From: a virus
Lineage: Duplodnaviria; Heunggongvirae; Uroviricota; Caudoviricetes
Length of the DNA stretch: 17,533 nucleotides
Virus record (IMG/VR): IMGVR_UViG_2711768056_000003
Coordinates: 1 to 17,533 of that record
Direction: 5' to 3' (one strand)
Shown: one piece after another, positions 1-17,533 of the stretch
How positions within the stretch are numbered: position 1 is the first letter of the stretch
Layout of the letters: each line of letters starts with the position of its first letter
The notes under the pieces: generated by a model
What the model was told of the DNA's origin: nothing
The model's input: the letters and a program-made list of their open reading frames with translations, nothing else
Database searches by the model: none
Made by a program: the position numbers and the translations under genes

Positions 1-185
1 AATGCGAGGCTAAATCCTGGTATTTGTAATGAACTGGCTCTTATCTCAACGCAGCCCCTTACTGCGCGCCAGATGCTCAATATCAAGCATCAGCAATGAG
101 ATGTTTAATCTGGATTCACTCCAGAAGTGATCACCACCCTGTCTACAGAGCCAGATGTGAAGGATGATGAGTAAAATTATCGCTA

Positions 186-623
186 TCATCGAAGGCATTG
201 CGTCCTGATGTATTCCTGCAGGTAGTTAACCTGCGCGGTTATCCTGTCGATTCCACTTCTGAGACGGTAATAATTGAGTTCAGCATCTGCTGTAAGTCTT
301 GGGCTTTCTCCATCGCCCATGCTGCTGGCTCCGGTCGTTGACTTTGCACAGGTGGCGGCGACTTGCAGGCGCTTACGACCAGCAGAAACATCAGCACGGA
401 GACTTTCGATAGTCGCGTTAGCATCAGCAAGCTCCTTTGTGTATCTGGCGTCAAGTTCTGCTACATCACGTTGACGCTTCTGCATGTCAGCGATTGTGGA
501 TGTGGCCTTATCGCGCTGCTCTTTGTAGGCGATTGCATTATCACGGTAATGATTAACAGCCCATGACAGGCAGACGATGATGCAGATAACCAGAGCGGAG
601 ATAATCGCGGTGACTCTGCTCAT
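186..623 (-). CDS. Rz: i-spanin Rz (inner-membrane spanin subunit)
   Basis: N-terminus [30 protein letters not shown] matches my memory of lambda Rz; sits directly downstream of the endolysin gene; single N-terminal TM segment then coiled-coil region. Confidence 0.9.
239..424 (-). CDS. Rz1: o-spanin Rz1 (outer-membrane lipoprotein), embedded in the +1 frame of Rz
   Basis: ORF nested entirely inside Rz; signal peptide with lipobox LLVVSAC then Pro-rich mature region ([15 protein letters not shown]), as in lambda Rz1. Start chosen at the internal Met (MLTRLSKV...), not the longer ORF-track start. Confidence 0.8.
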
Positions 624-1096
624 ACCTCAATCTCTCTGACCGTTCCGCCTGCTTCTTTGAATTTTGCAATCAGGTTGTCAGCCTTATGCTCGAACTGACC
701 ATAACCAGCGCCCGGCAGTGAAGCCCAGATATTGCTGCAACGGTCGATTGCCTGACGGATATCACCGCGATCAATCATCGGCAAAGCGCCACGCTCCTTA
801 ATCTGCTGCAATGCAACAGCATCCTGGCTTTTAGGAGAGAAGTCTTTCAGGCCAAGCTGCTTACGGTAGGCGTCCCACCAACGGGAAAGAAGCTGGTAAC
901 GTCCGGCAGCTGTTGATTTGAGTTTGGGGTTTAGCGTGACAAGTTTGCGAGGGTGATCTGAGTAATCAGTGAATAGCTCTCCGCCAACAATGACGTCATA
1001 ACCATGATTTCTGGTTTTCTGACGTCCGTTATCAGTTCCCTCTGACCACGCCAGCATATCGAGGAACGCCTTACGTTGATTATTGATTTCCACCAT
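620..1096 (-). CDS. R: Endolysin R (lambda-type lytic transglycosylase)
   Basis: 158 aa, [51 protein letters not shown]..., near-identical to lambda R as I recall it; overlaps the S stop and the Rz start. Confidence 0.95.
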
Positions 1097-1403
1097 CTTC
1101 TACTCCGGCTTTTTTAGCAGCGAAGCGTTTGATAAGCGAACCAATCGAGTCAGTACCGATGTAGCCAATGAACACGCTCGTTATATAAGCGAGATTGCTA
1201 CTTAGTCCGGCGAAGTCGAGAAGGTCACGAATGAACCAGGCGATAATGGCGCACATCGTTGCGTCGATTACTGTTTTTGTAAACGCACCGCCATTATATC
1301 TGCCGCGAAGGTACGCCATTGCAAACGCAAGGATTGCCCCGATGCCTTGTTCCTTTGCCGCGAGAATGGCGGCTAACAGGTCATGTTTTTCTGGCATCTT
1401 CAT
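1080..1403 (-). CDS. S: Holin S with dual start (Met1-Lys2-Met3: antiholin S107 / holin S105)
   Basis: 107 aa, [39 protein letters not shown]..., near-identical to lambda S; MKM dual-start motif present; three hydrophobic TM segments. Confidence 0.95.
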
Positions 1404-1998
1404 GTCTTACCCACAATAAGGGGATTTGCTCTATTTAATTAGGAATAAGGTCGATTACTGATAGAACAAATCCAGGCTACTGTGTTTAGTAATCAGATTT
1501 GTTCGTGACCGATATGCACGGGCAAAACGGCATGAGGTTGTTAGCGCAACCTCCTGCCACCGCTTTCACGAAGGTCATGTGTAGAAAGACGCAGCATAAC
1601 TATCACTGATGAATTCAGGATAGCCAGTGGCTACGGCTCAGGTTGGGTTGTGGCGGTCGGTGCTGAACTCCGACTTAATGACGATAGGCGTGTACCGACG
1701 CCTCGTTTTACTTCCTCCGCTTTCACGGCTTCACCCTAGACCAGCTTTACGAAATCCTCGTAAACCTAACCGCGGCAGATATGACCGGCACGGTGTGCCA
1801 TATCACGGACCGGCGGGTGTCTCGTTCACCTGATTAACGCATCAGCCTGCGTATTCACCACAACGATAAGAGCACTGCGCGGCACCTTTCACCAATTCCG
1901 CGAGGTCTGCGGGTTCAATGCTCTTACCTGTTGTGCAAACAAAAAAGCCACCGTTGCAACTTAAGAGTCACTAACGGCAGCTTACCCTCTAATTATGG
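1404..1998 (-). promoter_or_regulatory. Q-S intergenic region expected to carry late promoter pR', the Q-utilisation site and the late leader/terminator; exact elements not resolved
   Basis: Non-coding 595 bp between Q stop and S start, matching the lambda pR'-qut-tR' position; GC-rich and structured; the only long ORF (1627..1833) is Arg/Pro-rich junk. Confidence 0.45.
1941..1979 (-). terminator. Candidate intrinsic terminator just after Q stop
   Basis: Minus-strand RNA GCUGCCGUU-(17 nt loop)-AACGGUGGC followed by UUUUUU; 9-bp stem including two G-U pairs. The large loop makes it atypical. Confidence 0.35.
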
Positions 1999-2517
1999 CT
2001 AAATGGCTAATTGCATGTCAAGGCTTTTAACAGCAACATGCTTAACTTTCTCAACACGTTTACGCATTTTGAAAGCATTTTGCATTGGTTGGTACAAAAC
2101 AAATAATGACGCTTTCAGGATATCGTCAATTTCGTTTCTACAGGTTGCCAGTGAAGGTTTTCTCCATCCCTCGCCACCGCGTCCACACATCTTGCGTGGC
2201 TTTGCAGTCGCGTGATAGTAGGATGCAATTGCTCTCTTAGATGAACCATGAGCGTAGTAGCTGAGGAGGATGCCAAAGGCTTTCTTGTCAATGTACATGA
2301 CGGAATCGACGACCTGAGAAATCAACATTCCATCATCATCATTACACATTGGCCTTGTCATAATTCTTCCCGGCTCTACGCTCTCCATGAACTTCGCTAT
2401 TACGCTGCTCATGCGCTTTTCCAGACGACCTGAATAAACCCATGCGCCCCACAGTTCAAGCCAGCCATTCAGCCACTCGTGCTGCTCTTTGGTGAGGTTT
2501 AGTTCTCTTATGCTCAT
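1999..2517 (-). CDS. Q: Late-gene antiterminator Q (non-lambda Q family, phage 82 / QuuD-like)
   Basis: 172 aa immediately upstream of the lysis cassette; conserved LELWGAW and RPMCNDDDGM motifs plus YY pair that I recall from QuuD-type Q proteins. Confidence 0.8.
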   Translation of the reverse strand: MSIRELNLTKEQHEWLNGWLELWGAWVYSGRLEKRMSSVIAKFMESVEPGRIMTRPMCNDDDGMLISQVVDSVMYIDKKAFGILLSYYAHGSSKRAIASYYHATAKPRKMCGRGGEGWRKPSLATCRNEIDDILKASLFVLYQPMQNAFKMRKRVEKVKHVAVKSLDMQLAI

Positions 2518-2702
2518 CGTCTTCCCCTCTTGCCTTGTTTGACCATCAGGACGCCGTTAACTATTACGTGACGCTCGCCTTTGCTGTCTCGGTTGTACTT
2601 GAGCACTGTTCCTCTTGCGCAGGAAAGCATCCTCGCCACTTCGGTCTGATTGCCTCGTGTCTGGATAAGAAGCTCTGGTATCGTTTGAATTGTGGCGTTC
2701 AT
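2514..2702 (-). CDS. ninH: NinH (small HTH DNA-binding protein)
   Basis: 62 aa; ...TIPELLIQTRGNQTEVARMLSCARGTVLKY... parallels lambda NinH (GNQTEVARRL.CSRGTV.KY); ATGA start/stop overlaps with Q and rusA. Confidence 0.8.
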   Translation of the reverse strand: MNATIQTIPELLIQTRGNQTEVARMLSCARGTVLKYNRDSKGERHVIVNGVLMVKQGKRGRR

Positions 2703-3061
2703 GCGTTCTCCAGTTCGGTGATTTTTATTCCAAGCCGTCCGCCTGGTACTTTCACACCACGAATTACGCGAATGTCATCGAATTGCTCGTCGTCTTCCGC
2801 AAATCCGGCGTGGATAAGGGAGTCGAGTAAACCTTTCAGGATGTTATCGAGGTCGCGGCGGCGGGAGTCTGGAACGTCTGCGATGACTTTGATGCGGAGT
2901 CGTGATTTGGTGAAAATGTCTAACTTGAGTTGGCGGATGATTTGCTGAACGTCTTTTCGGTATTTCTGGCCTTTATCGCTGATGTAGTATTGGCTTCCCC
3001 GTCTTCGCCAGTAGGTGTTCACCGACGGCGGGTAAGGAAGCACAAACTGATATTCGTTCAT
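2699..3061 (-). CDS. rusA: RusA-family Holliday junction resolvase
   Basis: 120 aa; PPSVNTYW, DVPDSRRRDLDNILKGLLDSL and GGRLGIKITEL motifs match RusA of DLP12/lambdoid phages. Confidence 0.9.
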   Translation of the reverse strand: MNEYQFVLPYPPSVNTYWRRRGSQYYISDKGQKYRKDVQQIIRQLKLDIFTKSRLRIKVIADVPDSRRRDLDNILKGLLDSLIHAGFAEDDEQFDDIRVIRGVKVPGGRLGIKITELENA

Positions 3062-3348
3062 GGCTTAATCTTCCCCTCCTTCAGCAGGATCGCCTGCGTC
3101 CTGATCACGCCTTCGAGGTGATAAAGTCTGGCGTCTTTGTTGTCGAGATTATGGGTGCGTCGGTCGATTTCATCGTGACACGCGCTACAAGCCCATGCGC
3201 CAATCAGGTCGTCAGGTTTCATTCCCGTTCCGCAAATTCCAGCCATCCGGTAATGTGCCAGAACTGTAGTTTCAGGATTACCATTGCATACGCCGTAAAT
3301 ACGTACCTGGCATTCTCTGCCGCGTGCTTCTTTGCGTAGATTAGCCAT
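3058..3348 (-). CDS. DUF1364 / YbcO-like nin-region protein (Cys-rich, putative nuclease)
   Basis: 96 aa with conserved cysteines (CQVRIYGVCNGNPETTVLAH...CSACHDEID); typical position between roi and rusA in E. coli prophages. Confidence 0.65.
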   Translation of the reverse strand: MANLRKEARGRECQVRIYGVCNGNPETTVLAHYRMAGICGTGMKPDDLIGAWACSACHDEIDRRTHNLDNKDARLYHLEGVIRTQAILLKEGKIKP

Positions 3349-4070
3349 TAAGCAGCCTCCCCTGTTACTTTCAGCATTCCGTTATCGCGCAGCTTTCTGG
3401 TCAGCCACTGTTGACCACGCCCGGTGATTTTTGTGGTGAACGATATCTGTATTCCGTGATTTGTGTTGACCGCTGTTTCTTTCACTGTGAAATAGCCGCG
3501 ATCCATATATTCCTGCATTGGCACATTGCGCCGGGAACCTGAAGCAATAAGGATTTTGTGATCGCGCATCCACGCAAACAGTTTGTTTGGACCAATTCCA
3601 ACAACCTTTGCAAAGTTTCCAATCAAAATTCCGCTGGCCTCGCCAACGCGATCGGCAAACTCAACTTTAGGTGCGGCAATTGCGAGCTGGTTTTCCAGTT
3701 GCATTTTCTGCTCAGCAAGATCAGCAGCAAGGCGCAACGCTTCTGGTAGCGTTTTGGGGATATTAACCGCAGCTTCTTCAAGCTCTCGCCAACGGTCAAC
3801 AAGACGAGCGGTGAATTCCGGCGACAACTGAGCGACGACAATAATGCTGTCTCGCTTACCTTGTTCGCCCTCAAAAACGTAAGCCTCTACGCCACGAAGT
3901 AATCCTAAGTTATTGATTTTTTCGAAAACCACCATTGGGGGATTTCGGATCACACCTCGAGCCGCCAGTCGTTCAATAGATTGTTTCACCTTGTCATGAC
4001 GACTTCCCACCAACTCAGCGATTTCAATGCTTGTCATTTTGATGGCATTGCCATTTATTAACTCATTCAT
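3348..4070 (-). CDS. roi: Roi-like phage antirepressor / DNA-binding protein (Rha-like N-terminal domain + Ant/KilAC-like C-terminal domain)
   Basis: 240 aa; N-terminal HTH (MTSIEIAELVGSRHDKVKQSIERL) and C-terminal antirepressor-like domain; nin-region position as for HK022 roi. Confidence 0.75.
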   Translation of the reverse strand: MNELINGNAIKMTSIEIAELVGSRHDKVKQSIERLAARGVIRNPPMVVFEKINNLGLLRGVEAYVFEGEQGKRDSIIVVAQLSPEFTARLVDRWRELEEAAVNIPKTLPEALRLAADLAEQKMQLENQLAIAAPKVEFADRVGEASGILIGNFAKVVGIGPNKLFAWMRDHKILIASGSRRNVPMQEYMDRGYFTVKETAVNTNHGIQISFTTKITGRGQQWLTRKLRDNGMLKVTGEAA

Positions 4071-4239
4071 CGTCTTCTTCCTCGTACATTGAGCTATTCG
4101 GATCGCTCATCAGTTCTGCGCAGCAATCTGAGCACACGTGAACTTCCAGCACATGCAGCTTCTGACCGCAGTTAGCGCACGTTAAAGCCCGCTCGACGCT
4201 TTCTTTCTGGTATTGAATGGATTGGGATGGGCTAAGCAT
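4063..4239 (-). CDS. ninF: NinF (small Cys-rich protein)
   Basis: 58-aa ORF absent from the ORF track (below size cutoff), translated by hand: [58 protein letters not shown], very close to lambda NinF as I recall it; TAATG overlap with the upstream gene. Confidence 0.8.
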   Translation of the reverse strand: MLSPSQSIQYQKESVERALTCANCGQKLHVLEVHVCSDCCAELMSDPNSSMYEEEDDE

Positions 4240-4604
4240 TATTGGATTCTCTGCATCATGAGAAAGACAATCATGGCGGCGCGGAGGGGATTTTCATGTA
4301 TAGCTCGTTTAGATTTACAGTAGGCCACACCGCGTGCACCCCACTCGTCTTCATCGAGATTGATAATGCTAATCCTGTATTTTTCAATAATCGGCCATGC
4401 GTCTGCTGGGTTTGCGCATGGGTTAAAGGATCCGCGCTCAACTTCTACTTCAACTGCGTCTCCGTTTACAATGTCTCCCTCAAATGAGACAAACACCATA
4501 TCGCCATTCTCACCTTCTTTGTAATCCGGTGATCCGTTATGAATGGCTTCGAATACCGCCACGTTAATTTCAAAATCACTTAACTGTGAATAATCCATTG
4601 TCAT
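4239..4604 (-). CDS. Hypothetical acidic nin-region protein (start at MTMDYSQL...)
   Basis: ORF between ninE and ninF; ATGA overlap with the ninE stop; strongly acidic; no family recognised with confidence. Confidence 0.55.
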
Positions 4605-4777
4605 TTCCTCGCACGATGTCTTAGCCACCGGATATCCCACAGGTGAGCCGTGTAGTTGAAGGTTTTTACGTCAGATTCTTTTGGGATTGGCTTGCGTTTA
4701 TTTCTGGAGCGTTTCGTTGGAAGGTATTTGCAGTTTTCGCAGATGATGTCGGTGATACTTCGTCGCTGTCGCCTCAT
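4601..4777 (-). CDS. ninE: NinE
   Basis: Internal Met start gives [58 protein letters not shown], near-identical to lambda NinE; ATGA overlap with the upstream methylase gene. Confidence 0.85.
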
Positions 4778-5301
4778 GCCGCCCTCCTGACGCCCTGCCC
4801 GATCGCCATCAATGCCGCTTTGGATACGGTAGTAAACATCCGTCGAGGACTGATGAACGGTCGCCAAATCAGCAGCATGGAGCCTTTGCTGTTTCCCTTC
4901 TTCTCTAGCCCCGTCGATGGTTCGATAAAATTAATCCGTCCATCAGTGATAATACGAACTTCGTCAACACTCTCCAGAGCCTTGCTGAACCATCCGACTG
5001 ACATATCCTCTGGCACAAGCATAACTACCGTCTGTCGCTGTTGTATGCACTGCTCAGCGGCTTTTTCCACCCACGGCCTGATATTGCTGTACGGTGGGTT
5101 ATTCCAGATTGCACCGTGGCTTACCCACTCAGAATTGAGCGCGTCGTCGGCCTCAGTTAGCCAGTGAGCGCACAGAGCATTTTTGTCGCTCGCTGCCGAA
5201 TCCAGCCAGAATCCAAACTCAATATCCAGTGCATCAAAAAGCCAAAGCGGCGTTTGCCAGCAGTCCTTGTCGTGTGCTGGCGTATTTGATTTGATAGTCA
5301 T
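4774..5301 (-). CDS. Phage orphan N6-adenine DNA methyltransferase (Dam-like)
   Basis: Catalytic NPPY motif (WNNPPYSN); start at MTIKSNT... overlaps the ninB stop (ATGA); no adjacent restriction endonuclease gene. Confidence 0.8.
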
Positions 5302-5738
5302 GCAGCCCGATCTCCCCATCTCGCTTTCCACTCCAGAGCCAGTCTCGCTTCGTCTGACCACTTAACGCCACGCTCTGTACCGAATGCCTGTATAAGCTCT
5401 AATAGCTCCGCAAATTCGCCTACACGCATCCTGCTGGTTGACTGGCCTATTACCACAAAGCCATTCCCGGCAAGGTTAGGAACAACGTCCTGCTGCTTTA
5501 ATGCTGCGGTAAACACACACTTCCAGCTTTCTGCATCCAGCCAGCGACCATGCCATTCAACCTGACGAGAGACGTCACCAAGGCAAGCCCAAAGCTTTCG
5601 GTTTTGGTCTAAGCTGCGGTTGCGTTCCTGAATGGTTACTACGATTGGTTTGGTTGGGTCTGGAAGGATTTGCTGTACTGCGTGAATAGCGTTTTGCTGA
5701 TGTGCTGGAGATCGAATTTCAAAGGTTAGTTTTTTCAT
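5298..5738 (-). CDS. ninB: NinB (Orf-family recombination mediator)
   Basis: MKKLTFEIRSPAHQQNAIHAVQQILPDPTKPIVVTIQERNRSLDQNRKLWACLGDV... matches lambda NinB essentially throughout. Confidence 0.9.
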   Translation of the reverse strand: MKKLTFEIRSPAHQQNAIHAVQQILPDPTKPIVVTIQERNRSLDQNRKLWACLGDVSRQVEWHGRWLDAESWKCVFTAALKQQDVVPNLAGNGFVVIGQSTSRMRVGEFAELLELIQAFGTERGVKWSDEARLALEWKARWGDRAA

Positions 5739-5814
5739 GACTTCCCTCTCCCCCAAATAAAAAGGCCTGCGATTACCAGCAGGCCTGTTATTAGCTCAGT
5801 GATGTAGATGGTCA

Positions 5815-7251
5815 TCAGAATCCTCCTTTCTTCTTGGACTGCGGTTCCTCGCGTTCACGTCGGCGCATTTCAGCAGACTGTTGGTCTGTGTCATAAATAG
5901 CGCCATTTGCCTGAATGCAATACACCGTGCCGGTATTGCCATGACGATTGAGACGAAGGATTAGTTCGGTTTCACCAGGTGGAACACTGTCATCAAAAGC
6001 GCCTTCACGATGGATCCCAACCCAATAATCGCAATCCTGTTCAATCTGCCCTGTATCTCGTGAGTCACTTGGTAATGGGCGTTTATTGGTTCGGCTTTCC
6101 AGTGCGCGGTTAAGCTGCGTCAGAAGCACAACAACGCAATCAAGCTCTTTGGCAAGGTTCTTCAGTCCTTTGGTGATCATGCCGTAAGCAAGGTCGTTGC
6201 GATCGGCCTTCTCAGCGGTCATTAGTGTCAGGTAATCGACCAGAATCATGCCAACACATCCTTTTTCTCGCTTGATTCGACGGCTTTCGCTAACGATTTG
6301 AGCCAGAGATAATCCCGGCGTGTCGTCGATGTAAAGCAGGTCGATTTCACTCAAACGATTAGCTGTTTCGATCGCCCTGTTGAAGTCACCATCGTAATCA
6401 CCCTGATAGCCGTCATCAGCGTCATTTGTCGCCGGAAGGTAAAAAATATTCGGGTTAACACCAGACTTCTGCCCTACCAGTTTTTCCAGTATCTGATCAC
6501 CTGGCATTTCAAGGCTGAACATCAGAGCGGGCTTTTTCTCATGCACTGCGCAGTTGATTGCCATCTGGCTGTATAGCGTCGTTTTCCCCATCTTAGGGCG
6601 AGCGCCAATGACAAACAGAGAGCCTTTCACCAGACCTTTCGGTGACAGCATCCTGTCCAGCGATGGGATCCCTGTGCTCATTCCTCGTTGTTCGCCTGAC
6701 GGGTCAAATCGCTTCTCAAGGTCGCTAACCCAGTCTTCCATGACCTCACCAAATGAGCGAAGGCCGCGACGCGATCCGGTTTTTGCATGGTCTGTCAGTT
6801 GCGTGAAAATCGCCTGAATAGCTTCGTACTTCTGCGTTGCAGTCATTCCGTTGCGGGAATAGAGCAATTCCGTCGCTTCAGTCATGCGGTTGATGGCGTA
6901 GCGTTCCATTGCGGTTTCACGAACCTGCATTGCATAGGCAACGATGTTTGCTGCGCTTGGCGTATTCTTTGCGATCTCAGCGATATAAGCAAAACCGCCA
7001 ACAGACGCCGTTAACGATTTACGCTCCAGTTCATCGAAAAGCGTCAGGCCATCTACTGGCTTTTGCTCCCGGTGCATTCTGGTTATTTCTTCGAAAAGGA
7101 TTTTGTGTGGTCGGCTGTAAAATGAGTCAGGCTTCAGCATCGCCAGAACTTTCTGGACGCGCTCACTGCTGTCATCATCCAGAAGCAATCCACCAATCAC
7201 CGCCTGCTCTGCCTCGATGCTATGGGGCGGCGCATAAAAATTATCGGTCAT
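5815..7251 (-). CDS. DnaB-family replicative DNA helicase (P22 gp12-like)
   Basis: Walker A GARPKMGKTT; DnaB N-terminal motif SIEAEQAVIGGLLLD; ATG start at MTDNFY chosen rather than the GTG at 7266. Confidence 0.9.
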   Translation of the reverse strand: MTDNFYAPPHSIEAEQAVIGGLLLDDDSSERVQKVLAMLKPDSFYSRPHKILFEEITRMHREQKPVDGLTLFDELERKSLTASVGGFAYIAEIAKNTPSAANIVAYAMQVRETAMERYAINRMTEATELLYSRNGMTATQKYEAIQAIFTQLTDHAKTGSRRGLRSFGEVMEDWVSDLEKRFDPSGEQRGMSTGIPSLDRMLSPKGLVKGSLFVIGARPKMGKTTLYSQMAINCAVHEKKPALMFSLEMPGDQILEKLVGQKSGVNPNIFYLPATNDADDGYQGDYDGDFNRAIETANRLSEIDLLYIDDTPGLSLAQIVSESRRIKREKGCVGMILVDYLTLMTAEKADRNDLAYGMITKGLKNLAKELDCVVVLLTQLNRALESRTNKRPLPSDSRDTGQIEQDCDYWVGIHREGAFDDSVPPGETELILRLNRHGNTGTVYCIQANGAIYDTDQQSAEMRRREREEPQSKKKGGF

Positions 7252-8140
7252 CGTGTTCACCCTCACGAACTTTCAGGTAGGTATTATCGTTAAGCAGGAA
7301 ATCAAATCCCTTTTTGTGCCAGACGGTTCCGCGTTGATGGTTTGGGCGCTCTTCGAACATCCATCGGCAATTTTCGCCAACGTAGCTCAAATAATTTCTC
7401 CAGTCCTGCATCGTGAACCCATGCCCGTCAAGCTGGCGGGTTATCACTCCGGCTTTGCGCCAGAACGTTCGGATCTGGTTTTTACGCTTGTCATTCAGTG
7501 CGCGGATTCTTGGAGCTTCGGGAAGGATTTCGTGGTAAGCATCGACAACATCCTGACAGCTGACGGAAGGTTTTTTCTTGTCAGACTTTTTGTCTGCTGT
7601 GGCACTCTCTAATACGTCAGTATTAGAGATAATATTATTATATTCTTTATCTGTGGTAATTTGCTGGTAATCTGCTGGTACAGCATTGCTTACAGGCATT
7701 GGTATTGCTGGCTTTGAGGTGGTAATTTGCTGGTAATCTGCTGGTACAAAATTTGACTGATAATCGTCATATTTCTCTACCGAGAAAACTGAGAATTTAC
7801 CGTGTGAAACCCAGTCAATCATGCCGAGTTTTTTGAACTTTCTAAGCAGGTACTGAACGCGATCTGGTTTGAGTCCTGTTTCAAACGCCAGAGAGTTTCT
7901 ACCGCCAAGTAGCTTCCCTCTGCCTACCAGAATTTCTCCTGCGTCAGTCATTACATACTCAGGCGTATGCTTTGCTTTGAGGATTAAGTGAACCCACAGA
8001 TGCGCTGCTTCTGCATCCTTGTAAAACGGCACATCCATAATTTTACGGTGCAGCAAGGCATACCCCTTACCGCTGCTTTGATGCGGTTGTTGTAGCCTTC
8101 TGGCCTCTCTGGCTTCGGCTAGATTAGATATGTTACTCAT
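7241..8140 (-). CDS. Replication initiator (O-like: N-terminal DNA-binding domain, repeat-containing linker, DnaT-like C-terminal domain)
   Basis: Immediately upstream of the helicase and downstream of cII; linker contains duplicated peptide [10 protein letters not shown] encoded by the iteron repeats; C-terminal region resembles the helicase-loading domain of phage initiators. Confidence 0.8.
7615..7760. repeat. Candidate phage origin of replication: iterons plus adjacent AT-rich segment inside the initiator gene
   Basis: Two perfect 30-bp direct repeats GTGGTAATTTGCTGGTAATCTGCTGGTACA at 7653..7682 and 7729..7758, each built of TGCTGGTA sub-repeats; further TTGCTGG copies between; AT-rich stretch 7620..7650 on the C-terminal side, as at lambda ori. 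Confidence 0.6.
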
Positions 8141-8279
8141 GACCTTTCTCCTTCTGCATCAGCTTCACTTTTTCCAACTCAGCCCGGAATCGACCAGGCT
8201 GCTTGAAGCTGGACAGGAAGCGATCACGTAGTATGTGTTTGTGAATTTTGTCCTGGTAAGGACTGAGTTGTTTTGTCAT
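8133..8279 (-). CDS. Small basic hypothetical protein (48 aa) between cII and the initiator gene
   Basis: Hand-translated [48 protein letters not shown]; SD AGGAG 7 nt upstream of ATG; stop overlaps the initiator start codon. Confidence 0.45.
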
Positions 8280-8311
8280 AATTACTCCTGTGGATTGATC
8301 CAGTAATTCCC

Positions 8312-8608
8312 TCAGAATTGCATATCAATTTGCTTAAAATCCTCGGTGGCGGCCGGGGATTTTTTCTTTGTGATTTCATCAAGCGCATACTTAAAAGCCC
8401 TGCTAATCGGACTGATGTCTGATGCCATTCCGAAAGCACACAAGACCGAAGCAATAAATCTCCAGTCCGTTCTGCTTATCTTCGATTCATGACAGCCAAT
8501 CATCTTTGCCAGACCGCGCTGGGTAAGCGTTGACAGGTTGATGAGTAAATCAGTTTCAGCGCGATCAACGTCACGCTGTGATAGTTTGCTGTAACTTGTT
8601 CTTTCCAT
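8312..8608 (-). CDS. cII: CII-like transcriptional activator
   Basis: 98 aa; C-terminus [18 protein letters not shown] parallels lambda CII KKRPAATERSEQIQMEF; HTH region present; located between cro and the replication genes. Confidence 0.8.
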
Positions 8609-8693
8609 TTCTTAAGATTTCCAATAGTGAATAGTTAGTTGAAAGGTATGCGTGGAAACGCATATGGCCTTGGTTGGTCAGATATTCTGGGAT

Positions 8694-8739
8694 TCGCTTT
8701 TCAGCGACGTAGGACGAATGTCCGTTGTTACAAAGAGCG
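8694..8739 (-). promoter_or_regulatory. nutR candidate (boxA, small hairpin, boxB hairpin)
   Basis: Minus-strand RNA 8 nt after the cro stop: CGCTCTTTGTAACAAC (boxA-like), GGAC-auuc-GUCC, uacg, then UCGCU-GAAA-AGCGA (5-bp stem, GAAA tetraloop); same architecture as the nutL candidate. Confidence 0.6.
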
Positions 8740-8746
8740 GGGTTAC

Positions 8747-8974
8747 TTATGCTGCCAGAAGGTTCTTTTTGCTTATTTCAAGCAATTCGCTTGCTTGATA
8801 TTTGCCACCAGAAATCTCTTCGATTTTTGAGGCGTATTTCGTTTTCCCAAAAAACTCAGTCTTAGGGAGGAAGCCGTTTTTGAGCCACTTATAGACAGCC
8901 CTTTCGCTAACTCCACAAGCCTTCGCAACTTCAGGGATGCCGACACCTTTAATCGGCTCATCAAGATTTTGCAT
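8747..8974 (-). CDS. cro: Cro-like repressor (HTH)
   Basis: 75 aa with HTH (IPEVAKACGVSERAVYKWLKNG); divergent from cI across the operator region; SD AAGGG upstream. Confidence 0.75.
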   Translation of the reverse strand: MQNLDEPIKGVGIPEVAKACGVSERAVYKWLKNGFLPKTEFFGKTKYASKIEEISGGKYQASELLEISKKNLLAA

Positions 8975-9053
8975 AGGAATATCCCTTTTTCGTACTTTTA
9001 GTACGCATTATGGTTGAACTGAAAGTTTTTGCAAGTGCTTTAGTATCGTACTC
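8975..9053. promoter_or_regulatory. OR switch region: PR for cro on the minus strand, PRM for leaderless cI on the plus strand, candidate operators
   Basis: PR: -35 TTGCAA (9029..9034), 16-bp spacer, -10 CATAAT (minus strand of 9007..9012). Candidate operators: CGTACTTTTAGTACG (8991..9005) and TTTAGTATCGTACTC (9039..9053). cI ATG has no SD. Confidence 0.6.
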
Positions 9054-9761
9054 ATGGTTCAGAATGAAAAAGTGCGCAAAGAATTCGCCCAGCGGCTAGC
9101 GCAAGCCTGTAAAGAAGCTGGTCTTGATGAACATGGTAGGGGTATGGCCATAGCCCGTGCCCTTTCTCTTTCGTCCAAAGGCGTTAGCAAATGGTTTAAT
9201 GCTGAGTCTTTACCGCGTCAGGAAAAAATGAATGCGCTTGCGAAATTTCTAAACGTTGATGTTGTTTGGCTTCAGCACGGCACTTCGTTAAATGGAGCGA
9301 ATGATGAAGATACTCTTTCATTTGTTGGCAAATTAAAAAAAGGGTTAGTGCGCGTGGTTGGTGAGGCAATTCTTGGTGTTGATGGTGCCATCGAGATGAC
9401 CGAAGAGCGCGATGGGTGGCTCAAGATTTATAGTGATGATCCAGATGCCTTTGGTCTTCGTGTGAAAGGAGACAGCATGTGGCCCAGAATAAAATCAGGA
9501 GAATATGTACTCATTGAGCCTAACACCAAAGTATTCCCGGGTGATGAGGTGTTTGTCAGAACCATCGAAGGACACAACATGATCAAGATTCTTGGCTATG
9601 ACAGAGATGGAGAATACCAGTTTACAAGCATCAACCAAGACCACAGACCAATAACGTTGCCTTATCATCAAGTAGCAAAGGTGGAGTATGTGGCTGGTAT
9701 TCTGAAGCAGTCCCGCCATCTGGATGACATCGAGGCAAGGGAGTGGCTGAAAAGTTCGTGA
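9054..9761 (+). CDS. cI: CI prophage repressor (N-terminal HTH + C-terminal LexA/S24-like autocleavage domain)
   Basis: 235 aa; N-terminal HTH; C-terminal domain with GDSMWP serine motif and downstream lysine typical of S24 self-cleaving repressors; divergent from cro. Confidence 0.9.
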   Translation: MVQNEKVRKEFAQRLAQACKEAGLDEHGRGMAIARALSLSSKGVSKWFNAESLPRQEKMNALAKFLNVDVVWLQHGTSLNGANDEDTLSFVGKLKKGLVRVVGEAILGVDGAIEMTEERDGWLKIYSDDPDAFGLRVKGDSMWPRIKSGEYVLIEPNTKVFPGDEVFVRTIEGHNMIKILGYDRDGEYQFTSINQDHRPITLPYHQVAKVEYVAGILKQSRHLDDIEAREWLKSS

Positions 9762-9878
9762 CTTCATCGTCACATAGCTGGTAACCAATGGCCTGAAGAG
9801 ACGTTTGGGTGATATATGTGAAATGCATATATTGATATAAATGCAGCAATATCAAATAGTTAAAAGGTTATATTTTTA

Positions 9879-10259
9879 ATGAATGATCTTGATAAGAAAA
9901 AGTACGACCAAGTTATTGATTCTGTGAACTTCGCCCTTAGATCGTTGTCAGAGTTATTCGAAGCCCATGGAATGCATGGGATGTATGATCTAACGAATCC
10001 AAGCCTTGATGAGCTAAAATTAGTGTTTACAAGGATGAAAAACGGTGTTGACTCTATTGCTCAAAGCTTTGAGCACATGGTAGAGACAGCAAAGGATATG
10101 GATGCCGCAAGTGCAAGCATAAATGTTATGAACATCAAACAAGGATTGATGTATGCTGAATCACTATTGCTTGCTGTAGAGAAATTAGACTATGATAAAT
10201 GTGTGGAAGCAAATACGCAGATAAAAACCCACGATCTTCCACCAACCCAATGGCCTTAA
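9879..10259 (+). CDS. Hypothetical 126-aa protein in the rex position (candidate lysogen-expressed cargo gene)
   Basis: ORF directly downstream of cI on the same strand, in a visibly AT-rich segment; predicted soluble, helical; no family recognised. Confidence 0.6.
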   Translation: MNDLDKKKYDQVIDSVNFALRSLSELFEAHGMHGMYDLTNPSLDELKLVFTRMKNGVDSIAQSFEHMVETAKDMDAASASINVMNIKQGLMYAESLLLAVEKLDYDKCVEANTQIKTHDLPPTQWP

Positions 10260-10328
10260 TAGTAAATCAAGATTTCATATAGTCTATTTGAACTAGGCTA
10301 GTACCATAAAATAAACCGAGGAAACGCA

Positions 10329-10430
10329 ATGAAAACCATGTCCACTCTGCACAAAGATGCAATGACCCTGAGATCTCTCATTAACGAGATTCTGGCTCGC
10401 TCGTCAGCACACACCAAAAAAGCCGCATAA
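10329..10430 (+). CDS. Small hypothetical ORF (33 aa) downstream of the 126-aa gene
   Basis: Hand-translated MKTMSTLHKDAMTLRSLINEILARSSAHTKKAA; SD GAGGA 7 nt upstream; followed within 11 nt by an intrinsic terminator. Confidence 0.4.
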   Translation: MKTMSTLHKDAMTLRSLINEILARSSAHTKKAA

Positions 10431-10440
10431 TGCCTACATA

Positions 10441-10469
10441 ACCCGGCCTCAGCGCCGGGTTTTCTTTGC
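10441..10469 (+). terminator. Rho-independent terminator closing the cI-side (immunity) transcription unit
   Basis: ACCCGGC-cucagc-GCCGGGU (7-bp GC-rich stem) followed by TTTTCTTT. Confidence 0.7.
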
Positions 10470-10636
10470 CTCACGATCGCCCTCCCATATTTAATAGCCG
10501 CAAATGTGGTAAACCGCGAACCAACTCACCAGCAATAACCACTCCAACTACAGACCAATCTGCAGCATTTACAAAAATAAATTTCCTTATATATCAAAAT
10601 CATATATCGCAGCATTAATAAATCACAAAATTTCGT

Positions 10637-10676
10637 ACCAATAGTTCTTGATAATGTCGAACTATTGGTTCATTAT
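10637..10676 (+). promoter_or_regulatory. Candidate pL promoter overlapped by a perfect inverted repeat (candidate operator)
   Basis: -35 TTGATA (10648..10653), 17-bp spacer, -10 CATTAT (10671..10676); 11-bp perfect inverted repeat ACCAATAGTTC (10637..10647) / GAACTATTGGT (10659..10669) spans the -35 and spacer; TTTCGTAC upstream shares an 8-mer with OR. Confidence 0.45.
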
Positions 10677-10722
10677 TGTCACATCAGCAGGACGCTGGAA
10701 GCCAAACGGAACAGACTGGCAG

Positions 10723-10768
10723 GCTCTTTAAACAACGTCGAACTCTCGACTACGTGGCTGAAAAGCCA
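10723..10768 (+). promoter_or_regulatory. nutL candidate (boxA, small hairpin, boxB hairpin)
   Basis: GCTCTTTAAACAACG (boxA-like, rrn-boxA-like), GTCGA-acuc-UCGAC, uacg, then UGGCU-GAAA-AGCCA (5-bp stem, GAAA tetraloop); between pL and N. Confidence 0.6.
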
Positions 10769-10866
10769 GATCACCCAACCACATAAGCTGTGGGATGCAA
10801 TGCCGAAGCAACCGTCTCAGGAGGGGCTTCGAGATTGCATCGCCAAAGTTTATTCGGGAGGAATCT

Positions 10867-11139
10867 ATGTCCAGAAAAACAGAATTTAAAGGCACCGCAG
10901 CTTCTCGCCGTAGAGCTCGTCGTGCAAATCTGCAAAGTCAGGAGGCGATCAGCTCCGACAAGCTACACAGGCCAACCCCTTCACGAGTGGTCTTGCAATG
11001 CAAGCGCAAACCAGCAATGAGAGCAGAAGTAATAACACTGACAACGTTGACCAGAAAATATGAAGGCTCAACTTGTCTTCCAAACGTAGCTCTTTACGCG
11101 GCAGGCTACCGTAAATCCAAACAACTGACAGCGAGGTAA
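10867..11139 (+). CDS. N: N-like transcription antiterminator (arginine-rich motif)
   Basis: Start at MSRKTEFKGTAASRRRARRANLQ with ARM resembling lambda/P22 N; SD GGGAGG upstream; first gene after pL/nutL. Confidence 0.75.
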   Translation: MSRKTEFKGTAASRRRARRANLQSQEAISSDKLHRPTPSRVVLQCKRKPAMRAEVITLTTLTRKYEGSTCLPNVALYAAGYRKSKQLTAR

Positions 11140-11141
11140 TT

Positions 11142-11594
11142 ATGGATTTAAGTAAATTAGAAAGCTCTTTGGAAGCATCAGTAAAAAAATTTATATCAGT
11201 AATTGATGAAAAAACTGAAGATATTAAGAAAGCAAATATTATCGAACTTGTAGAAACAAGAACCAGCACATTTGAACATCTTCCTGATGATGTCCGGTCA
11301 GCGGCAATTCACGTATATGTAACGGCACTAAGCAATATTGAACCCCCAATTGATGAAGAATCAAGAGATATTCAGAGAAAACGACTTGAAATGTTAGCCA
11401 GCAACATTATCGCTGGTTTCACACGGCTCTTAGCAAAAAAGCCTGCCAGTGAAGCTATTCGCCAGCAGGCTCAGGTAATGATTAATCAGGCAGAAACTAT
11501 TTCACGTGAGCGAAAAGCATTTGATAAATCGGTTTCTGAACTTCCAACACCTCAACCGCAGCCGCTGAACCTTCCTTCTCAACAAACTGAATAA
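11142..11594 (+). CDS. Hypothetical 150-aa protein, translationally coupled to N (ral/sieB position)
   Basis: Starts 2 nt after the N stop with SD GAGG; AT-rich 5' half; C-terminal 98 bp overlap a convergent minus-strand ORF. Confidence 0.5.
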   Translation: MDLSKLESSLEASVKKFISVIDEKTEDIKKANIIELVETRTSTFEHLPDDVRSAAIHVYVTALSNIEPPIDEESRDIQRKRLEMLASNIIAGFTRLLAKKPASEAIRQQAQVMINQAETISRERKAFDKSVSELPTPQPQPLNLPSQQTE

Positions 11595-11751
11595 CTTCAT
11601 CAAGATTCTTTTTTGCATTTGTTGATTGCTCAGGCGGCATAGCAGAAACAATCGAAATGATTGCTTGCTGGAGCGCGAGGTTTTCAGTGCTCAGTTTTGA
11701 AACTCTGTCGTTTAAATCCTCAATGATTTTAACAAGAGATACATCTGACAT
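11497..11751 (-). CDS. Hypothetical 84-aa protein encoded antisense to the pL operon
   Basis: Strong SD AAGGAG 6 nt upstream of ATG; helical, coiled-coil-like sequence; opposite orientation to all neighbouring early-left genes. Confidence 0.5.
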   Translation of the reverse strand: MSDVSLVKIIEDLNDRVSKLSTENLALQQAIISIVSAMPPEQSTNAKKNLDEVIQFVEKEGSAAAVEVLEVQKPIYQMLFAHVK

Positions 11752-11764
11752 GTGAACTCCTTAT

Positions 11765-11811
11765 TTTGACTGTGGAAACAACAGTCTACCCATTTCCTTT
11801 GACTGTGGAAA
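11765..11811. repeat. Two perfect 14-bp direct repeats TTTGACTGTGGAAA, the first overlapping a 6-bp-stem hairpin
   Basis: Copies at 11765..11778 and 11798..11811; GACTGT (11768..11773) pairs with ACAGTC (11781..11786); immediately upstream of the 84-aa minus-strand gene start. Confidence 0.6.
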
Positions 11812-11961
11812 GTGAAGGAACCACCGAGCCTGATGTGGTTAAAAGACAGGCACACTAATAAACACTGCACTGTGTATTCATTCCAACGAGTGAATACACG
11901 GAGCAATGTCGCTCGTAACTAAACAGGAGCCGACTTGTTCTGATTATTGGAAATCTTCTTT

Positions 11962-11988
11962 GCCCTCCTATGTGAGGGCAATTTTTTG
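11962..11988 (+). terminator. Rho-independent terminator (tL1-like) in the pL operon
   Basis: GCCCTC-cuaugu-GAGGGC followed by AATTTTTTG; directly precedes the SD of the next gene. Confidence 0.6.
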
Positions 11989-11999
11989 ACGGAGGATAT

Positions 12000-12311
12000 A
12001 TGAAATTACGTGTCTGGCATATCCCGCAAGTACCTATGAAGCCGTTCATTGTAGAAGTGGCAAGTGTTGAAGAGGGTGTTCGCCTGATGGACGCACTGGC
12101 TGATTATGACGCCTTTCAGTATGACAACAACATCAAGCCTGATTACTGCAATGCTAACGGCCTTGAGATGTGGGATGAGAGCCTTACCGATGAAGATTTA
12201 TCAGAGATGGGGCTTACTGATCGCTGGGTGGATTGGTACAGCGAATGCCAATGTTACGACGACCCACGTAAATATCTCGAAAGCCTGAAAGAAGAAACAT
12301 CAGCCGCCTAA
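12000..12311 (+). CDS. Hypothetical strongly acidic 103-aa protein
   Basis: SD GGAGG 5 nt upstream; large excess of Asp/Glu over Lys/Arg; early-left operon position. Confidence 0.6.
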   Translation: MKLRVWHIPQVPMKPFIVEVASVEEGVRLMDALADYDAFQYDNNIKPDYCNANGLEMWDESLTDEDLSEMGLTDRWVDWYSECQCYDDPRKYLESLKEETSAA

Positions 12312-12386
12312 GCGCGGCTTTACCGCATACCAATAACGCTTCACTCGAGGCGTTTTCGTTATGCAATCAAACAGAAGGAGCATCCT

Positions 12387-12557
12387 ATGCAACAGTTCGC
12401 TATTGCAGGGGCGGCATCGGTTCGCCCTTTCAACCCGATTTTATCGGTACAGCATTCACGAAAAAATATTTTAACCGGAGCAGACTTTAAACAACCAAGA
12501 ATGAAAAGTTTGCTCGAAAAGCTTTGGGATATTTTGAAACAACAAGGCCGTCCATGA
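12387..12557 (+). CDS. cIII: CIII-like protein (FtsH/HflB inhibitor protecting CII)
   Basis: Hand-translated 56 aa MQQFAIAGAASVRPF...LLEKLWDILKQQGRP; N-terminal MQ.AIAG and C-terminal L.DIL.Q.G.P parallel lambda CIII; SD AAGGAG. Confidence 0.65.
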   Translation: MQQFAIAGAASVRPFNPILSVQHSRKNILTGADFKQPRMKSLLEKLWDILKQQGRP

Positions 12558-12664
12558 GTTTTACAGATAACTGGTCAGACGAAGAATTCATTCGTCAGAT
12601 GAACAAAATGCTCAATCAGCACAAAGAACAGGAGAAAGATGATGATTCTGACTCTGAAAGATGA
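12554..12664 (+). CDS. Small acidic ORF (36 aa), translationally coupled to cIII (kil position)
   Basis: ATGA overlap with the cIII stop; MSFTDNWSDEEFIRQMNKMLNQHKEQEKDDDSDSER; overlaps the start of the next ORF in another frame. Confidence 0.3.
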   Translation: MSFTDNWSDEEFIRQMNKMLNQHKEQEKDDDSDSER

Positions 12665-12950
12665 GCGTGAAATATCGCAAATAATCGCAAGTTTTACTGA
12701 TGAAGATTACGAACGAATCAAAAGTGAAGTTGATCGCCTCTGCAAACGTTGCGACCCAATAAGCGAAATGCTTCGCTCATATAAACCAGATGAACACACT
12801 AAGGACGCTATCGACTGGCTGGAAGATTATGACTGTAACTATCAGGAAAAAGCCGCTGAATGGTTCTGGGATGCAATAACCGAAAGAGTTAAGGCTGAAT
12901 ATGCCTTCGCAATATTCAAACGCAGACATATTTATGGAGAAGCTGCATGA
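12639..12950 (+). CDS. Hypothetical 103-aa protein upstream of recT
   Basis: Long ORF with ATGA overlap to recT; acidic; no family recognised. Confidence 0.55.
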   Translation: MMILTLKDEREISQIIASFTDEDYERIKSEVDRLCKRCDPISEMLRSYKPDEHTKDAIDWLEDYDCNYQEKAAEWFWDAITERVKAEYAFAIFKRRHIYGEAA

Positions 12951-13858
12951 GCAATATCGTTGAATTCGTTAAACAGCAAGAGCAGTTATTCTGCGGAGCA
13001 TTGACTGAACAGACGGTGACATGGGCTAAGGAAAGCCAGTTTGCAATTCAGTATTTCCAGAAAAATGATTACCTGGCTAAAACGGCACTGGCAAATCCAA
13101 CCAGCGCACAGAACGCCATCATCAATGTTGCGGCGATCGGCATCACCTTAAACCCGGCCAGCAAACTGGCTTATCTGGTTCCTCGCGACGGCATGGTGTG
13201 CCTTGATATCAGTTATATGGGATTGCTCCATATTGCAATGGAGTCTGGTGTTATCTCATGGGGTCAGGCAAAACTTGTTCATGCTAACGATACCTATGAG
13301 TCAAACGGGCTTGATAAAGCACCAACCCATAAATACAACGCCTTCGGTGATCGTGGTGATATCGTTGGCGTTTACTGCACAGTTAAGACGCCAGCAGGTG
13401 ATTATCTAACGGAAGAGATGAGTCTGGCTGAAATTGAGGCTGTAAGGAAAACAAGCAAGGCGGCATTCAGCGATAAAGGACCATGGGTAAATCACTGGAA
13501 TGAGATGGCGCGAAAGACGGTCGTAAAGCGTGCAAGCAAGTATTGGCCTAAGGCATCACGTCTTGATAGTGCTATTCACGTACTAAACGAAGAAGAAGGT
13601 GTGTGGACTGAACCAGTTATGCCGCACAAATCAGAGGAAGATATCCGCGAAGATGAACGGAAACGCCAGCAGGAAATAACGGATAAAGCACAACTTCTTT
13701 GCGATGAAATGGCTCAGGCAGAAAACATGGATGATTTGAAGCGATATTTTGCAGAAGCATATCGCCTGACATCTGGAATGAAATTGCAGCAGAACGTACA
13801 AGCCATTTACATAGAATGCAAAGCGAAACTGGAGGTTGCCAGTGAGCAAACTGTATGA
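12947..13858 (+). CDS. recT: RecT-family single-strand annealing recombinase
   Basis: 303 aa; GPWVNHWNEMARKTVVKRASKYWP parallels Rac RecT GPWVTHWEEMAKKTAIRRLFKYLP. Confidence 0.9.
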   Translation: MSNIVEFVKQQEQLFCGALTEQTVTWAKESQFAIQYFQKNDYLAKTALANPTSAQNAIINVAAIGITLNPASKLAYLVPRDGMVCLDISYMGLLHIAMESGVISWGQAKLVHANDTYESNGLDKAPTHKYNAFGDRGDIVGVYCTVKTPAGDYLTEEMSLAEIEAVRKTSKAAFSDKGPWVNHWNEMARKTVVKRASKYWPKASRLDSAIHVLNEEEGVWTEPVMPHKSEEDIREDERKRQQEITDKAQLLCDEMAQAENMDDLKRYFAEAYRLTSGMKLQQNVQAIYIECKAKLEVASEQTV

Positions 13859-14324
13859 AATAGCCAATGAATACGCAAAGCTGATGGATTCAGATTTAGA
13901 GCCAGAGATGATTGCTGACACAATAGAAGGCATGGAAGGAGAATTTACCGATAAAATAGAGCAACTTCTTGCCATTATTAAAAATGAATCTGGTTATGCT
14001 GAACGCCTCAAGGAAGAGGCAAAGTCACTGAATGAGCGAGCCGCAGTAATTCAAAATAAGATTGAGAGCATCAAATCATATATAGCGTCATCGCTTGAAA
14101 TGGTTGGCAAGAAAAAGATTCGAGCAGGTATTCACCAGGTAACAATCCGCAAACCGTCAGAAACTGTAGAAATCATCGACTCAAGCGCCCTTCCTCCTGA
14201 ATACGTTGAGTTTGAAACGACAATTAAAGCCGACAAACTGGCAATCAAACACCAACTAAAAGCAGGAATAAATATCCCCGGCGCTCAACTCAAAGTTGGG
14301 AAACCTTCACTTCTTATCAAATAA
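13842..14324 (+). CDS. Gp157/Gam-like protein (possible host-nuclease inhibitor); GTG start
   Basis: About 160 aa with N-terminal coiled coil; SD GGAGG 6 nt before GTG at 13842; overlaps the recT 3' end; family assignment from memory only. Confidence 0.5.
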   Translation: MSKLYEIANEYAKLMDSDLEPEMIADTIEGMEGEFTDKIEQLLAIIKNESGYAERLKEEAKSLNERAAVIQNKIESIKSYIASSLEMVGKKKIRAGIHQVTIRKPSETVEIIDSSALPPEYVEFETTIKADKLAIKHQLKAGINIPGAQLKVGKPSLLIK

Positions 14325-14335
14325 CGGTATCGACT

Positions 14336-14650
14336 ATGAAAAAGACTCCATGGGAGAAATGGGAAGTCGATTTCTTGCGCGAGGTAGCGGCGACAATGCC
14401 AGTTGAAGTTATCGCTGAAAAACTGGAAAGGACTGAAAAAGCAGTAATGGCGAAAGCAACAAGGATTGGCGCTGACATTGTTAGCCGACTTCGTGGAAGA
14501 CGATGGACAAGAGCCGAAGTATCACTTTTCGGTAAGTTCTCCGCAGAAGAAATAGCAATTGCAACCTGCCGCTCAATTTATTCAGTAAGAGCTATGCGAT
14601 ACAAGCTAAAAAAACTCGATGAAGAAAGAGCAGGCATACGAATAAATTAA
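14336..14650 (+). CDS. Hypothetical 104-aa protein with an internal tandem duplication of an HTH-like segment
   Basis: Residues WEKWEVDFLREVAATMPVEVIAEKLERTEKAVMAKATRIG and RRWTRAEVSLFGKFSAEEIAIATCRSIYSVRAMRYKLKKL share a repeated pattern. Confidence 0.6.
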   Translation: MKKTPWEKWEVDFLREVAATMPVEVIAEKLERTEKAVMAKATRIGADIVSRLRGRRWTRAEVSLFGKFSAEEIAIATCRSIYSVRAMRYKLKKLDEERAGIRIN

Positions 14651-14666
14651 CATGGAGTAATTAACA

Positions 14667-14948
14667 ATGAAGCTAAACATCGACCTTGGAAAATACGTTA
14701 TTACCGGAACCAAACACGACCTGATTCTTAGCGAAAGAGGAATTATCAAAGAAGGTGAGAATGCAGGGAAAGAAACACTAAGCCGTATCGGTTATTACAG
14801 CAAGTTTGAGCATCTGGTTAAAGAGTTATGCAACCGTGAAATCCTGTTATCTCAGGCGCAGACGCTACAGGATATTCAGCAGCATATCGAGACTTTAGGT
14901 GTGTCACTTAGCATGGCCGTTGACCAGTTCGTGGAGAGTAAATCATGA
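14667..14948 (+). CDS. Hypothetical 93-aa protein
   Basis: ORF with SD GGAG upstream in a tightly packed operon; no family recognised. Confidence 0.55.
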
Positions 14949-15109
14949 GAGGACTTGCATACAATCCCGGCATTCTTCCGGCAGAAATGATTATTCTCCA
15001 ACGCGTAAAGCCAATGCCATCGAGAGAGGAATTGCTTAAGAGAAATTCTTTTCCGTCAGTAAATCAAAACAAATATCTGAATGCGATGTGGCGGAGTGGG
15101 AAGAAATGA
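14945..15109 (+). CDS. Small hypothetical ORF (54 aa), translationally coupled
   Basis: ATGA overlap with the upstream gene stop and ATGA overlap with the downstream gene start; [54 protein letters not shown]. Confidence 0.35.
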
Positions 15110-15579
15110 AACAAATGTCACTAATTGAGATAGATGGTTTTCTGAAAGGTAAATGCATCCCACGAGATTTAAAGGTTAACGAAACAAACGCTGAATATCT
15201 TGTCCGTAAGTTCGGTGAACTTGAATCAAAACTGGAAACGGCGTTGCGGGAGTGCCGTTCTGCTGGAATCACGATTGATAACCTTGAAGCAAAGTGCGCG
15301 GCGCTGGCTGCTGAAAAAGAGAAATTCGCTGTCGAATGTGCAGCAACAAAGATCGCCATTGCGTATCTGAAATCAGGCCGACAGGACTTTTCACTTAACA
15401 CCCCAGCCACCGATGCTTTCCTGGCTGAAGTGCGGGCGCAGGGGGTGGAGATGTTTGCACAGAAATGTAACTCAAAATCCGAACAGTCATTTGCATCTGA
15501 TATACGCGATAACTGGAAACTACTCGGTGAACATGCCACTGACTTTGCCGCAGAGCTTCGCAAAGGAGACAACCAGTGA
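15106..15579 (+). CDS. Hypothetical 157-aa protein (start at [11 protein letters not shown])
   Basis: Long ORF; ATG at 15106 preferred over the GTG at 15088; helical, coiled-coil-like. Confidence 0.55.
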
Positions 15580-16115
15580 GCAAGATTGACTATCAGGCAC
15601 TGCGTGAAAAGGCAGAGAAAGCAACGTGTGGTGTGTGGTCGCTCGAATATGGAGAGAGCCGATTTGATTGTGATGATGCGCTAATTCATCGTGAAGTTGT
15701 TGGATATCTTCCCATTTGCAGAATTGAAGGAGCGCATCCAGAAAGCGGTTTCGATGAAGATTTCCAAATGGAACAGCAGGCCAATGCTGAATTCATCGCC
15801 GCAGCCAATCCCGCTACCGTGCTGGCGCTGCTGGATGAGCTGGAAGCAGCAGAGAACAACCTTATTGATAGTGAGTGCCACGGTGCTGAACTTGAAGAAT
15901 CGCTACGCGATAAGCAGGCGTTACTTGAATCATCAGAGAAGCGCATTGCTGAGCTATCGCGCCACCTCCAATGCGCGCACGACTTTATCGAACATACAGA
16001 GGCGTTTGGCTACGAAGCTTCAAACGGGATTCTGTGCTGTGGTGATGCGCAGTGGAATATCGATTCTTCTAAGGCAGCGTTGGCATCAGCTGGCAGCGTC
16101 AACGGGGAGGGCTAA
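15576..16115 (+). CDS. Ead/Ea22-like protein
   Basis: N-terminus [25 protein letters not shown]... typical of Ead/Ea22-like prophage proteins; ATGA overlap with the upstream gene. Confidence 0.7.
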   Translation: MSKIDYQALREKAEKATCGVWSLEYGESRFDCDDALIHREVVGYLPICRIEGAHPESGFDEDFQMEQQANAEFIAAANPATVLALLDELEAAENNLIDSECHGAELEESLRDKQALLESSEKRIAELSRHLQCAHDFIEHTEAFGYEASNGILCCGDAQWNIDSSKAALASAGSVNGEG

Positions 16116-16118
16116 CCC

Positions 16119-16913
16119 ATGACATTCACCAAAGAGCAGTTGATCGAAAAACTTAAGCACAGAATCTCTGTCGCTTCGGAATTTCCTGAGTCAGAAAAAG
16201 CTCAAATGGATCTTGATCTGGCGCGTATCGCGCTGGCATCGCTGGAGGCAGAACCAGTTGCTTATATTTTCAAACATCCGGCCGGAAAATTATTCTGGGC
16301 TTTGACGGATGAAAGCAATAAAGATCAATCGGACGTTATTCCTGTTTATGCCGCCCCTCCAGTGCCAGTAGTACCGGAAGAAAAACCAATGCCTAATCCT
16401 CTTAGCATGTACGCGGTTGATGCTGTTGCCGCTATTGCAGAGGTGAGAGGCTGGAACGCCTGCCGCGCCGCCATGCTTCATAGTGCCGAACCTGCAAGTA
16501 ATCATGAAGAGTTGCCGCTTGATTATCTCCAAGGTCAAAAAGATGGTCTTGAATGGGCTGCGCAGCTTGCAGAAGCAAATCACCCACAAACTGGCGACTG
16601 GCTTTACGATGACCCGCTGGAGCTGGCTAAAGCTATCAGAAAAGGTCCTGACATGCCCGAATTCGATGGACCAACTCCGGTGACTCCGGATAGTTGGATA
16701 AGCTGTAGTGAGCGAATGCCAGAAAAGAACCAGAACGTACTTATTTCGGTGAATTTCGATAGTGATCTGGTTGAACCGCTAATATGCTCCGCACGCTATA
16801 CAGGAAGCACATTCCGGCGAGGAGAAGCAACGATTAAGCCGGGTAATGGTATTGAGCAGGCAACTCACTGGATGCCTCTACCAGAACCGCCTCAGGAGGT
16901 TAACCGTGGCTAA
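16119..16913 (+). CDS. DUF551-domain prophage protein
   Basis: C-terminal WISCSERMPEKNQNVLISVN...ATHWMPLPEPP resembles the DUF551 domain common near int/xis in enterobacterial prophages. Confidence 0.7.
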   Translation: MTFTKEQLIEKLKHRISVASEFPESEKAQMDLDLARIALASLEAEPVAYIFKHPAGKLFWALTDESNKDQSDVIPVYAAPPVPVVPEEKPMPNPLSMYAVDAVAAIAEVRGWNACRAAMLHSAEPASNHEELPLDYLQGQKDGLEWAAQLAEANHPQTGDWLYDDPLELAKAIRKGPDMPEFDGPTPVTPDSWISCSERMPEKNQNVLISVNFDSDLVEPLICSARYTGSTFRRGEATIKPGNGIEQATHWMPLPEPPQEVNRG

Positions 16914-17013
16914 CCTGCAACTTGCCGTTAAAGGTGAATAACAATCCTCGCACTCGCGGGGATTTCTTTTATCTGAACTCGCTACGGCGAGTTTTGTTTT
17001 ATGGAGATGATAA

Positions 17014-17181
17014 ATGCACTTCCGAGTCACAGGTGAATGGAATGGAGAACCATTCAACAGAGTTATCGAAGCAGAGGACATCAACGACTGCTATAACCAC
17101 TGGATGATATGGGCGCAGATAGCGCATGCAGACGTAACCAATATTCGAATTGAAGAACTGAAAGAACACCAAACCGCCTGA
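17014..17181 (+). CDS. Small hypothetical ORF (55 aa)
   Basis: MHFRVTGEWNGEPFNRVIEAEDINDCYNHWMIWAQIAHADVTNIRIEELKEHQTA; SD GGAG upstream; stop codon sits inside a terminator hairpin. Confidence 0.4.
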   Translation: MHFRVTGEWNGEPFNRVIEAEDINDCYNHWMIWAQIAHADVTNIRIEELKEHQTA

Positions 17182-17196
17182 TGGCGGTTTTTTATT
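17171..17196 (+). terminator. Rho-independent terminator
   Basis: AAACCGCC-ugau-GGCGGUUU followed by TTTTTATT. Confidence 0.65.
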
Positions 17197-17238
17197 GCCT
17201 GATTTGCAGGTTCGATTCCCTATTCGGAGATAGCACTC

Positions 17239-17439
17239 ATGCAACACGAACTACAGCCTGATTCACTGGTTGATTTGAAATTCATCATGGCCGATACTGG
17301 CTTTGGTAAAACCTTCATCTATGACCGGATTAAGTCCGGCGACCTTCCTAAAGCCAAAGTTATCCACGGACGAGCAAGATGGTTATATCGTGACCATTGT
17401 GAATTTAAAAATAAGCTCTTAAGCCGCGCCAATGGGTAA
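17239..17439 (+). CDS. xis: Excisionase (Xis/AlpA-family HTH)
   Basis: 66 aa small basic winged-helix-like protein at the end of the early-left operon, where xis precedes int. Confidence 0.65.
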   Translation: MQHELQPDSLVDLKFIMADTGFGKTFIYDRIKSGDLPKAKVIHGRARWLYRDHCEFKNKLLSRANG

Positions 17440-17533
17440 AATAGCGGGTAAAATATTTCTCACATCTAAAAAACACCATTCCAATCAATCCCCTGCCGCT
17501 TCAAGTAGATGTCTGCAGGGGACACCATTTATC

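Follow-up and report, generated by a model that had tools for sequence, protein, structure and literature searches.

Several lambdoid phages are already recorded as carrying a replication origin, built from short repeats, inside the gene for their own initiator protein. The GenBank record of prophage VT2-Sakai (AP000422.1) bears two misc_binding features, 'ori iteron 1' and 'ori iteron 2', described as bound by the O protein; the record of phage Sf6 places a rep_origin over the equivalent repeats, with the comment 'repeat region reminiscent of the phage lambda origin; similar to phage HK620'; and in gene 18 of phage L six 11-bp repeats, TGTCCAACGGA, have been named as the likely origin (PMC8022706). 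According to Hilliker (1981), as cited in the same paper (PMC8022706), the replication genes of L and P22 are exchangeable only as a whole region. In the full-text literature searched, which did not include the HK022 (1994), HK620 (2001) and Sf6 (2004) papers, no experiment on an origin of this HK022/L type was found, whether by footprinting or binding assay, by cloning of the origin or by mapping of the replication start.

The origin of phage lambda, re-read here for comparison, comprises four dyad-symmetric iterons of about 19 bp with start-to-start distances of 20, 24 and 23 bp, followed by an AT-rich tract and then by a 12-nt inverted repeat with a 4-nt loop. These inverted-repeat iterons bind dimers of O (PMC5043065). 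P22 gene 18 follows the same 20/24/23 design with a sequence of its own, TTTACCnnATCGGTAAA, then an AT-rich tract and the inverted repeat CCCCCT..AGGGGG, and eight further lambda-type genes contain dyad iterons together with irregular, G/C-rich partial palindromes. These eight genes were obtained by tblastn against phage records, the relatives of lambda O in viral contigs being 80 identical lambda-like copies.

The window considered here, by which is meant the whole 17,533-nucleotide stretch of DNA analysed, has the lambdoid gene order cI (9054-9761, plus strand), cro, cII, orf48, O and DnaB-like helicase, and is mosaic as a whole, the best phage record covering just 52% of it. The HK022-type initiator gene 'O' occupies 7241-8140 on the minus strand and encodes a protein of 299 aa; it was identified from the list of open reading frames and its translation, from DNA identity, and from a match to PHROG 345 ('replication initiation O-like', E 1e-87). 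Its DNA is 98.8-99% identical to that of the O genes of HK022, mEp235, VT2-Sakai and a Stx1-converting phage, the value for HK022 being 98.8% over the whole gene. Overlapping its end lies the gene for a DnaB-like replicative helicase of the HK022 P or P22 gp12 type (5815-7266, minus strand), with Pfam matches to DnaB_C (E 3e-60) and to the DnaB N-terminal domain (E 3.5e-31), whose counterpart is annotated as P or DnaB-like helicase in HK022 and VT2-Sakai.

We put at roughly 85% the probability that the linker-coding part of this initiator gene contains the theta-replication origin of a lambdoid prophage of the HK022, HK620 and VT2-Sakai type. An earlier note on this DNA had likewise read the locus as a replication origin, and that reading is now supported by the identity of the gene and its synteny, by a layout common to some 50 relatives, by selection at silent sites, and by an order of parts like that of the lambda origin; all the support for origin function is comparative or drawn from annotation. 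As a prediction the origin is already known from public records, so that the finding as such repeats existing annotation and adds little as a discovery. The window is another member of the group of predicted origins formed by HK022, HK620, VT2-Sakai (Sp5, of the 'Eru3' replication type), Sf6 and phage L, and differs from them in nothing essential. The covariation of the palindrome, the evidence from silent sites and the reach into distant phages, all set out below, were not found in the annotations and literature examined.

The initiator has two recognisable domains on either side of the linker. The N-terminal domain (aa 1-128; 7757-8140, minus strand) is predicted to be a winged-helix DNA-binding domain, and is presumed to be the reader of the iterons. 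An AlphaFold2 model of residues 1-128 (mean pLDDT 82) has a helix-turn-helix followed by a beta wing, which makes the modelled fold a winged helix-turn-helix; Foldseek matches to this model were generic winged helices with weak E-values of 2e-3 or worse. Neither a curated family nor a solved relative of the initiator was found at significance by Pfam, NCBIfam or PDB-sequence profile searches, Pfam returning solely a sub-threshold match to DUF7376, and the same three resources gave no significant match of the N-domain to a curated model for DnaD or for replisome organizers; the N-domain is matched by PHROG families named 'DnaD-like helicase loader'. Homology to HK022 O and phage L gp18 extends over this N-domain, which is 100% identical to its counterparts in HK022, HK620 and VT2-Sakai and 57-58% identical to those in gp18 of L and ST64T, the value for L being 57%. 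The C-terminal domain (aa ~173-299; 7244-7624, minus strand) is matched by phrog_24933 over aa 173-299, and is presumed to be the partner of the phage helicase. The C-terminal part shares 25% identity with that of P22 gp18 (E 1e-4).

Within the linker-coding part of the gene, the 30-bp sequence GTGGTAATTTGCTGGTAATCTGCTGGTACA was located twice on the plus strand by a repeat finder, at 7653-7682 and 7719-7748, with no mismatch between the copies. The earlier note had correctly described them as a perfect direct repeat pair within the initiator coding sequence (both are inside the reading frame 7241-8140, which runs on the minus strand), but had set them 76 bp apart; the true distance is 66 bp from start to start, with a gap of 36 bp and a total span of 96 bp. 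By our own arithmetic, about 1e-13 identical 30-mer pairs would be expected by chance in a gene of 900 bp. The two copies coincide exactly with the features annotated in AP000422.1, 'ori iteron 1' corresponding to 7719-7748 and 'ori iteron 2' to 7653-7682. Each copy is in turn made of sub-repeats, as had also been proposed, with a period that Tandem Repeats Finder (TRF) reports as 11 bp. The 15-mer GGTAATYTGCTGGTA has four exact occurrences, and if up to three mismatches are allowed it has five matches against 0.62 expected, a number reached in none of 200 shuffles.

Read in the direction of transcription, the array begins with iteron block 1 (7719-7751, minus strand), which consists on the coding strand of the three 11-bp units TTTTGTACCAG, CAGATTACCAG and CAAATTACCAC. 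Iteron block 2 (7653-7685, minus strand) consists of the units TGCTGTACCAG, CAGATTACCAG and CAAATTACCAC. Between them is a spacer of 33 bp, or three unit lengths (7686-7718, minus strand), which holds the two blocks 66 bp apart both in reading frame and in 11-bp phase; the first unit length of the spacer is a degenerate fourth unit, CTCAAAGCCAG, and its units 5 and 6 have low information compared with the blocks. The 11-bp units are direct repeats without internal dyad symmetry.

Relatives of the locus were collected in two ways, a tblastn search with the N-domain giving 133 phage records and a scan of one genome per species giving 52 prophage loci. Some 50 relatives have a common layout, in which two sets of three units are separated by a 33-bp spacer and followed by an AT-rich tract and then a palindrome, and the cassette always follows directly after the winged-helix N-domain. 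All the Enterobacterales members share this layout in an 11-nt register, with a perfect inverted repeat whose stem is 9-11 and whose loop is 2-4 nt. The window conforms in every part: six 11-bp repeats (two sets of three, 66 bp apart) come after the part coding for the N-domain, the AT-rich tract and a perfect short-loop palindrome lie downstream of them, and the whole cassette falls within the linker-coding part of 7241-8140. The use of the AT-rich tract and palindrome as a defining trait is our own proposal from this comparison, and is absent from the annotations. Direct repetition is strongest at a lag of 66 bp in 43 loci; in seven others the best lag is 55 bp (66 minus 11).

The sequences that fill this layout vary by lineage, both in the units and in the palindrome. 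The unit is TTACCAGCA in the present window and in HK022, TGTCCAACG in ST64T, L and Sf6, TGTCCAGCC in the Klebsiella phage Chronis group, and TGCCAACA in an Erwinia, Klebsiella and Yersinia group. Common to all is a CCA triplet, invariant in all six units at 49 of 49 loci, and the information in the spacer is low. The two blocks of one genome are 86% identical to each other, as against 67% for the same block compared between genomes, and in Enterobacter adelaidei both blocks are those of the window, whereas about 10 of the 36 positions of the spacer are different.

Such repeats could in principle be nothing but a duplicated peptide in a flexible protein linker, with no function in the DNA. A period of 66 bp amounts to 22 codons, and the peptide is truly duplicated: the ten residues that the earlier note had placed in the interdomain linker are indeed found there, at aa 132-141 and again at aa 154-163, after the modelled N-domain (aa 25-127) and ahead of the C-terminal region (aa 173-299), and linkers are known to tolerate duplications. 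The period of 11 bp within each block, however, cannot come from a repeated peptide: because 11 is not a multiple of 3, each unit of a block falls in a frame of its own and the CCA triplet occurs in all three codon phases. Where its bases fall on four-fold degenerate third positions, they are kept in 47-49 of 49 sequences (1.75-2.0 bits), whereas of five four-fold sites taken as controls in these genes, at N-domain residues that do not vary, four are near random, with 0.04-0.15 bits. CCA being frozen at silent sites, selection must be acting on the DNA, and the repeat is not merely a duplicated linker peptide. The peptide moreover varies freely among lineages while the layout of the DNA is fixed, and a role confined to the protein is accordingly extremely improbable.

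On the C-terminal side of the repeats the earlier note had marked an AT-rich stretch at 7620-7650, and the composition bears this out, with a GC fraction of 0.20 in the 40-nt interval 7620-7659. The tract proper is at 7630-7652 and reads AGATAAAGAATATAATAATATTA on the coding strand, with 2 G/C in its 23 nt. An AT-rich tract stands at the equivalent position in all the Enterobacterales relatives, and that of the window is presumed to be a DNA unwinding element.

Immediately beyond the tract is a perfect palindrome at 7606-7629, of the form 10+4+10 (TCTCTAATAC-tgac-GTATTAGAGA), with arms at 7606-7615 and 7620-7629 and a loop of 4 nt; the earlier note had missed it. The palindrome lies partly outside the interval 7615-7760 to which that note referred. 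As a hairpin of single-stranded DNA it has a dG of -7.5 kcal/mol, with a z-score of -5.0 against shuffled sequences. Among the relatives there are 31 distinct versions, with at least 12 unrelated arm sequences. At positions 3-11 from the centre, all 279 of the 279 pairs in these versions are Watson-Crick, with two to four types of pair at each position and neither a mismatch nor a single G-T, and pairing is lost beyond the stem. That the sequence is so free suggests that it is the structure which is kept, rather than a fixed recognition site for a protein, and the lack of G-T pairs points to a constraint at the level of DNA rather than RNA. Judged by these comparisons, selection acts on the palindrome and on the units as DNA.

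The region is transcribed from pR and the palindrome would fold as RNA too, so the conserved elements might be thought to act in the mRNA, for instance through a hairpin that governs how the O-P transcript is translated or decays. In an RNA stem under selection, though, it would be unusual that 31 distinct palindromes with many two-sided changes should contain no G-U among 279 cells. There is also no T run after the stem, no match to an Rfam family in the window, and no evident RNA-structure role for 11-bp direct repeats, and we regard an element working in the mRNA as very unlikely.

Perfection of the palindrome is not uniform in lambda, P22 and the other lambda-type genes compared, and is not a general trait of lambda-type origins: the arms in lambda are an imperfect 12-nt pair, P22 has only its CCCCCT..AGGGGG, and the others are irregular. 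As far as the sequences compared can tell, the strict palindrome is a trait of the HK022/L-type origin family.

The AT-rich tract is also the usual mosaic junction between a module comprising the N-domain and iterons and a module comprising the C-domain. Sf6 differs from the window in its N-domain and units but is identical to it from the AT-rich tract onward, C-domain included, and partial matches in E. coli genomes end near 7650. In Erwinia phage 59 a window-type N-domain with its 11-bp units is fused to the C-domain of lambda O (70% identity, E 6e-63), and this fused O is followed by a homologue of lambda P. Altogether, the N-domain and cassette are found joined to at least four classes of C-domain, that of lambda O among them. 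This is the classical lambdoid arrangement, in which an origin-specificity module (N-domain plus iterons) and a helicase- or loader-specificity module (C-domain) are joined at the origin.

Given these junctions, the AT-rich tract and palindrome could be mainly a conserved joint, or 'boundary sequence', for the exchange of lambdoid modules and not a working part of an origin, and it fits with this that the palindrome mostly moves with the class of C-domain, although there are exceptions and the association is inseparable from linkage. Recombination, however, needs identity, and not a perfect self-complementarity that is kept by compensatory changes in at least 12 sequence versions; the lambda and P22 origins, moreover, have an inverted repeat in the same relative position. 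Service as a joint is not mutually exclusive with service in an origin, and that the elements should be a joint and not an origin part is highly implausible.

Phages of a single host may carry different units, each with its own type of N-domain, as do HK022 (TTACCAGCA) and Sf6 (TGTCCAACG), the Sf6 type of N-domain being shared by E. coli phages, HK75 and mEp234 among them. The mutual information between N-domain residues and unit bases is highest for R100, K104, Y97 and P92, which are in the predicted recognition helix, and also for A67, V37 and K55. This association was dropped as a sign of direct readout, since it is confounded by phylogeny and the top residues lie outside the recognition helix as well as in it; plain physical linkage would also give the same pattern of co-inheritance.

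The units might be genuine binding sites in DNA and yet not belong to an origin, serving instead for autoregulation, titration or handcuffing of O, or being bound by a host protein, DnaA for example, while the true origin lay elsewhere. Plasmid iteron arrays do serve in copy control as well; lambda iterons carried on a plasmid inhibit phage replication (PMC3349717); and the last unit in some lineages, GTGTCCACA, is in our own comparison two mismatches away from a relaxed DnaA box. A site for a host factor would nevertheless be uniform among the phages of each host, and the units of E. coli phages differ from one another and track the phage N-domain; the proposal that the units are DnaA boxes was rejected on the ground that they differ among phages of one host. 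Neither further iteron sites nor a second array could be found convincingly in the 17.5-kb window, and the order of units, AT-rich tract and palindrome is the one seen at the lambda and P22 origins. Binding sites of a kind unconnected with an origin are therefore considered unlikely.

The earlier note had further stated that the locus mirrors the lambda origin, and this is true of part of the design. As in lambda and P22, the origin is placed inside the initiator gene, between the parts for the DNA-binding N-domain and the C-domain, and its elements come in the order iterons, AT-rich tract, short-loop inverted repeat. Lambda O and the initiator of the window are both 299 aa long, and in lambda too the specificity modules are swapped among phages, a lambda-type C-domain being able to join a window-type N-domain. 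The likeness does not extend to the type of iteron, since the four iterons of lambda and of P22, each about 19 bp long, are dyad-symmetric, a pattern not seen in the window, where there are two sets of three head-to-tail 11-bp units with a block spacing of 66 bp. Nor does it extend to the protein family: BLASTP finds no similarity between the N-domain and lambda O (E > 4) and Pfam Phage_rep_O does not match, so that the initiator does not fall in the lambda O family. Lambda also differs in the partner of the initiator, which is the lambda P loader of host DnaB, whereas the window, like P22, encodes a DnaB-like helicase of its own. The shared order of parts suggests that the origin works like that of lambda, and not that the initiator belongs with lambda O.

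In the orientation of its repeats the locus is closer to the origins of iteron plasmids (P1, F, R6K, pPS10 and RK2), which likewise have direct, phased repeats adjoining an AT-rich unwinding element. Plasmid iterons measure some 17-22 bp and as a rule are not inside the rep gene, and no sequence relationship was found between the origin in the window and those of iteron plasmids. Direct iterons in plasmids are bound by winged-helix initiators as monomers (PMC5043065). A further parallel, by description, is offered by the DnaD-like replisome organizers of Gram-positive phages and by phage SPP1: the oriL of SPP1 lies inside gene 38, the gene for the origin-binding protein itself, the replisome organizer gp38, for which both binding and in-vitro replication have been shown (PMC6316719), and has direct repeats with an AT-rich unwinding element. 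In SPP1, as in the window, helicase genes follow the initiator gene, but SPP1 has a separate loader, gp39, and the hosts of the two phages belong to different phyla.

The same association of N-domain and array can be followed into distant phages. An 11-bp array is found at the equivalent place in Lactobacillus phage phiAT3, whose N-domain shares 33% identity with that of the window. In phiAT3 and in one Vibrio, one Shewanella and one Pseudomonas phage, with N-domains about 30% identical, an 11-bp tandem array starts 5-30 bp after the N-domain and is followed by an A-rich 9-bp array, with an imperfect palindrome after the A-rich array in phiAT3. Prophages in assemblies of Spongiibacteraceae, Elusimicrobiales and Bacteroidia have five tandem 11-mers with a GAACAAC core.

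A plausible course of initiation may be proposed from this layout. After transcription from pR, O would use its winged-helix N-domain to bind the six 11-bp units, which lie head to tail, and, these being direct repeats, would probably do so as tandem protomers and not as the lambda-like dimers that occupy dyad sites. On our reading of the spacing, the constant 11-bp and 66-bp phasing would bring these protomers into one regular array. The array would then distort the DNA and open the adjoining AT-rich tract, aided by pR transcription and supercoiling as in lambda, and the C-domain would recruit the DnaB-like helicase that the phage itself encodes in the gene that follows. The least certain step concerns the palindrome, which probably forms a hairpin or cruciform in the DNA, or else marks a boundary, in aid of opening or of helicase loading; confidence in any specific role for it is much lower than in the origin itself. 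It is tempting to go further and to view the HK022/L-type origin as a distinct and widespread design, in which a monomer-type winged-helix initiator acts on head-to-tail 11-mers, in the manner of plasmids and unlike lambda O, and in which a palindrome selected for its structure extrudes beside the unwinding element and shares directly in opening or helicase loading. This last view is tentative, and we would give it somewhat lower than even odds.

The replication module to which this origin belongs is a common one, the origin region being matched in 374 of 5426 complete E. coli genomes. The Stx2 prophage VT2-Sakai, from E. coli O157:H7, has the same module, and replication of the phage has been reported to be necessary there for effective production of toxin (PMC7466680). 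The HK022/L-type origin was annotated more than 20 years ago, and biochemical work on the origins of Stx phages appears to concern the lambda-type origins of others among them. The comparison now provides precise elements within it: six CCA-centred 11-mers, a 33-bp spacer of which the length is kept, an AT-rich tract, and a palindrome of which the structure is kept. Beyond the Enterobacterales, the signature formed by the N-domain, the 11-bp array and the A-rich array, as met in phages of Lactobacillus, Vibrio, Shewanella, Pseudomonas and Bacteroidia, could be used to predict replication origins generally in such phages.

As a lambdoid prophage segment, the window (1-17533) is mosaic: the closest phage record covers 52% of it at 97.9% identity, while coverage by HK022 is 44%, and no Rfam family was found at or above threshold in positions 1-17533. 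The ORF that follows cI, at 9879-10259, encodes 126 amino acids and is longer than HK022 nun (110 amino acids), which is located downstream of cI in that phage.

Within the HK022-type O gene, the AT-rich tract, at about 7630-7652, forms a mosaic junction. Starting at this tract, the Sf6 sequence does not differ from that of the window, but its N-domain and iterons do, and in some E. coli prophages (hits H95-H98) the match to the window is limited to 7590-7650, comprising the palindrome and the C-domain side. In Erwinia phage vB_EhrS_59 (L006, 886-1836), an N-domain of the HK022 family and its 11-bp iterons are fused to a lambda-O C-domain, with 70% identity, and a homolog of lambda P is encoded next after this initiator. 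Such fusions are natural chimeras, and among the compared loci at least four classes of C-domain are joined to the one origin cassette.

Directly past the AT-rich tract lies a perfect palindrome (10+4+10, 7606-7629), a feature absent from the finding of the earlier note. A palindrome is present at the equivalent place in loci L004-L056, with at least 12 unrelated arm sequences among the relatives. Across 31 distinct versions, the nine central pairs are Watson-Crick in 279 of 279 cases, and G-T pairs are found in none of these 279.

In more distant relatives, an 11-bp tandem array begins immediately past the homologous N-domain and is followed by an A-rich 9-bp array (AAGAAGGAA-like). Arrays of this kind were located in L063 (1257-1344), L064 (1253-1367), L065 (1214-1313) and L066 (1226-1282), and also in L055, L057 and L058; their sources include phages of Lactobacillus, Vibrio, Shewanella and Pseudomonas, together with prophages of marine and Bacteroidia assemblies. 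Two Prevotella loci (L060 and L061) have a 12-bp unit, in about seven copies, in place of the 11-bp array. In the window itself, the unit core TTACCAGCA also occurs as a single exact copy on the plus strand just downstream of the helicase gene (5773-5781). Allowing at most one mismatch, it matches at 12 places in the window, where 4 would be expected, and 4 of the 12 fall inside the origin; chance probably accounts for the isolated copies.

In the N-domain coding region, the codon for the invariant Gly26 (about 8063-8065), a four-fold silent control site, is GGG in 48 of 49 relatives. Its conservation comes close to that of the iteron cores and sets it apart from the four remaining control sites; it might mark a further constraint on DNA or RNA near the 5' part of O. 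Database proteins matching the N-domain (P0001-P0036) are mostly labelled partial and are 71-221 amino acids long, the majority 130-221, so many of them end within or just past the repeat region; this may reflect breaks in assembly or gene calling at the repeats.

The iterons of P22 (L067, 1340-1426) and lambda (L062, 435-521) are unrelated in sequence, yet have the same start-to-start spacing of 20, 24 and 23 bp. The geometry of lambda-type arrays is kept independently of sequence, and the HK022-type family likewise keeps its 11/66-bp geometry independently of sequence.

Follow-up and report, generated by a model that had tools for sequence, protein, structure and literature searches.

A short open reading frame of 48 codons lies between cII and the replication initiator gene of a lambdoid prophage, at a point where phage lambda passes directly from one gene to the next. 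Is this frame a real gene, has it been overlooked, and what might it contribute at the head of a replication module? We examined these questions for orf48 of a 17,533-nt viral sequence (IMGVR_UViG_2711768056_000003:1-17533), the whole of which is called the window below. The analysis followed up an earlier note on the same DNA, which had described an unannotated, small, basic open reading frame with a strong SD and a suggested translational link to the initiator.

Gene Order and Translation Signals

The early region of the window is lambdoid, with cI on the plus strand and, in minus-strand order, cro, cII, orf48, an O-like initiator gene, and a gene for a DnaB-like helicase (Table 1). Taken over its full length, the window is mosaic, and the phages that it matches best, at 95-98% identity, are HK022, HK620, HK140, and their relatives. 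A repeat search located iterons (ori) at 7653-7753, in the middle of the initiator gene; the array comprises two 30-35-nt direct repeats, each with two GCTGGTAAT-type sub-repeats, and a rep_origin is annotated at the equivalent place in HK620. The replication module, which forms part of the early-right (pR) operon of a lambdoid prophage, thus has orf48 as its first cistron.

The frame that the earlier note had reported at 8133-8279 does exist: it runs from ATG to TAA over 48 codons, on the minus strand (the note had given no strand), between cII and the O-like initiator. Its product is a 48-aa protein of 5.8 kDa with a pI of 10.1 and a net charge of about +6, and was rightly called basic. The translation signals needed some correction. 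An AGGAG motif is present as described, but it stands 5 nt before the orf48 ATG, and the 7-nt spacing attributed to it belongs to the AAGGAG of the initiator. Likewise, the orf48 stop had been said to overlap the initiator start codon; the two frames do overlap by 8 nt (ATGAGTAA), but the stop codon itself does not cover the initiator ATG. Most of the divergent loci retain the context of the orf48 SD and start, cAGGAGtaattATG, and some have GAGGT variants; a purine-rich, SD-like sequence occupies the position of the initiator SD in homologs as well. An open frame of this size is by itself weak evidence for a gene, because about 10% of random 48-codon stretches are expected to be open (our own estimate); it is conservation that lifts orf48 above chance.

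Table 1. Features of the early region of the window, in order of position.
Feature	Position	Strand	Basis or remark
DnaB-like replicative helicase, third gene of the module	5815-7266	-	Pfam DnaB and DnaB_C; start codon from a mechanical listing, true start may be slightly downstream
O-like replication initiator, 299 aa	7241-8140	-	PHROG 345, E=1e-87; 99% identical to HK022/HK620 O
orf48 (DUF2740) CDS, 48 aa plus TAA	8133-8279	-	ORF list, Pfam PF10872, HK022/P22 identity, dN/dS
8-nt overlap of orf48 and initiator	8133-8140	-	Initiator ATG 8138-8140, orf48 stop 8133-8135
Right arm of predicted long-range helix, with initiator SD and AUG	8134-8157	-	MFE/centroid fold
Initiator SD, AAGGAG, inside orf48 codons 43-44	8148-8153	-	7 nt before initiator ATG
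Left arm of predicted long-range helix, orf48 codons 16-23	8213-8233	-	MFE/centroid fold
Candidate oop -35, TGGTAA (weak), inside orf48 codons 7-9	8254-8259	+	
Mosaic boundary sequence common to lambda (oop 5' end region, SD, ATG, first codons)	8269-8300	-	Lambda alignment
Candidate oop -10, CATAAT; its reverse complement, ATTATG, includes the orf48 start codon	8277-8282	+	P22 position, lambda alignment
orf48 SD, AGGAG	8285-8289	-	Read from sequence; 5 nt before ATG
cII, 98 aa, upstream neighbour of orf48	8312-8608	-	Pfam Phage_CII, E=6e-32
oop-like intrinsic terminator (hairpin and T-run), inside the cII 3' end	8336-8363	+	Terminator scan
cro	8747-8974	-	
cI	9054-9761	+	

A Long-Catalogued Member of the DUF2740 Family

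Database comparison leaves no doubt about the identity of the gene. orf48 matches the Pfam family DUF2740 (PF10872) with a score of 99.4 bits (cut-off 27) over 43 of 43 profile positions, and it matches PHROG 1913 with E=2.7e-28. It is 100% identical to orf48 of HK022, which UniProt lists as YO48_BPHK0 under the name 'Uncharacterized 5.8 kDa protein', and equally to its counterparts in HK620, HK630, mEp043, and many Stx phages; identity to P22 orf48 is 85%. The gene is annotated in P22 (orf48), HK620 (hkaW), and HK022 (gp53), and it has stood in the sequence records for decades, since P22 and HK022 were first sequenced. In these three phages it is the same gene, of the same length, in the same position after cII/oop, and with the same 8-nt overlap with the initiator as in the window, with no substantive difference; the order cII, orf48, initiator is also found in an Erwinia phage and in two further loci (L014 and L016). 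A tblastn search found orf48 in 127 of 50,697 phage records, the exact protein sequence occurs on at least 1,000 contigs, and the gene is present in 401 of 5,426 complete RefSeq E. coli genomes (approximately 7%). In a sample of near-full-length hits from these 401 genomes, all 14 carried the PGAP label 'DUF2740 family protein', and the older records of ST64T and BTP1 are among the few that omit the gene. The expectation that the frame was unannotated and would escape standard annotation is therefore contradicted by UniProt, Pfam, PHROG, PGAP, and the P22, HK620, and HK022 records: orf48 is an already known, long-catalogued, and routinely annotated gene, and was not overlooked. Its absence from lambda has also been noted (Hayes et al., 2012). 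Literature searches with DUF2740, PF10872, hkaW, and peptide strings returned sequence-level mentions only, with no functional work and no expression or genetic data for orf48 among them.

The DUF2740 family is narrow. Among 1.84 billion representatives clustered at 50% identity there were 18 matches, approximately six of them convincing clusters, and the clusters come almost entirely from enterobacterial genomes and their prophages. As a stand-alone protein of 48 aa, orf48 fits a family whose homologs measure 46-48 aa; entries in the databases that exceed this length result from read-through or from a wrongly placed start. A Rosetta-stone fusion was considered and rejected, as only one long protein (P0059, 152 aa) contains the domain and arises by read-through from c1 into orf48, and two further candidate members (P0060 and P0063) were discarded as repetitive-sequence noise. 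Two length variants were also seen, one of 58 aa with a 10-residue internal duplication (P0001) and one of 54 aa with a 6-residue KLKLKL-type insertion in helix 2 (P0039); together with P0059, these are probably pseudogenes or sequencing/assembly variants.

A different function is suggested by the label 'tail protein', which PHROG 1913 and many RefSeq phage records attach to the gene (e.g., NC_002730.1, L002:2501-2647). We rejected it on the grounds of the early-operon position of orf48 and the lack of tail similarity, no structural or sequence similarity having been found in a comparison with tail proteins; these observations indicate a propagated mis-annotation that traces to PHROG 1913. The stray name 'YnzC/DUF896' is likewise given to the DUF2740 protein in one source.

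Selection on the Protein and Its Predicted Structure

Conservation of the reading frame in related phages had been named beforehand as a check on orf48, and the frame is indeed kept. Across 10 divergent loci, reaching down to about 40% identity, dN/dS (Nei-Gojobori) lies between 0.10 and 0.46 in all informative pairs, and both the frame and the length of 46-48 aa persist even in the most distant pairs, where dS is saturated. Five residues (I16, L22, R30, R32, and V38) are invariant while being encoded by at least three codons each (3-5), with a CGA/AGG/CGG switch at R30. Judged from these substitution patterns, orf48 is a genuine protein-coding gene whose amino-acid sequence is under purifying selection. 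AlphaFold2, applied to the family alignment, returned a helix at residues 7-23, a loop at FKQPG, and a second helix at residues 28-44, with a mean pLDDT of 80, and the product is accordingly predicted to be a basic two-helix hairpin. No structural match was found between this product and the Rop/Rom helical hairpin or four-helix bundle.

The 5' Boundary and the oop Region

The statement that lambda has no gene at this position is correct, since lambda cII extends to 38653 and O begins at 38686. Alignment of the junctions revealed that lambda O and orf48 have the same boundary sequence, the same SD, and the same ATGACAAA, and that they diverge directly thereafter; within the start context only one base differs (GTCATT in lambda, GTAATT in the window). 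The translation start of orf48 is thus the one from which lambda translates O. Whereas in lambda it opens O directly, in the window it opens orf48, and the initiator begins 139 nt later, at another SD and ATG that are carried inside orf48. The Sf6 equivalent of the boundary is annotated as 'bsq5 boundary sequence', and one E. coli match (H167) covers the 32 nt of the boundary only.

The same segment carries signals on the opposite strand. In the curated P22 record, the oop promoter lies over the start of orf48 and the oop terminator lies inside the 3' end of c1. By analogy, we infer that the CATAAT hexamer at the orf48 start codon of the window is the oop -10 element. A consensus promoter scan called no promoter at the oop position of the window, because the -35 hexamer (TGGTAA) is weak. 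The terminator in Table 1 aligns with the cII 3' region of lambda, in which the lambda oop terminator is located (Hayes et al., 2012). An oop-like antisense RNA unit can accordingly be drawn at 8277-8370 on the plus strand, for which comparison with lambda oop predicts an RNA of about 79 nt; in Rfam searches, neither the region (E<=1) nor the whole window (gathering score) gave a match, and no oop model was matched. A small hairpin, GUCCU-N4-AGGAC, was also observed at 8250-8263 in the minus-strand mRNA (orf48 codons 6-10). It is paired in 96% of alignment cells, its one-sided changes all lead to G-U wobbles in the mRNA sense, and it coincides with the oop -35 region on the opposite strand.

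The 3' Junction and the Replication Modules Behind It

At its other end, orf48 contains the SD and ATG of the initiator that follows, together with the opening codons of that gene (usually Met-Ser-Asn, MSN). We classified 96 loci, most of which carry the exact orf48 allele of the window: the overlap junction GGTCATGAGTAA was read in 92 of them, and an initiator homolog was detected directly downstream in 94. The 8-nt overlap is kept in nearly all loci, and a 4-nt ATGA overlap is found in L014 and L015. Mosaic breakpoints flank orf48 at both ends. In five E. coli matches (H162-H166), nucleotide similarity to the window stops exactly at 8133, in the orf48 stop codon; taken with the boundary-only match at the 5' end, this points to orf48 as a separately recombining unit that supplies the translation start of the initiator.

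The most divergent locus (L016, GCA_004343195.1) separates the gene from its upstream neighbour. Two genes (more than 1.1 kb) lie there between cII and orf48, yet the 8-nt overlap with the initiator is kept, and this overlap, along with the 4-nt overlap of L014, argues that orf48 belongs with the initiator and not with cII. The insertion (L016:2927-4004) consists of a 30-aa ORF and a 249-aa gene; the latter had no match in Pfam and overlaps the start of the DUF2740 gene by 4 nt.

What follows orf48 is far from uniform. An HK022-type O and a DnaB-like helicase stand behind it in 45 of the 96 loci, a Phage_rep_O initiator and a toprim primase-helicase in 42, and P22 gp18 and gp12 in a few, while either type of cII may lie upstream. 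In one further arrangement (L100), a chimeric Phage_rep_O/lambda-O initiator is followed by a lambda P of 97% identity. Over its first 159 residues this initiator shows 99% identity to the Phage_rep_O type of mEp043, and beyond them it resembles lambda O; the locus (L100:4640-6240) cleanly illustrates a swap at the level of domains, by which the initiator C-terminus is matched to its loader. Near-identical alleles of orf48 therefore precede at least four different replication modules, and this indifference speaks against orf48 being the dedicated partner of a single phage replication protein. A narrower proposal, that orf48 is tied to phage-encoded helicases only, is rejected by the lambda P downstream of it in L100.

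A Second Gene Family in the Same Slot

orf48 is not the only small gene to occupy this slot. The ORFs Sf6 gp42, HK97 gp53, and ES18 gp58 encode basic proteins of 53-55 aa (pI 10.7) and occur in 97 phage records. Like orf48, they lie between cII/oop and the initiator, with the same boundary, SD, and ATG and with an overlap with the initiator start, and their first ~10 residues resemble those of orf48 (MTKRRKKYQEK). These approximately 10 codons common to both families are the boundary sequence itself, and homology to DUF2740 was rejected on the basis of an hhalign probability of 0.6% over two aligned columns. The AF2 model of the gp42 family also differs from that of orf48, with a pLDDT of 64 and a disordered N-terminus, and Pfam has no family for the Sf6 gp42/HK97 gp53 ORF. 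Loci of this type include L017:1311-1472 (Sf6 gp42), L023:2601-2762 (HK97 gp53), L019:1299-1463, and L018:1350-1508, the last being from Cronobacter phage ENT47670, in which the ORF is unannotated. Since an unrelated family can fill the slot and lambda has no ORF there, orf48 is optional among lambdoid phages, and the existence of lambda and other phages without a small ORF in the slot means that it is not generally essential.

Translational Coupling and mRNA Pairing

The overlap between orf48 and the initiator had been taken to suggest translational coupling. In its stop/start overlap (ATGAGTAA), the pair in the window is like known coupled gene pairs that overlap as ATGA or TAATG. In coupled pairs the downstream start is masked by the mRNA, and in the window the initiator SD and AUG are predicted to pair with the orf48 coding sequence. 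Folding of the mRNA between 8300 and 8100 gave z=-2.56, and the translation start region (TIR) of the initiator is paired in both the MFE and the centroid structure, through the long-range helix listed in Table 1. When 10 homologs were folded independently, the initiator start paired with the same conserved CGUGAyC stretch in nine of them. In the alignment, 81% of cells can pair, compared with 36-45% in slid controls, for a structure that was derived from one of the aligned sequences.

Two statistical examinations of this pairing gave a mixed picture. RNA covariation was not significant, as 116 of 500 shuffles reached the observed score; both helix arms hardly vary, on account of their coding or TIR role. 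Under synonymous recoding, natural TIR pairing exceeded the recoded mean in 9 of 10 homologs, three of which were individually significant (0.027, 0/150, and 0/150); for the window itself, the value of 0.68 against 0.61 in the control (fraction 0.34) was not significant. Sequestration of the TIR as a general property of the slot was not supported, since gp42-type loci give no such signal. The initiator moreover has a strong SD of its own (AAGGAG, at 7-nt spacing) and need not be coupled in order to be translated. In sum, coupling of orf48 to the initiator is plausible and its overlap geometry is conserved; the predicted TIR pairing is suggestive, and neither covariation nor recoding of the window is significant.

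Possible Roles of orf48

The explanation that we favour, and hold to be reasonably probable, is that orf48 is a translated first cistron that helps to set the translation of the initiator and also encodes a basic helical-hairpin protein with a target in trans that is not specific to any module. Ribosomes that finish orf48 would hand over to the initiator start or unmask it, and initiator synthesis would be set in part by the translation of orf48; long-range pairing of orf48 codons 16-22 with the initiator SD and AUG may assist this coupling. The 5.8-kDa basic two-helix product might, in addition, act in trans. Given that orf48 is indifferent to the initiator, helicase, or loader that follows, its target would more likely be a host component or a nucleic acid.

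Rather unlikely, by comparison, is a host-directed or anti-defence accessory ('moron-like') protein that sits in a permissive slot and is expressed early and in synchrony with replication, without a role in replication. The narrow distribution of the family, with its six or so real 50%-identity clusters of almost entirely enterobacterial origin, would suit such a protein, as would its optional nature (absent from lambda, replaced by the Sf6 gp42/HK97 gp53 family) and the occurrence of the same allele ahead of four different replication modules. On the other hand, the invariant overlap with the initiator and the linkage to the initiator apart from cII suggest more than a random slot. No PADLOC model was matched either, a result of little weight because that library describes defence rather than anti-defence proteins.

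The favoured explanation of a coupled first cistron with a product active in trans can be extended to a portable 'initiator-gating cassette', a proposal that is distinctly unlikely in its entirety. Here orf48 would be a mobile leader cistron between two recombination joints, supplying its own SD, ATG, and MSN codons to any initiator joined behind it by recombination; that start would be masked by a long-range mRNA helix until orf48 is translated, initiator synthesis would thereby be timed relative to the cII/oop decision, and the basic helical-hairpin product would also have a target, in the host or an RNA, that all lambdoid replication modules have in common.

A purely cis-acting leader ORF is another proposal, in which the act of translation alone matters (for coupling, insulation from oop/pO, or anti-polarity) and the peptide has no function. 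It draws on the conserved overlap geometry, the predicted sequestration of the initiator TIR, and the presence of two unrelated ORF families of similar size in one slot. We consider it very unlikely, because the dN/dS range of 0.10-0.46 was obtained with synonymous sites free to vary, the invariant residues are reached through three to five codons (including the CGN/AGG switch at R30), and a confident helical-hairpin model spans the conserved core.

The place of orf48 directly upstream of the initiator and overlapping it, together with its staying beside the initiator when parted from cII, could also be read as the mark of a cofactor dedicated to replication, such as a loader or adaptor, with the initiator or helicase next to it as its binding partner. 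This we regard as most improbable: alleles that are identical, or 98% identical, stand ahead of initiators with unrelated N-domains (HK022-type and Phage_rep_O) and of three different partners (DnaB-like helicase, toprim helicase, and lambda P), and homologous initiators work behind the unrelated gp42 family in Sf6 or, as lambda O does, with no small ORF at all.

Slighter still are the chances of a modulator of lysis and lysogeny tied to cII and oop, whether as a cIII-like protease decoy or as a Rop-like dimer on the oop:cII RNA duplex. orf48 does lie 32-36 nt after cII in most loci, its start overlaps the oop promoter, and its product is a predicted basic helical hairpin; but it combines freely with both cII types, it lies more than 1.1 kb from cII and behind two other genes in L016, and P22 has its own c3 gene, which we likewise count against this role. 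Finally, it is barely credible that orf48 is not a gene and owes its conservation only to the overlapping oop promoter, boundary sequences, and mRNA structure, since, although its 5' end overlaps the oop promoter and boundary, its last ~6 codons are the initiator TIR, and a few records leave it unannotated, codons 12-41 bear clear amino-acid-level selection and the frame is kept despite saturated synonymous divergence.

Concluding Remarks

As a discovery, orf48 is of no importance, because its Pfam family exists and its annotation is routine. Its value lies in being a conserved, selected small protein that heads the replication module of P22, HK022, HK620, and Stx-converting phages. To this, the present analysis adds that orf48 is a separately recombining unit supplying the translation start of the initiator, that it goes with any type of initiator, helicase, or loader behind it without preference, and that, as folding models suggest, its mRNA may mask the initiator start.

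Follow-up and report, generated by a model that had tools for sequence, protein, structure and literature searches.

Introduction

Antitermination by N at nut sites gates all delayed-early genes of lambdoid prophages and, via Q, the expression of Shiga toxin. In phage H-19B, according to Neely and Friedman (Mol Microbiol 2000, 38:1074), the nut spacer reportedly contains a dyad symmetry that other nut sites do not have. A break in one arm of the dyad is said to have inactivated the site and compensatory changes to have restored it; deletion of the whole dyad reportedly had little effect, hence the term 'reducer'. The same work is said to have found that H-19B N requires NusA but not NusB, S10 or boxA. 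The H-19B nutR has been described with 'two hairpins', and N with NusA/NusG was seen to protect its spacer and boxB while boxA stayed unprotected (PMC3526286).

Other described systems differ mainly in the loop that N reads. The boxB loops of lambda, P22 and phi21, pentaloops or hexaloops, are described as mimicking the GNRA fold (PMC12550061). For Salmonella phage epsilon34, a 'novel BoxB specificity' was predicted from the N terminus in the genome paper (PMC2629481).

Here we analyse the early regulatory region of a lambdoid prophage, contained in a DNA stretch of 17,533 nt (the window, taken at its full length). Two elements in it are, judged by their sequence, very probably the functional nutR and nutL of this prophage, with the second hairpin of each acting as boxB. 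Their architecture is that of H-19B, a layout that has already been published, and they represent a specificity variant of it.

Results and Discussion

Two probable nut elements lie on the divergent early transcripts

The window is inverted relative to the lambda map and shows the canonical immunity-region order of cII, cro, PR / cI ... PL, nut, N (Table 1). Candidate PR and PL promoters were identified by consensus scan only. The candidate PL lies 46 nt 5' of the nutL boxA, a place that agrees with the PL annotated in relatives. One nut element sits just 3' of cro on the PR transcript and the other precedes N on the PL transcript, ending about 100 nt before the N start; lambda has its nut sites at the same genomic positions.

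Direct reading of the cro-proximal element gives exactly the letters quoted in the preliminary description, and at the place it named. Seven bases separate the cro stop codon from the C at 8739, so that boxA starts at the eighth nucleotide. The same description had claimed that the architecture recurs at nutL with a compensatory stem change, and this can be read off directly: the two boxB stems are one compensated pair apart (C-G in nutR, G-C in nutL).

Table 1. Coordinates of genes, candidate promoters and predicted nut-site parts, numbered from the first letter of the window
Feature	Position	Strand	Sequence or remark
Q	1999..2517	-	
Antirepressor		-	
DnaB-like helicase		-	
O		-	
cII	8312..8608	-	
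nutR, whole RNA	8739..8694	-	CGCUCUUUGUAACAAC / GGAC-AUUC-GUCC / UACG / UCGCU-GAAA-AGCGA
nutR boxA	8731..8739	-	CGCUCUUUG; rrn-type, three U
nutR ACAAC	8724..8728	-	5' flank of spacer hairpin
nutR spacer hairpin	8712..8723	-	GGAC-AUUC-GUCC; equivalent of the H-19B 'reducer'
nutR UACG linker	8708..8711	-	invariant in 45-site alignment; also a search anchor
nutR boxB	8694..8707	-	UCGCU-GAAA-AGCGA (UCGCUGAAAAGCGA); 5-bp stem, GNRA tetraloop
cro	8747..8974	-	75-aa HTH protein; stop codon 8749..8747
Candidate PR	9007..9034	-	TTGCAA-16-CATAAT, 5' of cro; consensus scan only
cI	9054..9761	+	
Candidate PL	10648..10676	+	TTGATA-17-CATTAT; consensus scan only
nutL, whole RNA	10723..10768	+	GCUCUUUAAACAAC / GUCGA-ACUC-UCGAC / UACG / UGGCU-GAAA-AGCCA
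nutL boxA	10722..10731	+	GGCUCUUUAA (GGCUCUUUA), running on into ACAAC (10732-10736)
nutL spacer hairpin	10737..10750	+	GUCGA-ACUC-UCGAC
nutL UACG linker	10751..10754	+	
nutL boxB	10755..10768	+	UGGCU-GAAA-AGCCA (UGGCUGAAAAGCCA)
N	10867..11139	+	90 aa; Pfam PF25694 N_peptide, E = 3.4e-32
RecT		+	
Ea22-like		+	

Both elements contain the boxA consensus (C/U)GCUCUU(U)A, as CGCUCUUUG in nutR and GGCUCUUUA in nutL. Each boxB has a four-nucleotide G-N-R-A loop on a Watson-Crick closing pair, from which a GNRA fold is predicted. A search of the window with the pattern ACAACG-N(8-20)-CUACG-NN-GCUGAAAAGC returned two matches, one per divergent early transcript, where 0.00 were expected (200 shuffles). 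No Rfam family reached its gathering threshold anywhere in the window, a result that we regard as uninformative on nut sites.

The boxA elements are of the ribosomal type. The E. coli rrn boxA, GCUCUUUAACAA, recurs in the window nutL with one extra A (GCUCUUUAAACAA). In the rrn system, which works without an N protein, the order is boxB-boxA-boxC; the window has boxA ahead of boxB, together with an N gene. The third U of boxA is an rrn feature which is reported to raise the affinity for NusA (PMC2724277).

Comparison with described nut systems

We compared the window with the H-19B record AF034975 and with 933W, whose record annotates the corresponding stretches as nutR and nutL. The order of parts is the same throughout (boxA region, ACAAY, spacer hairpin, UACG, 5-bp boxB), and both window sites carry an H-19B-type spacer dyad. 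H-19B nutR reads CGCUAUUUUCACAAU GGAC-AUUC-GUCC UACG UCGCU-GACAA-AGCGA. Its 12-nt spacer hairpin (GGACAUUCGUCC), UACG linker and UCGCU/AGCGA stem are identical to those of the window nutR, and the cro-cII spacer aligns end to end and is nearly identical. Within the nut core, only boxA and one lost loop nucleotide differ. The H-19B loop is the pentaloop GACAA, whereas both window sites have GAAA.

The N proteins are related as well. The window N and the 127-aa N of 933W/H-19B belong to one Pfam family and share about 40% identity over the full 90 aa (tblastn, E = 9e-12), including the N-terminus (M[ST]R[RK]T.F.G), the HRPT.SR motif and the C-terminus CLPNVALYAAGYRKSKQLTAR. Their arginine-rich motifs differ (RRRERLKAKALA in H-19B, RRRARRANLQ in the window), and the central QAKG..EYRRNLERAAIVYANEFG module of the H-19B protein is absent from the 90-aa N. 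H-19B has CGCUAUUUU as boxA in nutR and none in nutL. In contrast, the window and all of its short-N relatives retain a consensus boxA at the sequence level, which for the window holds at both sites.

The Salmonella phages epsilon34 and g341c share the loop as well. Their nutR has the same 14-nt boxB (UCGCUGAAAAGCGA) and the same spacer hairpin as the window, and the g341c record labels the identical 14-nt hairpin 'Putative NutR', so the tetraloop variant has already been annotated. At nutL the boxB is CGGCU-GAAA-AGCCG and the spacer hairpin GAUUCA-GUGA-UGAAUC. The N motif, RRRERRAALQ, is of the same class as that of the window N. Unlike the window, these phages have a long N (120 aa) and a degenerate boxA at both sites.

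The lambda boxA, CGCUCUUA[A], shares CGCUCUU with the window but has two U where the window has three. The lambda boxB resembles that of the window in the 5-bp stem, the U-A closing pair and the G...A purine loop. The loops themselves are the pentaloops GAAAA and GAAGA, compared with GAAA tetraloops in the window, and boxA and boxB are separated by an unstructured 7-9 nt, compared with 24 nt in the window nutR; the pentaloop and closer boxA that had been ascribed to lambda are thereby borne out. The arginine-rich motifs AASRRRARRANLQSQE and AQTRRRERRAEKQAQW, of the window class and of lambda respectively, agree at 9 of 16 positions (common RRR.RRA..Q.Q). Lambda N has Trp18, and its C-terminal RNA-polymerase region is unrelated to the window N. 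Its NRPILSL stretch, which lies in the NusA-binding region, resembles the HRPTPSR stretch of the window N.

P22 shares a different subset of features. Its boxA, CGCUCUUUA, is of the rrn type as in the window, its boxB stem is xxGCU/AGCxx, and the C-terminus of its N protein gp24 is homologous to that of the window N (LPGVALYAAGHRKSKQITAR). However, the P22 loop is a GACAA pentaloop, the flush spacer hairpin, ACAAC and UACG are missing, and the gp24 arginine-rich motif is different (TRRHERRRKLAIER).

The preliminary description had called the sites a distinct nut variant. Against lambda, this stands. Against H-19B, which has the same layout and an identical nutR spacer hairpin, it needs narrowing, as only the tetraloop, the matching N motif and the intact boxA set the window apart.

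Both helices are maintained by compensatory change

Relatives were drawn from phage records and GTDB genomes and, by two pattern scans, from IMG/VR. The 80 near-identical N genes in IMG/VR are poor material for covariation, so scans with DNA patterns were used instead. The pentaloop pattern was loose, and its matches, mostly due to chance, were filtered by pairing and by the presence of a downstream N gene. A contig scan yielded 5 loci, three of which (Citrobacter, Tatumella, Pantoea) served as outgroups. Of the 46 distinct core sites, 45 were aligned, the remaining one being a clear chance match. The sites reside in elements of E. coli, Shigella, Salmonella, Citrobacter and Tatumella, and their sequences are phylogenetically related.

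Because ACAAY, CUACG and the inner boxB pairs (GCY/RGC) were set by the search patterns, the invariance of these parts arises partly by construction. With these anchors, ACAA (followed by C or U) and UACG are invariant in all 45 distinct sites. The core of the spacer helix is 98.9% paired across the same sites, with double changes at three of its four pairs; the boxB helix is 93.8% paired, with double changes at four of five. The covariation score was 0.576, compared with 0.142 after shuffling (0 of 500 shuffles reached 0.576) and 0.01-0.11 with slid partners. Among matches selected without any pairing requirement at the positions in question, the spacer stem was flush and at least 4 bp long in 37 of 41 (5% in shuffles), and both outer boxB pairs were present in 36 of 41.

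The variety of stems makes the same point. At least ten spacer stems occur, among them GGAC/GUCC, GGCC/GGCC, GGCA/UGCC, GGACG/UGUCC, GUCGA/UCGAC, GGUGA/UCACC, GAUUCA/UGAAUC and GAAGAU/AUCUUC, all flush between ACAAY and UACG. Within about 80 near-identical phages the nutL spacer stem is fixed while its loop varies (CUC, ACUC, ACAC, AUC, GCAC), and in relatives the stem is swapped for others. The boxB stems include UCGCU, UGGCU, AGGCU, CGGCU, UAGCU, CAGCU, GCGCU and UGGCC. Relatives of the window nutL carry the boxB forms UGGCC-GAAA-GGCCA, in which the closing U-A has become C-G, and UGGCU-GCAA-AGCCA. This closing-pair exchange, found in three sites, indicates that the boxB loop is truly 4 nt long. 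The presence of G-U pairs argues for pairing at the RNA rather than the DNA level. The elements contain two local RNA helices under selection, with invariant single-stranded flanks.

Functionless short palindromes near a boxA-like string could also be imagined, the hairpins being small (4-5 bp) and the folding z-scores of the isolated 46-mers modest (-1.7 and -2.9). Such a chance resemblance is almost inconceivable for a pattern found twice in the window against none expected and, with compensatory changes, at hundreds of loci in E. coli, Shigella, Salmonella, Citrobacter and Tatumella.

Folding of the nut RNAs

Folded singly, each of the four short hairpins adopted the proposed structure (-3.8, -5.7, -4.3 and -6.3 kcal/mol). 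The hairpins of the preliminary description were therefore recovered one by one, but not in the isolated 46-nt nutR, where the two-hairpin fold (-11.1 kcal/mol) lies 0.4 kcal/mol above a minimum free energy structure (-11.5 kcal/mol) in which boxA and the 3' arm of boxB are paired. As the two folds are almost isoenergetic, thermodynamics alone leaves the choice undecided, and the comparative data settle it in favour of two hairpins.

The alternative fold could in principle be a switch, in which boxA (CGCU/GGCU) pairs with the boxB arm (AGCG/AGCC) and binding of N or of Nus factors selects the structure. Its slight energetic advantage in nutR would suit such a role, both window sites have, ahead of GCU, a base that matches the boxB arm, and the title of the H-19B paper contains the words 'alternative NUT RNA structures'. 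We nevertheless consider a switch extremely unlikely. Among the relatives, only 13 of 27 boxA-bearing sites could form a fourth pair, and every change of the boxB stem (UGGCU, UAGCU or AGGCU with CGCU) abolishes it, which leaves the interaction without compensatory support. Furthermore, boxA is transcribed first and the hairpins are local, so that co-transcriptional folding would be expected to favour them, and boxA is mostly absent from long-N relatives. The fold between boxA and the boxB arm was rejected on its covariation record, and the two-hairpin structure is used in what follows.

The boxB loop tracks the arginine-rich motif of N

The N protein encoded beside nutL has its arginine-rich motif near the N-terminus, at about residues 9-25 (GTAASRRRARRANLQSQ). 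The protein is 100% identical in Stx1-converting phage NC_004913, phage 2851, YYZ-2008 and Stx2 phage 1717, such that several Stx1 and Stx2 phages carry this N/nut module. Its nutL-N stretch is present in 823 of 5,426 complete E. coli genomes (about 15%), and both nut sites were found in all 80 IMG/VR contigs with a nearly identical N. A phmmer comparison of N with PDB sequences gave nothing at E <= 10, as the arginine-rich motif is too short for such a search. The window N contains no Trp, and the stacking of lambda Trp18 on the loop can therefore not be copied exactly.

Loops at properly paired sites were restricted to GAAA, GCAA and GACAA. The tetraloop search had allowed all eight GNRA loops, yet only GAAA and GCAA were recovered at properly paired sites. 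Downstream of a GAAA or GCAA nutL, the N protein always has RRRx[RQH]R[AS]x[LVM]Q, a motif present in 29 variants on 90-aa and 115-132-aa scaffolds alike; downstream of a GACAA nutL, it always has RRRE[RL]LK[AV]KALANG. This association involves few independent lineages, with the pentaloop class forming essentially a single clade. The loop class is the same at nutL and nutR in 165 of 166 two-site loci.

These pairings bear on which hairpin N would bind. Both stem-loops are short and covary strongly, and the nutR spacer hairpin is invariant across three N classes, as might be expected if the first hairpin were the N-binding boxB and the GAAA hairpin had another role (e.g. stability or Rho loading). 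Yet this first loop is free in sequence and length within a single N type (the five nutL loops listed above) and differs again between types (AUUC, GUCC, UGGA, AGUGAU), and N proteins whose arginine-rich motifs differ share one and the same nutR spacer hairpin. It is the second loop alone that is limited to three forms, and these track the N motif. In H-19B, moreover, the boxB loop G is protected only with N and NusA/G (PMC3526286). Binding of N to the first hairpin is thus very unlikely.

We also weighed whether the region is conserved mainly for termination, as a Rho-loading (rut) or tR1 terminator site, or for processing. In the annotation of lambda, rutA and rutB lie on either side of nutR, Rho footprints fall on the H-19B nutR spacer (PMC3526286), and about 30 nt downstream there is a conserved hairpin, the 'putative tR' of g341c. 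These observations are compatible with a nut function, since a single RNA serves as nut and rut alike in lambda and in H-19B. Were this purely a Rho site, we would expect neither the same architecture to recur directly upstream of N nor the loop class to vary with the N motif, and we regard this explanation as unlikely.

Proposed mechanism

The following scheme is modelled on lambda and H-19B, and N binding, Nus-factor usage and antitermination at the window sites are predicted by that analogy. After transcription from PR or PL, the 90-aa N would use its N-terminal arginine-rich helix to bind the boxB GNRA tetraloop in a lambda-like manner. The rrn-like boxA (GCUCUUU) would most likely recruit NusB/NusE(S10), and NusA may engage both the ACAAC/UACG spacer and N, whose conserved HRPT.SR motif resembles NRPILSL of lambda N. 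With NusA and NusG, the complex would stay tethered to RNA polymerase and carry the polymerase through the downstream early-operon terminators.

The spacer hairpin would fold away 12-14 nt and bring its ACAAC and UACG flanks, and hence boxA and boxB, about as near to each other as in lambda. The effective distance would drop from 24 nt to 12 nt, close to the 7-9 nt of lambda. We think it probable that the hairpin acts as a reducer in this way. If deletion of the H-19B dyad indeed has little effect, as is reported, the hairpin would not be strictly required, and its strong conservation would not be fully explained by the reducer role.

Reading of the second hairpin by this N would be a natural case of an arginine-rich helix that recognizes a canonical GNRA tetraloop and not one of its pentaloop or hexaloop mimics. 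In the open literature searched, of which coverage was incomplete, we found no description or characterization of a natural GNRA-tetraloop boxB. The combination of a true GNRA tetraloop, a Trp-less lambda-like motif, and a short N accompanied by a consensus boxA appears to be under-described, as does the trade-off between boxA and the central N module discussed below. A loop difference of one nucleotide parts two N classes that look non-cross-reacting and share an otherwise identical nutR RNA, which makes the pair a clean system for specificity swaps. The basic picture of nut-site function is unchanged.

boxA retention follows the length of N

Short-N relatives have GCUCUUU at all 37 distinct nutL sites (GUUCUUU in two Citrobacter-type variants) and at all 25 distinct nutR sites. 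Long-N elements lack boxA at 27 of 28 nutL and 10 of 17 nutR sites. The long N proteins (120-127 aa) contain the module QAKG..EY[RK]R..ER..FG, which is absent from the 90-aa N. As the short N always occurs with boxA and the module-bearing long N without a nutL boxA, the module may substitute for the contact of boxA with NusB/NusE.

We tentatively propose that the 90-aa N and its nut sites form a natural 'minimal' pair, in which a Trp-less lambda-like arginine-rich helix would read a true GNRA tetraloop, and that the central module of long N proteins might replace the boxA-NusB/NusE contact; this is one possibility, and not the favoured one. If true, it would explain the reported lower host-factor need of H-19B N and predict that the window N depends on NusB/S10. 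Taken by itself, such NusB/S10 dependence of the window N/nut pair seems to us an even bet. The presence of boxA relative to N length offers a testable handle on the smaller host-factor need of H-19B-type N proteins.

BoxA Loss and the Central Module of Long N Proteins

Phages encoding a long N protein (120–127 aa) carry UCACC-AGGNC-GGUGA at the nutL position otherwise taken by boxA (e.g. L001 4775-4795, L003 4835-4858, and L332, all related loci gathered for comparison). This replacement is a small inverted repeat in its own right. The same long N proteins contain a central module, QAKG.H.TP..IE.A...F.AQD..WQ..EY[RK]R..ER, which the window N lacks. Among the sampled related loci, the association between loss of boxA and presence of the module was nearly perfect.

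Variation in boxB and nut Arrangement

In the Salmonella phages Oslo and SPN9CC (L090, ~4820-4880, and L091), nutL keeps the usual spacer hairpin and UACG, followed by GCUCC-GUCAA-CGAGC, which places a C-C apposition where the loop closes. P22 nutR (CCGCC-GACAA-CGCGG) has C-C at the same position. The nutR of both loci, UCGCU-GACAA-GGCGA, is instead closed by a U-G pair.

L149 was the only compared locus to mix loop classes. Its tandem elements begin with a tetraloop site (CAGCU-GAAA-AGCUG) that has a good boxA; an rrn-type boxA comes next. Elements 2 and 3 both consist of a GCGCU-GACAA-AGCGC hairpin and then UUGCUCU, the boxB-then-boxA order known from rrn leaders. No N gene was recognised downstream of these elements.

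Structured Elements around nutR, nutL, and N

RNA folding of the N leader revealed a single long stem-loop: the segment 10769-10880 folds at -42.3 kcal/mol (z = -4.45), and none of 200 shuffled sequences was equally stable. Its outer pairs extend into the GGGAGGA Shine-Dalgarno region. In lambda, an RNase III-sensitive hairpin in the N leader controls N translation, and the window stem-loop is reminiscent of it. The H-19B leader is unlike that of the window in sequence, but has similar long-range complementarity.

The hairpin downstream of nutR is kept in the Stx phages H-19B and 933W. Its counterpart in the Salmonella phage g341c, with an altered loop and an extended stem, is annotated 'Putative tR'. 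N must override the tR1 region, to which the window hairpin probably belongs; the terminator scan of the window made no call at this hairpin. The terminator-like hairpin at 10440-10461 separates cI-side ORFs (upstream) from PL (downstream), and its position matches that of the repressor-transcript terminator annotated as tM in 933W. Neither ORF flanking the PL-nutL-N unit had a match in a Pfam search.

Features located in the window and in L149
Feature	Position	Strand	Description
Three tandem nut-like elements, one strand	L149 1500-1800	+	IMG/VR contig 2563366943_000008
Hairpin UAUGCG-UUUCCA-CGCAUA, then CCUUUCAAC	window 8664-8647	-	~30 nt downstream of nutR boxB
N leader stem-loop	window 10775-10862	+	between nutL and N start; RNA folding
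Strong intrinsic-terminator-like hairpin	window 10440-10461	+	8 bp, 6 G-C, then UUCUUU
ORF, 126 aa	window 9879-10259	+	flanks PL-nutL-N unit; rex/immunity-region moron position
ORF, 150 aa	window 11142-11594	+	flanks PL-nutL-N unit; position of first gene after N

Host Assignment of Related Loci

L084 (JAJXBQ010000280.1), a 3.5-kb contig in a Segatella copri MAG, encodes the window's E. coli-type N (98% identical) with both nut sites. In L086 (NZ_JPLE01000327.1), a Xanthomonas pisi contig of 394 bp, the encoded N is H-19B-like, with 41% identity to the window N. The two contigs appear to be enterobacterial phage DNA that was misbinned or came in as contamination.

Follow-up and report, generated by a model that had tools for sequence, protein, structure and literature searches.

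Between the 933W-type cI repressor gene and the pL/N region lies a horizontally mobile, foreign two-gene cassette of the moron type. It spans positions 9813-10482 (about 0.6 kb) of the whole 17,533-nt stretch of DNA under study (IMG/VR record IMGVR_UViG_2711768056_000003; hereafter the window) and sits in place of lambda rexA-rexB, exactly from the cI stop codon to the tImm terminator. Judged by their sequence conservation, its two open reading frames, which encode a 126-aa protein (ORF126) and a 33-aa peptide (ORF33), are real, co-inherited genes of undescribed families. We propose, with a probability of roughly one in three, that the pair is a toxin-antitoxin-like exclusion or abortive-infection module that would be expressed in the lysogen, with the peptide serving as a labile neutralizer.

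The window corresponds to the immunity region of a lambdoid prophage, and a near-identical prophage adjoins tRNA-Thr/proA in E. coli TL20 (99.9% over 1 kb). Its repressor gene (9054-9761, + strand; Peptidase_S24 and HTH_3 in Pfam) is of the 933W immunity type, with 233/235 residues (99%) identical to 933W cI, and lies upstream of the cassette in the presumed operon that the two now form. The cro gene lies divergent to it at 8747-8974. Along the + strand, cI is followed by ORF126, ORF33, an intrinsic terminator, a pL-like site (10648-10676) and N (10867-11139; Pfam N_peptide, E 3e-32).

The initial annotation had singled out the segment between cI and pL/N as AT-rich, and its composition bears this out: the GC content of 9813-10437 is 37.6%, compared with a window mean of 46.5 +/- 3.5%, which places it in the lowest 0.1% of 625-bp windows; no stretch of this length in the window is richer in AT. 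The same annotation had assigned the segment to the rex position, which alignment with lambda shows to be literally right, as the homology breaks off at the cI stop codon on the left and restarts at the rexB stop/tImm block on the right. The right edge of the cassette (10438-10482, + strand) is a block common to lambda tImm that is 100% identical to lambda 35784-35828 (rexB end/tImm), and it includes the intrinsic terminator noted earlier, a stem-loop at 10440-10461 with a T-run reaching 10470, the counterpart of which is annotated in HK542 and 933W as the terminator of the maintenance transcript. The left edge carries 33 nt left over from the 3' end of a lambda-type cI (9780-9812, + strand; ..QWPEETFG, stop at 9810-9812), a relic that aligns with the last codons of lambda cI and also with loci at which the gene ahead of the cassette is a lambda-type cI; such a gene, ending in ..QWPEETFG, is what precedes the cassette in the majority of E. 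coli copies. The upstream cI is of the 933W type here, yet the lambda-type relic has been kept, a trace of the recombination event by which the cassette was transplanted. The junctions fall at about 9794-9796 and 10463-10473, beside three cI types.

Several phages carry different occupants of this slot with the same terminator, namely rexAB in lambda, two unrelated ORFs in HK542, and L0084-L0083-stk-L0081 in 933W. Because a third unrelated cargo is now found between the same flanks, the slot can be described as a hotspot for swap-in cargo, with conserved recombination anchors in the 3' end of cI and in tImm. Both Rex and Stk have been described as abortive-infection systems of prophages, and Stk is reported to block HK97 (PMC6356687); the earlier remark that this position holds exclusion genes in other lambdoid phages is in keeping with these two occupants. 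Specialists already expect variable cargo in the repressor-side slot; the cargo here is built from undescribed protein families.

Comparison with these two occupants places the cassette apart from both. It shares with lambda rexA-rexB the slot from the cI stop to tImm, the flanks, and the arrangement as a two-gene operon co-oriented with cI. The products differ, however, in that RexB is a polytopic membrane protein and RexA has 279 aa, whereas the cassette products are both soluble and one of them has only 33 aa. No homology to RexA or RexB was detected by Pfam, NCBIfam, PHROG function or PADLOC matches, and DNA identity with lambda does not extend beyond the flanks; the products are unrelated to RexAB in sequence and structure and include no membrane-channel component, the hydropathy maxima being 0.81 for ORF126 and 0.25 for ORF33. 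The stk locus of 933W has in common with the window its cI (99% identical), the slot and a near-identical terminator, but it encodes a kinase where the cassette encodes a helical bundle and a peptide, with no homology between them. The cassette fills the place of RexAB and Stk and is a member of neither family.

ORF126 is preceded by an AT-rich leader of 66 nt (9813-9878, + strand; 19.7% GC) that is identical in every E. coli copy regardless of the upstream cI. A promoter-like character had been ascribed to 9800-9878, and this suggestion was not confirmed: the only sigma-70-like match in the leader (TTGATA-17-AATAGT, 9832-9860) scores 9/12, sigma-70-like sites are no better than chance (6 found versus 5.0 +/- 2.1 in shuffles), and much of the supposed promoter region is accounted for by the lambda cI relic at its left end. 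As no terminator-like site was detected on the + strand between cI and ORF126, the cassette is more probably carried on the cI (pRM/pRE) transcript. From this feature and the shared orientation, we infer co-transcription with cI, and on the simplest reading the window copy forms the downstream portion of a cI operon running from pRM/pRE to tImm and, like rexAB, would presumably be made in the lysogen.

In three lineages (E. coli, L028 and Proteus) the pair comes immediately after cI in the same orientation, and in one, a P22-like Pectobacterium prophage, it lies downstream of the P22-type maintenance repressor gene mnt. Stand-alone copies from other genera have a common conserved upstream box of ~50 bp, which is absent from the window copy, and no third conserved gene was found upstream of them. 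A moron, in the HK97/HK022 concept, is an additional gene equipped with a promoter and a terminator of its own. The cassette is similar to lambdoid morons in its atypically low GC content, its own terminator, its presence or absence among related phages, its sharp junctions and its use of several accessory slots, and it is different in that the window copy lacks both a convincing promoter of its own and the upstream box of the stand-alone copies.

Database searches depict a rare but widely scattered cassette. It occurs in 32 of 5,426 complete E. coli genomes, always as one chromosomal copy per genome, at least 99.5% identical and following at least three different cI genes. It is absent from GenBank E. 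coli phages, its only relative in a phage record is that of Aeromonas phage AsXd-1 (46% identity), and no homologue was found on the plasmids searched. A single-sequence word search of 5.8 billion proteins recovered 23 clusters of the large-protein family at 90% identity and a profile search of 1.84 billion representatives recovered 18 representatives or clusters; neither search revealed a link to an annotated family, and the members are all single-domain proteins of 109-134 aa. IMG/VR yielded 32 viral loci, and a species-representative genome set added Proteus and Xenorhabdus. With respect to genomic context, the pair is located at the tail-fibre end, beside umuDC and host DNA, in Klebsiella and Cronobacter prophages, between the tail genes and int in AsXd-1, and in the nin region in one lambdoid copy; immI is also among its neighbours. 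In using such varied sites the pair behaves as morons do, and it repeatedly favours a position just behind a lysogeny repressor.

The pairing of the two genes is strict. Both ORFs, whose co-occurrence the initial annotation had raised as a question, are present in 13/13 diverged lineages, with the peptide ORF immediately downstream of the large ORF down to 36% identity and the two genes co-oriented and 25-85 nt apart. These lineages comprise E. coli, an 85% relative, Pectobacterium, Klebsiella, a Klebsiella-like metagenome lineage, Pantoea, Cronobacter, the lambdoid nin-region copy, Aeromonas phages, two Proteus-type lineages and two Xenorhabdus species. In 12 of the 13 lineages the two genes share a terminator located beyond the peptide ORF; it is of the ACCCGGC..GCCGGGT type in the Enterobacteriaceae, Pectobacterium, Pantoea and Aeromonas copies and a different GC-rich terminator in the Proteus and Xenorhabdus kozodoii copies. 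The exception is the X. budapestensis locus (L047), which is rearranged and has a truncated large ORF, and in which none is apparent just past the peptide ORF. The charges of the two products are opposite in five lineages, at -8 to -11 for the large protein and +1.6 to +5.5 for the peptide. A disrupted large ORF beside an intact peptide gene is seen in only two loci (L027 and L047), a tiny count, and the sole disrupted peptide gene is a dubious case, consisting of a one-base change in an A-run on a metagenome contig (L011).

ORF126 (9879-10259, + strand; WP_021539111.1) is acidic (pI 4.8, charge -8), as is its family in every lineage tested (pI 4.5-4.8). Its earlier description as a soluble helical protein is supported by a maximum 19-residue Kyte-Doolittle hydropathy of 0.81, a negative GRAVY and an AlphaFold (AF2) model with a pLDDT of 90 and a pTM of 0.82, calculated from a 26-sequence alignment. 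The model adopts an up-and-down four-helix bundle composed of helices 3-36, 43-71, 74-101 and 105-117, and the conserved residues map to the loop after helix 1 (G31, G34 and P41) and to the middle of helix 3 (N85, Q88 and G89), with D104, C108 and a C-terminal Trp conserved in addition. No catalytic motif is evident among the conserved positions examined, and fold searches with ORF126 return only generic helical bundles; as modelled, it resembles a binding protein more than it does a toxin. A dN/dS of 0.06-0.09 indicates that the large protein is under purifying selection.

Across Pfam, PHROGs, NCBIfam and PADLOC scans, the only match to ORF126 was phrog_16322, a family of unknown function, while the profile and fold searches yielded only family members of the same size and generic bundles, respectively. 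ORF126 is the founding member of a rare uncharacterized family. The initial annotation had recognized neither protein, and both are indeed undescribed: ORF33 has no domain match in Pfam, NCBIfam or PADLOC, PADLOC-DB v2.0.0 returned zero families at E <= 10 for either protein, and literature searches by accession, peptide and PHROG id found no description of either. The best PDB sequence-profile match of ORF126, to the C-terminal helical domain of an Hmd-related protein (E 0.026), was taken as chance. The Shine-Dalgarno (SD) sequence of ORF126 is poor, which is probably why several gene callers start its homologues at Met53. The resulting 73-75-aa "truncated" homologues were considered as instances of toxin decay and rejected as gene-calling artefacts from Met53, the full ORFs being intact.

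ORF33 (10329-10430, + strand) has the good SD sequence attributed to it at the outset, GAGGA at 10318-10322 (+ strand), six nt before the ATG as read from the sequence, and a strong SD is present upstream of the peptide ORF in every homologous locus. The peptide is basic (pI 10.4) and is organized as an amphipathic helix followed by a basic tail with the C-terminus KKAA; its maximum 19-residue hydropathy is 0.25 and its GRAVY is negative. Homologues in the 13 lineages have 32-37 aa and a shared amino-acid pattern, the most conserved part of which is the C-terminus, always [K/R/Q][K/R][A/V]A and represented by KKAA, KKVA, KRAA, RKAA and QKAA. ClpXP C-motifs 1 and 2 include the ..LAA of ssrA, the RAKKVA of YbaQ and the RRKKAI of MuA (PMC9775585 Table 2). 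The peptide C-terminus resembles these C-terminal tags and, by motif likeness, is a putative degron. A tblastn search of phages with the peptide returned only two matches, both at E = 0.1 and in unrelated virulent phages. A relationship to the lambda cIII-like FtsH-inhibitor peptides was evaluated and rejected (hhalign probability 0.5%, no Pfam match).

Such a short reading frame might in principle arise by chance, with ORF126 as the sole gene and ORF33 lying fortuitously within a small RNA or 3' UTR bounded by the terminator. Apart from its size, this explanation can draw on the failure of PGAP to annotate ORF33 (no CDS is present at its position in the RefSeq record) and on Rfam, which has no match in the region at E <= 1, a result with which an RNA of an unlisted family would still be compatible. 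We nevertheless consider it extremely improbable, since the ORF is intact in 13 lineages with its length, SD and amino-acid pattern conserved, since the synonymous sites are saturated (dS) with a dN/dS of 0.12-0.35 that indicates purifying selection, and since the peptide gene is annotated in AsXd-1 and called in several assemblies.

Under the proposed exclusion module, the acidic bundle and the basic amphipathic helix would form a complex in which the labile peptide keeps the bundle protein inactive. An infecting phage that halts host gene expression, or otherwise perturbs the pair, would then cause the peptide to decay, and the freed bundle protein would block a step needed by the invader or the cell. 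The strong SD of the peptide gene against the poor SD of ORF126 suggests that the peptide is made in excess, and its invariant C-terminus, with its likeness to a ClpXP degradation tag, suggests that it is short-lived. The clues that point toward an exclusion module are the slot, the strict linkage, the opposite charges, the peptide SD, the tag-like end and the asymmetric decay. The putative role in defence is suggested by position and architecture, nothing in the PADLOC, Pfam, NCBIfam, fold or literature searches bearing on it; many morons, moreover, are not defence genes, which counts against it.

Toxin-first type II toxin-antitoxin and Abi pairs with a protease-labile antitoxin exist, for example rnlAB. 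The cassette is similar to these in having two small adjacent co-oriented genes, with the stronger SD and the protease-tag-like end belonging to the downstream one, and in being prophage-borne, mobile and sporadic. In contrast to such pairs, the putative antitoxin is a 33-aa peptide and the putative toxin lacks an enzymatic fold; as the peptide has no DNA-binding domain, type II-style autoregulation is missing. Neither protein matches a known toxin or antitoxin family in Pfam, NCBIfam, PADLOC, PDB profile or fold searches.

The polarity of such a module could also be reversed, with the basic peptide as an effector that inhibits a host or phage machine and the acidic bundle as its antidote or chaperone. 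Small phage peptides such as Kil and cIII inhibit machines in this way, the bundle gene comes first, an order shared with canonical antitoxin-toxin operons and tomB-hha, the bundle protein is without a catalytic signature, and the opposite charges would suit a sequestering role. We consider this arrangement unlikely, as a strong SD and a degron-like end suit a neutralizer of high synthesis and fast turnover better than a toxin and as the partner lost, where one is, is the large ORF. Nor is there sequence kinship to the systems that it calls to mind: hhalign probabilities are 0.7% and 0.5% for TomB and Hha and 0.5% for lambda cIII, and the match to YmoB is no better than that to dozens of unrelated bundles. 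Kinship with TomB-Hha/YmoB-YmoA was rejected on these probabilities; Hha, moreover, has 72 aa and four helices compared with the single helix of the 33-aa peptide, and the fold match is generic.

A further explanation leaves exclusion aside and regards the pair as a lysogenic-conversion or regulatory cassette that acts on host physiology, on a protease (the peptide as a ClpXP competitor) or on prophage induction. Morons often encode fitness factors rather than defences, S24-family SOS genes adjoin the pair in the form of cI (three lineages) and umuDC (the Klebsiella and Cronobacter prophages), and a ClpXP-tag-like end is also compatible with a protease decoy. Against this stand the identity of the two characterized slot occupants, Rex and Stk, which are exclusion systems, and the wide variation in neighbours (nin region, immI, tail-fibre end and int-proximal), which indicates that the cassette acts independently of any one of them. 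On balance, a role in conversion or regulation appears improbable.

The consistent acidity of ORF126 (pI 4.5-4.8) and its all-helical structure are also reminiscent of some DNA-mimic anti-restriction proteins, raising the idea of a counter-defence pair in which the acidic bundle would mimic DNA or protein and inhibit a host defence or nuclease. This appears very unlikely, however: a gene that sits behind the lysogeny repressor should be expressed by the prophage and not early in infection, the net charge (-8 to -11) is not large for a DNA mimic, the fold searches matched none of the known mimics, and the obligatory basic partner peptide would be left unexplained.

The exclusion module can be formulated more specifically, and in this form it is tentative and rather doubtful: the pair would found a new abortive-infection/exclusion family in which a 33-aa ClpXP-tagged peptide serves as the decay timer on a non-enzymatic four-helix-bundle effector, interchangeable with RexAB and Stk in the lambdoid repressor operon and disseminated among Enterobacterales and Aeromonas phages in the form of a self-contained cassette. 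If the decay-timer reading is true, the 33-aa peptide would be among the smallest protein antitoxins known. Phage exclusion by the pair, if true, would establish a new minimal defence family and provide a tractable model of labile-peptide-gated defence. If there is no exclusion, the pair is still a strictly conserved protein and peptide in prophages of pathogens such as E. coli, Klebsiella and Cronobacter. The system is in addition very compact, consisting of two proteins that include a 33-aa peptide missed by standard annotation.

A minor feature of the locus is an intercistronic hairpin with a 7-bp stem (10280-10300, + strand), which is weak in the window copy (-5.4 kcal/mol, z +0.5). Hairpins recur between the two genes in 10/10 long spacers from other lineages, where they are formed by unrelated sequences and some are accompanied by T-runs.

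The terminator behind the 33-residue peptide gene of the cassette occupies positions 10440-10470 of the window and carries the stem ACCCGGC..GCCGGGT. This stem is retained from Escherichia coli to Aeromonas, in the window copy and at eight homologous loci (L003, L004, L005, L008, L009, L012, L028 and L053), and is identical to the stem of lambda tImm and 933W tM. Because the stem is both kept across copies and the same in tImm and tM, the terminator may move together with cargo cassettes and provide the slot with its right-hand anchor for recombination.

A second hairpin lies between the two cassette genes (10280-10300 in the window), with equivalents in the spacers of other copies. All ten of the long spacers examined contain one, positioned 20-30 nt past the stop codon of the large ORF. 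The hairpin sequences of different loci are unrelated, some copies bear a T-run (L028, L008 and L005), and the window copy is weak. By terminating some transcripts or by serving as a processing site, the intercistronic hairpin may determine in what proportion the two cassette products are made.

Upstream of the large ORF, the stand-alone cassettes of other genera have in common a non-coding box of approximately 50 bp (5787-5839 in L003; also in L053, L008 and L012) that reads AAAGTTTGTTT..TTTGCCG(A/T)TTTTATGGG(T)ATA and that is absent upstream of the window cassette. The copies of the box in an Aeromonas phage and in a Cronobacter prophage are 80% identical despite saturation of synonymous sites. 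The sole sigma-70-like match at the box is on the opposite strand (TCGGCA-16-TATGAT).

Several public records annotate the large gene as a 73-75-residue protein beginning at the internal Met53 (homologues P0021-P0023; loci L050, L053 and L054). These calls are mis-starts, since the complete 125-residue frame is unbroken and conserved, and their cause is probably a weak Shine-Dalgarno sequence at the true start. In a PDB profile search, residues ~12-98 of the 126-residue window protein aligned marginally (E 0.026) with the Hmd-related protein MJ1338, in its C-terminal helical domain; the alignment includes a common 'G-[IM]-E-G-M ... N-P-x-L' stretch, and the match is probably due to chance.

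Elsewhere nearly identical to the prophage of E. coli TL20, the window departs from it beyond about position 10620, revealing mosaicism immediately outside the immunity region. Another AT-rich patch (35% GC over 11101-11400) houses a 150-residue ORF on the plus strand directly 3' of N (11142-11594), for which Pfam, PHROG, NCBIfam and PADLOC returned nothing significant, with sub-threshold matches only (E >= 0.01); it could be a further accessory or moron gene of the early-left operon. Judged by its cIII-like core, ..SLLEKLWDILKQQ.., a 56-residue ORF on the plus strand (12387-12557) appears to be the cIII gene of this prophage. Finally, the minus strand at 17162-17289 matches the Rfam model of the enterobacterial sRNA STnc130 below threshold (32 bits, E 0.19; gathering score 55), and this segment ends in a good terminator hairpin.

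Follow-up and report, generated by a model that had tools for sequence, protein, structure and literature searches.

We conclude that the two hairpin-bearing elements found in the 17,533-nt stretch of DNA analysed here (the window) are very probably the leftward and rightward nut sites of a lambdoid prophage with an N/nutL region of the VT2-Sakai/Stx type, and that the small hairpin between boxA and boxB is probably a 'reducer' stem-loop of the H-19B type. The assignment as nutL and nutR had been proposed in an earlier reading made from the letters alone (the sequence-only reading), and it was borne out by the position of the sites, by the neighbouring N gene and by a covariance-model search that returned two sites. 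The window holds a lambdoid immunity and early-regulation region, with replication genes further left. nutL lies ~45 nt downstream of a match to a pL-like promoter and 98 nt upstream of the N start, and nutR lies on the minus strand between cro and cII, so that one copy stands between pL and N and the other past cro (Table 1).

In both window sites, a short hairpin is preceded by a boxA-like sequence, CGCUCUU(U)A..., and the UACG linker and the GAAA tetraloop are the same in nutL and nutR. The two hairpins and the tetraloop are present in both copies as first described. The earlier statement that both stems differ between the copies and still pair was correct with regard to compensatory changes: three of the four pairs common to the small stems differ, every change being compensatory, and the boxB stems differ by a single compensatory pair (G-C vs. 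C-G). However, the small stem of nutR has 4 bp and not 5, and the G of 'ACAACG' had been counted twice when the sequence was divided into its parts. A search of the whole window against Rfam 15 at the gathering threshold matched no family. In the GenBank record of a related phage, the 46-nt equivalent of nutR is already annotated as 'signal'.

Table 1. Features of the two nut sites and of the early region around them, in window positions.
Feature	Position	Strand	Description	Basis
nutL boxA	10723-10736	+	GCTCTTTAAACAAC (RNA GCUCUUUAAACAAC); rrn-like, extended, 3' end ACAAC	
nutL spacer hairpin	10737-10750	+	GUCGA-ACUC-UCGAC; probable H-19B-type 'reducer' stem-loop	-4.3 kcal/mol fold, covariation
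nutL linker	10751-10754	+	UACG, single-stranded (YACG family-wide)	
nutL boxB	10755-10768	+	5-bp stem UGGCU/AGCCA, GNRA tetraloop GAAA; presumably bound by the arginine-rich motif of N	
nutR boxA	8738-8724	-	GCTCTTTGTAACAAC (RNA GCUCUUUGUAACAAC), 9 nt past the cro stop	
nutR spacer hairpin	8723-8712	-	GGAC-AUUC-GUCC, 4-bp stem, same as H-19B nutR	
nutR linker	8711-8708	-	UACG	
nutR boxB	8707-8694	-	UCGCU-GAAA-AGCGA, 5-bp stem	
N antiterminator gene	10867-11139	+	90 aa, arginine-rich motif GTAASRRRARRANLQ, C-terminus CLPNVALYAAGYRKSKQLTAR	Pfam PF25694 N_peptide, E = 3e-32
Candidate pL promoter	10648-10676	+	TTGATA-17-CATTAT	consensus match only
Candidate pR promoter	9007-9034	-	TTGCAA-16-CATAAT, upstream of cro	consensus match only
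cro-like repressor gene	8747-8974	-		helix-turn-helix families
cII	8312-8608	-		PF05269, E = 6e-32
cI-like repressor gene	9054-9761	+	HTH + S24 peptidase	

Several other elements of this region came to our attention. An inverted repeat, ACCAATAGTTC...GAACTATTGGT (10639-10671), overlaps the candidate pL promoter and resembles an oL operator for this immunity type. A strong hairpin of the terminator kind, AACCCGGC...GCCGGGTT, with a T-run behind it (10440-10461, plus strand), lies a short way upstream of the pL region and probably ends the cI operon; a 126-aa open reading frame in this putative operon (9879-10259) had no Pfam match. A long interrupted hairpin, GAUGCAAUGCCGAAGC...GCUUCGAGAUUGCAUC (10783-10853, plus strand), occupies the interval between nutL and the N Shine-Dalgarno sequence, a position that recalls the RNase III-processed stem of the lambda N leader; for the 202-nt leader as a whole, the folding z-score is -4.8. 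In phages that are nearly identical elsewhere, at least six unrelated operator/immunity sequences adjoin the nutL-N module on its upstream side (window ~10624-10703), with a recombination boundary close to ATCAGCAGGA, around the start of the pL transcript.

The covariance model was seeded with eight nutL-type sequences only, which left nutR outside the seed. Across the 17.5-kb window, it nevertheless returned exactly two sites, nutL at 72 bits and nutR at 40 bits (E = 3e-11). Among 94 diverse loci, the same model gave no more than one site 110-160 nt upstream of N per locus and no more than one opposite-strand site, ~1.3-4.8 kb upstream of N, and both nut sites were found in most of these loci.

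For comparison across phages, we used ~275 loci encoding N relatives, taken from IMG/VR and GTDB genomes, together with the H-19B GenBank record. Deduplication left 39 distinct hairpin-to-boxB sequences, or 61 when boxA was counted. The small hairpin was not a selection criterion for these sites, but boxB pairing was, in the set derived by regular expression. Since a plain MAFFT alignment of 38 sites misregistered the 4-bp and 5-bp stems, N-padded, structure-registered rows were used, and one spurious match of the regular expression (L151:8228, which has no boxA and lies 3 kb downstream of N) was excluded from the alignment. The order boxA, hairpin, YACG, boxB was widespread, for example in an Enterobacter prophage (L083) and in Stx and other Escherichia and Salmonella phages, and Cronobacter and Pantoea were among the named sources of homologous N proteins. 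The E. coli-type N/nut module was also present, as a 98%-identical copy, on short contigs of a GTDB bin labelled Segatella copri (L082 and L086); this copy is most likely a binning contaminant and not a Bacteroidota phage.

The small hairpin occurs in at least seven stem families (GUCGA/UCGAC, GGUGA/UCACC, GGAC/GUCC, GAGC/GCUC, GAUUC/GAAUC, GGCGA/UUGCC, and GGC/GCC), with stems of 3-5 bp and loops of 3-6 nt of unrelated sequence. Across the 39 distinct sites, the outer G-C pair was invariant, pairs 2 to 4 took three, five, and four pair types, respectively, with a single unpaired cell out of 117, and roughly one site in two had a fifth pair. Covariation scored 0.82, compared to 0.17 for column shuffles (none of 500 reached 0.82), and sliding the partners by one to three columns gave only 0.00-0.15. 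The analysis was repeated on the 61 rows. It is this cross-phage covariation that makes the case for the nutL and nutR hairpins strong, since two copies alone would be weak evidence. The boxB helix was 100% paired across the covariance-model matches, with double changes in four of its five pairs, in an alignment that was fitted to the model and is therefore biased towards the modelled structure. Among relatives, the boxB stem can be followed from UCGCU/AGCGA through a G.U intermediate to UCACU/AGUGA. In addition, 81 phages with 98-100% identical N proteins carry 36 distinct leaders, in which polymorphism from boxA through boxB is confined to the four loop positions of the small hairpin. These comparisons support the view that both hairpins are selected RNA structures, as the sequence-only reading had argued from covariation when it called them functional RNA elements. 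Non-compensatory substitutions, which it had named as the finding that would speak against this, are clearly not the pattern seen in relatives.

Conservation extended to the sequences on either side of the hairpin. ACAAY, the 3' part of boxA, was present in all 61 distinct related sites. The boxA core GCU[CA]U[UC] was lost in 12 of the 61 natural sites, with ACAAY-hairpin-YACG-boxB retained. The linker had been described as an identical uacg, which is true of the two window copies but not of the family, as five distinct related nutR sites have CACG; the family-wide linker is YACG, not UACG. An apparently invariant UACG was discarded as circular because those sites had been anchored on TACG, and the unanchored covariance-model search was the one that gave the CACG variants.

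The stem variants also bear on the strand that is under selection. Some of them, such as GGGC/GUCC and GGCGA/UUGCC, contain G.U pairs that are possible on the nut-sense strand only and become A-C or C-A mismatches on the complementary strand, an asymmetry which indicates that pairing is selected on the nut-sense RNA. It could be supposed that the small hairpin acts instead on the opposite strand or as DNA, forming a weak intrinsic terminator of antisense transcription with the U-rich complement of boxA behind it, and a terminator scan does mark 10750-10737 on the minus strand (GTCGAGAGTTCGAC followed by GTTGTTTAAA). However, that scan marked 6 such sites vs. 2.2 expected by chance, and the small stems, with 3-5 bp and -3.8 to -4.3 kcal/mol, fall far below working terminators. 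Given the weak stem and the G.U pairs that work on the sense RNA alone, we rejected this reading, the probability of which we regard as negligible.

When folded, the two-hairpin units took the structure drawn here, with z-scores of -3.5 for nutL and -3.4 for nutR relative to shuffled sequences. The isolated 53-nt nutL and nutR RNAs had a slightly more stable minimum-energy fold, in which boxA pairs with the 3' half of boxB. This fold would suit a functional long-range helix between GGCUCUUU of boxA and GAAAAGCC, the boxB loop and 3' arm, acting as a switch that competes with boxB, and the base before GCU co-varies with position 2 of the boxB stem (G/C in nutL and C/G in nutR). Yet, over the 61 sites, the long-range helix was paired in 80% vs. 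75% for shuffles, its covariation was 0.137 vs. 0.097, and its outer pair was unpaired in 24 of 61; the helix is broken in sites without boxA and in the class with a CGAGAAC boxB loop (see below). The minimum-energy fold of the 202-nt pL leader contains both local nutL hairpins in place of this helix, and boxA, a protein-binding site, is transcribed first. We rejected the long-range helix on its covariation and on the longer leader fold, and we consider it very unlikely to be the functional structure.

The N open reading frame is preceded by the Shine-Dalgarno sequence GGGAGGAA, and the protein begins MSRKTEFKGTAASRRRARRANLQ. The nutL-N segment is 97-98% identical to that of VT2-Sakai, Nil2, and many Stx1/Stx2 phages, whose corresponding gene carries the annotation N. 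A PDB sequence search with the window N found no related solved structure. In the related phages, a change in the arginine-rich motif of N is matched by a change in the boxB loop, at both nutL and nutR of each phage. N proteins with the window-type motif RRR[AE]RRAxLQS go with boxB loops GAAA or GCAA, which are true GNRA tetraloops; those with the H-19B motif RRRERLKAKALANG (RRRERLKAKA) go with GACAA; and those with GKDNAKSRRNARRAEEAIKAR go with CGAGAAC and a linker that is 3 nt longer. The H-19B specificity class combines a GACAA pentaloop with RRRERLKAKALANG, whereas the window has GAAA at both sites and RRRARRANLQ in its N protein, and, as far as sequence can tell, the window N/boxB pair is a sister specificity class and not H-19B itself. 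No description of the window-type GNRA-tetraloop boxB and its N motif was found in the literature searched, and the sequence is common in Stx phages. In the solved P22 complex, the boxB loop GACAA takes the shape of a GNRA loop by looping out its C (PMC12550061), and GACAA minus this C is GAAA, the window loop.

The third class was located at L125:4536-4590 (+) and L125:1432-1465 (-), as well as in L126-L132, L174, L176, L183, and L186. Its boxB is GGUGC-CGAGAAC-GCACC or GCCAC-CGAGAAC-GUGGC, with the heptaloop hairpin 3 nt further from YACG, its N protein starts MANIVYGKSLNPVGKDNAKSRRNARRAEEAIKAR, and the spacer hairpin is kept (GAGC/GCUC in nutL and GGAC/GUCC in nutR). More generally, N proteins are mosaic, with at least four arginine-rich N-termini (window, H-19B, P22, and phi21 types) and different middles, and a nearly identical C-terminus (CLPNVALYAAGYRKSKQLTAR) is common to the N proteins of all three matched classes and to P22-like and phi21-like N.

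In Shiga-toxin phage H-19B, whose NUT sites have been used by Sen and colleagues, two hairpins were detected in nutR by RNase T1 (PMC3526286), and H-19B has the same order of elements as the window: boxA, spacer stem-loop, UACG, and boxB. The spacer hairpin and linker of H-19B nutR (GGAC-AUUC-GUCC-UACG-UCGCU-GACAA-AGCGA) are identical to those of window nutR; H-19B nutL reads GAUUC-GAAUAU-GAAUC-UACG-GCGCU-GACAA-AGCGC, and in both phages the nutL hairpin is unlike the nutR hairpin. Common to the two N proteins are the N-terminal M(S/T)R(K/R)T.FKG, an HRPT.SR segment, and the C-terminus, but they are 41% identical and differ in length (90 aa in the window vs. 127 aa in H-19B) and in the arginine-rich motif (RRRARRANLQ vs. 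RRRERLKAKA), as the boxB loops do (tetraloop GAAA vs. pentaloop GACAA). Full-consensus boxA sequences are present at both window sites, whereas H-19B nutL has none and H-19B nutR has GCUAUUU. Of the traits that mark the H-19B-type NUT RNA, the stem-loop in the spacer of both sites is present in the window, and the importance of pairing rather than sequence is reflected in natural variation.

A mutant study of H-19B by Neely and Friedman, dating from 2000, is said to have found that N requires NusA and that NusB, S10, and boxA are not required. Changes in one arm of the spacer dyad reportedly inactivated the site and compensatory changes restored it, while deletion of the dyad reportedly had little effect, and the stem-loop is said to have been described as a sequence-independent 'reducer' that shortens the spacer and draws the flanking sequences close to each other. 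If deletion is tolerated and a one-arm break is not, then the covariation seen here reflects a need for pairing and not necessarily a positive function of the hairpin. The sequence-only reading had called the role of the extra boxA-proximal hairpin unknown; with the same architecture and an identical nutR hairpin in H-19B, and with these reported mutants, that description no longer applies. It had also held that a deletion without effect would refute a function, but such an outcome is reportedly the published H-19B result.

The distances within the window sites suit a shortened spacer. With the hairpin subtracted, the spacer is 10 nt in nutL and 11 nt in nutR, compared to 24 and 23 nt with the hairpin unfolded, and P22-type sites, which have no hairpin, likewise measure 10-11 nt, while lambda comes near this with 8-9 nt. 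The pL and pR transcripts each carry boxA, the presumed NusB/S10 site, and then the spacer stem-loop, the single-stranded YACG linker, and boxB. The spacer stem-loop, whatever its sequence, would pair with itself and so remove 12-14 nt of linear spacer, and, once it had folded, the flanking ACAAY (5') and YACG-boxB (3') would lie at a distance of 10-11 nt from the boxA core. The GNRA-capped boxB would be the target of the arginine-rich motif of N and the spacer that of NusA, and the complex would loop onto RNA polymerase, leading to read-through of downstream terminators. We infer these binding partners and the antitermination activity of the window sites, and the reducer mechanism proposed for the window hairpin likewise leans on the reported H-19B genetics.

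A passive role, if the hairpin is indeed dispensable, does not fully explain its retention across phages of Escherichia, Salmonella, Enterobacter, Cronobacter, and Pantoea, nor does it fully account for a closing G-C pair that never varies or for the conservation of ACAAY and YACG on either side. These features, the flanks being conserved in 61 distinct sites, would be accounted for if the small hairpin formed with them a positive docking platform, to which NusA (through its S1/KH domains) or part of N would bind. In lambda, a looped-out boxB base makes a contact and boxA/NusB/S10 are required; such a platform would take the place of both, which would fit the window boxB, whose tetraloop has no looped-out base, and the dozen natural sites without a boxA core that keep the remainder of the module. 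In H-19B nutR, the spacer and boxB, unlike boxA, are protected by N together with NusA/NusG (PMC3526286). The module is also kept over a wide host range, and a merely dispensable insert would not obviously be so persistent. Against a docking platform, the stem varies freely in sequence and length (3-5 bp), as does the loop (3-6 nt), which is not usual where a protein binds specifically; P22-type sites, whose N has the same C-terminus, function although they contain no hairpin; and deletion of the H-19B dyad reportedly has little effect. We consider a docking platform improbable. We are also doubtful of a broader proposal, in which the hairpin is a composite docking site (most plausibly for the S1/KH domains of NusA) that frees this widespread N family from needing a looped-out boxB base and often a boxA core and in which, separately, RRR[AE]RRA with a GNRA boxB (GAAA or GCAA) forms a class distinct from those of lambda, P22/H-19B, and phi21, alongside the CGAGAAC-heptaloop class.

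These results place the early antitermination module of this prophage in the H-19B class, which in many Shiga-toxin phages controls delayed-early expression and hence, indirectly, the expression of Q and toxin. The comparative set provides natural-variation support for the 'pairing, not sequence' rule across several enterobacterial genera, and it adds to the known case in that the linker is YACG rather than UACG. It also distinguishes three classes in which N motif and boxB loop are matched, and in one of them the loop is a true GNRA tetraloop; the three could serve as orthogonal peptide-RNA pairs.

The lambda nutL and nutR sites resemble those of the window in the order of boxA, spacer, and boxB and in genomic position (pL-nutL-N and cro-nutR-cII), and lambda boxB likewise has a 5-bp stem, closed by a U-A pair beneath a loop that is purine-rich and GNRA-like. 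Lambda N, like the window N, has an N-terminal arginine-rich motif, although the sequence search from the window N did not match it. The lambda spacers, to which NusA binds (PMC2724277), are linear (9 nt in nutR and 8 nt in nutL) and contain no hairpin, unlike those of the window, and lambda boxB loops out one base of a pentaloop (GAAAA or GAAGA), whereas the window has a tetraloop.

The P22-type system, represented by an E. albertii prophage locus (L085) and by structure 1A4T, has an N protein of the same Pfam family as the window N, ending in CLPNVALYAAGYRKSKQLTAR, and an rrn-like boxA, GCUCUUUAAC. The boxB at L085, GCGCU-GACAA-AGCGC, is that of H-19B nutL, a pentaloop with a looped-out C where the window has a tetraloop, and its spacer is a linear 10-11 nt with neither the hairpin nor the YACG that the window sites carry. 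Near distant N homologues of Erwinia and Pantoea, we observed a further layout (L099:4533, L100:4554, and L101:4641), in which boxA GCUCUUUAACAAU is followed upstream of N by two adjacent stable hairpins that are unrelated in sequence, e.g., CCCUGUG-AAUA-CACAGG and CCGAGGC-GAGU-GCUUCGG; these sites contain no YACG and were missed by the covariance model. The window boxA, GCUCUUUAAACAA, is close to the E. coli rrn consensus, UGCUCUUUAACAA. In rrn sites, however, boxB lies 5' of boxA and is dispensable, and an N protein is not involved (PMC8632103). The spacer-hairpin class itself is already known as the H-19B-type NUT RNA, and the window is largely an ordinary case of it.

Follow-up and report, generated by a model that had tools for sequence, protein, structure and literature searches.

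A mobile antisense gene cassette behind N in a lambdoid prophage: a small convergent frame fused to an early-left gene and a candidate lysogeny/lytic switch

Antisense genes behind N and the systems they resemble

SieB is a membrane protein. In lambda (NC_001416), its gene (34482-35036, + strand), annotated as coding for 184 amino acids, abuts N (35037-35438, - strand), the two lying end to end on opposite strands with no overlap. The sieB locus also gives rise to Esc, which is translated in the reading frame of SieB from an internal start codon. P22 evades its own SieB with the help of an additional product of this locus and of sas, a cis-antisense RNA (PMC12197685, PMC7067206), and accessory loci are characteristically placed antisense (PMC7067206). 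Morons are recognised by their variable presence between homologous flanks and by a promoter and an intrinsic terminator of their own, and many of them lie antisense to lytic operons; in the classical form they are single transcription units. In the par/Fst system, RNAI and RNAII are convergent transcripts that overlap at their 3' ends and contain a hairpin common to both strands; there, as in the OOP RNA/cII pair, one of the partners is a non-coding RNA. In the Mu-like Pseudomonas phage Fc02, olg1 is a small exclusion gene situated by the repressor and expressed in the lysogen, and it is overlapped by a gene of the lytic operon (gene 10) on the opposite strand; both genes are reported to be expressed in turn upon induction, and both expression and exclusion were demonstrated experimentally (PMC9936078).

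The window, that is, the whole stretch of 17,533 nt of Caudoviricetes DNA analysed here (IMG/VR record IMGVR_UViG_2711768056_000003), stems from a lambdoid prophage, whose immunity and early-left region it comprises; its + strand runs in the direction of pL (Table 1). Behind N, it carries ORF150 on the + strand and, converging upon it from the - strand, ORF84. The coordinates of the two reading frames, the strong Shine-Dalgarno sequence (SD) of ORF84 and the 98-bp convergent overlap proposed in the original prediction are all present in the sequence, and its assignment of the pair to the slot occupied by sieB holds as well: ORF84, like lambda sieB, comes behind N, is read against the direction of pL transcription and ends against the end of the pL gene before it, and the upstream regions of the two genes align. 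A 37-bp upstream segment, the site of a -10-like hexamer and two direct repeats occupy corresponding positions in the window and in lambda and P22 sieB. Lambda sieB has TAAACT at the position aligned with the -10 of the window, and ACCCCTACAG occurs twice upstream of it where the window has TTTCCACAG twice; the upstream segment gives 100% and 97% matches to P22-like phages in addition to its match in lambda. This likeness does not extend to the proteins. ORF84 lacks sequence similarity to SieB and is a soluble-looking, helical product of less than half the annotated length of lambda SieB; a tblastn search of ORF84 and ORF150 for SieB homology in 50,697 phage records, lambda and P22 included, gave no match, and by Pfam, PHROGs and PADLOC neither is homologous to SieB or Ral. 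The layout differs too: the genes of the window overlap whereas lambda N and sieB only abut, and the partner of ORF84 lies on the opposite strand and overlaps its 3' end, unlike Esc.

Table 1. Features of the immunity and early-left region, in window coordinates
Feature	Position	Strand	Remarks
LexA/cI-type (cI-like) repressor	9054-9761		
phrog_16322 gene	9879-10259		
Terminator	10440-10461		Upstream of the predicted pL-like promoter
pL-like promoter (predicted)	10648-10676	+	TTGATA-17-CATTAT, from consensus scan; downstream of the repressor and of the 10440-10461 terminator
N, antitermination gene	10867-11139	+	Pfam N_peptide, 3.4e-32; phrog_271
ORF150	11142-11594	+	ATG 11142; stop 11592-11594
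ORF150 N-domain	11142-11429	+	About 96 codons; conserved, reads as an N-coupled early gene
ORF150 tail	11430-11594	+	Reads as a fused copy of the small convergent ORF; no start codon of its own here
ORF84 intrinsic terminator	11436-11472	-	Hairpin 11442-11472, U-tract 11436-11441
ORF84	11497-11751	-	84 aa; ATG 11751-11749; stop TAG 11499-11497
Region coding on both strands	11497-11594		98 bp; ORF84 codons 53-84 and stop, ORF150 codons 119-150 and stop
SD of ORF84	11757-11762	-	AAGGAG, 5 nt ahead of the ATG
Direct repeat, copy 1	11765-11778		TTTGACTGTGGAAA (- strand TTTCCACAGTCAAA); between putative -10 and SD
Putative ORF84 promoter	11783-11811	-	-35 TTTCCA 11811-11806; 17-nt spacer; -10 TAGACT 11788-11783
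Direct repeat, copy 2	11798-11811		33 bp from copy 1; covers the putative -35
Segment common with lambda and P22 sieB-upstream regions	11819-11855		Contains hairpin AACCAC(N10)GTGGTT
tL-like intrinsic terminator	11960-11981	+	From scan; first met by + transcripts past ORF84
P22 gene-17 homologue	12000-12311		

Comparison with the other systems is likewise one of partial resemblance. As a moron would, the cassette that contains ORF84 is present in some similar prophages and absent from others, comes with a terminator and a promoter-like region of its own, and lies antisense to a lytic operon; it differs from the classical form in possessing a second, convergent ORF that would rely on the lytic operon for transcription and whose coding sequence overlaps that of the moron gene by ~95 bp. 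With OOP/cII and par/Fst, it would have in common convergent transcripts, complementary 3' ends and a hairpin lying inside the partner's transcript, but the cassette keeps an SD, an ATG and an open frame on each of its two strands. The Fc02 pair belongs to an unrelated phage and encodes unrelated proteins, and its behaviour comes from experiment, whereas the ORF84 pair is known here from its sequence. Finally, the escape logic of P22 SieB with Esc and sas is also the logic proposed below for ORF84 and its small convergent partner. The locus thus appears to combine kinds that are already known, namely the moron, sieB-type antisense control and antisense overlapping genes. The explanation that we favour, with a probability of roughly 55%, is a portable convergent cassette that sits in the sieB slot and operates as a lysogeny-versus-lytic switch, its small ORF being fused in this window into ORF150.

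ORF84 and the mobile cassette

ORF84, the main gene of the cassette, encodes an acidic, helical protein. Its length is fixed at 84 residues across relatives of 69-100% identity, and a profile search of 1.84 billion representatives places it in a family of 79-87-aa proteins that extends down to 27% identity (26 clusters). Outside the overlap, its variable columns fall 25/8/47 on codon positions 1/2/3 (47/80 at the third), and pN/pS is 0.1-0.2. With such constancy of length, reach of the family and low pN/pS, ORF84 has every mark of a real gene under purifying selection, and the idea that it is spurious is rejected; as the N-domain of ORF150 is under purifying selection too, the caveat in the original prediction that one of the two frames could be spurious falls away. 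PGAP annotates both ORFs in strain PEC41 and the + strand ORF alone in other genomes.

What the protein does is best approached through its position. The predicted model is a four-helix fold (pLDDT 68), for which fold comparison returned no informative match pointing to function; searches of ORF84 and ORF150 against Pfam, PHROGs and PADLOC gave coiled-coil noise and nothing above it, and an Rfam search likewise gave nothing above noise. No relative was found in two scans of GTDB representative genomes or in scans of viral contigs (queries P0035 and P0032). An exclusion or accessory role, with an antagonist made in the lytic phase, is our best guess, and it is the position of the gene that suggests it.

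Upstream of ORF84, the putative promoter agrees with the consensus at 8 of 12 positions, which is below the scan threshold in the window; in one diverged relative (L032), the scan does pick out the corresponding site, as TTTCCA-16-TATATT with a TG element, and the -10 position is kept as TAGACT, TAAACT or TATATT in relatives and in lambda sieB. The two direct repeats are exact copies of 14 bp. Like the -10 position, the repeats persist in relatives as distant as 27% identity, and copy 1 is also found upstream of two unrelated small genes that occupy the same slot; the TTTCCACAGTCAA repeats bear a tentative resemblance to relaxed DnaA boxes. A role of the repeats as a + strand promoter is rejected, each TTGACT being devoid of a -10 partner by reading and none being called by the scan. 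The slot behind N thus seems to hold interchangeable antisense genes that share a single sieB-type promoter region.

Downstream, the intrinsic terminator of ORF84 (inverted repeat I2) lies ~25 nt past the stop codon and combines a hairpin folding at -20 kcal/mol with a run of U6. The hairpin is found at the same offset in 11/11 members of the ORF84 family, followed in seven of them by a T-run, and two G-U pairs in the stem of the window terminator are Watson-Crick pairs, by reading, in L005. On the + strand, the complement of this terminator is coding sequence: it corresponds to codons 99-111 of ORF150 (KKPASEAIRQQAQ).

Judged by its distribution, the cassette is a mobile unit (window ~11434-11817) made up of the repeats and putative promoter, ORF84, the terminator and an antisense ORF of ~55 codons. 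By DNA search, 7 of 5,426 complete E. coli genomes carry it, and neither DNA nor protein searches found it in the 50,697 phage records. It stands behind several distinct repressor and N modules and, in one case, beside lysis genes. In strain MS 21-1 (L004), window positions 11420-11757 are swapped for a different minus-strand gene of 60 aa between flanks that are 95-99% identical, and strain TL20 also carries other small genes in place of this segment. Two moron traits, variable presence between homologous flanks and an intrinsic terminator of its own, are thus found in the cassette, and a promoter of its own is a candidate third.

The small convergent ORF and its copy within ORF150

The original prediction treated ORF150 as one gene. 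That ORF150 is real coding sequence is upheld; the part of it that overlaps ORF84, however, belongs to a separate small ORF. The first ~96 codons show what is expected of an N-coupled early gene of the pL operon, with a start near the N stop, an SD and purifying selection. The ATG stands 2 nt past the stop of N (TAA-TT-ATG, the TAA at 11137-11139), and GAGG at 11133-11136, still within the last codons of N, would be able to serve as its SD, which makes coupling of ORF150 to N plausible. Variable columns in codons 1-96 fall 13/11/30 on codon positions 1/2/3 (30/54 at the third), the median pN/pS is 0.33 (n = 82 pairs), and the predicted fold is helical. Homologues of ORF150 come in three forms: one of 150 aa, one of 138 aa in which a gained stop codon cuts the overlap with ORF84 to 62 bp, and one of 99 aa (in MS 21-1 and others) that ends in AKLTCC and is without the tail; calls of 122-178 aa owe their different length to the choice of start codon alone. 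In TL20 (L027), the same slot holds a stand-alone, N-coupled gene of 97 aa with weak similarity to the N-domain (29% over 62 aa, E = 6e-4), adjoining a third minus-strand gene, of 54 aa. The same tail is also found behind an unrelated N-terminus of 73 residues (L008). N-domains that lack the tail and tails that follow other N-termini together indicate that the N-coupled early gene is naturally ~97-99 codons long.

The last ~54 codons of ORF150 are accordingly best assigned to the ORF84 cassette, and ORF150 is, by these comparisons, a fusion. DNA homology between the window and ORF84 loci in other contexts starts at ~11434. A recombination junction at ~11420-11434 would have replaced the SD and ATG of the small ORF with the body of an N-coupled gene of ~96 codons, and its product would be the 150-aa chimera. 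At this junction, the other two + strand frames stop within 1-3 codons, at 11431 and 11450, and four types of junction, two of them in fusions and two at stand-alone starts, all use the one that is open. The fused tail itself varies between 38 and 50 codons; loss of its last 12 codons is common in close relatives, with no apparent harm.

Stand-alone copies of the small ORF are found at nine loci (L005, L025, L007, L024, L028, L029, L030, L032 and L033), in Escherichia, Enterobacter, Trabulsiella and metagenomes and behind at least five different left flanks. They have 53-68 codons and converge on an ORF84-like gene in the same frame as the ORF150 tail, encoding the complement of the terminator hairpin and ending 86-134 bp inside the ORF84-like gene. 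All nine have a strong SD (GAGAGG, AGAGGG, AGGAG or GTGAGG), and the distance from their ATG, which lies just past the U-tract, to the ORF84 stop is 76 nt in seven copies and 73 nt in two. The small ORF is always co-oriented with the neighbouring lytic operon and ORF84 is always opposed to it; this operon is the early-left one or, at L033, the late operon, where the copy follows Rz, lysozyme and holin genes in place of N. No promoter-like site for the small ORF was found in L032 or L033. Eight of the stand-alone small ORFs were looked for among ~15 billion predicted proteins and none is there, while ORF150 itself is present as a 'hypothetical protein'. Though never annotated where it stands alone, the small ORF is, by its SD, its ATG and its open frame, to be regarded as a real ORF.

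This raises the question as to whether the + strand frame across the terminator and the 3' end of ORF84 has a function at all. If ORF84 and the N-domain were the only functional parts, this frame would be read-through or the trace of a leftover start, and the overlap a by-product of an antisense moron inserted behind an N-coupled start codon. Taken without the distant loci, the tail would read as unconstrained read-through into a moron terminator; those loci displaced this as the main reading, and it survives as the present alternative. Much in the overlap itself agrees with it. The two frames are in such phase that codon position 2 of the + frame is position 3 of the - frame, and the second positions of the tail, which are the third positions of ORF84, are the most variable there (24/48); the ORF84 frame therefore dominates in the overlap. 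The pN/pS of the tail is not low and points to no clear purifying selection on the peptide: for the small ORF, it is 0.3-0.7 outside the overlap, a figure that comes from a handful of sites on which the hairpin imposes constraints as well, and 1 or more within the overlap. Tail length is loose, as noted for the fused forms and their common truncation, and the stop site is largely set by the residues of ORF84; clustering of the small-ORF stops at 86-98 bp was for this reason dropped as a sign of length constraint. The conserved KKP...IRQQA of the peptide follows from the sequence of the U-tract and hairpin, and several stand-alone copies share the motif GAGGTAAnnATG of the N-stop/ATG junction. 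Synonymous divergence is lower at the 3' end of ORF84 in comparisons of three lineages; this dip vanishes when L007 and its kin are the reference, which makes recombination a better explanation than dual coding, and it has been dropped as a sign of the latter.

What speaks against mere read-through is the way in which the frame is kept. An SD and an ATG stand at a fixed 73 or 76 nt in 9/9 stand-alone copies, and L032 and L033 lack the N junction altogether, one of them being placed behind Rz. The peptides show zero indels across their first ~49 residues, and changes in length are in multiples of 3 only, in sequences that are otherwise saturated; by contrast, the 5'UTR of ORF84 varies by 1-2 nt among relatives. 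That all four junction types join in the single open frame is a further point. When the synonymous codons of each ORF84-like gene were randomised, with at least 86 bp of open antisense frame as the criterion, the probability of an open frame was 0.07-0.59 per lineage, with a product of 10^-4.7 over the nine lineages, which is optimistic because L007, L024, L029 and L030 share left flanks and are not fully independent, and of ~6e-4 for the five most distant. In the control frame (frame 0), with a similar expectation, only 2/12 sequences are open over at least 86 bp. Such an open frame is thus improbable under synonymous shuffling. On balance, we regard the read-through explanation as unlikely, although it is the strongest of the alternatives; selection may act on translation of the small-ORF region and not on its peptide.

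The favoured explanation, in which the small ORF is a functional part of the cassette, also accords with what is seen across the family. The original prediction had named conservation of both frames across related prophages as a check, and the antisense frame is indeed open in every relative examined; disappearance of the overlap in close relatives, which it took as evidence against the pair, is not observed. The overlap is variable in length and shrinks to the 62 bp of the 138-aa form in part of the close relatives, yet each ORF84-family gene examined, the most distant of them at 27% identity, has a convergent partner that overlaps it by 62-134 bp. Start signals and open frames are kept across diverged relatives, as expected of an antisense overlapping pair, and outside the overlap both frames vary in the manner of true genes, by which the arrangement is to be judged as exceeding chance.

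A candidate switch between lysogeny and lytic growth

From this anatomy, conservation and fusion, a mode of operation can be proposed. In the lysogen, pL would be repressed, and ORF84 would be transcribed from its own putative promoter up to its own terminator, ending before N; the transcript would end 12-15 nt before the stretch complementary to the small-ORF ATG. After induction or infection, the predicted pL-like promoter would drive N, ORF150 and transcription antisense to ORF84: N-modified transcription would run through the small ORF (here as ORF150), across ORF84 and its promoter, and on to the tL-like terminator, whose homologous site in phage 21 carries a terminator annotation. ORF84 would be silenced in this process through collision, promoter occlusion and RNA duplex formation, the small protein being made meanwhile. 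The ORF84 mRNA could act in return: its 3' end would pair with the small ORF from roughly codon 5 on, which might keep the latter repressed in the lysogen. One gene would thus be expressed in lysogeny and the other in lytic growth, to their mutual exclusion. Interference from pL as a toggle, put forward in the original prediction, is consistent with the anatomy of the locus and with the precedents of P22 sieB/sas and Fc02 olg1/gene 10. The likeliest identity of ORF84, by analogy with SieB and its partners Esc and sas, is an exclusion or accessory protein expressed from the prophage and paired with a lytic-phase counter-factor. It may be the translation of the small ORF or its RNA, and not its product, that matters. 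More tentatively, and with a probability that we would set well short of even, the pair may be a self-contained two-protein switch of a kind not described before, in which a single stretch of ~95 bp encodes parts of a prophage-expressed effector on one strand and of its lytic-phase antagonist on the other, or of a toxin and its antidote.

The complementarity of the two transcripts would also suit an addiction or abortive-infection module in the style of type I toxin-antitoxin systems, with the convergent transcript as antisense antidote and its coding capacity secondary. As in par/Fst, the transcripts would converge and overlap at their 3' ends with a hairpin common to both strands, pairing of the ORF84 mRNA with the small ORF would set in at about its codon 5, and the cassette is small, mobile and patchy in its distribution. 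The proteins do not fit: neither is a short hydrophobic membrane peptide as both products are hydrophilic and helical, both strands code and retain SD and start signals, and PADLOC and Pfam yielded no toxin match. Moreover, L003 is viable with an IS1203 insertion in ORF84 that leaves the fused partner intact, so that the ORF150 tail is not lethal when ORF84 is lost, which argues against a simple toxin-antidote dependence. We consider such a module improbable. Least credible of all is that ORF150 as a whole was the original gene, ORF84 having arisen in or been inserted into its 3' end and the stand-alone small ORFs being deletion remnants: although fused copies outnumber the other forms in E. 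coli, E. albertii, Shigella and Salmonella (clusters of 65, 44 and 14 members) and AlphaFold models residues 104-132 as one long helix after the N-domain helices, the tail travels with ORF84 and not with the N-domain, occurs with an unrelated N-terminus (L008) or with none (seven lineages), and is present in distant genera with no N-domain homologue adjacent, while N-domains exist without it (the 99-aa form and the 97-aa TL20 analogue) and the DNA homology between contexts begins near the junction.

If the pair is the two-protein switch tentatively put forward above, the terminator of the effector would double as coding sequence of the antagonist, and each transcript would be an antisense regulator of the other. 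A module so built could be placed behind any lytic operon, whether pL or late, and would there acquire either/or expression automatically; in the window, the antagonist would have been captured as the C-terminal domain of an early protein. Conserved pairs of proteins encoded antisense to each other are few and contested in bacteria and phages, and comparative support here reaches down to 27% identity of the partner protein, over which start signals, the frame and length changes confined to whole codons are retained. The pair is small enough for tests with single-base changes that are silent on one strand. Gene callers miss one of the partners wholly; it becomes visible solely when fused to another gene. 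The slot behind N, with its interchangeable antisense genes, is a place in which to seek new exclusion or defence genes.

Flanking elements between the repressor gene and N

The interval between the repressor gene and the pL-like promoter, which in lambda is the place of rexA and rexB, is occupied in the window by a phrog_16322 gene followed by a strong terminator. Further downstream lies a likely nutL, composed of a boxA-like sequence and a boxB-like hairpin, and the 50 bp around this candidate (10682-10731) are 94-96% conserved across loci whose N genes differ.

Features in and around the slot occupied by ORF84
Feature	Window	Other loci	Details
126-aa gene	9879-10259		phrog_16322
Strong terminator	10440-10461
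Likely nutL	10723-10750		boxA-like GCTCTTTAA, then boxB-like hairpin GTCGAACTCTCGAC
Short hairpin	11397-11416		GCCAGC-N9-GCTGG; within the final conserved codons (ASNIIAG) of the N-domain, the first ~96 codons of ORF150
Slot compared	11420-11760	L004 (strain MS 21-1) 3279-3475; L027 (strain TL20) 2938-3110
14-bp direct repeat	11765-11778; 11798-11811	L004 3485-3530; L027 3117-3165; L015 about 1450-1500	TTTGACTGTGGAAA; ORF84 strand reads TTTCCACAGTCAAA
Inverted repeat	11862-11909		22-nt arms, 82% complementary, 4-nt loop
P22 gene 17 homologue	12000-12311		Pfam GP17 'superinfection exclusion', 7e-56; phrog_1510
Nmad5-family gene		L006 3023-3691; L011 3235-3858	Putative nucleotide modification

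Edges and neighbours of the cassette

The short hairpin lies directly 5' of the recombination junction at about 11420 and may mark the boundary of the ORF84 cassette. On the other side, an inverted repeat, whose region is also present in lambda, phage 21 and Stx phages, separates the cassette from the tL-like terminator. The gene located after this terminator is a homologue of P22 gene 17 and is therefore a second exclusion-related gene in the region. In two unrelated prophage backgrounds, an Nmad5-family gene sits immediately downstream of the ORF84 cassette.

Interchangeable antisense genes behind shared repeats

Members of the ORF84 family as divergent as 27% identity retain the 14-bp direct repeat on their upstream side, and it also precedes two small, unrelated genes on the minus strand that occupy the slot of ORF84. 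In lambda sieB, two copies of ACCCCTACAG occupy positions matching those of the repeats in the window. The repeat core, TTTCCACA, presumably approximates a relaxed DnaA box (TTWTNCACA), and the two copies look like operators to which some factor would bind.

The slot after the N-coupled gene accommodates at least three small antisense genes that can replace one another, encoding proteins of 84 (ORF84), 60 (phrog_17494) and 54 (phrog_27767) amino acids. All three have their promoter-like region and flanks in common, which makes this location an accessory-gene hot spot.

Follow-up and report, generated by a model that had tools for sequence, protein, structure and literature searches.

Among the closest described relatives of the gene considered here is gene 17 of the Salmonella phage P22. 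Its product (Swiss-Prot P14109) is the founder of Pfam family PF17420, is 103 aa long and is strongly acidic, with 25 Asp+Glu against 8 Lys+Arg, and the gene lies in the pL operon between the N-type antiterminator gene (N/24) and cIII. Pfam gives the family the title 'GP17, superinfection exclusion gene product 17', and the names carried by Pfam, PHROG and RefSeq alike read 'superinfection exclusion protein'. The only functional statement that we found says the opposite: gene 17 is reported, in a passage of PMC4837284 that cites Susskind & Botstein (1978), to release P22 from exclusion by the prophage Fels-1. Full-text literature searches yielded no mechanistic study of the gene.

The family extends well beyond P22. 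It includes gp17 of H-19B, an Stx phage, and the protein that Stx phages and E. coli prophages carry under the name 'superinfection exclusion protein'. It also includes N4 gp18, Vi01_111c and gp057 of the Bacillus phage SP-10, whose genes belong to arrays of small early genes in strictly virulent phages rather than to a pL operon. A second point of comparison is provided by T7 Ocr, ArdA and lambda Ral, which like gp17 are small early accessory proteins; Ocr and ArdA share its strong acidity, and Ral is encoded in the same accessory region. Here we compare these systems with a gene 17 homologue found at 12000-12311 (+ strand) of the window, by which we mean the whole stretch of 17,533 nucleotides that was analysed.

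Genomic context

The phage records that best match the window, among them HK140, HK022, HK620 and mEp506, do so with a coverage of only 40-52% and an identity of 95-98%, and the window is a mosaic early region from an E. coli phage or prophage of the lambdoid or P22-like kind. The genes named below all lie on the + strand, and their order from cI to RecT is that of a pL operon read from left to right. A cI-type repressor gene (9054-9761) is followed directly on its 3' side by a 126-aa ORF without an assigned function (9879-10259; PHROG 16322), then by an N-like antiterminator gene (10795-11139), a 150-aa ORF (11142-11594), the gene 17 homologue, cIII (12387-12557; PHROG 550), a RecT-like annealing protein gene (12947-13858) and a Mu Gam-like protein gene (13836-14324). 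The succession of N, gene 17 and cIII matches that of P22 and H-19B. A reading made earlier from the sequence alone had called the 103-aa product an early protein, and the run of cI, N, the 150-aa ORF, a terminator, gene 17, cIII and RecT on a single strand agrees with that description.

Two stretches of this map differ from lambda. The 126-aa ORF, directly after cI, occupies the slot that rexAB fills in lambda, and is a candidate for a moron or defence gene expressed in the lysogen. To the right of cIII, a recombination module (12639-14324, +) combines a 103-aa protein of PHROG 3486 with the RecT-like annealing protein and the Mu Gam-like end-protection protein, a set that differs both from the Gam/Bet/Exo genes of lambda and from the Abc/Erf genes of P22.

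The gp17 homologue and its family

The ORF at 12000-12311 runs from an ATG through 103 codons to its stop. It recurs at at least 95% identity in 135 of 5,426 complete E. coli genomes and has homologues in 326 phage records, and we therefore take the gene to be real. The protein holds 23 Asp+Glu and 9 Lys+Arg, its calculated pI is 4.14, its net charge at pH 7 is close to -14, and it contains 4 Trp and 6 Tyr; the excess of acidic residues and the Trp/Tyr content remarked on by the sequence-only reading are thus borne out by the counts. It is one of the three most acidic of the window's ORFs of 50 aa or more. Two further small ORFs are strongly acidic, each to the same degree per residue as gp17: one of 115 aa at 15768-16115 (+), where acidic residues are in excess by 16, and one of 58 aa at 4063-4239 (-), where the excess is 9 and where there is a Cys-rich motif. 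The gp17 homologue has no hydrophobic segment: its maximum 19-residue Kyte-Doolittle hydropathy is 1.02, whereas transmembrane segments usually reach about 1.6, and its GRAVY is -0.59.

That reading had recognised no family, and in this it was wrong. Residues 1-98 align with positions 1-98 of the 98 in the PF17420 profile, scoring 186.8 bits where the cut-off is 25 (E 7.3e-56), and PHROG 1510 is matched at E 5.7e-58. An NCBIfam search returned no meaningful match. We regard it as practically certain that the ORF is a gp17 orthologue and a member of PF17420. The gene is, moreover, an already known one, annotated in other phages and carried as a common cassette of lambdoid and P22-like phages. 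By tblastn against phage records, the protein is identical (100%) to one of an Stx1a phage, 96.1% identical to H-19B gp17, 93.2% to 17 of ST64T and 88.3% to P22 gp17. Proteins of the same size and acidity in the virulent phages are 43-65% identical to it, with N4 gp18 at 64.6%, those of Vi01-like myophages at about 55% and those of Bacillus phages (SP-10 and relatives) at about 43%; a protein of a Mycolicibacterium phage follows at 37%, over half the length.

From P22 gp17 the window protein differs by 12 substitutions, most of them in the acidic loop (residues 56-73) and none at an invariant residue; the host is E. coli rather than Salmonella, and upstream there is no ral or sieB but instead the 150-aa ORF and an 84-aa ORF on the opposite strand. 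From H-19B and the other Stx phages and E. coli prophages, whose proteins are 96-100% identical, there is essentially no difference beyond the mosaic background: leader, terminator and gene are the same.

A family profile built from 69 homologues, searched against clusters formed at 50% identity, retrieved 1,198 cluster representatives with the limit set at E <= 1e-3, and 785 with a limit of E <= 1e-10. The hosts represented are those of Enterobacteria, Bacillus and Mycolicibacterium phages, and the carriers include both temperate and virulent phages, of Gram-negative as well as Gram-positive hosts. Among the best 150 representatives nearly all are standalone proteins of about 100 aa. The positions that are invariant or nearly so are W6, P9, Q10, P12, F16, L33, A34, Y36, D37, F39, Q40, K46, P47, D48, Y49, N51, G54, W76 and W79, and the window protein has P9, Q10, L33, Y36, D37, F39, Q40, K46, D48, Y49, N51, W76 and W79, the same invariant residues as P22 gp17. 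Acidity is likewise a property of the family: over 110 representatives the mean excess of Asp+Glu over Lys+Arg is 11.6 ± 3.9, the excess is at least 8 in 89%, and the mean pI is 4.4. The charge sits mostly in the C-terminal half, and the loop with the highest acidity (59-75) is constant neither in length nor in sequence. The cysteines C50, C83 and C85 are not conserved, and a metal site was rejected on that ground.

Fusions are sporadic. Among 37 long representatives there is no recurrent partner; each of the following occurs in a single representative: PF13876 (Acb4), DUF6166, an H-NS C-terminal domain, an RNAP alpha-CTD-like domain, DUF3553 and a HAD-like domain. The first of these, a protein (P0155) that joins a GP17 domain to a PF13876 domain, is present on four contigs. 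Its locus (L005 5001-5615, on the 128-kb JGI metagenome contig Ga0484792_00046) lies in an array of small phage genes with a NADAR-domain protein and a pyrimidine-dimer glycosylase. PF13876 is the Acb4 family of anti-CBASS sponges (PMC11722364), and the single fusion to it is only a hint.

Predicted structure

With an alignment of 69 sequences, AlphaFold gave a confident model (pLDDT 92.7, pTM 0.81); a model made without an alignment was unusable (pLDDT 47). The predicted topology is beta(3-8), beta(16-20), alpha(23-42), beta(52-58), alpha(64-70), beta(76-78) and alpha(89-102). The model matched no solved structure significantly, known DNA mimics included, and sequence searches of the PDB, both with the single sequence and with a profile, returned chance matches only. 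Structure searches of the PDB gave no functional analogue and no fold match to Tad1, Tad2, Acb2 or Acb4-type proteins. The best structural neighbour is ERH (enhancer of rudimentary homologue), a small, dimeric nuclear adaptor protein of eukaryotes, with a TM-score of 0.42-0.48, below significance, and an identity of 5-10%; the predicted likeness is at most an analogy of folds and no evidence of relatedness.

The gp17 cassette

Gene 17 travels as part of a block that is also present in further phages of the lambdoid and P22-like groups. In a comparison with 80 related IMG/VR loci, the homologous stretch around the gene starts at 11850-11870 of the window in 47 and at about 11900 in 19, and it mostly ends at 12320-12400; megablast break points agree. 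From these limits we take the unit that moves between phages to be a structured leader, a terminator, the gene itself and a second, terminator-like hairpin, and we place it at 11857-12390 (+). The leader hairpin (11862-11909), found in a repeat search, is an inverted repeat with 22-nt arms and a perfect 12-bp core, GUGUAUUCAUUC/GAGUGAAUACAC. Behind it stands an intrinsic terminator at 11960-11987, recovered by a terminator scan and evident in the sequence: the hairpin (11960-11981) is TTGCCCTC-CTATGT-GAGGGCAA, with an 8-bp stem that includes 5 GC pairs and a 6-nt loop, and is followed by a tail of six T residues. The Shine-Dalgarno sequence GGAGGA (11991-11996) ends 3 nt before the ATG, and the ORF thus begins directly after the terminator, as had been noticed from the sequence. 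Between gene 17 and cIII the scan found the terminator-like hairpin, AACGCTTC-ACTC-GAGGCGTT (12335-12354), which with the following TTCGTTAT extends to 12361.

No sigma-70-like promoter was found on the + strand between 11700 and 12000. The RNA fold computed for 11855-12005 (+) is unusually stable (-52.6 kcal/mol, z = -5.7; no shuffled sequence did equally well), and in the minimum-free-energy structure an AUCUUCU stretch before the terminator pairs with the Shine-Dalgarno GGAGGAU, a predicted pairing that could couple translation to read-through. A search of the whole window, the gp17 leader included, gave no Rfam family at gathering score.

What precedes the cassette varies from phage to phage. 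Among 67 related loci, ral lies within 1.3 kb in 14, and beside ral there are several families without an assigned function; the interval from N to cIII is a classic variable accessory region.

Function of gp17

Overall, we lean, if only by a little, towards the view that gp17 is an early counter-exclusion factor, expressed from pL once N has acted. This view draws on synteny, on the anatomy of the locus and on the P22 report, and it is the release from Fels-1 described for P22 in the cited passage of PMC4837284 that, by homology, would make gp17 a counter-defence factor. The report concerns P22 in Salmonella, a different phage from the E. coli phage considered here, and the phenotype is presumed to hold for the present gene.

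The general pathway can be outlined on this basis. Gene 17 lies in the leftward early (pL) operon of a lambdoid phage or prophage of mosaic make-up, behind an intrinsic terminator; because of that terminator, and because no promoter-like site was found in front of the gene, gp17 would not be made until N has brought about antitermination, which places its synthesis in the first minutes of lytic growth or after induction. The protein, probably soluble, compact and composed of a single alpha/beta domain, would then bind and neutralise a factor that otherwise aborts the infection, a stoichiometric interaction between proteins; in P22, to judge from the passage in PMC4837284, this factor would be one that the resident prophage, Fels-1, specifies. 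Binding probably takes place on a surface made up of an invariant aromatic/polar cluster (W6, P9-Q10, Y36-D37-x-F39-Q40, K46-P-D48-Y49-x-N51, W76 and W79) and the conserved acidic C-terminal half, and through this patch and acidic surface gp17 would contact directly an effector or sensor of the prophage or host.

The variable accessory neighbourhood with ral speaks for an anti-exclusion role, as do the one Acb4-type fusion and the NADAR-domain gene in the locus of that fusion. At the same time, some of the evidence counts against it. Structure searches found no functional analogue, and ST64T gene 17 (AAL15493.1), which was included as UDP0144, annotated '17?', in the ECOR screen of 200 accessory genes by Silas et al. 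(bioRxiv 10.1101/2023.04.06.535777), is absent from their list of conditional-lethal and counter-defence phenotypes in ECOR strains. Since the same screen recovered Ocr, Ral and ArdA (bioRxiv 10.1101/2023.04.06.535777), the absence of UDP0144 counts, if weakly, against an anti-restriction role of broad scope. Two other genes of that study, orf184 and orf24, which trigger prophage abortive systems, were considered as gp17 and rejected, gp17 being UDP0144.

A bolder proposal, which we find possible but rather doubtful, is that the gp17 family as a whole is a class of acidic immune antagonists directed against a widely conserved effector of abortive infection or exclusion, which they would engage by mimicry of nucleic acid or through the invariant aromatic pocket. 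If this were true, the target of gp17 would define a new mechanism of anti-defence and reveal the exclusion system of Fels-1-type prophages. The family is, in any case, a reasonable, though not a new, target for anti-defence work.

Of the alternatives, the one that survives best, though we think it unlikely, is that gp17 is a host-takeover factor unrelated to immunity, acting for instance on RNA polymerase, a nucleoid protein or another conserved housekeeping protein, with the Fels-1 phenotype an indirect consequence. A family so broad, with 1,198 clusters and with members in Enterobacteria, Bacillus and Mycolicibacterium phages, suggests a target that is conserved very widely; the N4 gene follows the RNAPII genes; sporadic fusions join the domain to the C-terminal domain of H-NS and to a domain like the alpha-CTD of RNAP; and the nearest structural neighbour, albeit a non-significant one, is the small dimeric adaptor ERH. 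However, the fusions are single instances, and the gene is dispensable and patchy, occurring in 135 of 5,426 E. coli genomes, against 2,274 that match the region around it, and it moves as an exchangeable cassette in the manner typical of accessory genes.

Less likely again is that gp17 mimics nucleic acid, its carboxylate-rich surface blocking a restriction enzyme, RecBCD or another nuclease. This was the direction taken by the sequence-only reading, whose broader idea of an anti-defence protein agrees with the P22 phenotype as reported in PMC4837284, whereas its specifics of DNA mimicry, anti-restriction and anti-nuclease action are left unsupported. The strong negative charge of the protein (about -14 for 103 residues, pI 4.1), the spread of this acidity through the family (mean excess 11.6, at least 8 in 89% of 110 representatives) and the proximity of ral in many phages would all suit a mimic. 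Yet gp17 resembles none of the solved DNA mimics in sequence, profile or fold, and the most acidic loop (59-75) is variable in length and sequence, while strict conservation falls mostly on aromatic or amide side chains, with one Lys, rather than on an array of carboxylates. In addition, phages with gp17 already possess dedicated Ral, anti-RecBCD or Gam functions, and the screen that recovered Ocr, Ral and ArdA did not report ST64T 17 among its hits (bioRxiv 10.1101/2023.04.06.535777). Apart from size and timing, the charge of Ocr and ArdA and the genomic place of Ral, gp17 differs from these proteins: it shares neither sequence nor fold with them, has no reported anti-restriction phenotype, and has a conserved core that is aromatic and polar.

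We consider it improbable that gp17 serves as a sponge or enzyme for small signal molecules of immunity, for example cyclic nucleotides or nucleotides derived from ADP-ribose. The protein is small, its invariant aromatic/polar cluster could stack against a base and hydrogen-bond to it, and the fusion to the Acb4 sponge family (P0155, on four contigs) recalls the use of fusions to Tad2 or Acb4 in the discovery of new sponge families (PMC12265669). That study, however, sought positively charged pockets, and its main text makes no mention of the GP17 family, while gp17 is strongly acidic and only one of its invariant residues is basic, the fusion is confined to 1 of 37 long representatives, and neither PDB structure searches nor sequence comparison related gp17 to Tad1, Tad2, Acb2 or Acb4-type proteins.

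That gp17 is literally what its name in Pfam, PHROG and RefSeq says, a protein with which a lysogen blocks incoming phages, is scarcely credible: the only functional statement found, that in PMC4837284, is release from exclusion; the gene stands behind a terminator in an N-dependent operon, with no promoter of its own detected for expression in a repressed prophage; the protein has no signal peptide and no membrane segment (maximum 19-residue hydropathy 1.02 versus about 1.6); PADLOC defence models match neither it nor four neighbouring ORFs; and homologues occur in strictly lytic phages (N4 gp18, Vi01_111c, SP-10 gp057), which never form lysogens and are hard to reconcile with an exclusion function expressed from a prophage. 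Given the phenotype as cited in PMC4837284, the position of the gene, the missing promoter and membrane anchor and the virulent carriers, the label 'superinfection exclusion protein' is very probably a misnomer that states the reverse of the function.

Genes beside the cassette

The interval to the left of the cassette has features of its own. On the minus strand, an 84-aa ORF (11497-11751) has a good Shine-Dalgarno sequence, AAGGAG, 6 nt 5' of its ATG at 11751, and it overlaps the 3' end of the 150-aa ORF (11142-11594, +) by 98 nt. Lying between N and the gp17 cassette and directed leftward, it has the place and orientation of sieB in P22. Neither ORF has a PHROG or PADLOC match, and in the one related E. 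coli chromosome that was inspected RefSeq annotates the 150-aa ORF and not the 84-aa ORF.

The commonest immediate upstream neighbour of gp17, present in 20 of 67 loci, is a 156-aa protein of PHROG 1636 (WP_000167595-like), found for example at L051 3387-3857 and in 19 other IMG/VR loci, and in phage 06-3462 (L002 2521-2991); in some E. coli prophages this protein fills the slot where gp17 is lacking. In the window, a 14-nt perfect direct repeat, TTTGACTGTGGAAA, occurs in two copies 33 nt apart (11765-11778 and 11798-11811), just upstream, in the minus sense, of the 84-aa ORF and just to the left of the cassette boundary, and may be an operator or promoter element.

Follow-up and report, generated by a model that had tools for sequence, protein, structure and literature searches.

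Four small genes behind the recombination module of a lambdoid prophage belong to known accessory families

The four tightly packed genes downstream of the recombination module in this lambdoid prophage are already catalogued accessory genes of lambda-like phages. They encode proteins of 104, 93, 54, and 157 aa on the + strand and fill a block of 1244 nt (14336–15579) in the window, the 17,533-nt stretch of viral DNA that was analysed. The first-pass annotation had recognised none of the four proteins, yet ORF1 matches phrog_323 and phrog_11492, ORF2 belongs to DUF5405, ORF3 to DUF2737, and ORF4 to phrog_614 together with EaE of phage P22. Moreover, over its first 1119 nt the block is 96.7% identical to gp39–gp36 of phage HK140. 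We slightly favour the explanation that the block is a gene string carried behind the Rec module of many lambdoid and P22-like phages, in which ORF1 would bind DNA and ORF4 would inhibit OLD-type nucleases.

The number, sizes, and tight coupling of the genes, as first described, are borne out by the list of open reading frames, by the sequence itself, and by the patterns of substitution across codon positions. Upstream of the block, a phrog_3486 gene of 103 aa (12639–12950, + strand), which is found alongside several kinds of Rec modules, has an ATGA overlap with the start of the gene encoding a RecT-family single-strand annealing protein (12947–13858, +; Pfam RecT, PF03837, E = 2.9e-32). The last recognised gene of the Rec module encodes a Sipho_Gp157 protein (13836–14324, +; Pfam E = 2.4e-38; phrog_253 E = 7.7e-54), a putative RecBCD antagonist termed 'MuGam-type' on the basis of the classification of the HK140 Rec module (PMC12315714). 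ORF1 (14336–14650, +) begins 11 nt after the stop of this gene, and a gap of 16 nt with a GGAG motif separates it from ORF2 (14667–14948, +). The following junctions are ATGA overlaps, at 14945–14948 between ORF2 and ORF3 (14945–15109, +) and at 15106–15109 between ORF3 and ORF4 (15106–15579, +). A GTGA overlap (15576–15579) joins the stop of ORF4 to the start of an Ead/Ea22-like mosaic gene (15576–16115, +; Pfam Ead_Ea22, PF13935, E = 2.1e-21). Within the block, the + strand carries no terminator-like site; such sites first occur at 16943–16994. With cI at 9054–9761 and N at 10795–11139, the + strand is that of the pL operon, and these positions, together with the Pfam matches of the flanking genes, confirm the place of the block in a lambdoid prophage: the early-left operon, with the recombination genes on one side and the Ea22-like gene on the other. 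The term 'b-region-like', used for it initially, is imprecise: the block corresponds to the exo-xis region of lambda, inside the pL operon.

Comparisons with homologous loci show substitutions mainly at third codon positions in every gene (counts at first/second/third positions are 8/3/39 for ORF1 against SEN22, 3/1/7 for ORF2 against Sf6, 12/3/23 for ORF3 against P22, and 1/1/13 for ORF4 against HK140), a bias that reflects protein-level constraint on all four. The Rfam scan of the whole window revealed no RNA family, and the block is unremarkable in its repeats and in its base composition. The NCBIfam search gave no meaningful matches, sequence searches of the PDB with ORF1–ORF4 and the Ea22-like gene gave nothing significant, and none of the four protein sequences matched the supplements of the accessory-gene screen of Silas et al.

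ORF2 scores above the Pfam cutoff of DUF5405 (PF17399; 25.5 bits for a cutoff of 21.6, E = 1.8e-5, residues 9–78 of 93), matches phrog_154 (E = 2.6e-31), and is identical to a RefSeq protein labelled 'DUF5405 family protein'. It is 96% identical to gp24 of Sf6 and approximately 34% identical to Orf83 of P2, both of which are DUF5405 proteins. Its predicted fold, four beta strands followed by two helices, matches the models of other DUF5405 proteins, and the fold search with this model returned no informative match. P2 Orf83 adjoins the replication gene A, and the DUF5405 homologue of Morganella phage MP1 adjoins an SbcC-like gene. The former adjacency is the apparent basis of the label 'replication initiation protein' given to phrog_154, which we found unsupported. 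ORF3 (pI 10.7) passes the threshold for DUF2737 (PF10930) by a wide margin (103.1 bits for a cutoff of 25, profile positions 1–52 of 53) and is 74% identical to P22 Orf56. Gp38 of HK97 belongs to the same DUF2737 family. The literature search on DUF2737 and DUF5405 returned nothing beyond a passing mention in a phage genome description. ORF2 and ORF3 are small soluble proteins with no enzymatic motif and may act by binding host or phage proteins.

ORF1 (pI 10.0) is made of two Myb/SANT-like helix-turn-helix (HTH) repeats, one at residues ~5–46 (14348–14473, +; helices 8–17, 23–30, and 34–44) and the other at residues ~55–97 (14498–14626, +; helices 59–66, 70–77, and 81–102). The first-pass annotation had described a tandem duplication of an HTH-like segment of some 40 aa, and whether this is visible depends on the method. 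Plain pairwise alignment of the two halves gives a score of 21, compared with 21.4 +/- 4.2 for shuffled sequences, no excess over chance, and profile and structure methods were needed to see the duplication. With hhalign, repeat 1 aligns with repeat 2 (P = 3.6e-4 over 40 columns) and repeat 2 with the third repeat of 152-aa relatives (E = 6.5e-11), and the AlphaFold2 model (pLDDT 84.5) consists of two three-helix bundles. The top fold matches of this model are bipartite HTH DNA binders, all of them weak. ORF1 stays below every Pfam threshold, its sole match being HTH_12 (20.7 bits for a cutoff of 21.4). The match of ORF1 to phrog_323 covers profile positions 145–269 (E = 2.8e-20). In its family, 12 of 17 members match Sigma70_r4_2, and the profile search retrieved 1964 representatives, many with 4–9 tandem copies, whose Pfam matches are to Myb_DNA-binding, Myb_DNA-bind_6, GcrA, or Sigma70_r4_2 (Myb_DNA-binding reaches E = 2e-41 in multi-repeat relatives). 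ORF1 has the W-x2-E...(I/V)A...R(S/T)...V...R signature and the three-helix units of Myb/SANT-like and GcrA-N/sigma-70 region 4 proteins, but differs from them in having two degenerate repeats and no sigma-binding or effector domain. We infer that it would bind DNA as a monomer, at a bipartite site, and that it would act by occupancy because it has no effector domain.

Members of the ORF1 family were found immediately behind Rec modules of three kinds: RecT/Gp157, ExoVIII-like/phrog_11517, and Gam/YqaJ. This placement recalls P22 Abc1, since both are tandem-HTH proteins of ~100 aa encoded directly after an annealing-protein module (Erf in the case of Abc1), and Abc1 also matches phrog_323 (E = 1.3e-23, profile positions 93–190). 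By direct comparison the link appears weak. BLASTP produced no alignment between ORF1 and P22 Abc1, and hhalign of the two family alignments, that of Abc1 being shallow, matched single repeats only (P = 0.0018, probability 15%). Naming by position has also been wrong before: the 'Abc1' of HK620, HkaK, proved to be an SSB (PMC5928155). For P22 Abc1 itself, genetic data indicate that it aids phage recombination (PMC12315714), a screen revealed counter-defence and cell-death-trigger phenotypes (bioRxiv 10.1101/2023.04.06.535777; PMC12373910), and its expression alone is reported in the literature to perturb a P4 satellite prophage. Relative to P22, whose early-left operon encodes Abc1 along with Abc2, Orf56, and EaE, the prophage studied here has Gp157, lacks Abc2, and carries an ORF2 that has no P22 counterpart.

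The gene string is widespread and mosaic. In HK140, these genes follow RecT/Gp157 in an identical order, with 92–99% nucleotide identity in ORF1–ORF3, but gp36 of HK140 differs from ORF4 in the last ~40 codons (the alignment stops at nt 349 of 474). The full four-gene order also occurs in the E. coli A30 prophage and in some IMG/VR contigs, and mEpX1 (gp32–30), Kapi1, Gally, and Dewey carry the string without ORF2. Among 5426 complete E. coli genomes, 2393 contain some piece of the stretch 13836–16115, and a single one contains 80% or more of it. A scan of genome contigs with ORF3 gave only 6 loci and was replaced by one of IMG/VR. In 68 loci the gene upstream of DUF2737 is Abc2; in 13 it is ORF1, in 8 it is ORF2, and in 1 it is another gene. 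ORF3 is the conserved anchor gene on the 3' side of the Rec region, and ORF2 is an optional member of the string that follows either ORF1 or, in Sf6, HK446, and E. coli ES3, Abc2. Its co-occurrence with Abc2 in these three rules out that ORF2 is an Abc2 substitute, and BLASTP detected no similarity between the two. The four genes assort independently and do not form one functional unit. The order (Rec module)-ORF1-[DUF5405]-DUF2737-(EaE-like) is nevertheless kept in Enterobacter prophages at ~50% protein identity. The stretch is mosaic and the position of ORF4 is hypervariable, but the gene order is conserved.

ORF4 could start at a GTG at 15088, which would give 163 aa, or at the ATG that gives 157 aa. 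That 74 of 78 distinct homologues begin with MKQM(S/T)LIE fixes the ATG as the start. The protein has a constant N-terminal module (residues 1–36; 15106–15213, +), common to 74 of the 78 distinct proteins found at this position, followed by a variable part (15214–15576, +) with heptad-like hydrophobic spacing, a motif of 14 residues, and a divergent C-terminus ending in LRKGDNQ. It matches phrog_614 (E = 5e-48), as does P22 EaE (E = 4.6e-55), which is 32% identical to the C-terminus of ORF4; with phrog_368 it has only the C-terminal part in common. It does not match Pfam Ead_Ea22, unlike the product of the next gene. The BLASTP alignment with gp27 of HK446 spans the whole length (E = 1e-54, 51% identity). 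In a preprint of July 2026 (bioRxiv 10.64898/2026.07.10.737580), this protein, Oad2, is shown to bind OLD, a defence nuclease of P2, and to inhibit it. We checked that gp27 is Oad2 by reproducing its published 54% identity to gp28 of HK75. Oad2 and ORF4 occupy the same position in the tail of the Rec locus, as the first gene after DUF2737, are ~94% identical over residues 1–70, and both have the 14-residue motif and the LRKG-NQ ending, whereas the sequences of their middle and C-terminal thirds show no relationship. By full-length homology and position, we class ORF4 in the Oad2/EaE family. The activity of this particular allele against P2 OLD is doubtful, because ORF4 is 51% identical to Oad2 but 60% identical to HK75 gp28, the homologue that gives no protection against P2 OLD in the same preprint.

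The position of ORF4 is hypervariable in spite of the conserved gene order. At this position, 85 loci encode 78 distinct proteins, which clustering at 90% identity sorts into 55 groups; residues 1–36 are nearly invariant, and column entropy exceeds 2 bits by residue ~60. These loci were chosen by a near-identical adjoining DUF2737 gene, and the constant N-terminus could consequently be simply part of a conserved recombination block.

In the explanation that we slightly favour, the four genes would be expressed early, together with the Rec genes. OLD-type (ABC ATPase-TOPRIM) abortive-infection nucleases fire once the phage's own Rec module, here with Gp157 as the candidate antagonist, disables RecBCD. 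ORF4, by analogy with Oad2, would act as a stoichiometric inhibitor that binds such a nuclease, and the allele that it blocks would depend on its variable part. The suggestion that the block is a hotspot for variable anti-defence genes is partly supported by the strong mosaicism of the stretch, by Oad2 as a relative of ORF4, and by the screen phenotypes of Abc1, but the slot does not hold free-form cargo.

An unlikely but serious alternative is that the four proteins are recombination or replication helpers, similar to Abc1 or Arf, which tune RecT/Gp157 and the host RecBCD or SSB and have no part in counter-defence. The string is always found immediately behind a Rec module, irrespective of the kind of module, the genetics of P22 Abc1 fit such a role, and so do the replication and SbcC-like neighbours of DUF5405 homologues. 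However, the adjacency may only mean that the accessory region begins where the Rec module ends, and Zheng et al. (PMC12315714) left such genes out of the Rec-module genes. An optional ORF2 and a hypervariable ORF4 are unlike core recombination partners, and Oad2 targets OLD, with no reported role in recombination. We find it quite unlikely that the genes modulate host physiology and the choice between lysis and lysogeny. This would be in line with the exo-xis genes of lambda (ea22, orf61, orf63, and orf60a), non-essential and mosaic genes that occupy the equivalent compartment between the recombination genes and xis, are expressed early, and shift lysogenisation and induction, as published work shows (PMC7093339, PMC3824215, PMC5575149). 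The adjoining Ea22-like gene and the possibility that ORF1, a predicted DNA binder, is a regulator point in the same direction. The four proteins are nevertheless unlike the studied exo-xis proteins: no sequence relationship was detected between the lambda exo-xis genes and the four ORFs, searching the sequences of solved structures with ORF3, ORF4, and the Ea22-like gene gave no matches, and ORF4 does not match the Ead_Ea22 model. The very high diversity of alleles at the position of ORF4 also fits an arms race better than regulation.

Translational coupling through the ATGA overlaps and the recurrence of the complete order in HK140, E. coli A30, and some IMG/VR contigs might suggest a single system, such as a toxin-antitoxin, superinfection exclusion, or prophage defence cassette. 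This is very improbable and strongly disfavoured. The genes also turn up separately: 13 loci have ORF1 without ORF2, 68 have DUF2737 alone behind Abc2, and the three genomes named above have ORF2 behind Abc2. On this independent assortment we reject a single four-gene system. In addition, the search of the proteins with the PADLOC models of defence systems gave nothing better than E = 0.01, and the genes lie in a lytic early operon, not in a moron expressed by the prophage. A more elaborate version of the counter-defence explanation, which we consider unlikely, would make ORF1-[DUF5405]-DUF2737-(Oad2-like) a dedicated 'tail' of lambdoid Rec modules. Phages that disable RecBCD would need the string to silence the guardians that respond to RecBCD loss (OLD, Gabija, retrons), with each small protein blocking a different sensor. 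The ORF4 position would then be a site of cassette exchange, its constant 36-residue N-terminus providing either homology or a common docking for the swap of specificity modules, and ORF1, as a DNA-binding protein of the Myb type, would reprogram transcription in competing mobile elements, P4-like satellites being one example.

As a sequence, the block is an ordinary mosaic stretch of lambdoid accessory genes, almost identical to published phages, and its genes are common in E. coli (ORF1 in 299, ORF2 in 342, and ORF3 in 1367 of the 5426 complete genomes). Its interest lies in what some of these genes may do. Should the position of ORF4 prove to be the site of an arms race with OLD-type nucleases, it would offer dozens of natural alleles for mapping the specificity between inhibitors and nucleases. 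If ORF1 is a true analogue of Abc1, it would provide a second, more widespread entry to a function in recombination or host takeover that has been unexplained since 1987.

The window is a lambdoid prophage. The cI-type repressor (9054-9761; Peptidase_S24 and HTH_3), the N antiterminator (10795-11139) and a gp17-type exclusion gene (12000-12311) lie on its + strand, and cII, the DnaB-type helicase and Q on its - strand. This arrangement identifies the + strand right of cI as the early-left (pL) operon, bearing out the placement assumed in the first-pass annotation. On this strand, the Rec module comprises RecT (12947-13858) and a Sipho_Gp157 or 'MuGam-type' gene (13836-14324; TTG start, 23-nt overlap with the end of RecT). 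It is preceded by a 103-aa gene of phrog_3486 with no assigned function (12639-12950) and followed by a block of four small genes: ORF1 (14336-14650), ORF2 (14667-14948), ORF3 (14945-15109) and ORF4 (15106-15579). An Ead/Ea22-like gene comes directly after ORF4 (15576-16115, +), then a DUF551 gene (16119-16913) and an AlpA-like excisionase gene.

The flanks of the block have peculiarities of their own. An ATGA overlap joins the 103-aa gene to the start of RecT; SEN22 has a 97%-identical copy 5' of a different, ExoVIII-like Rec module, and a 102-aa gene takes the equivalent place in an Enterobacter locus (L097:2306-2614). This gene may be an unrecognised partner of the Rec module. The Ead/Ea22-like and DUF551 genes also have a patchwork make-up: each matches many different PHROGs, and in other phages the similarity (90-94% identity) covers just their first ~270 nt or short stretches inside them. 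The DUF551 and excisionase genes are separated by two successive + strand terminator-like hairpins and a bidirectional one (16943-16994, 17171-17190), with a 55-aa ORF between them (17014-17181); the long pL transcript unit probably ends at these hairpins, ahead of xis/int.

The sizes and tight packing initially described were exact for all four ORFs. The junctions consist of 11- and 16-nt gaps and two ATGA overlaps, and ORF4 overlaps the Ea22-like gene by GTGA; no + strand terminator-like site was found within the block, and Rfam gave no match in the whole window. Substitutions relative to homologous loci pile up at third codon positions (8/3/39 for ORF1 versus SEN22, 12/3/23 for ORF3 versus P22), and the four ORFs are therefore real, constrained protein-coding genes. 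A 178-aa antisense ORF (15036-15572) was rejected as a shadow of ORF4.

None of these proteins had been recognised in the first-pass annotation, yet all four are in databases, with family matches for each and near-identical genes in HK140. The HK140 genes gp39-gp36 are 96.7% identical to the first 1119 nt of the block, parts of which occur in 212 phage records (megablast). ORF1 (104 aa) matches phrog_11492 and phrog_323. ORF2 (93 aa) is above the Pfam threshold for DUF5405, corresponds to Sf6 gp24 and shares ~34% identity with P2 Orf83. ORF3 (54 aa) is a DUF2737 protein (103 bits; 74% identity to P22 Orf56), and ORF4 (157 aa) belongs to phrog_614, its C-terminal part being 32% identical to P22 EaE. 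Of 5426 complete E. coli genomes, 299 carry ORF1, 342 carry ORF2 and 1367 carry ORF3. The four genes are thus of already known kinds, nearly identical in HK140 and other phages, and not a new kind.

The tandem duplication of an HTH-like segment proposed for ORF1 proved correct, even though plain pairwise alignment of its two halves was no better than chance. The family alignment revealed a third copy of the ~45-residue unit in 152-aa relatives, and profile comparisons within the family matched repeat 2 with repeat 3 (E = 6.5e-11) and repeat 1 with repeat 2 (P = 3.6e-4). In the AlphaFold2 model (pLDDT 84.5), a linker of ~14 residues connects two three-helix bundles; the model's best PDB matches, all weak, are bipartite HTH DNA binders, among them Cbp1, DUX4, Pax6 and the Mos1 and Tc3 transposases. 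Sigma70_r4_2 matched 12 of the 17 family members. An exhaustive search with the ORF1 profile matched 1964 representative proteins, many of 300-900 aa with 4-9 tandem copies, which Pfam calls Myb_DNA-binding, Myb_DNA-bind_6, GcrA or Sigma70_r4_2. The repeat profiles, the two-bundle model and these relatives indicate that ORF1 (pI 10.0) is a minimal basic two-repeat Myb/SANT-like protein. In a Salmonella prophage (L101:4456-5007), a Dam-type methylase gene, not DUF2737, lies directly 3' of a three-repeat ORF1 homologue. GcrA reads methylated DNA and the repeat has a GcrA-like character, which may make the methylase's position here worth a closer look.

The position of ORF1 homologues is remarkably constant, directly 3' of Rec modules of several types: RecT/Gp157 in HK140, mEpX1, Kapi1, Gally and Dewey, an ExoVIII-like and phrog_11517 pair in SEN22 and Enterobacter hormaechei (51% identity), and a lambda-Red-like Gam/YqaJ module for the three-repeat Salmonella form. 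In P22, Abc1 directly follows Erf. Abc1 is of the same size as ORF1, its second repeat (PRWSDDEDKRM...VAKILGRSEESVKSRLSRL) is similar, it shares phrog_323 with ORF1, and it has a Sigma70_r4_2 match and a weak Myb match. However, BLASTP gave no alignment between the two and hhalign a weak one (P = 0.0018); for this reason we describe ORF1 as resembling Abc1 in architecture and position and do not treat orthology as demonstrated. The Gally record (OV696608) labels its ORF1 homologue 'Anti-RecBCD protein 1, similar to P22 Abc1', although BLASTP finds no similarity between these two. Abc1 helps recombination without being essential for it (PMC12315714). It is an HTH protein that causes P4-satellite-dependent cell death in ECOR15 and, in a screen, sensitised several wild hosts to phage (bioRxiv 10.1101/2023.04.06.535777; PMC12373910).

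ORF2 homologues lie between the TraR-like orf82 and gene A in P2-like phages, and also occur in N4-like phages and a T4-like Morganella phage. We rejected the phrog_154 label 'replication initiation protein', which has no visible basis beyond P2 orf83 adjoining replication gene A; it has spread to DUF5405 genes in the RefSeq records of HK140, Sf6, HK446 and ES18. The basic ORF3 gave no structural or functional lead. Gally carries an unannotated DUF2737 gene 99% identical to it (L002:3332-3496). The C-terminal half of DUF2737 alone is spanned by phrog_4684 and matched in Taishania pollutisoli scaffold22 (L016, 4001-4090; residues 23-54 at 72% identity), a genome from outside the enterobacteria in which the match shows no nucleotide similarity to the lambdoid loci; the conserved core may therefore be the C-terminal ~30 residues.

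ORF4 is homologous to Oad2 (HK446 gp27), itself 'related to P22 EaE', which a random genomic library yielded through its suppression of P2 OLD toxicity; Oad2 binds OLD directly, blocks tRNA cleavage by the OLD tetramer and abolishes OLD defence, whereas a 54%-identical HK75 homologue gives no protection (bioRxiv 10.64898/2026.07.10.737580, July 2026). Our comparison of HK446 gp27, encoded directly 3' of a DUF2737 gene, with HK75 gp28 reproduced the 54%, confirming the identification. With Oad2, ORF4 shares 51% identity (E = 1e-54; ~94% over residues 1-70), a 14-residue motif and the LRKG-NQ ending, which by sequence places ORF4 in the Oad2/EaE family; it is 60% identical to the inactive HK75 gp28. 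RecBCD antagonists of Rec modules are reported to trigger OLD and license Gabija, and the Gp157 family is classed among such antagonists as MuGam-type in lambdoid phages (PMC12315714), which provides a rationale for an Oad2-like gene near the putative antagonist Gp157.

We called and clustered the neighbouring genes in 80 IMG/VR loci anchored on ORF3 and in annotated phages. Directly upstream of DUF2737 we found Abc2 (68 loci, 10-nt gap), ORF1 (13, 16-nt gap), ORF2 (8, ATGA overlap) or another gene (1). ORF2 comes after ORF1 or Abc2; ORF1 comes after Gp157 at 12 loci, and in SEN22 a 189-aa protein precedes it. With neighbours this varied, the genes assort independently, evidence against their forming one four-gene system. 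Variable cargo had been expected in this slot: the block is indeed mosaic and the ORF4 position is the truly hypervariable one, but gene order is fixed, down to ~50% protein identity in Enterobacter. Some piece of 13836-16115 is present in 2393 of the 5426 E. coli genomes, and 80% or more of it in only one. After DUF2737, 85 loci encode 78 distinct proteins of 42-301 aa in 55 clusters (thresholds of 90% for both identity and coverage). Alignment columns have an entropy close to 0 through residue ~36 and of more than 2 bits from residue ~60 onwards; residues 1-36 of ORF4 are conserved at 80% identity or more in 74 of the 78 proteins, a constancy that may partly reflect a shared recombination block because loci were selected for a near-identical adjoining DUF2737. 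Nearly invariant first 36 codons (15106-15213 and the 85 related loci) ahead of so variable a remainder resemble an in-frame cassette-exchange point. Some genes at this position end in other domains (DUF551-like 'WMPLPEPP', 235-301-aa forms).

The best reading of the block is a conserved-order, independently assorting early accessory gene set at the end of the Rec region. ORF1 would be a Myb-type DNA binder analogous to Abc1, ORF2 and ORF3 putative small binding proteins, and ORF4 a putative diversifying inhibitor of OLD-type nucleases, a role that would fit the published triggering of OLD and licensing of Gabija by RecBCD antagonists, in a prophage carrying the putative antagonist Gp157. It is unlikely that the four genes are recombination helpers, and rather improbable that they modulate lysis-lysogeny like the lambda exo-xis genes; one co-functional system is effectively excluded by their independent assortment. 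The initial observation of the block is thus confirmed, and its interpretation as a hotspot of anti-defence and host-takeover genes partly supported. The interest of this accessory set rests on the Oad2 connection, the hypervariable ORF4 position, and ORF1 as a Myb-repeat protein trailing Rec modules.
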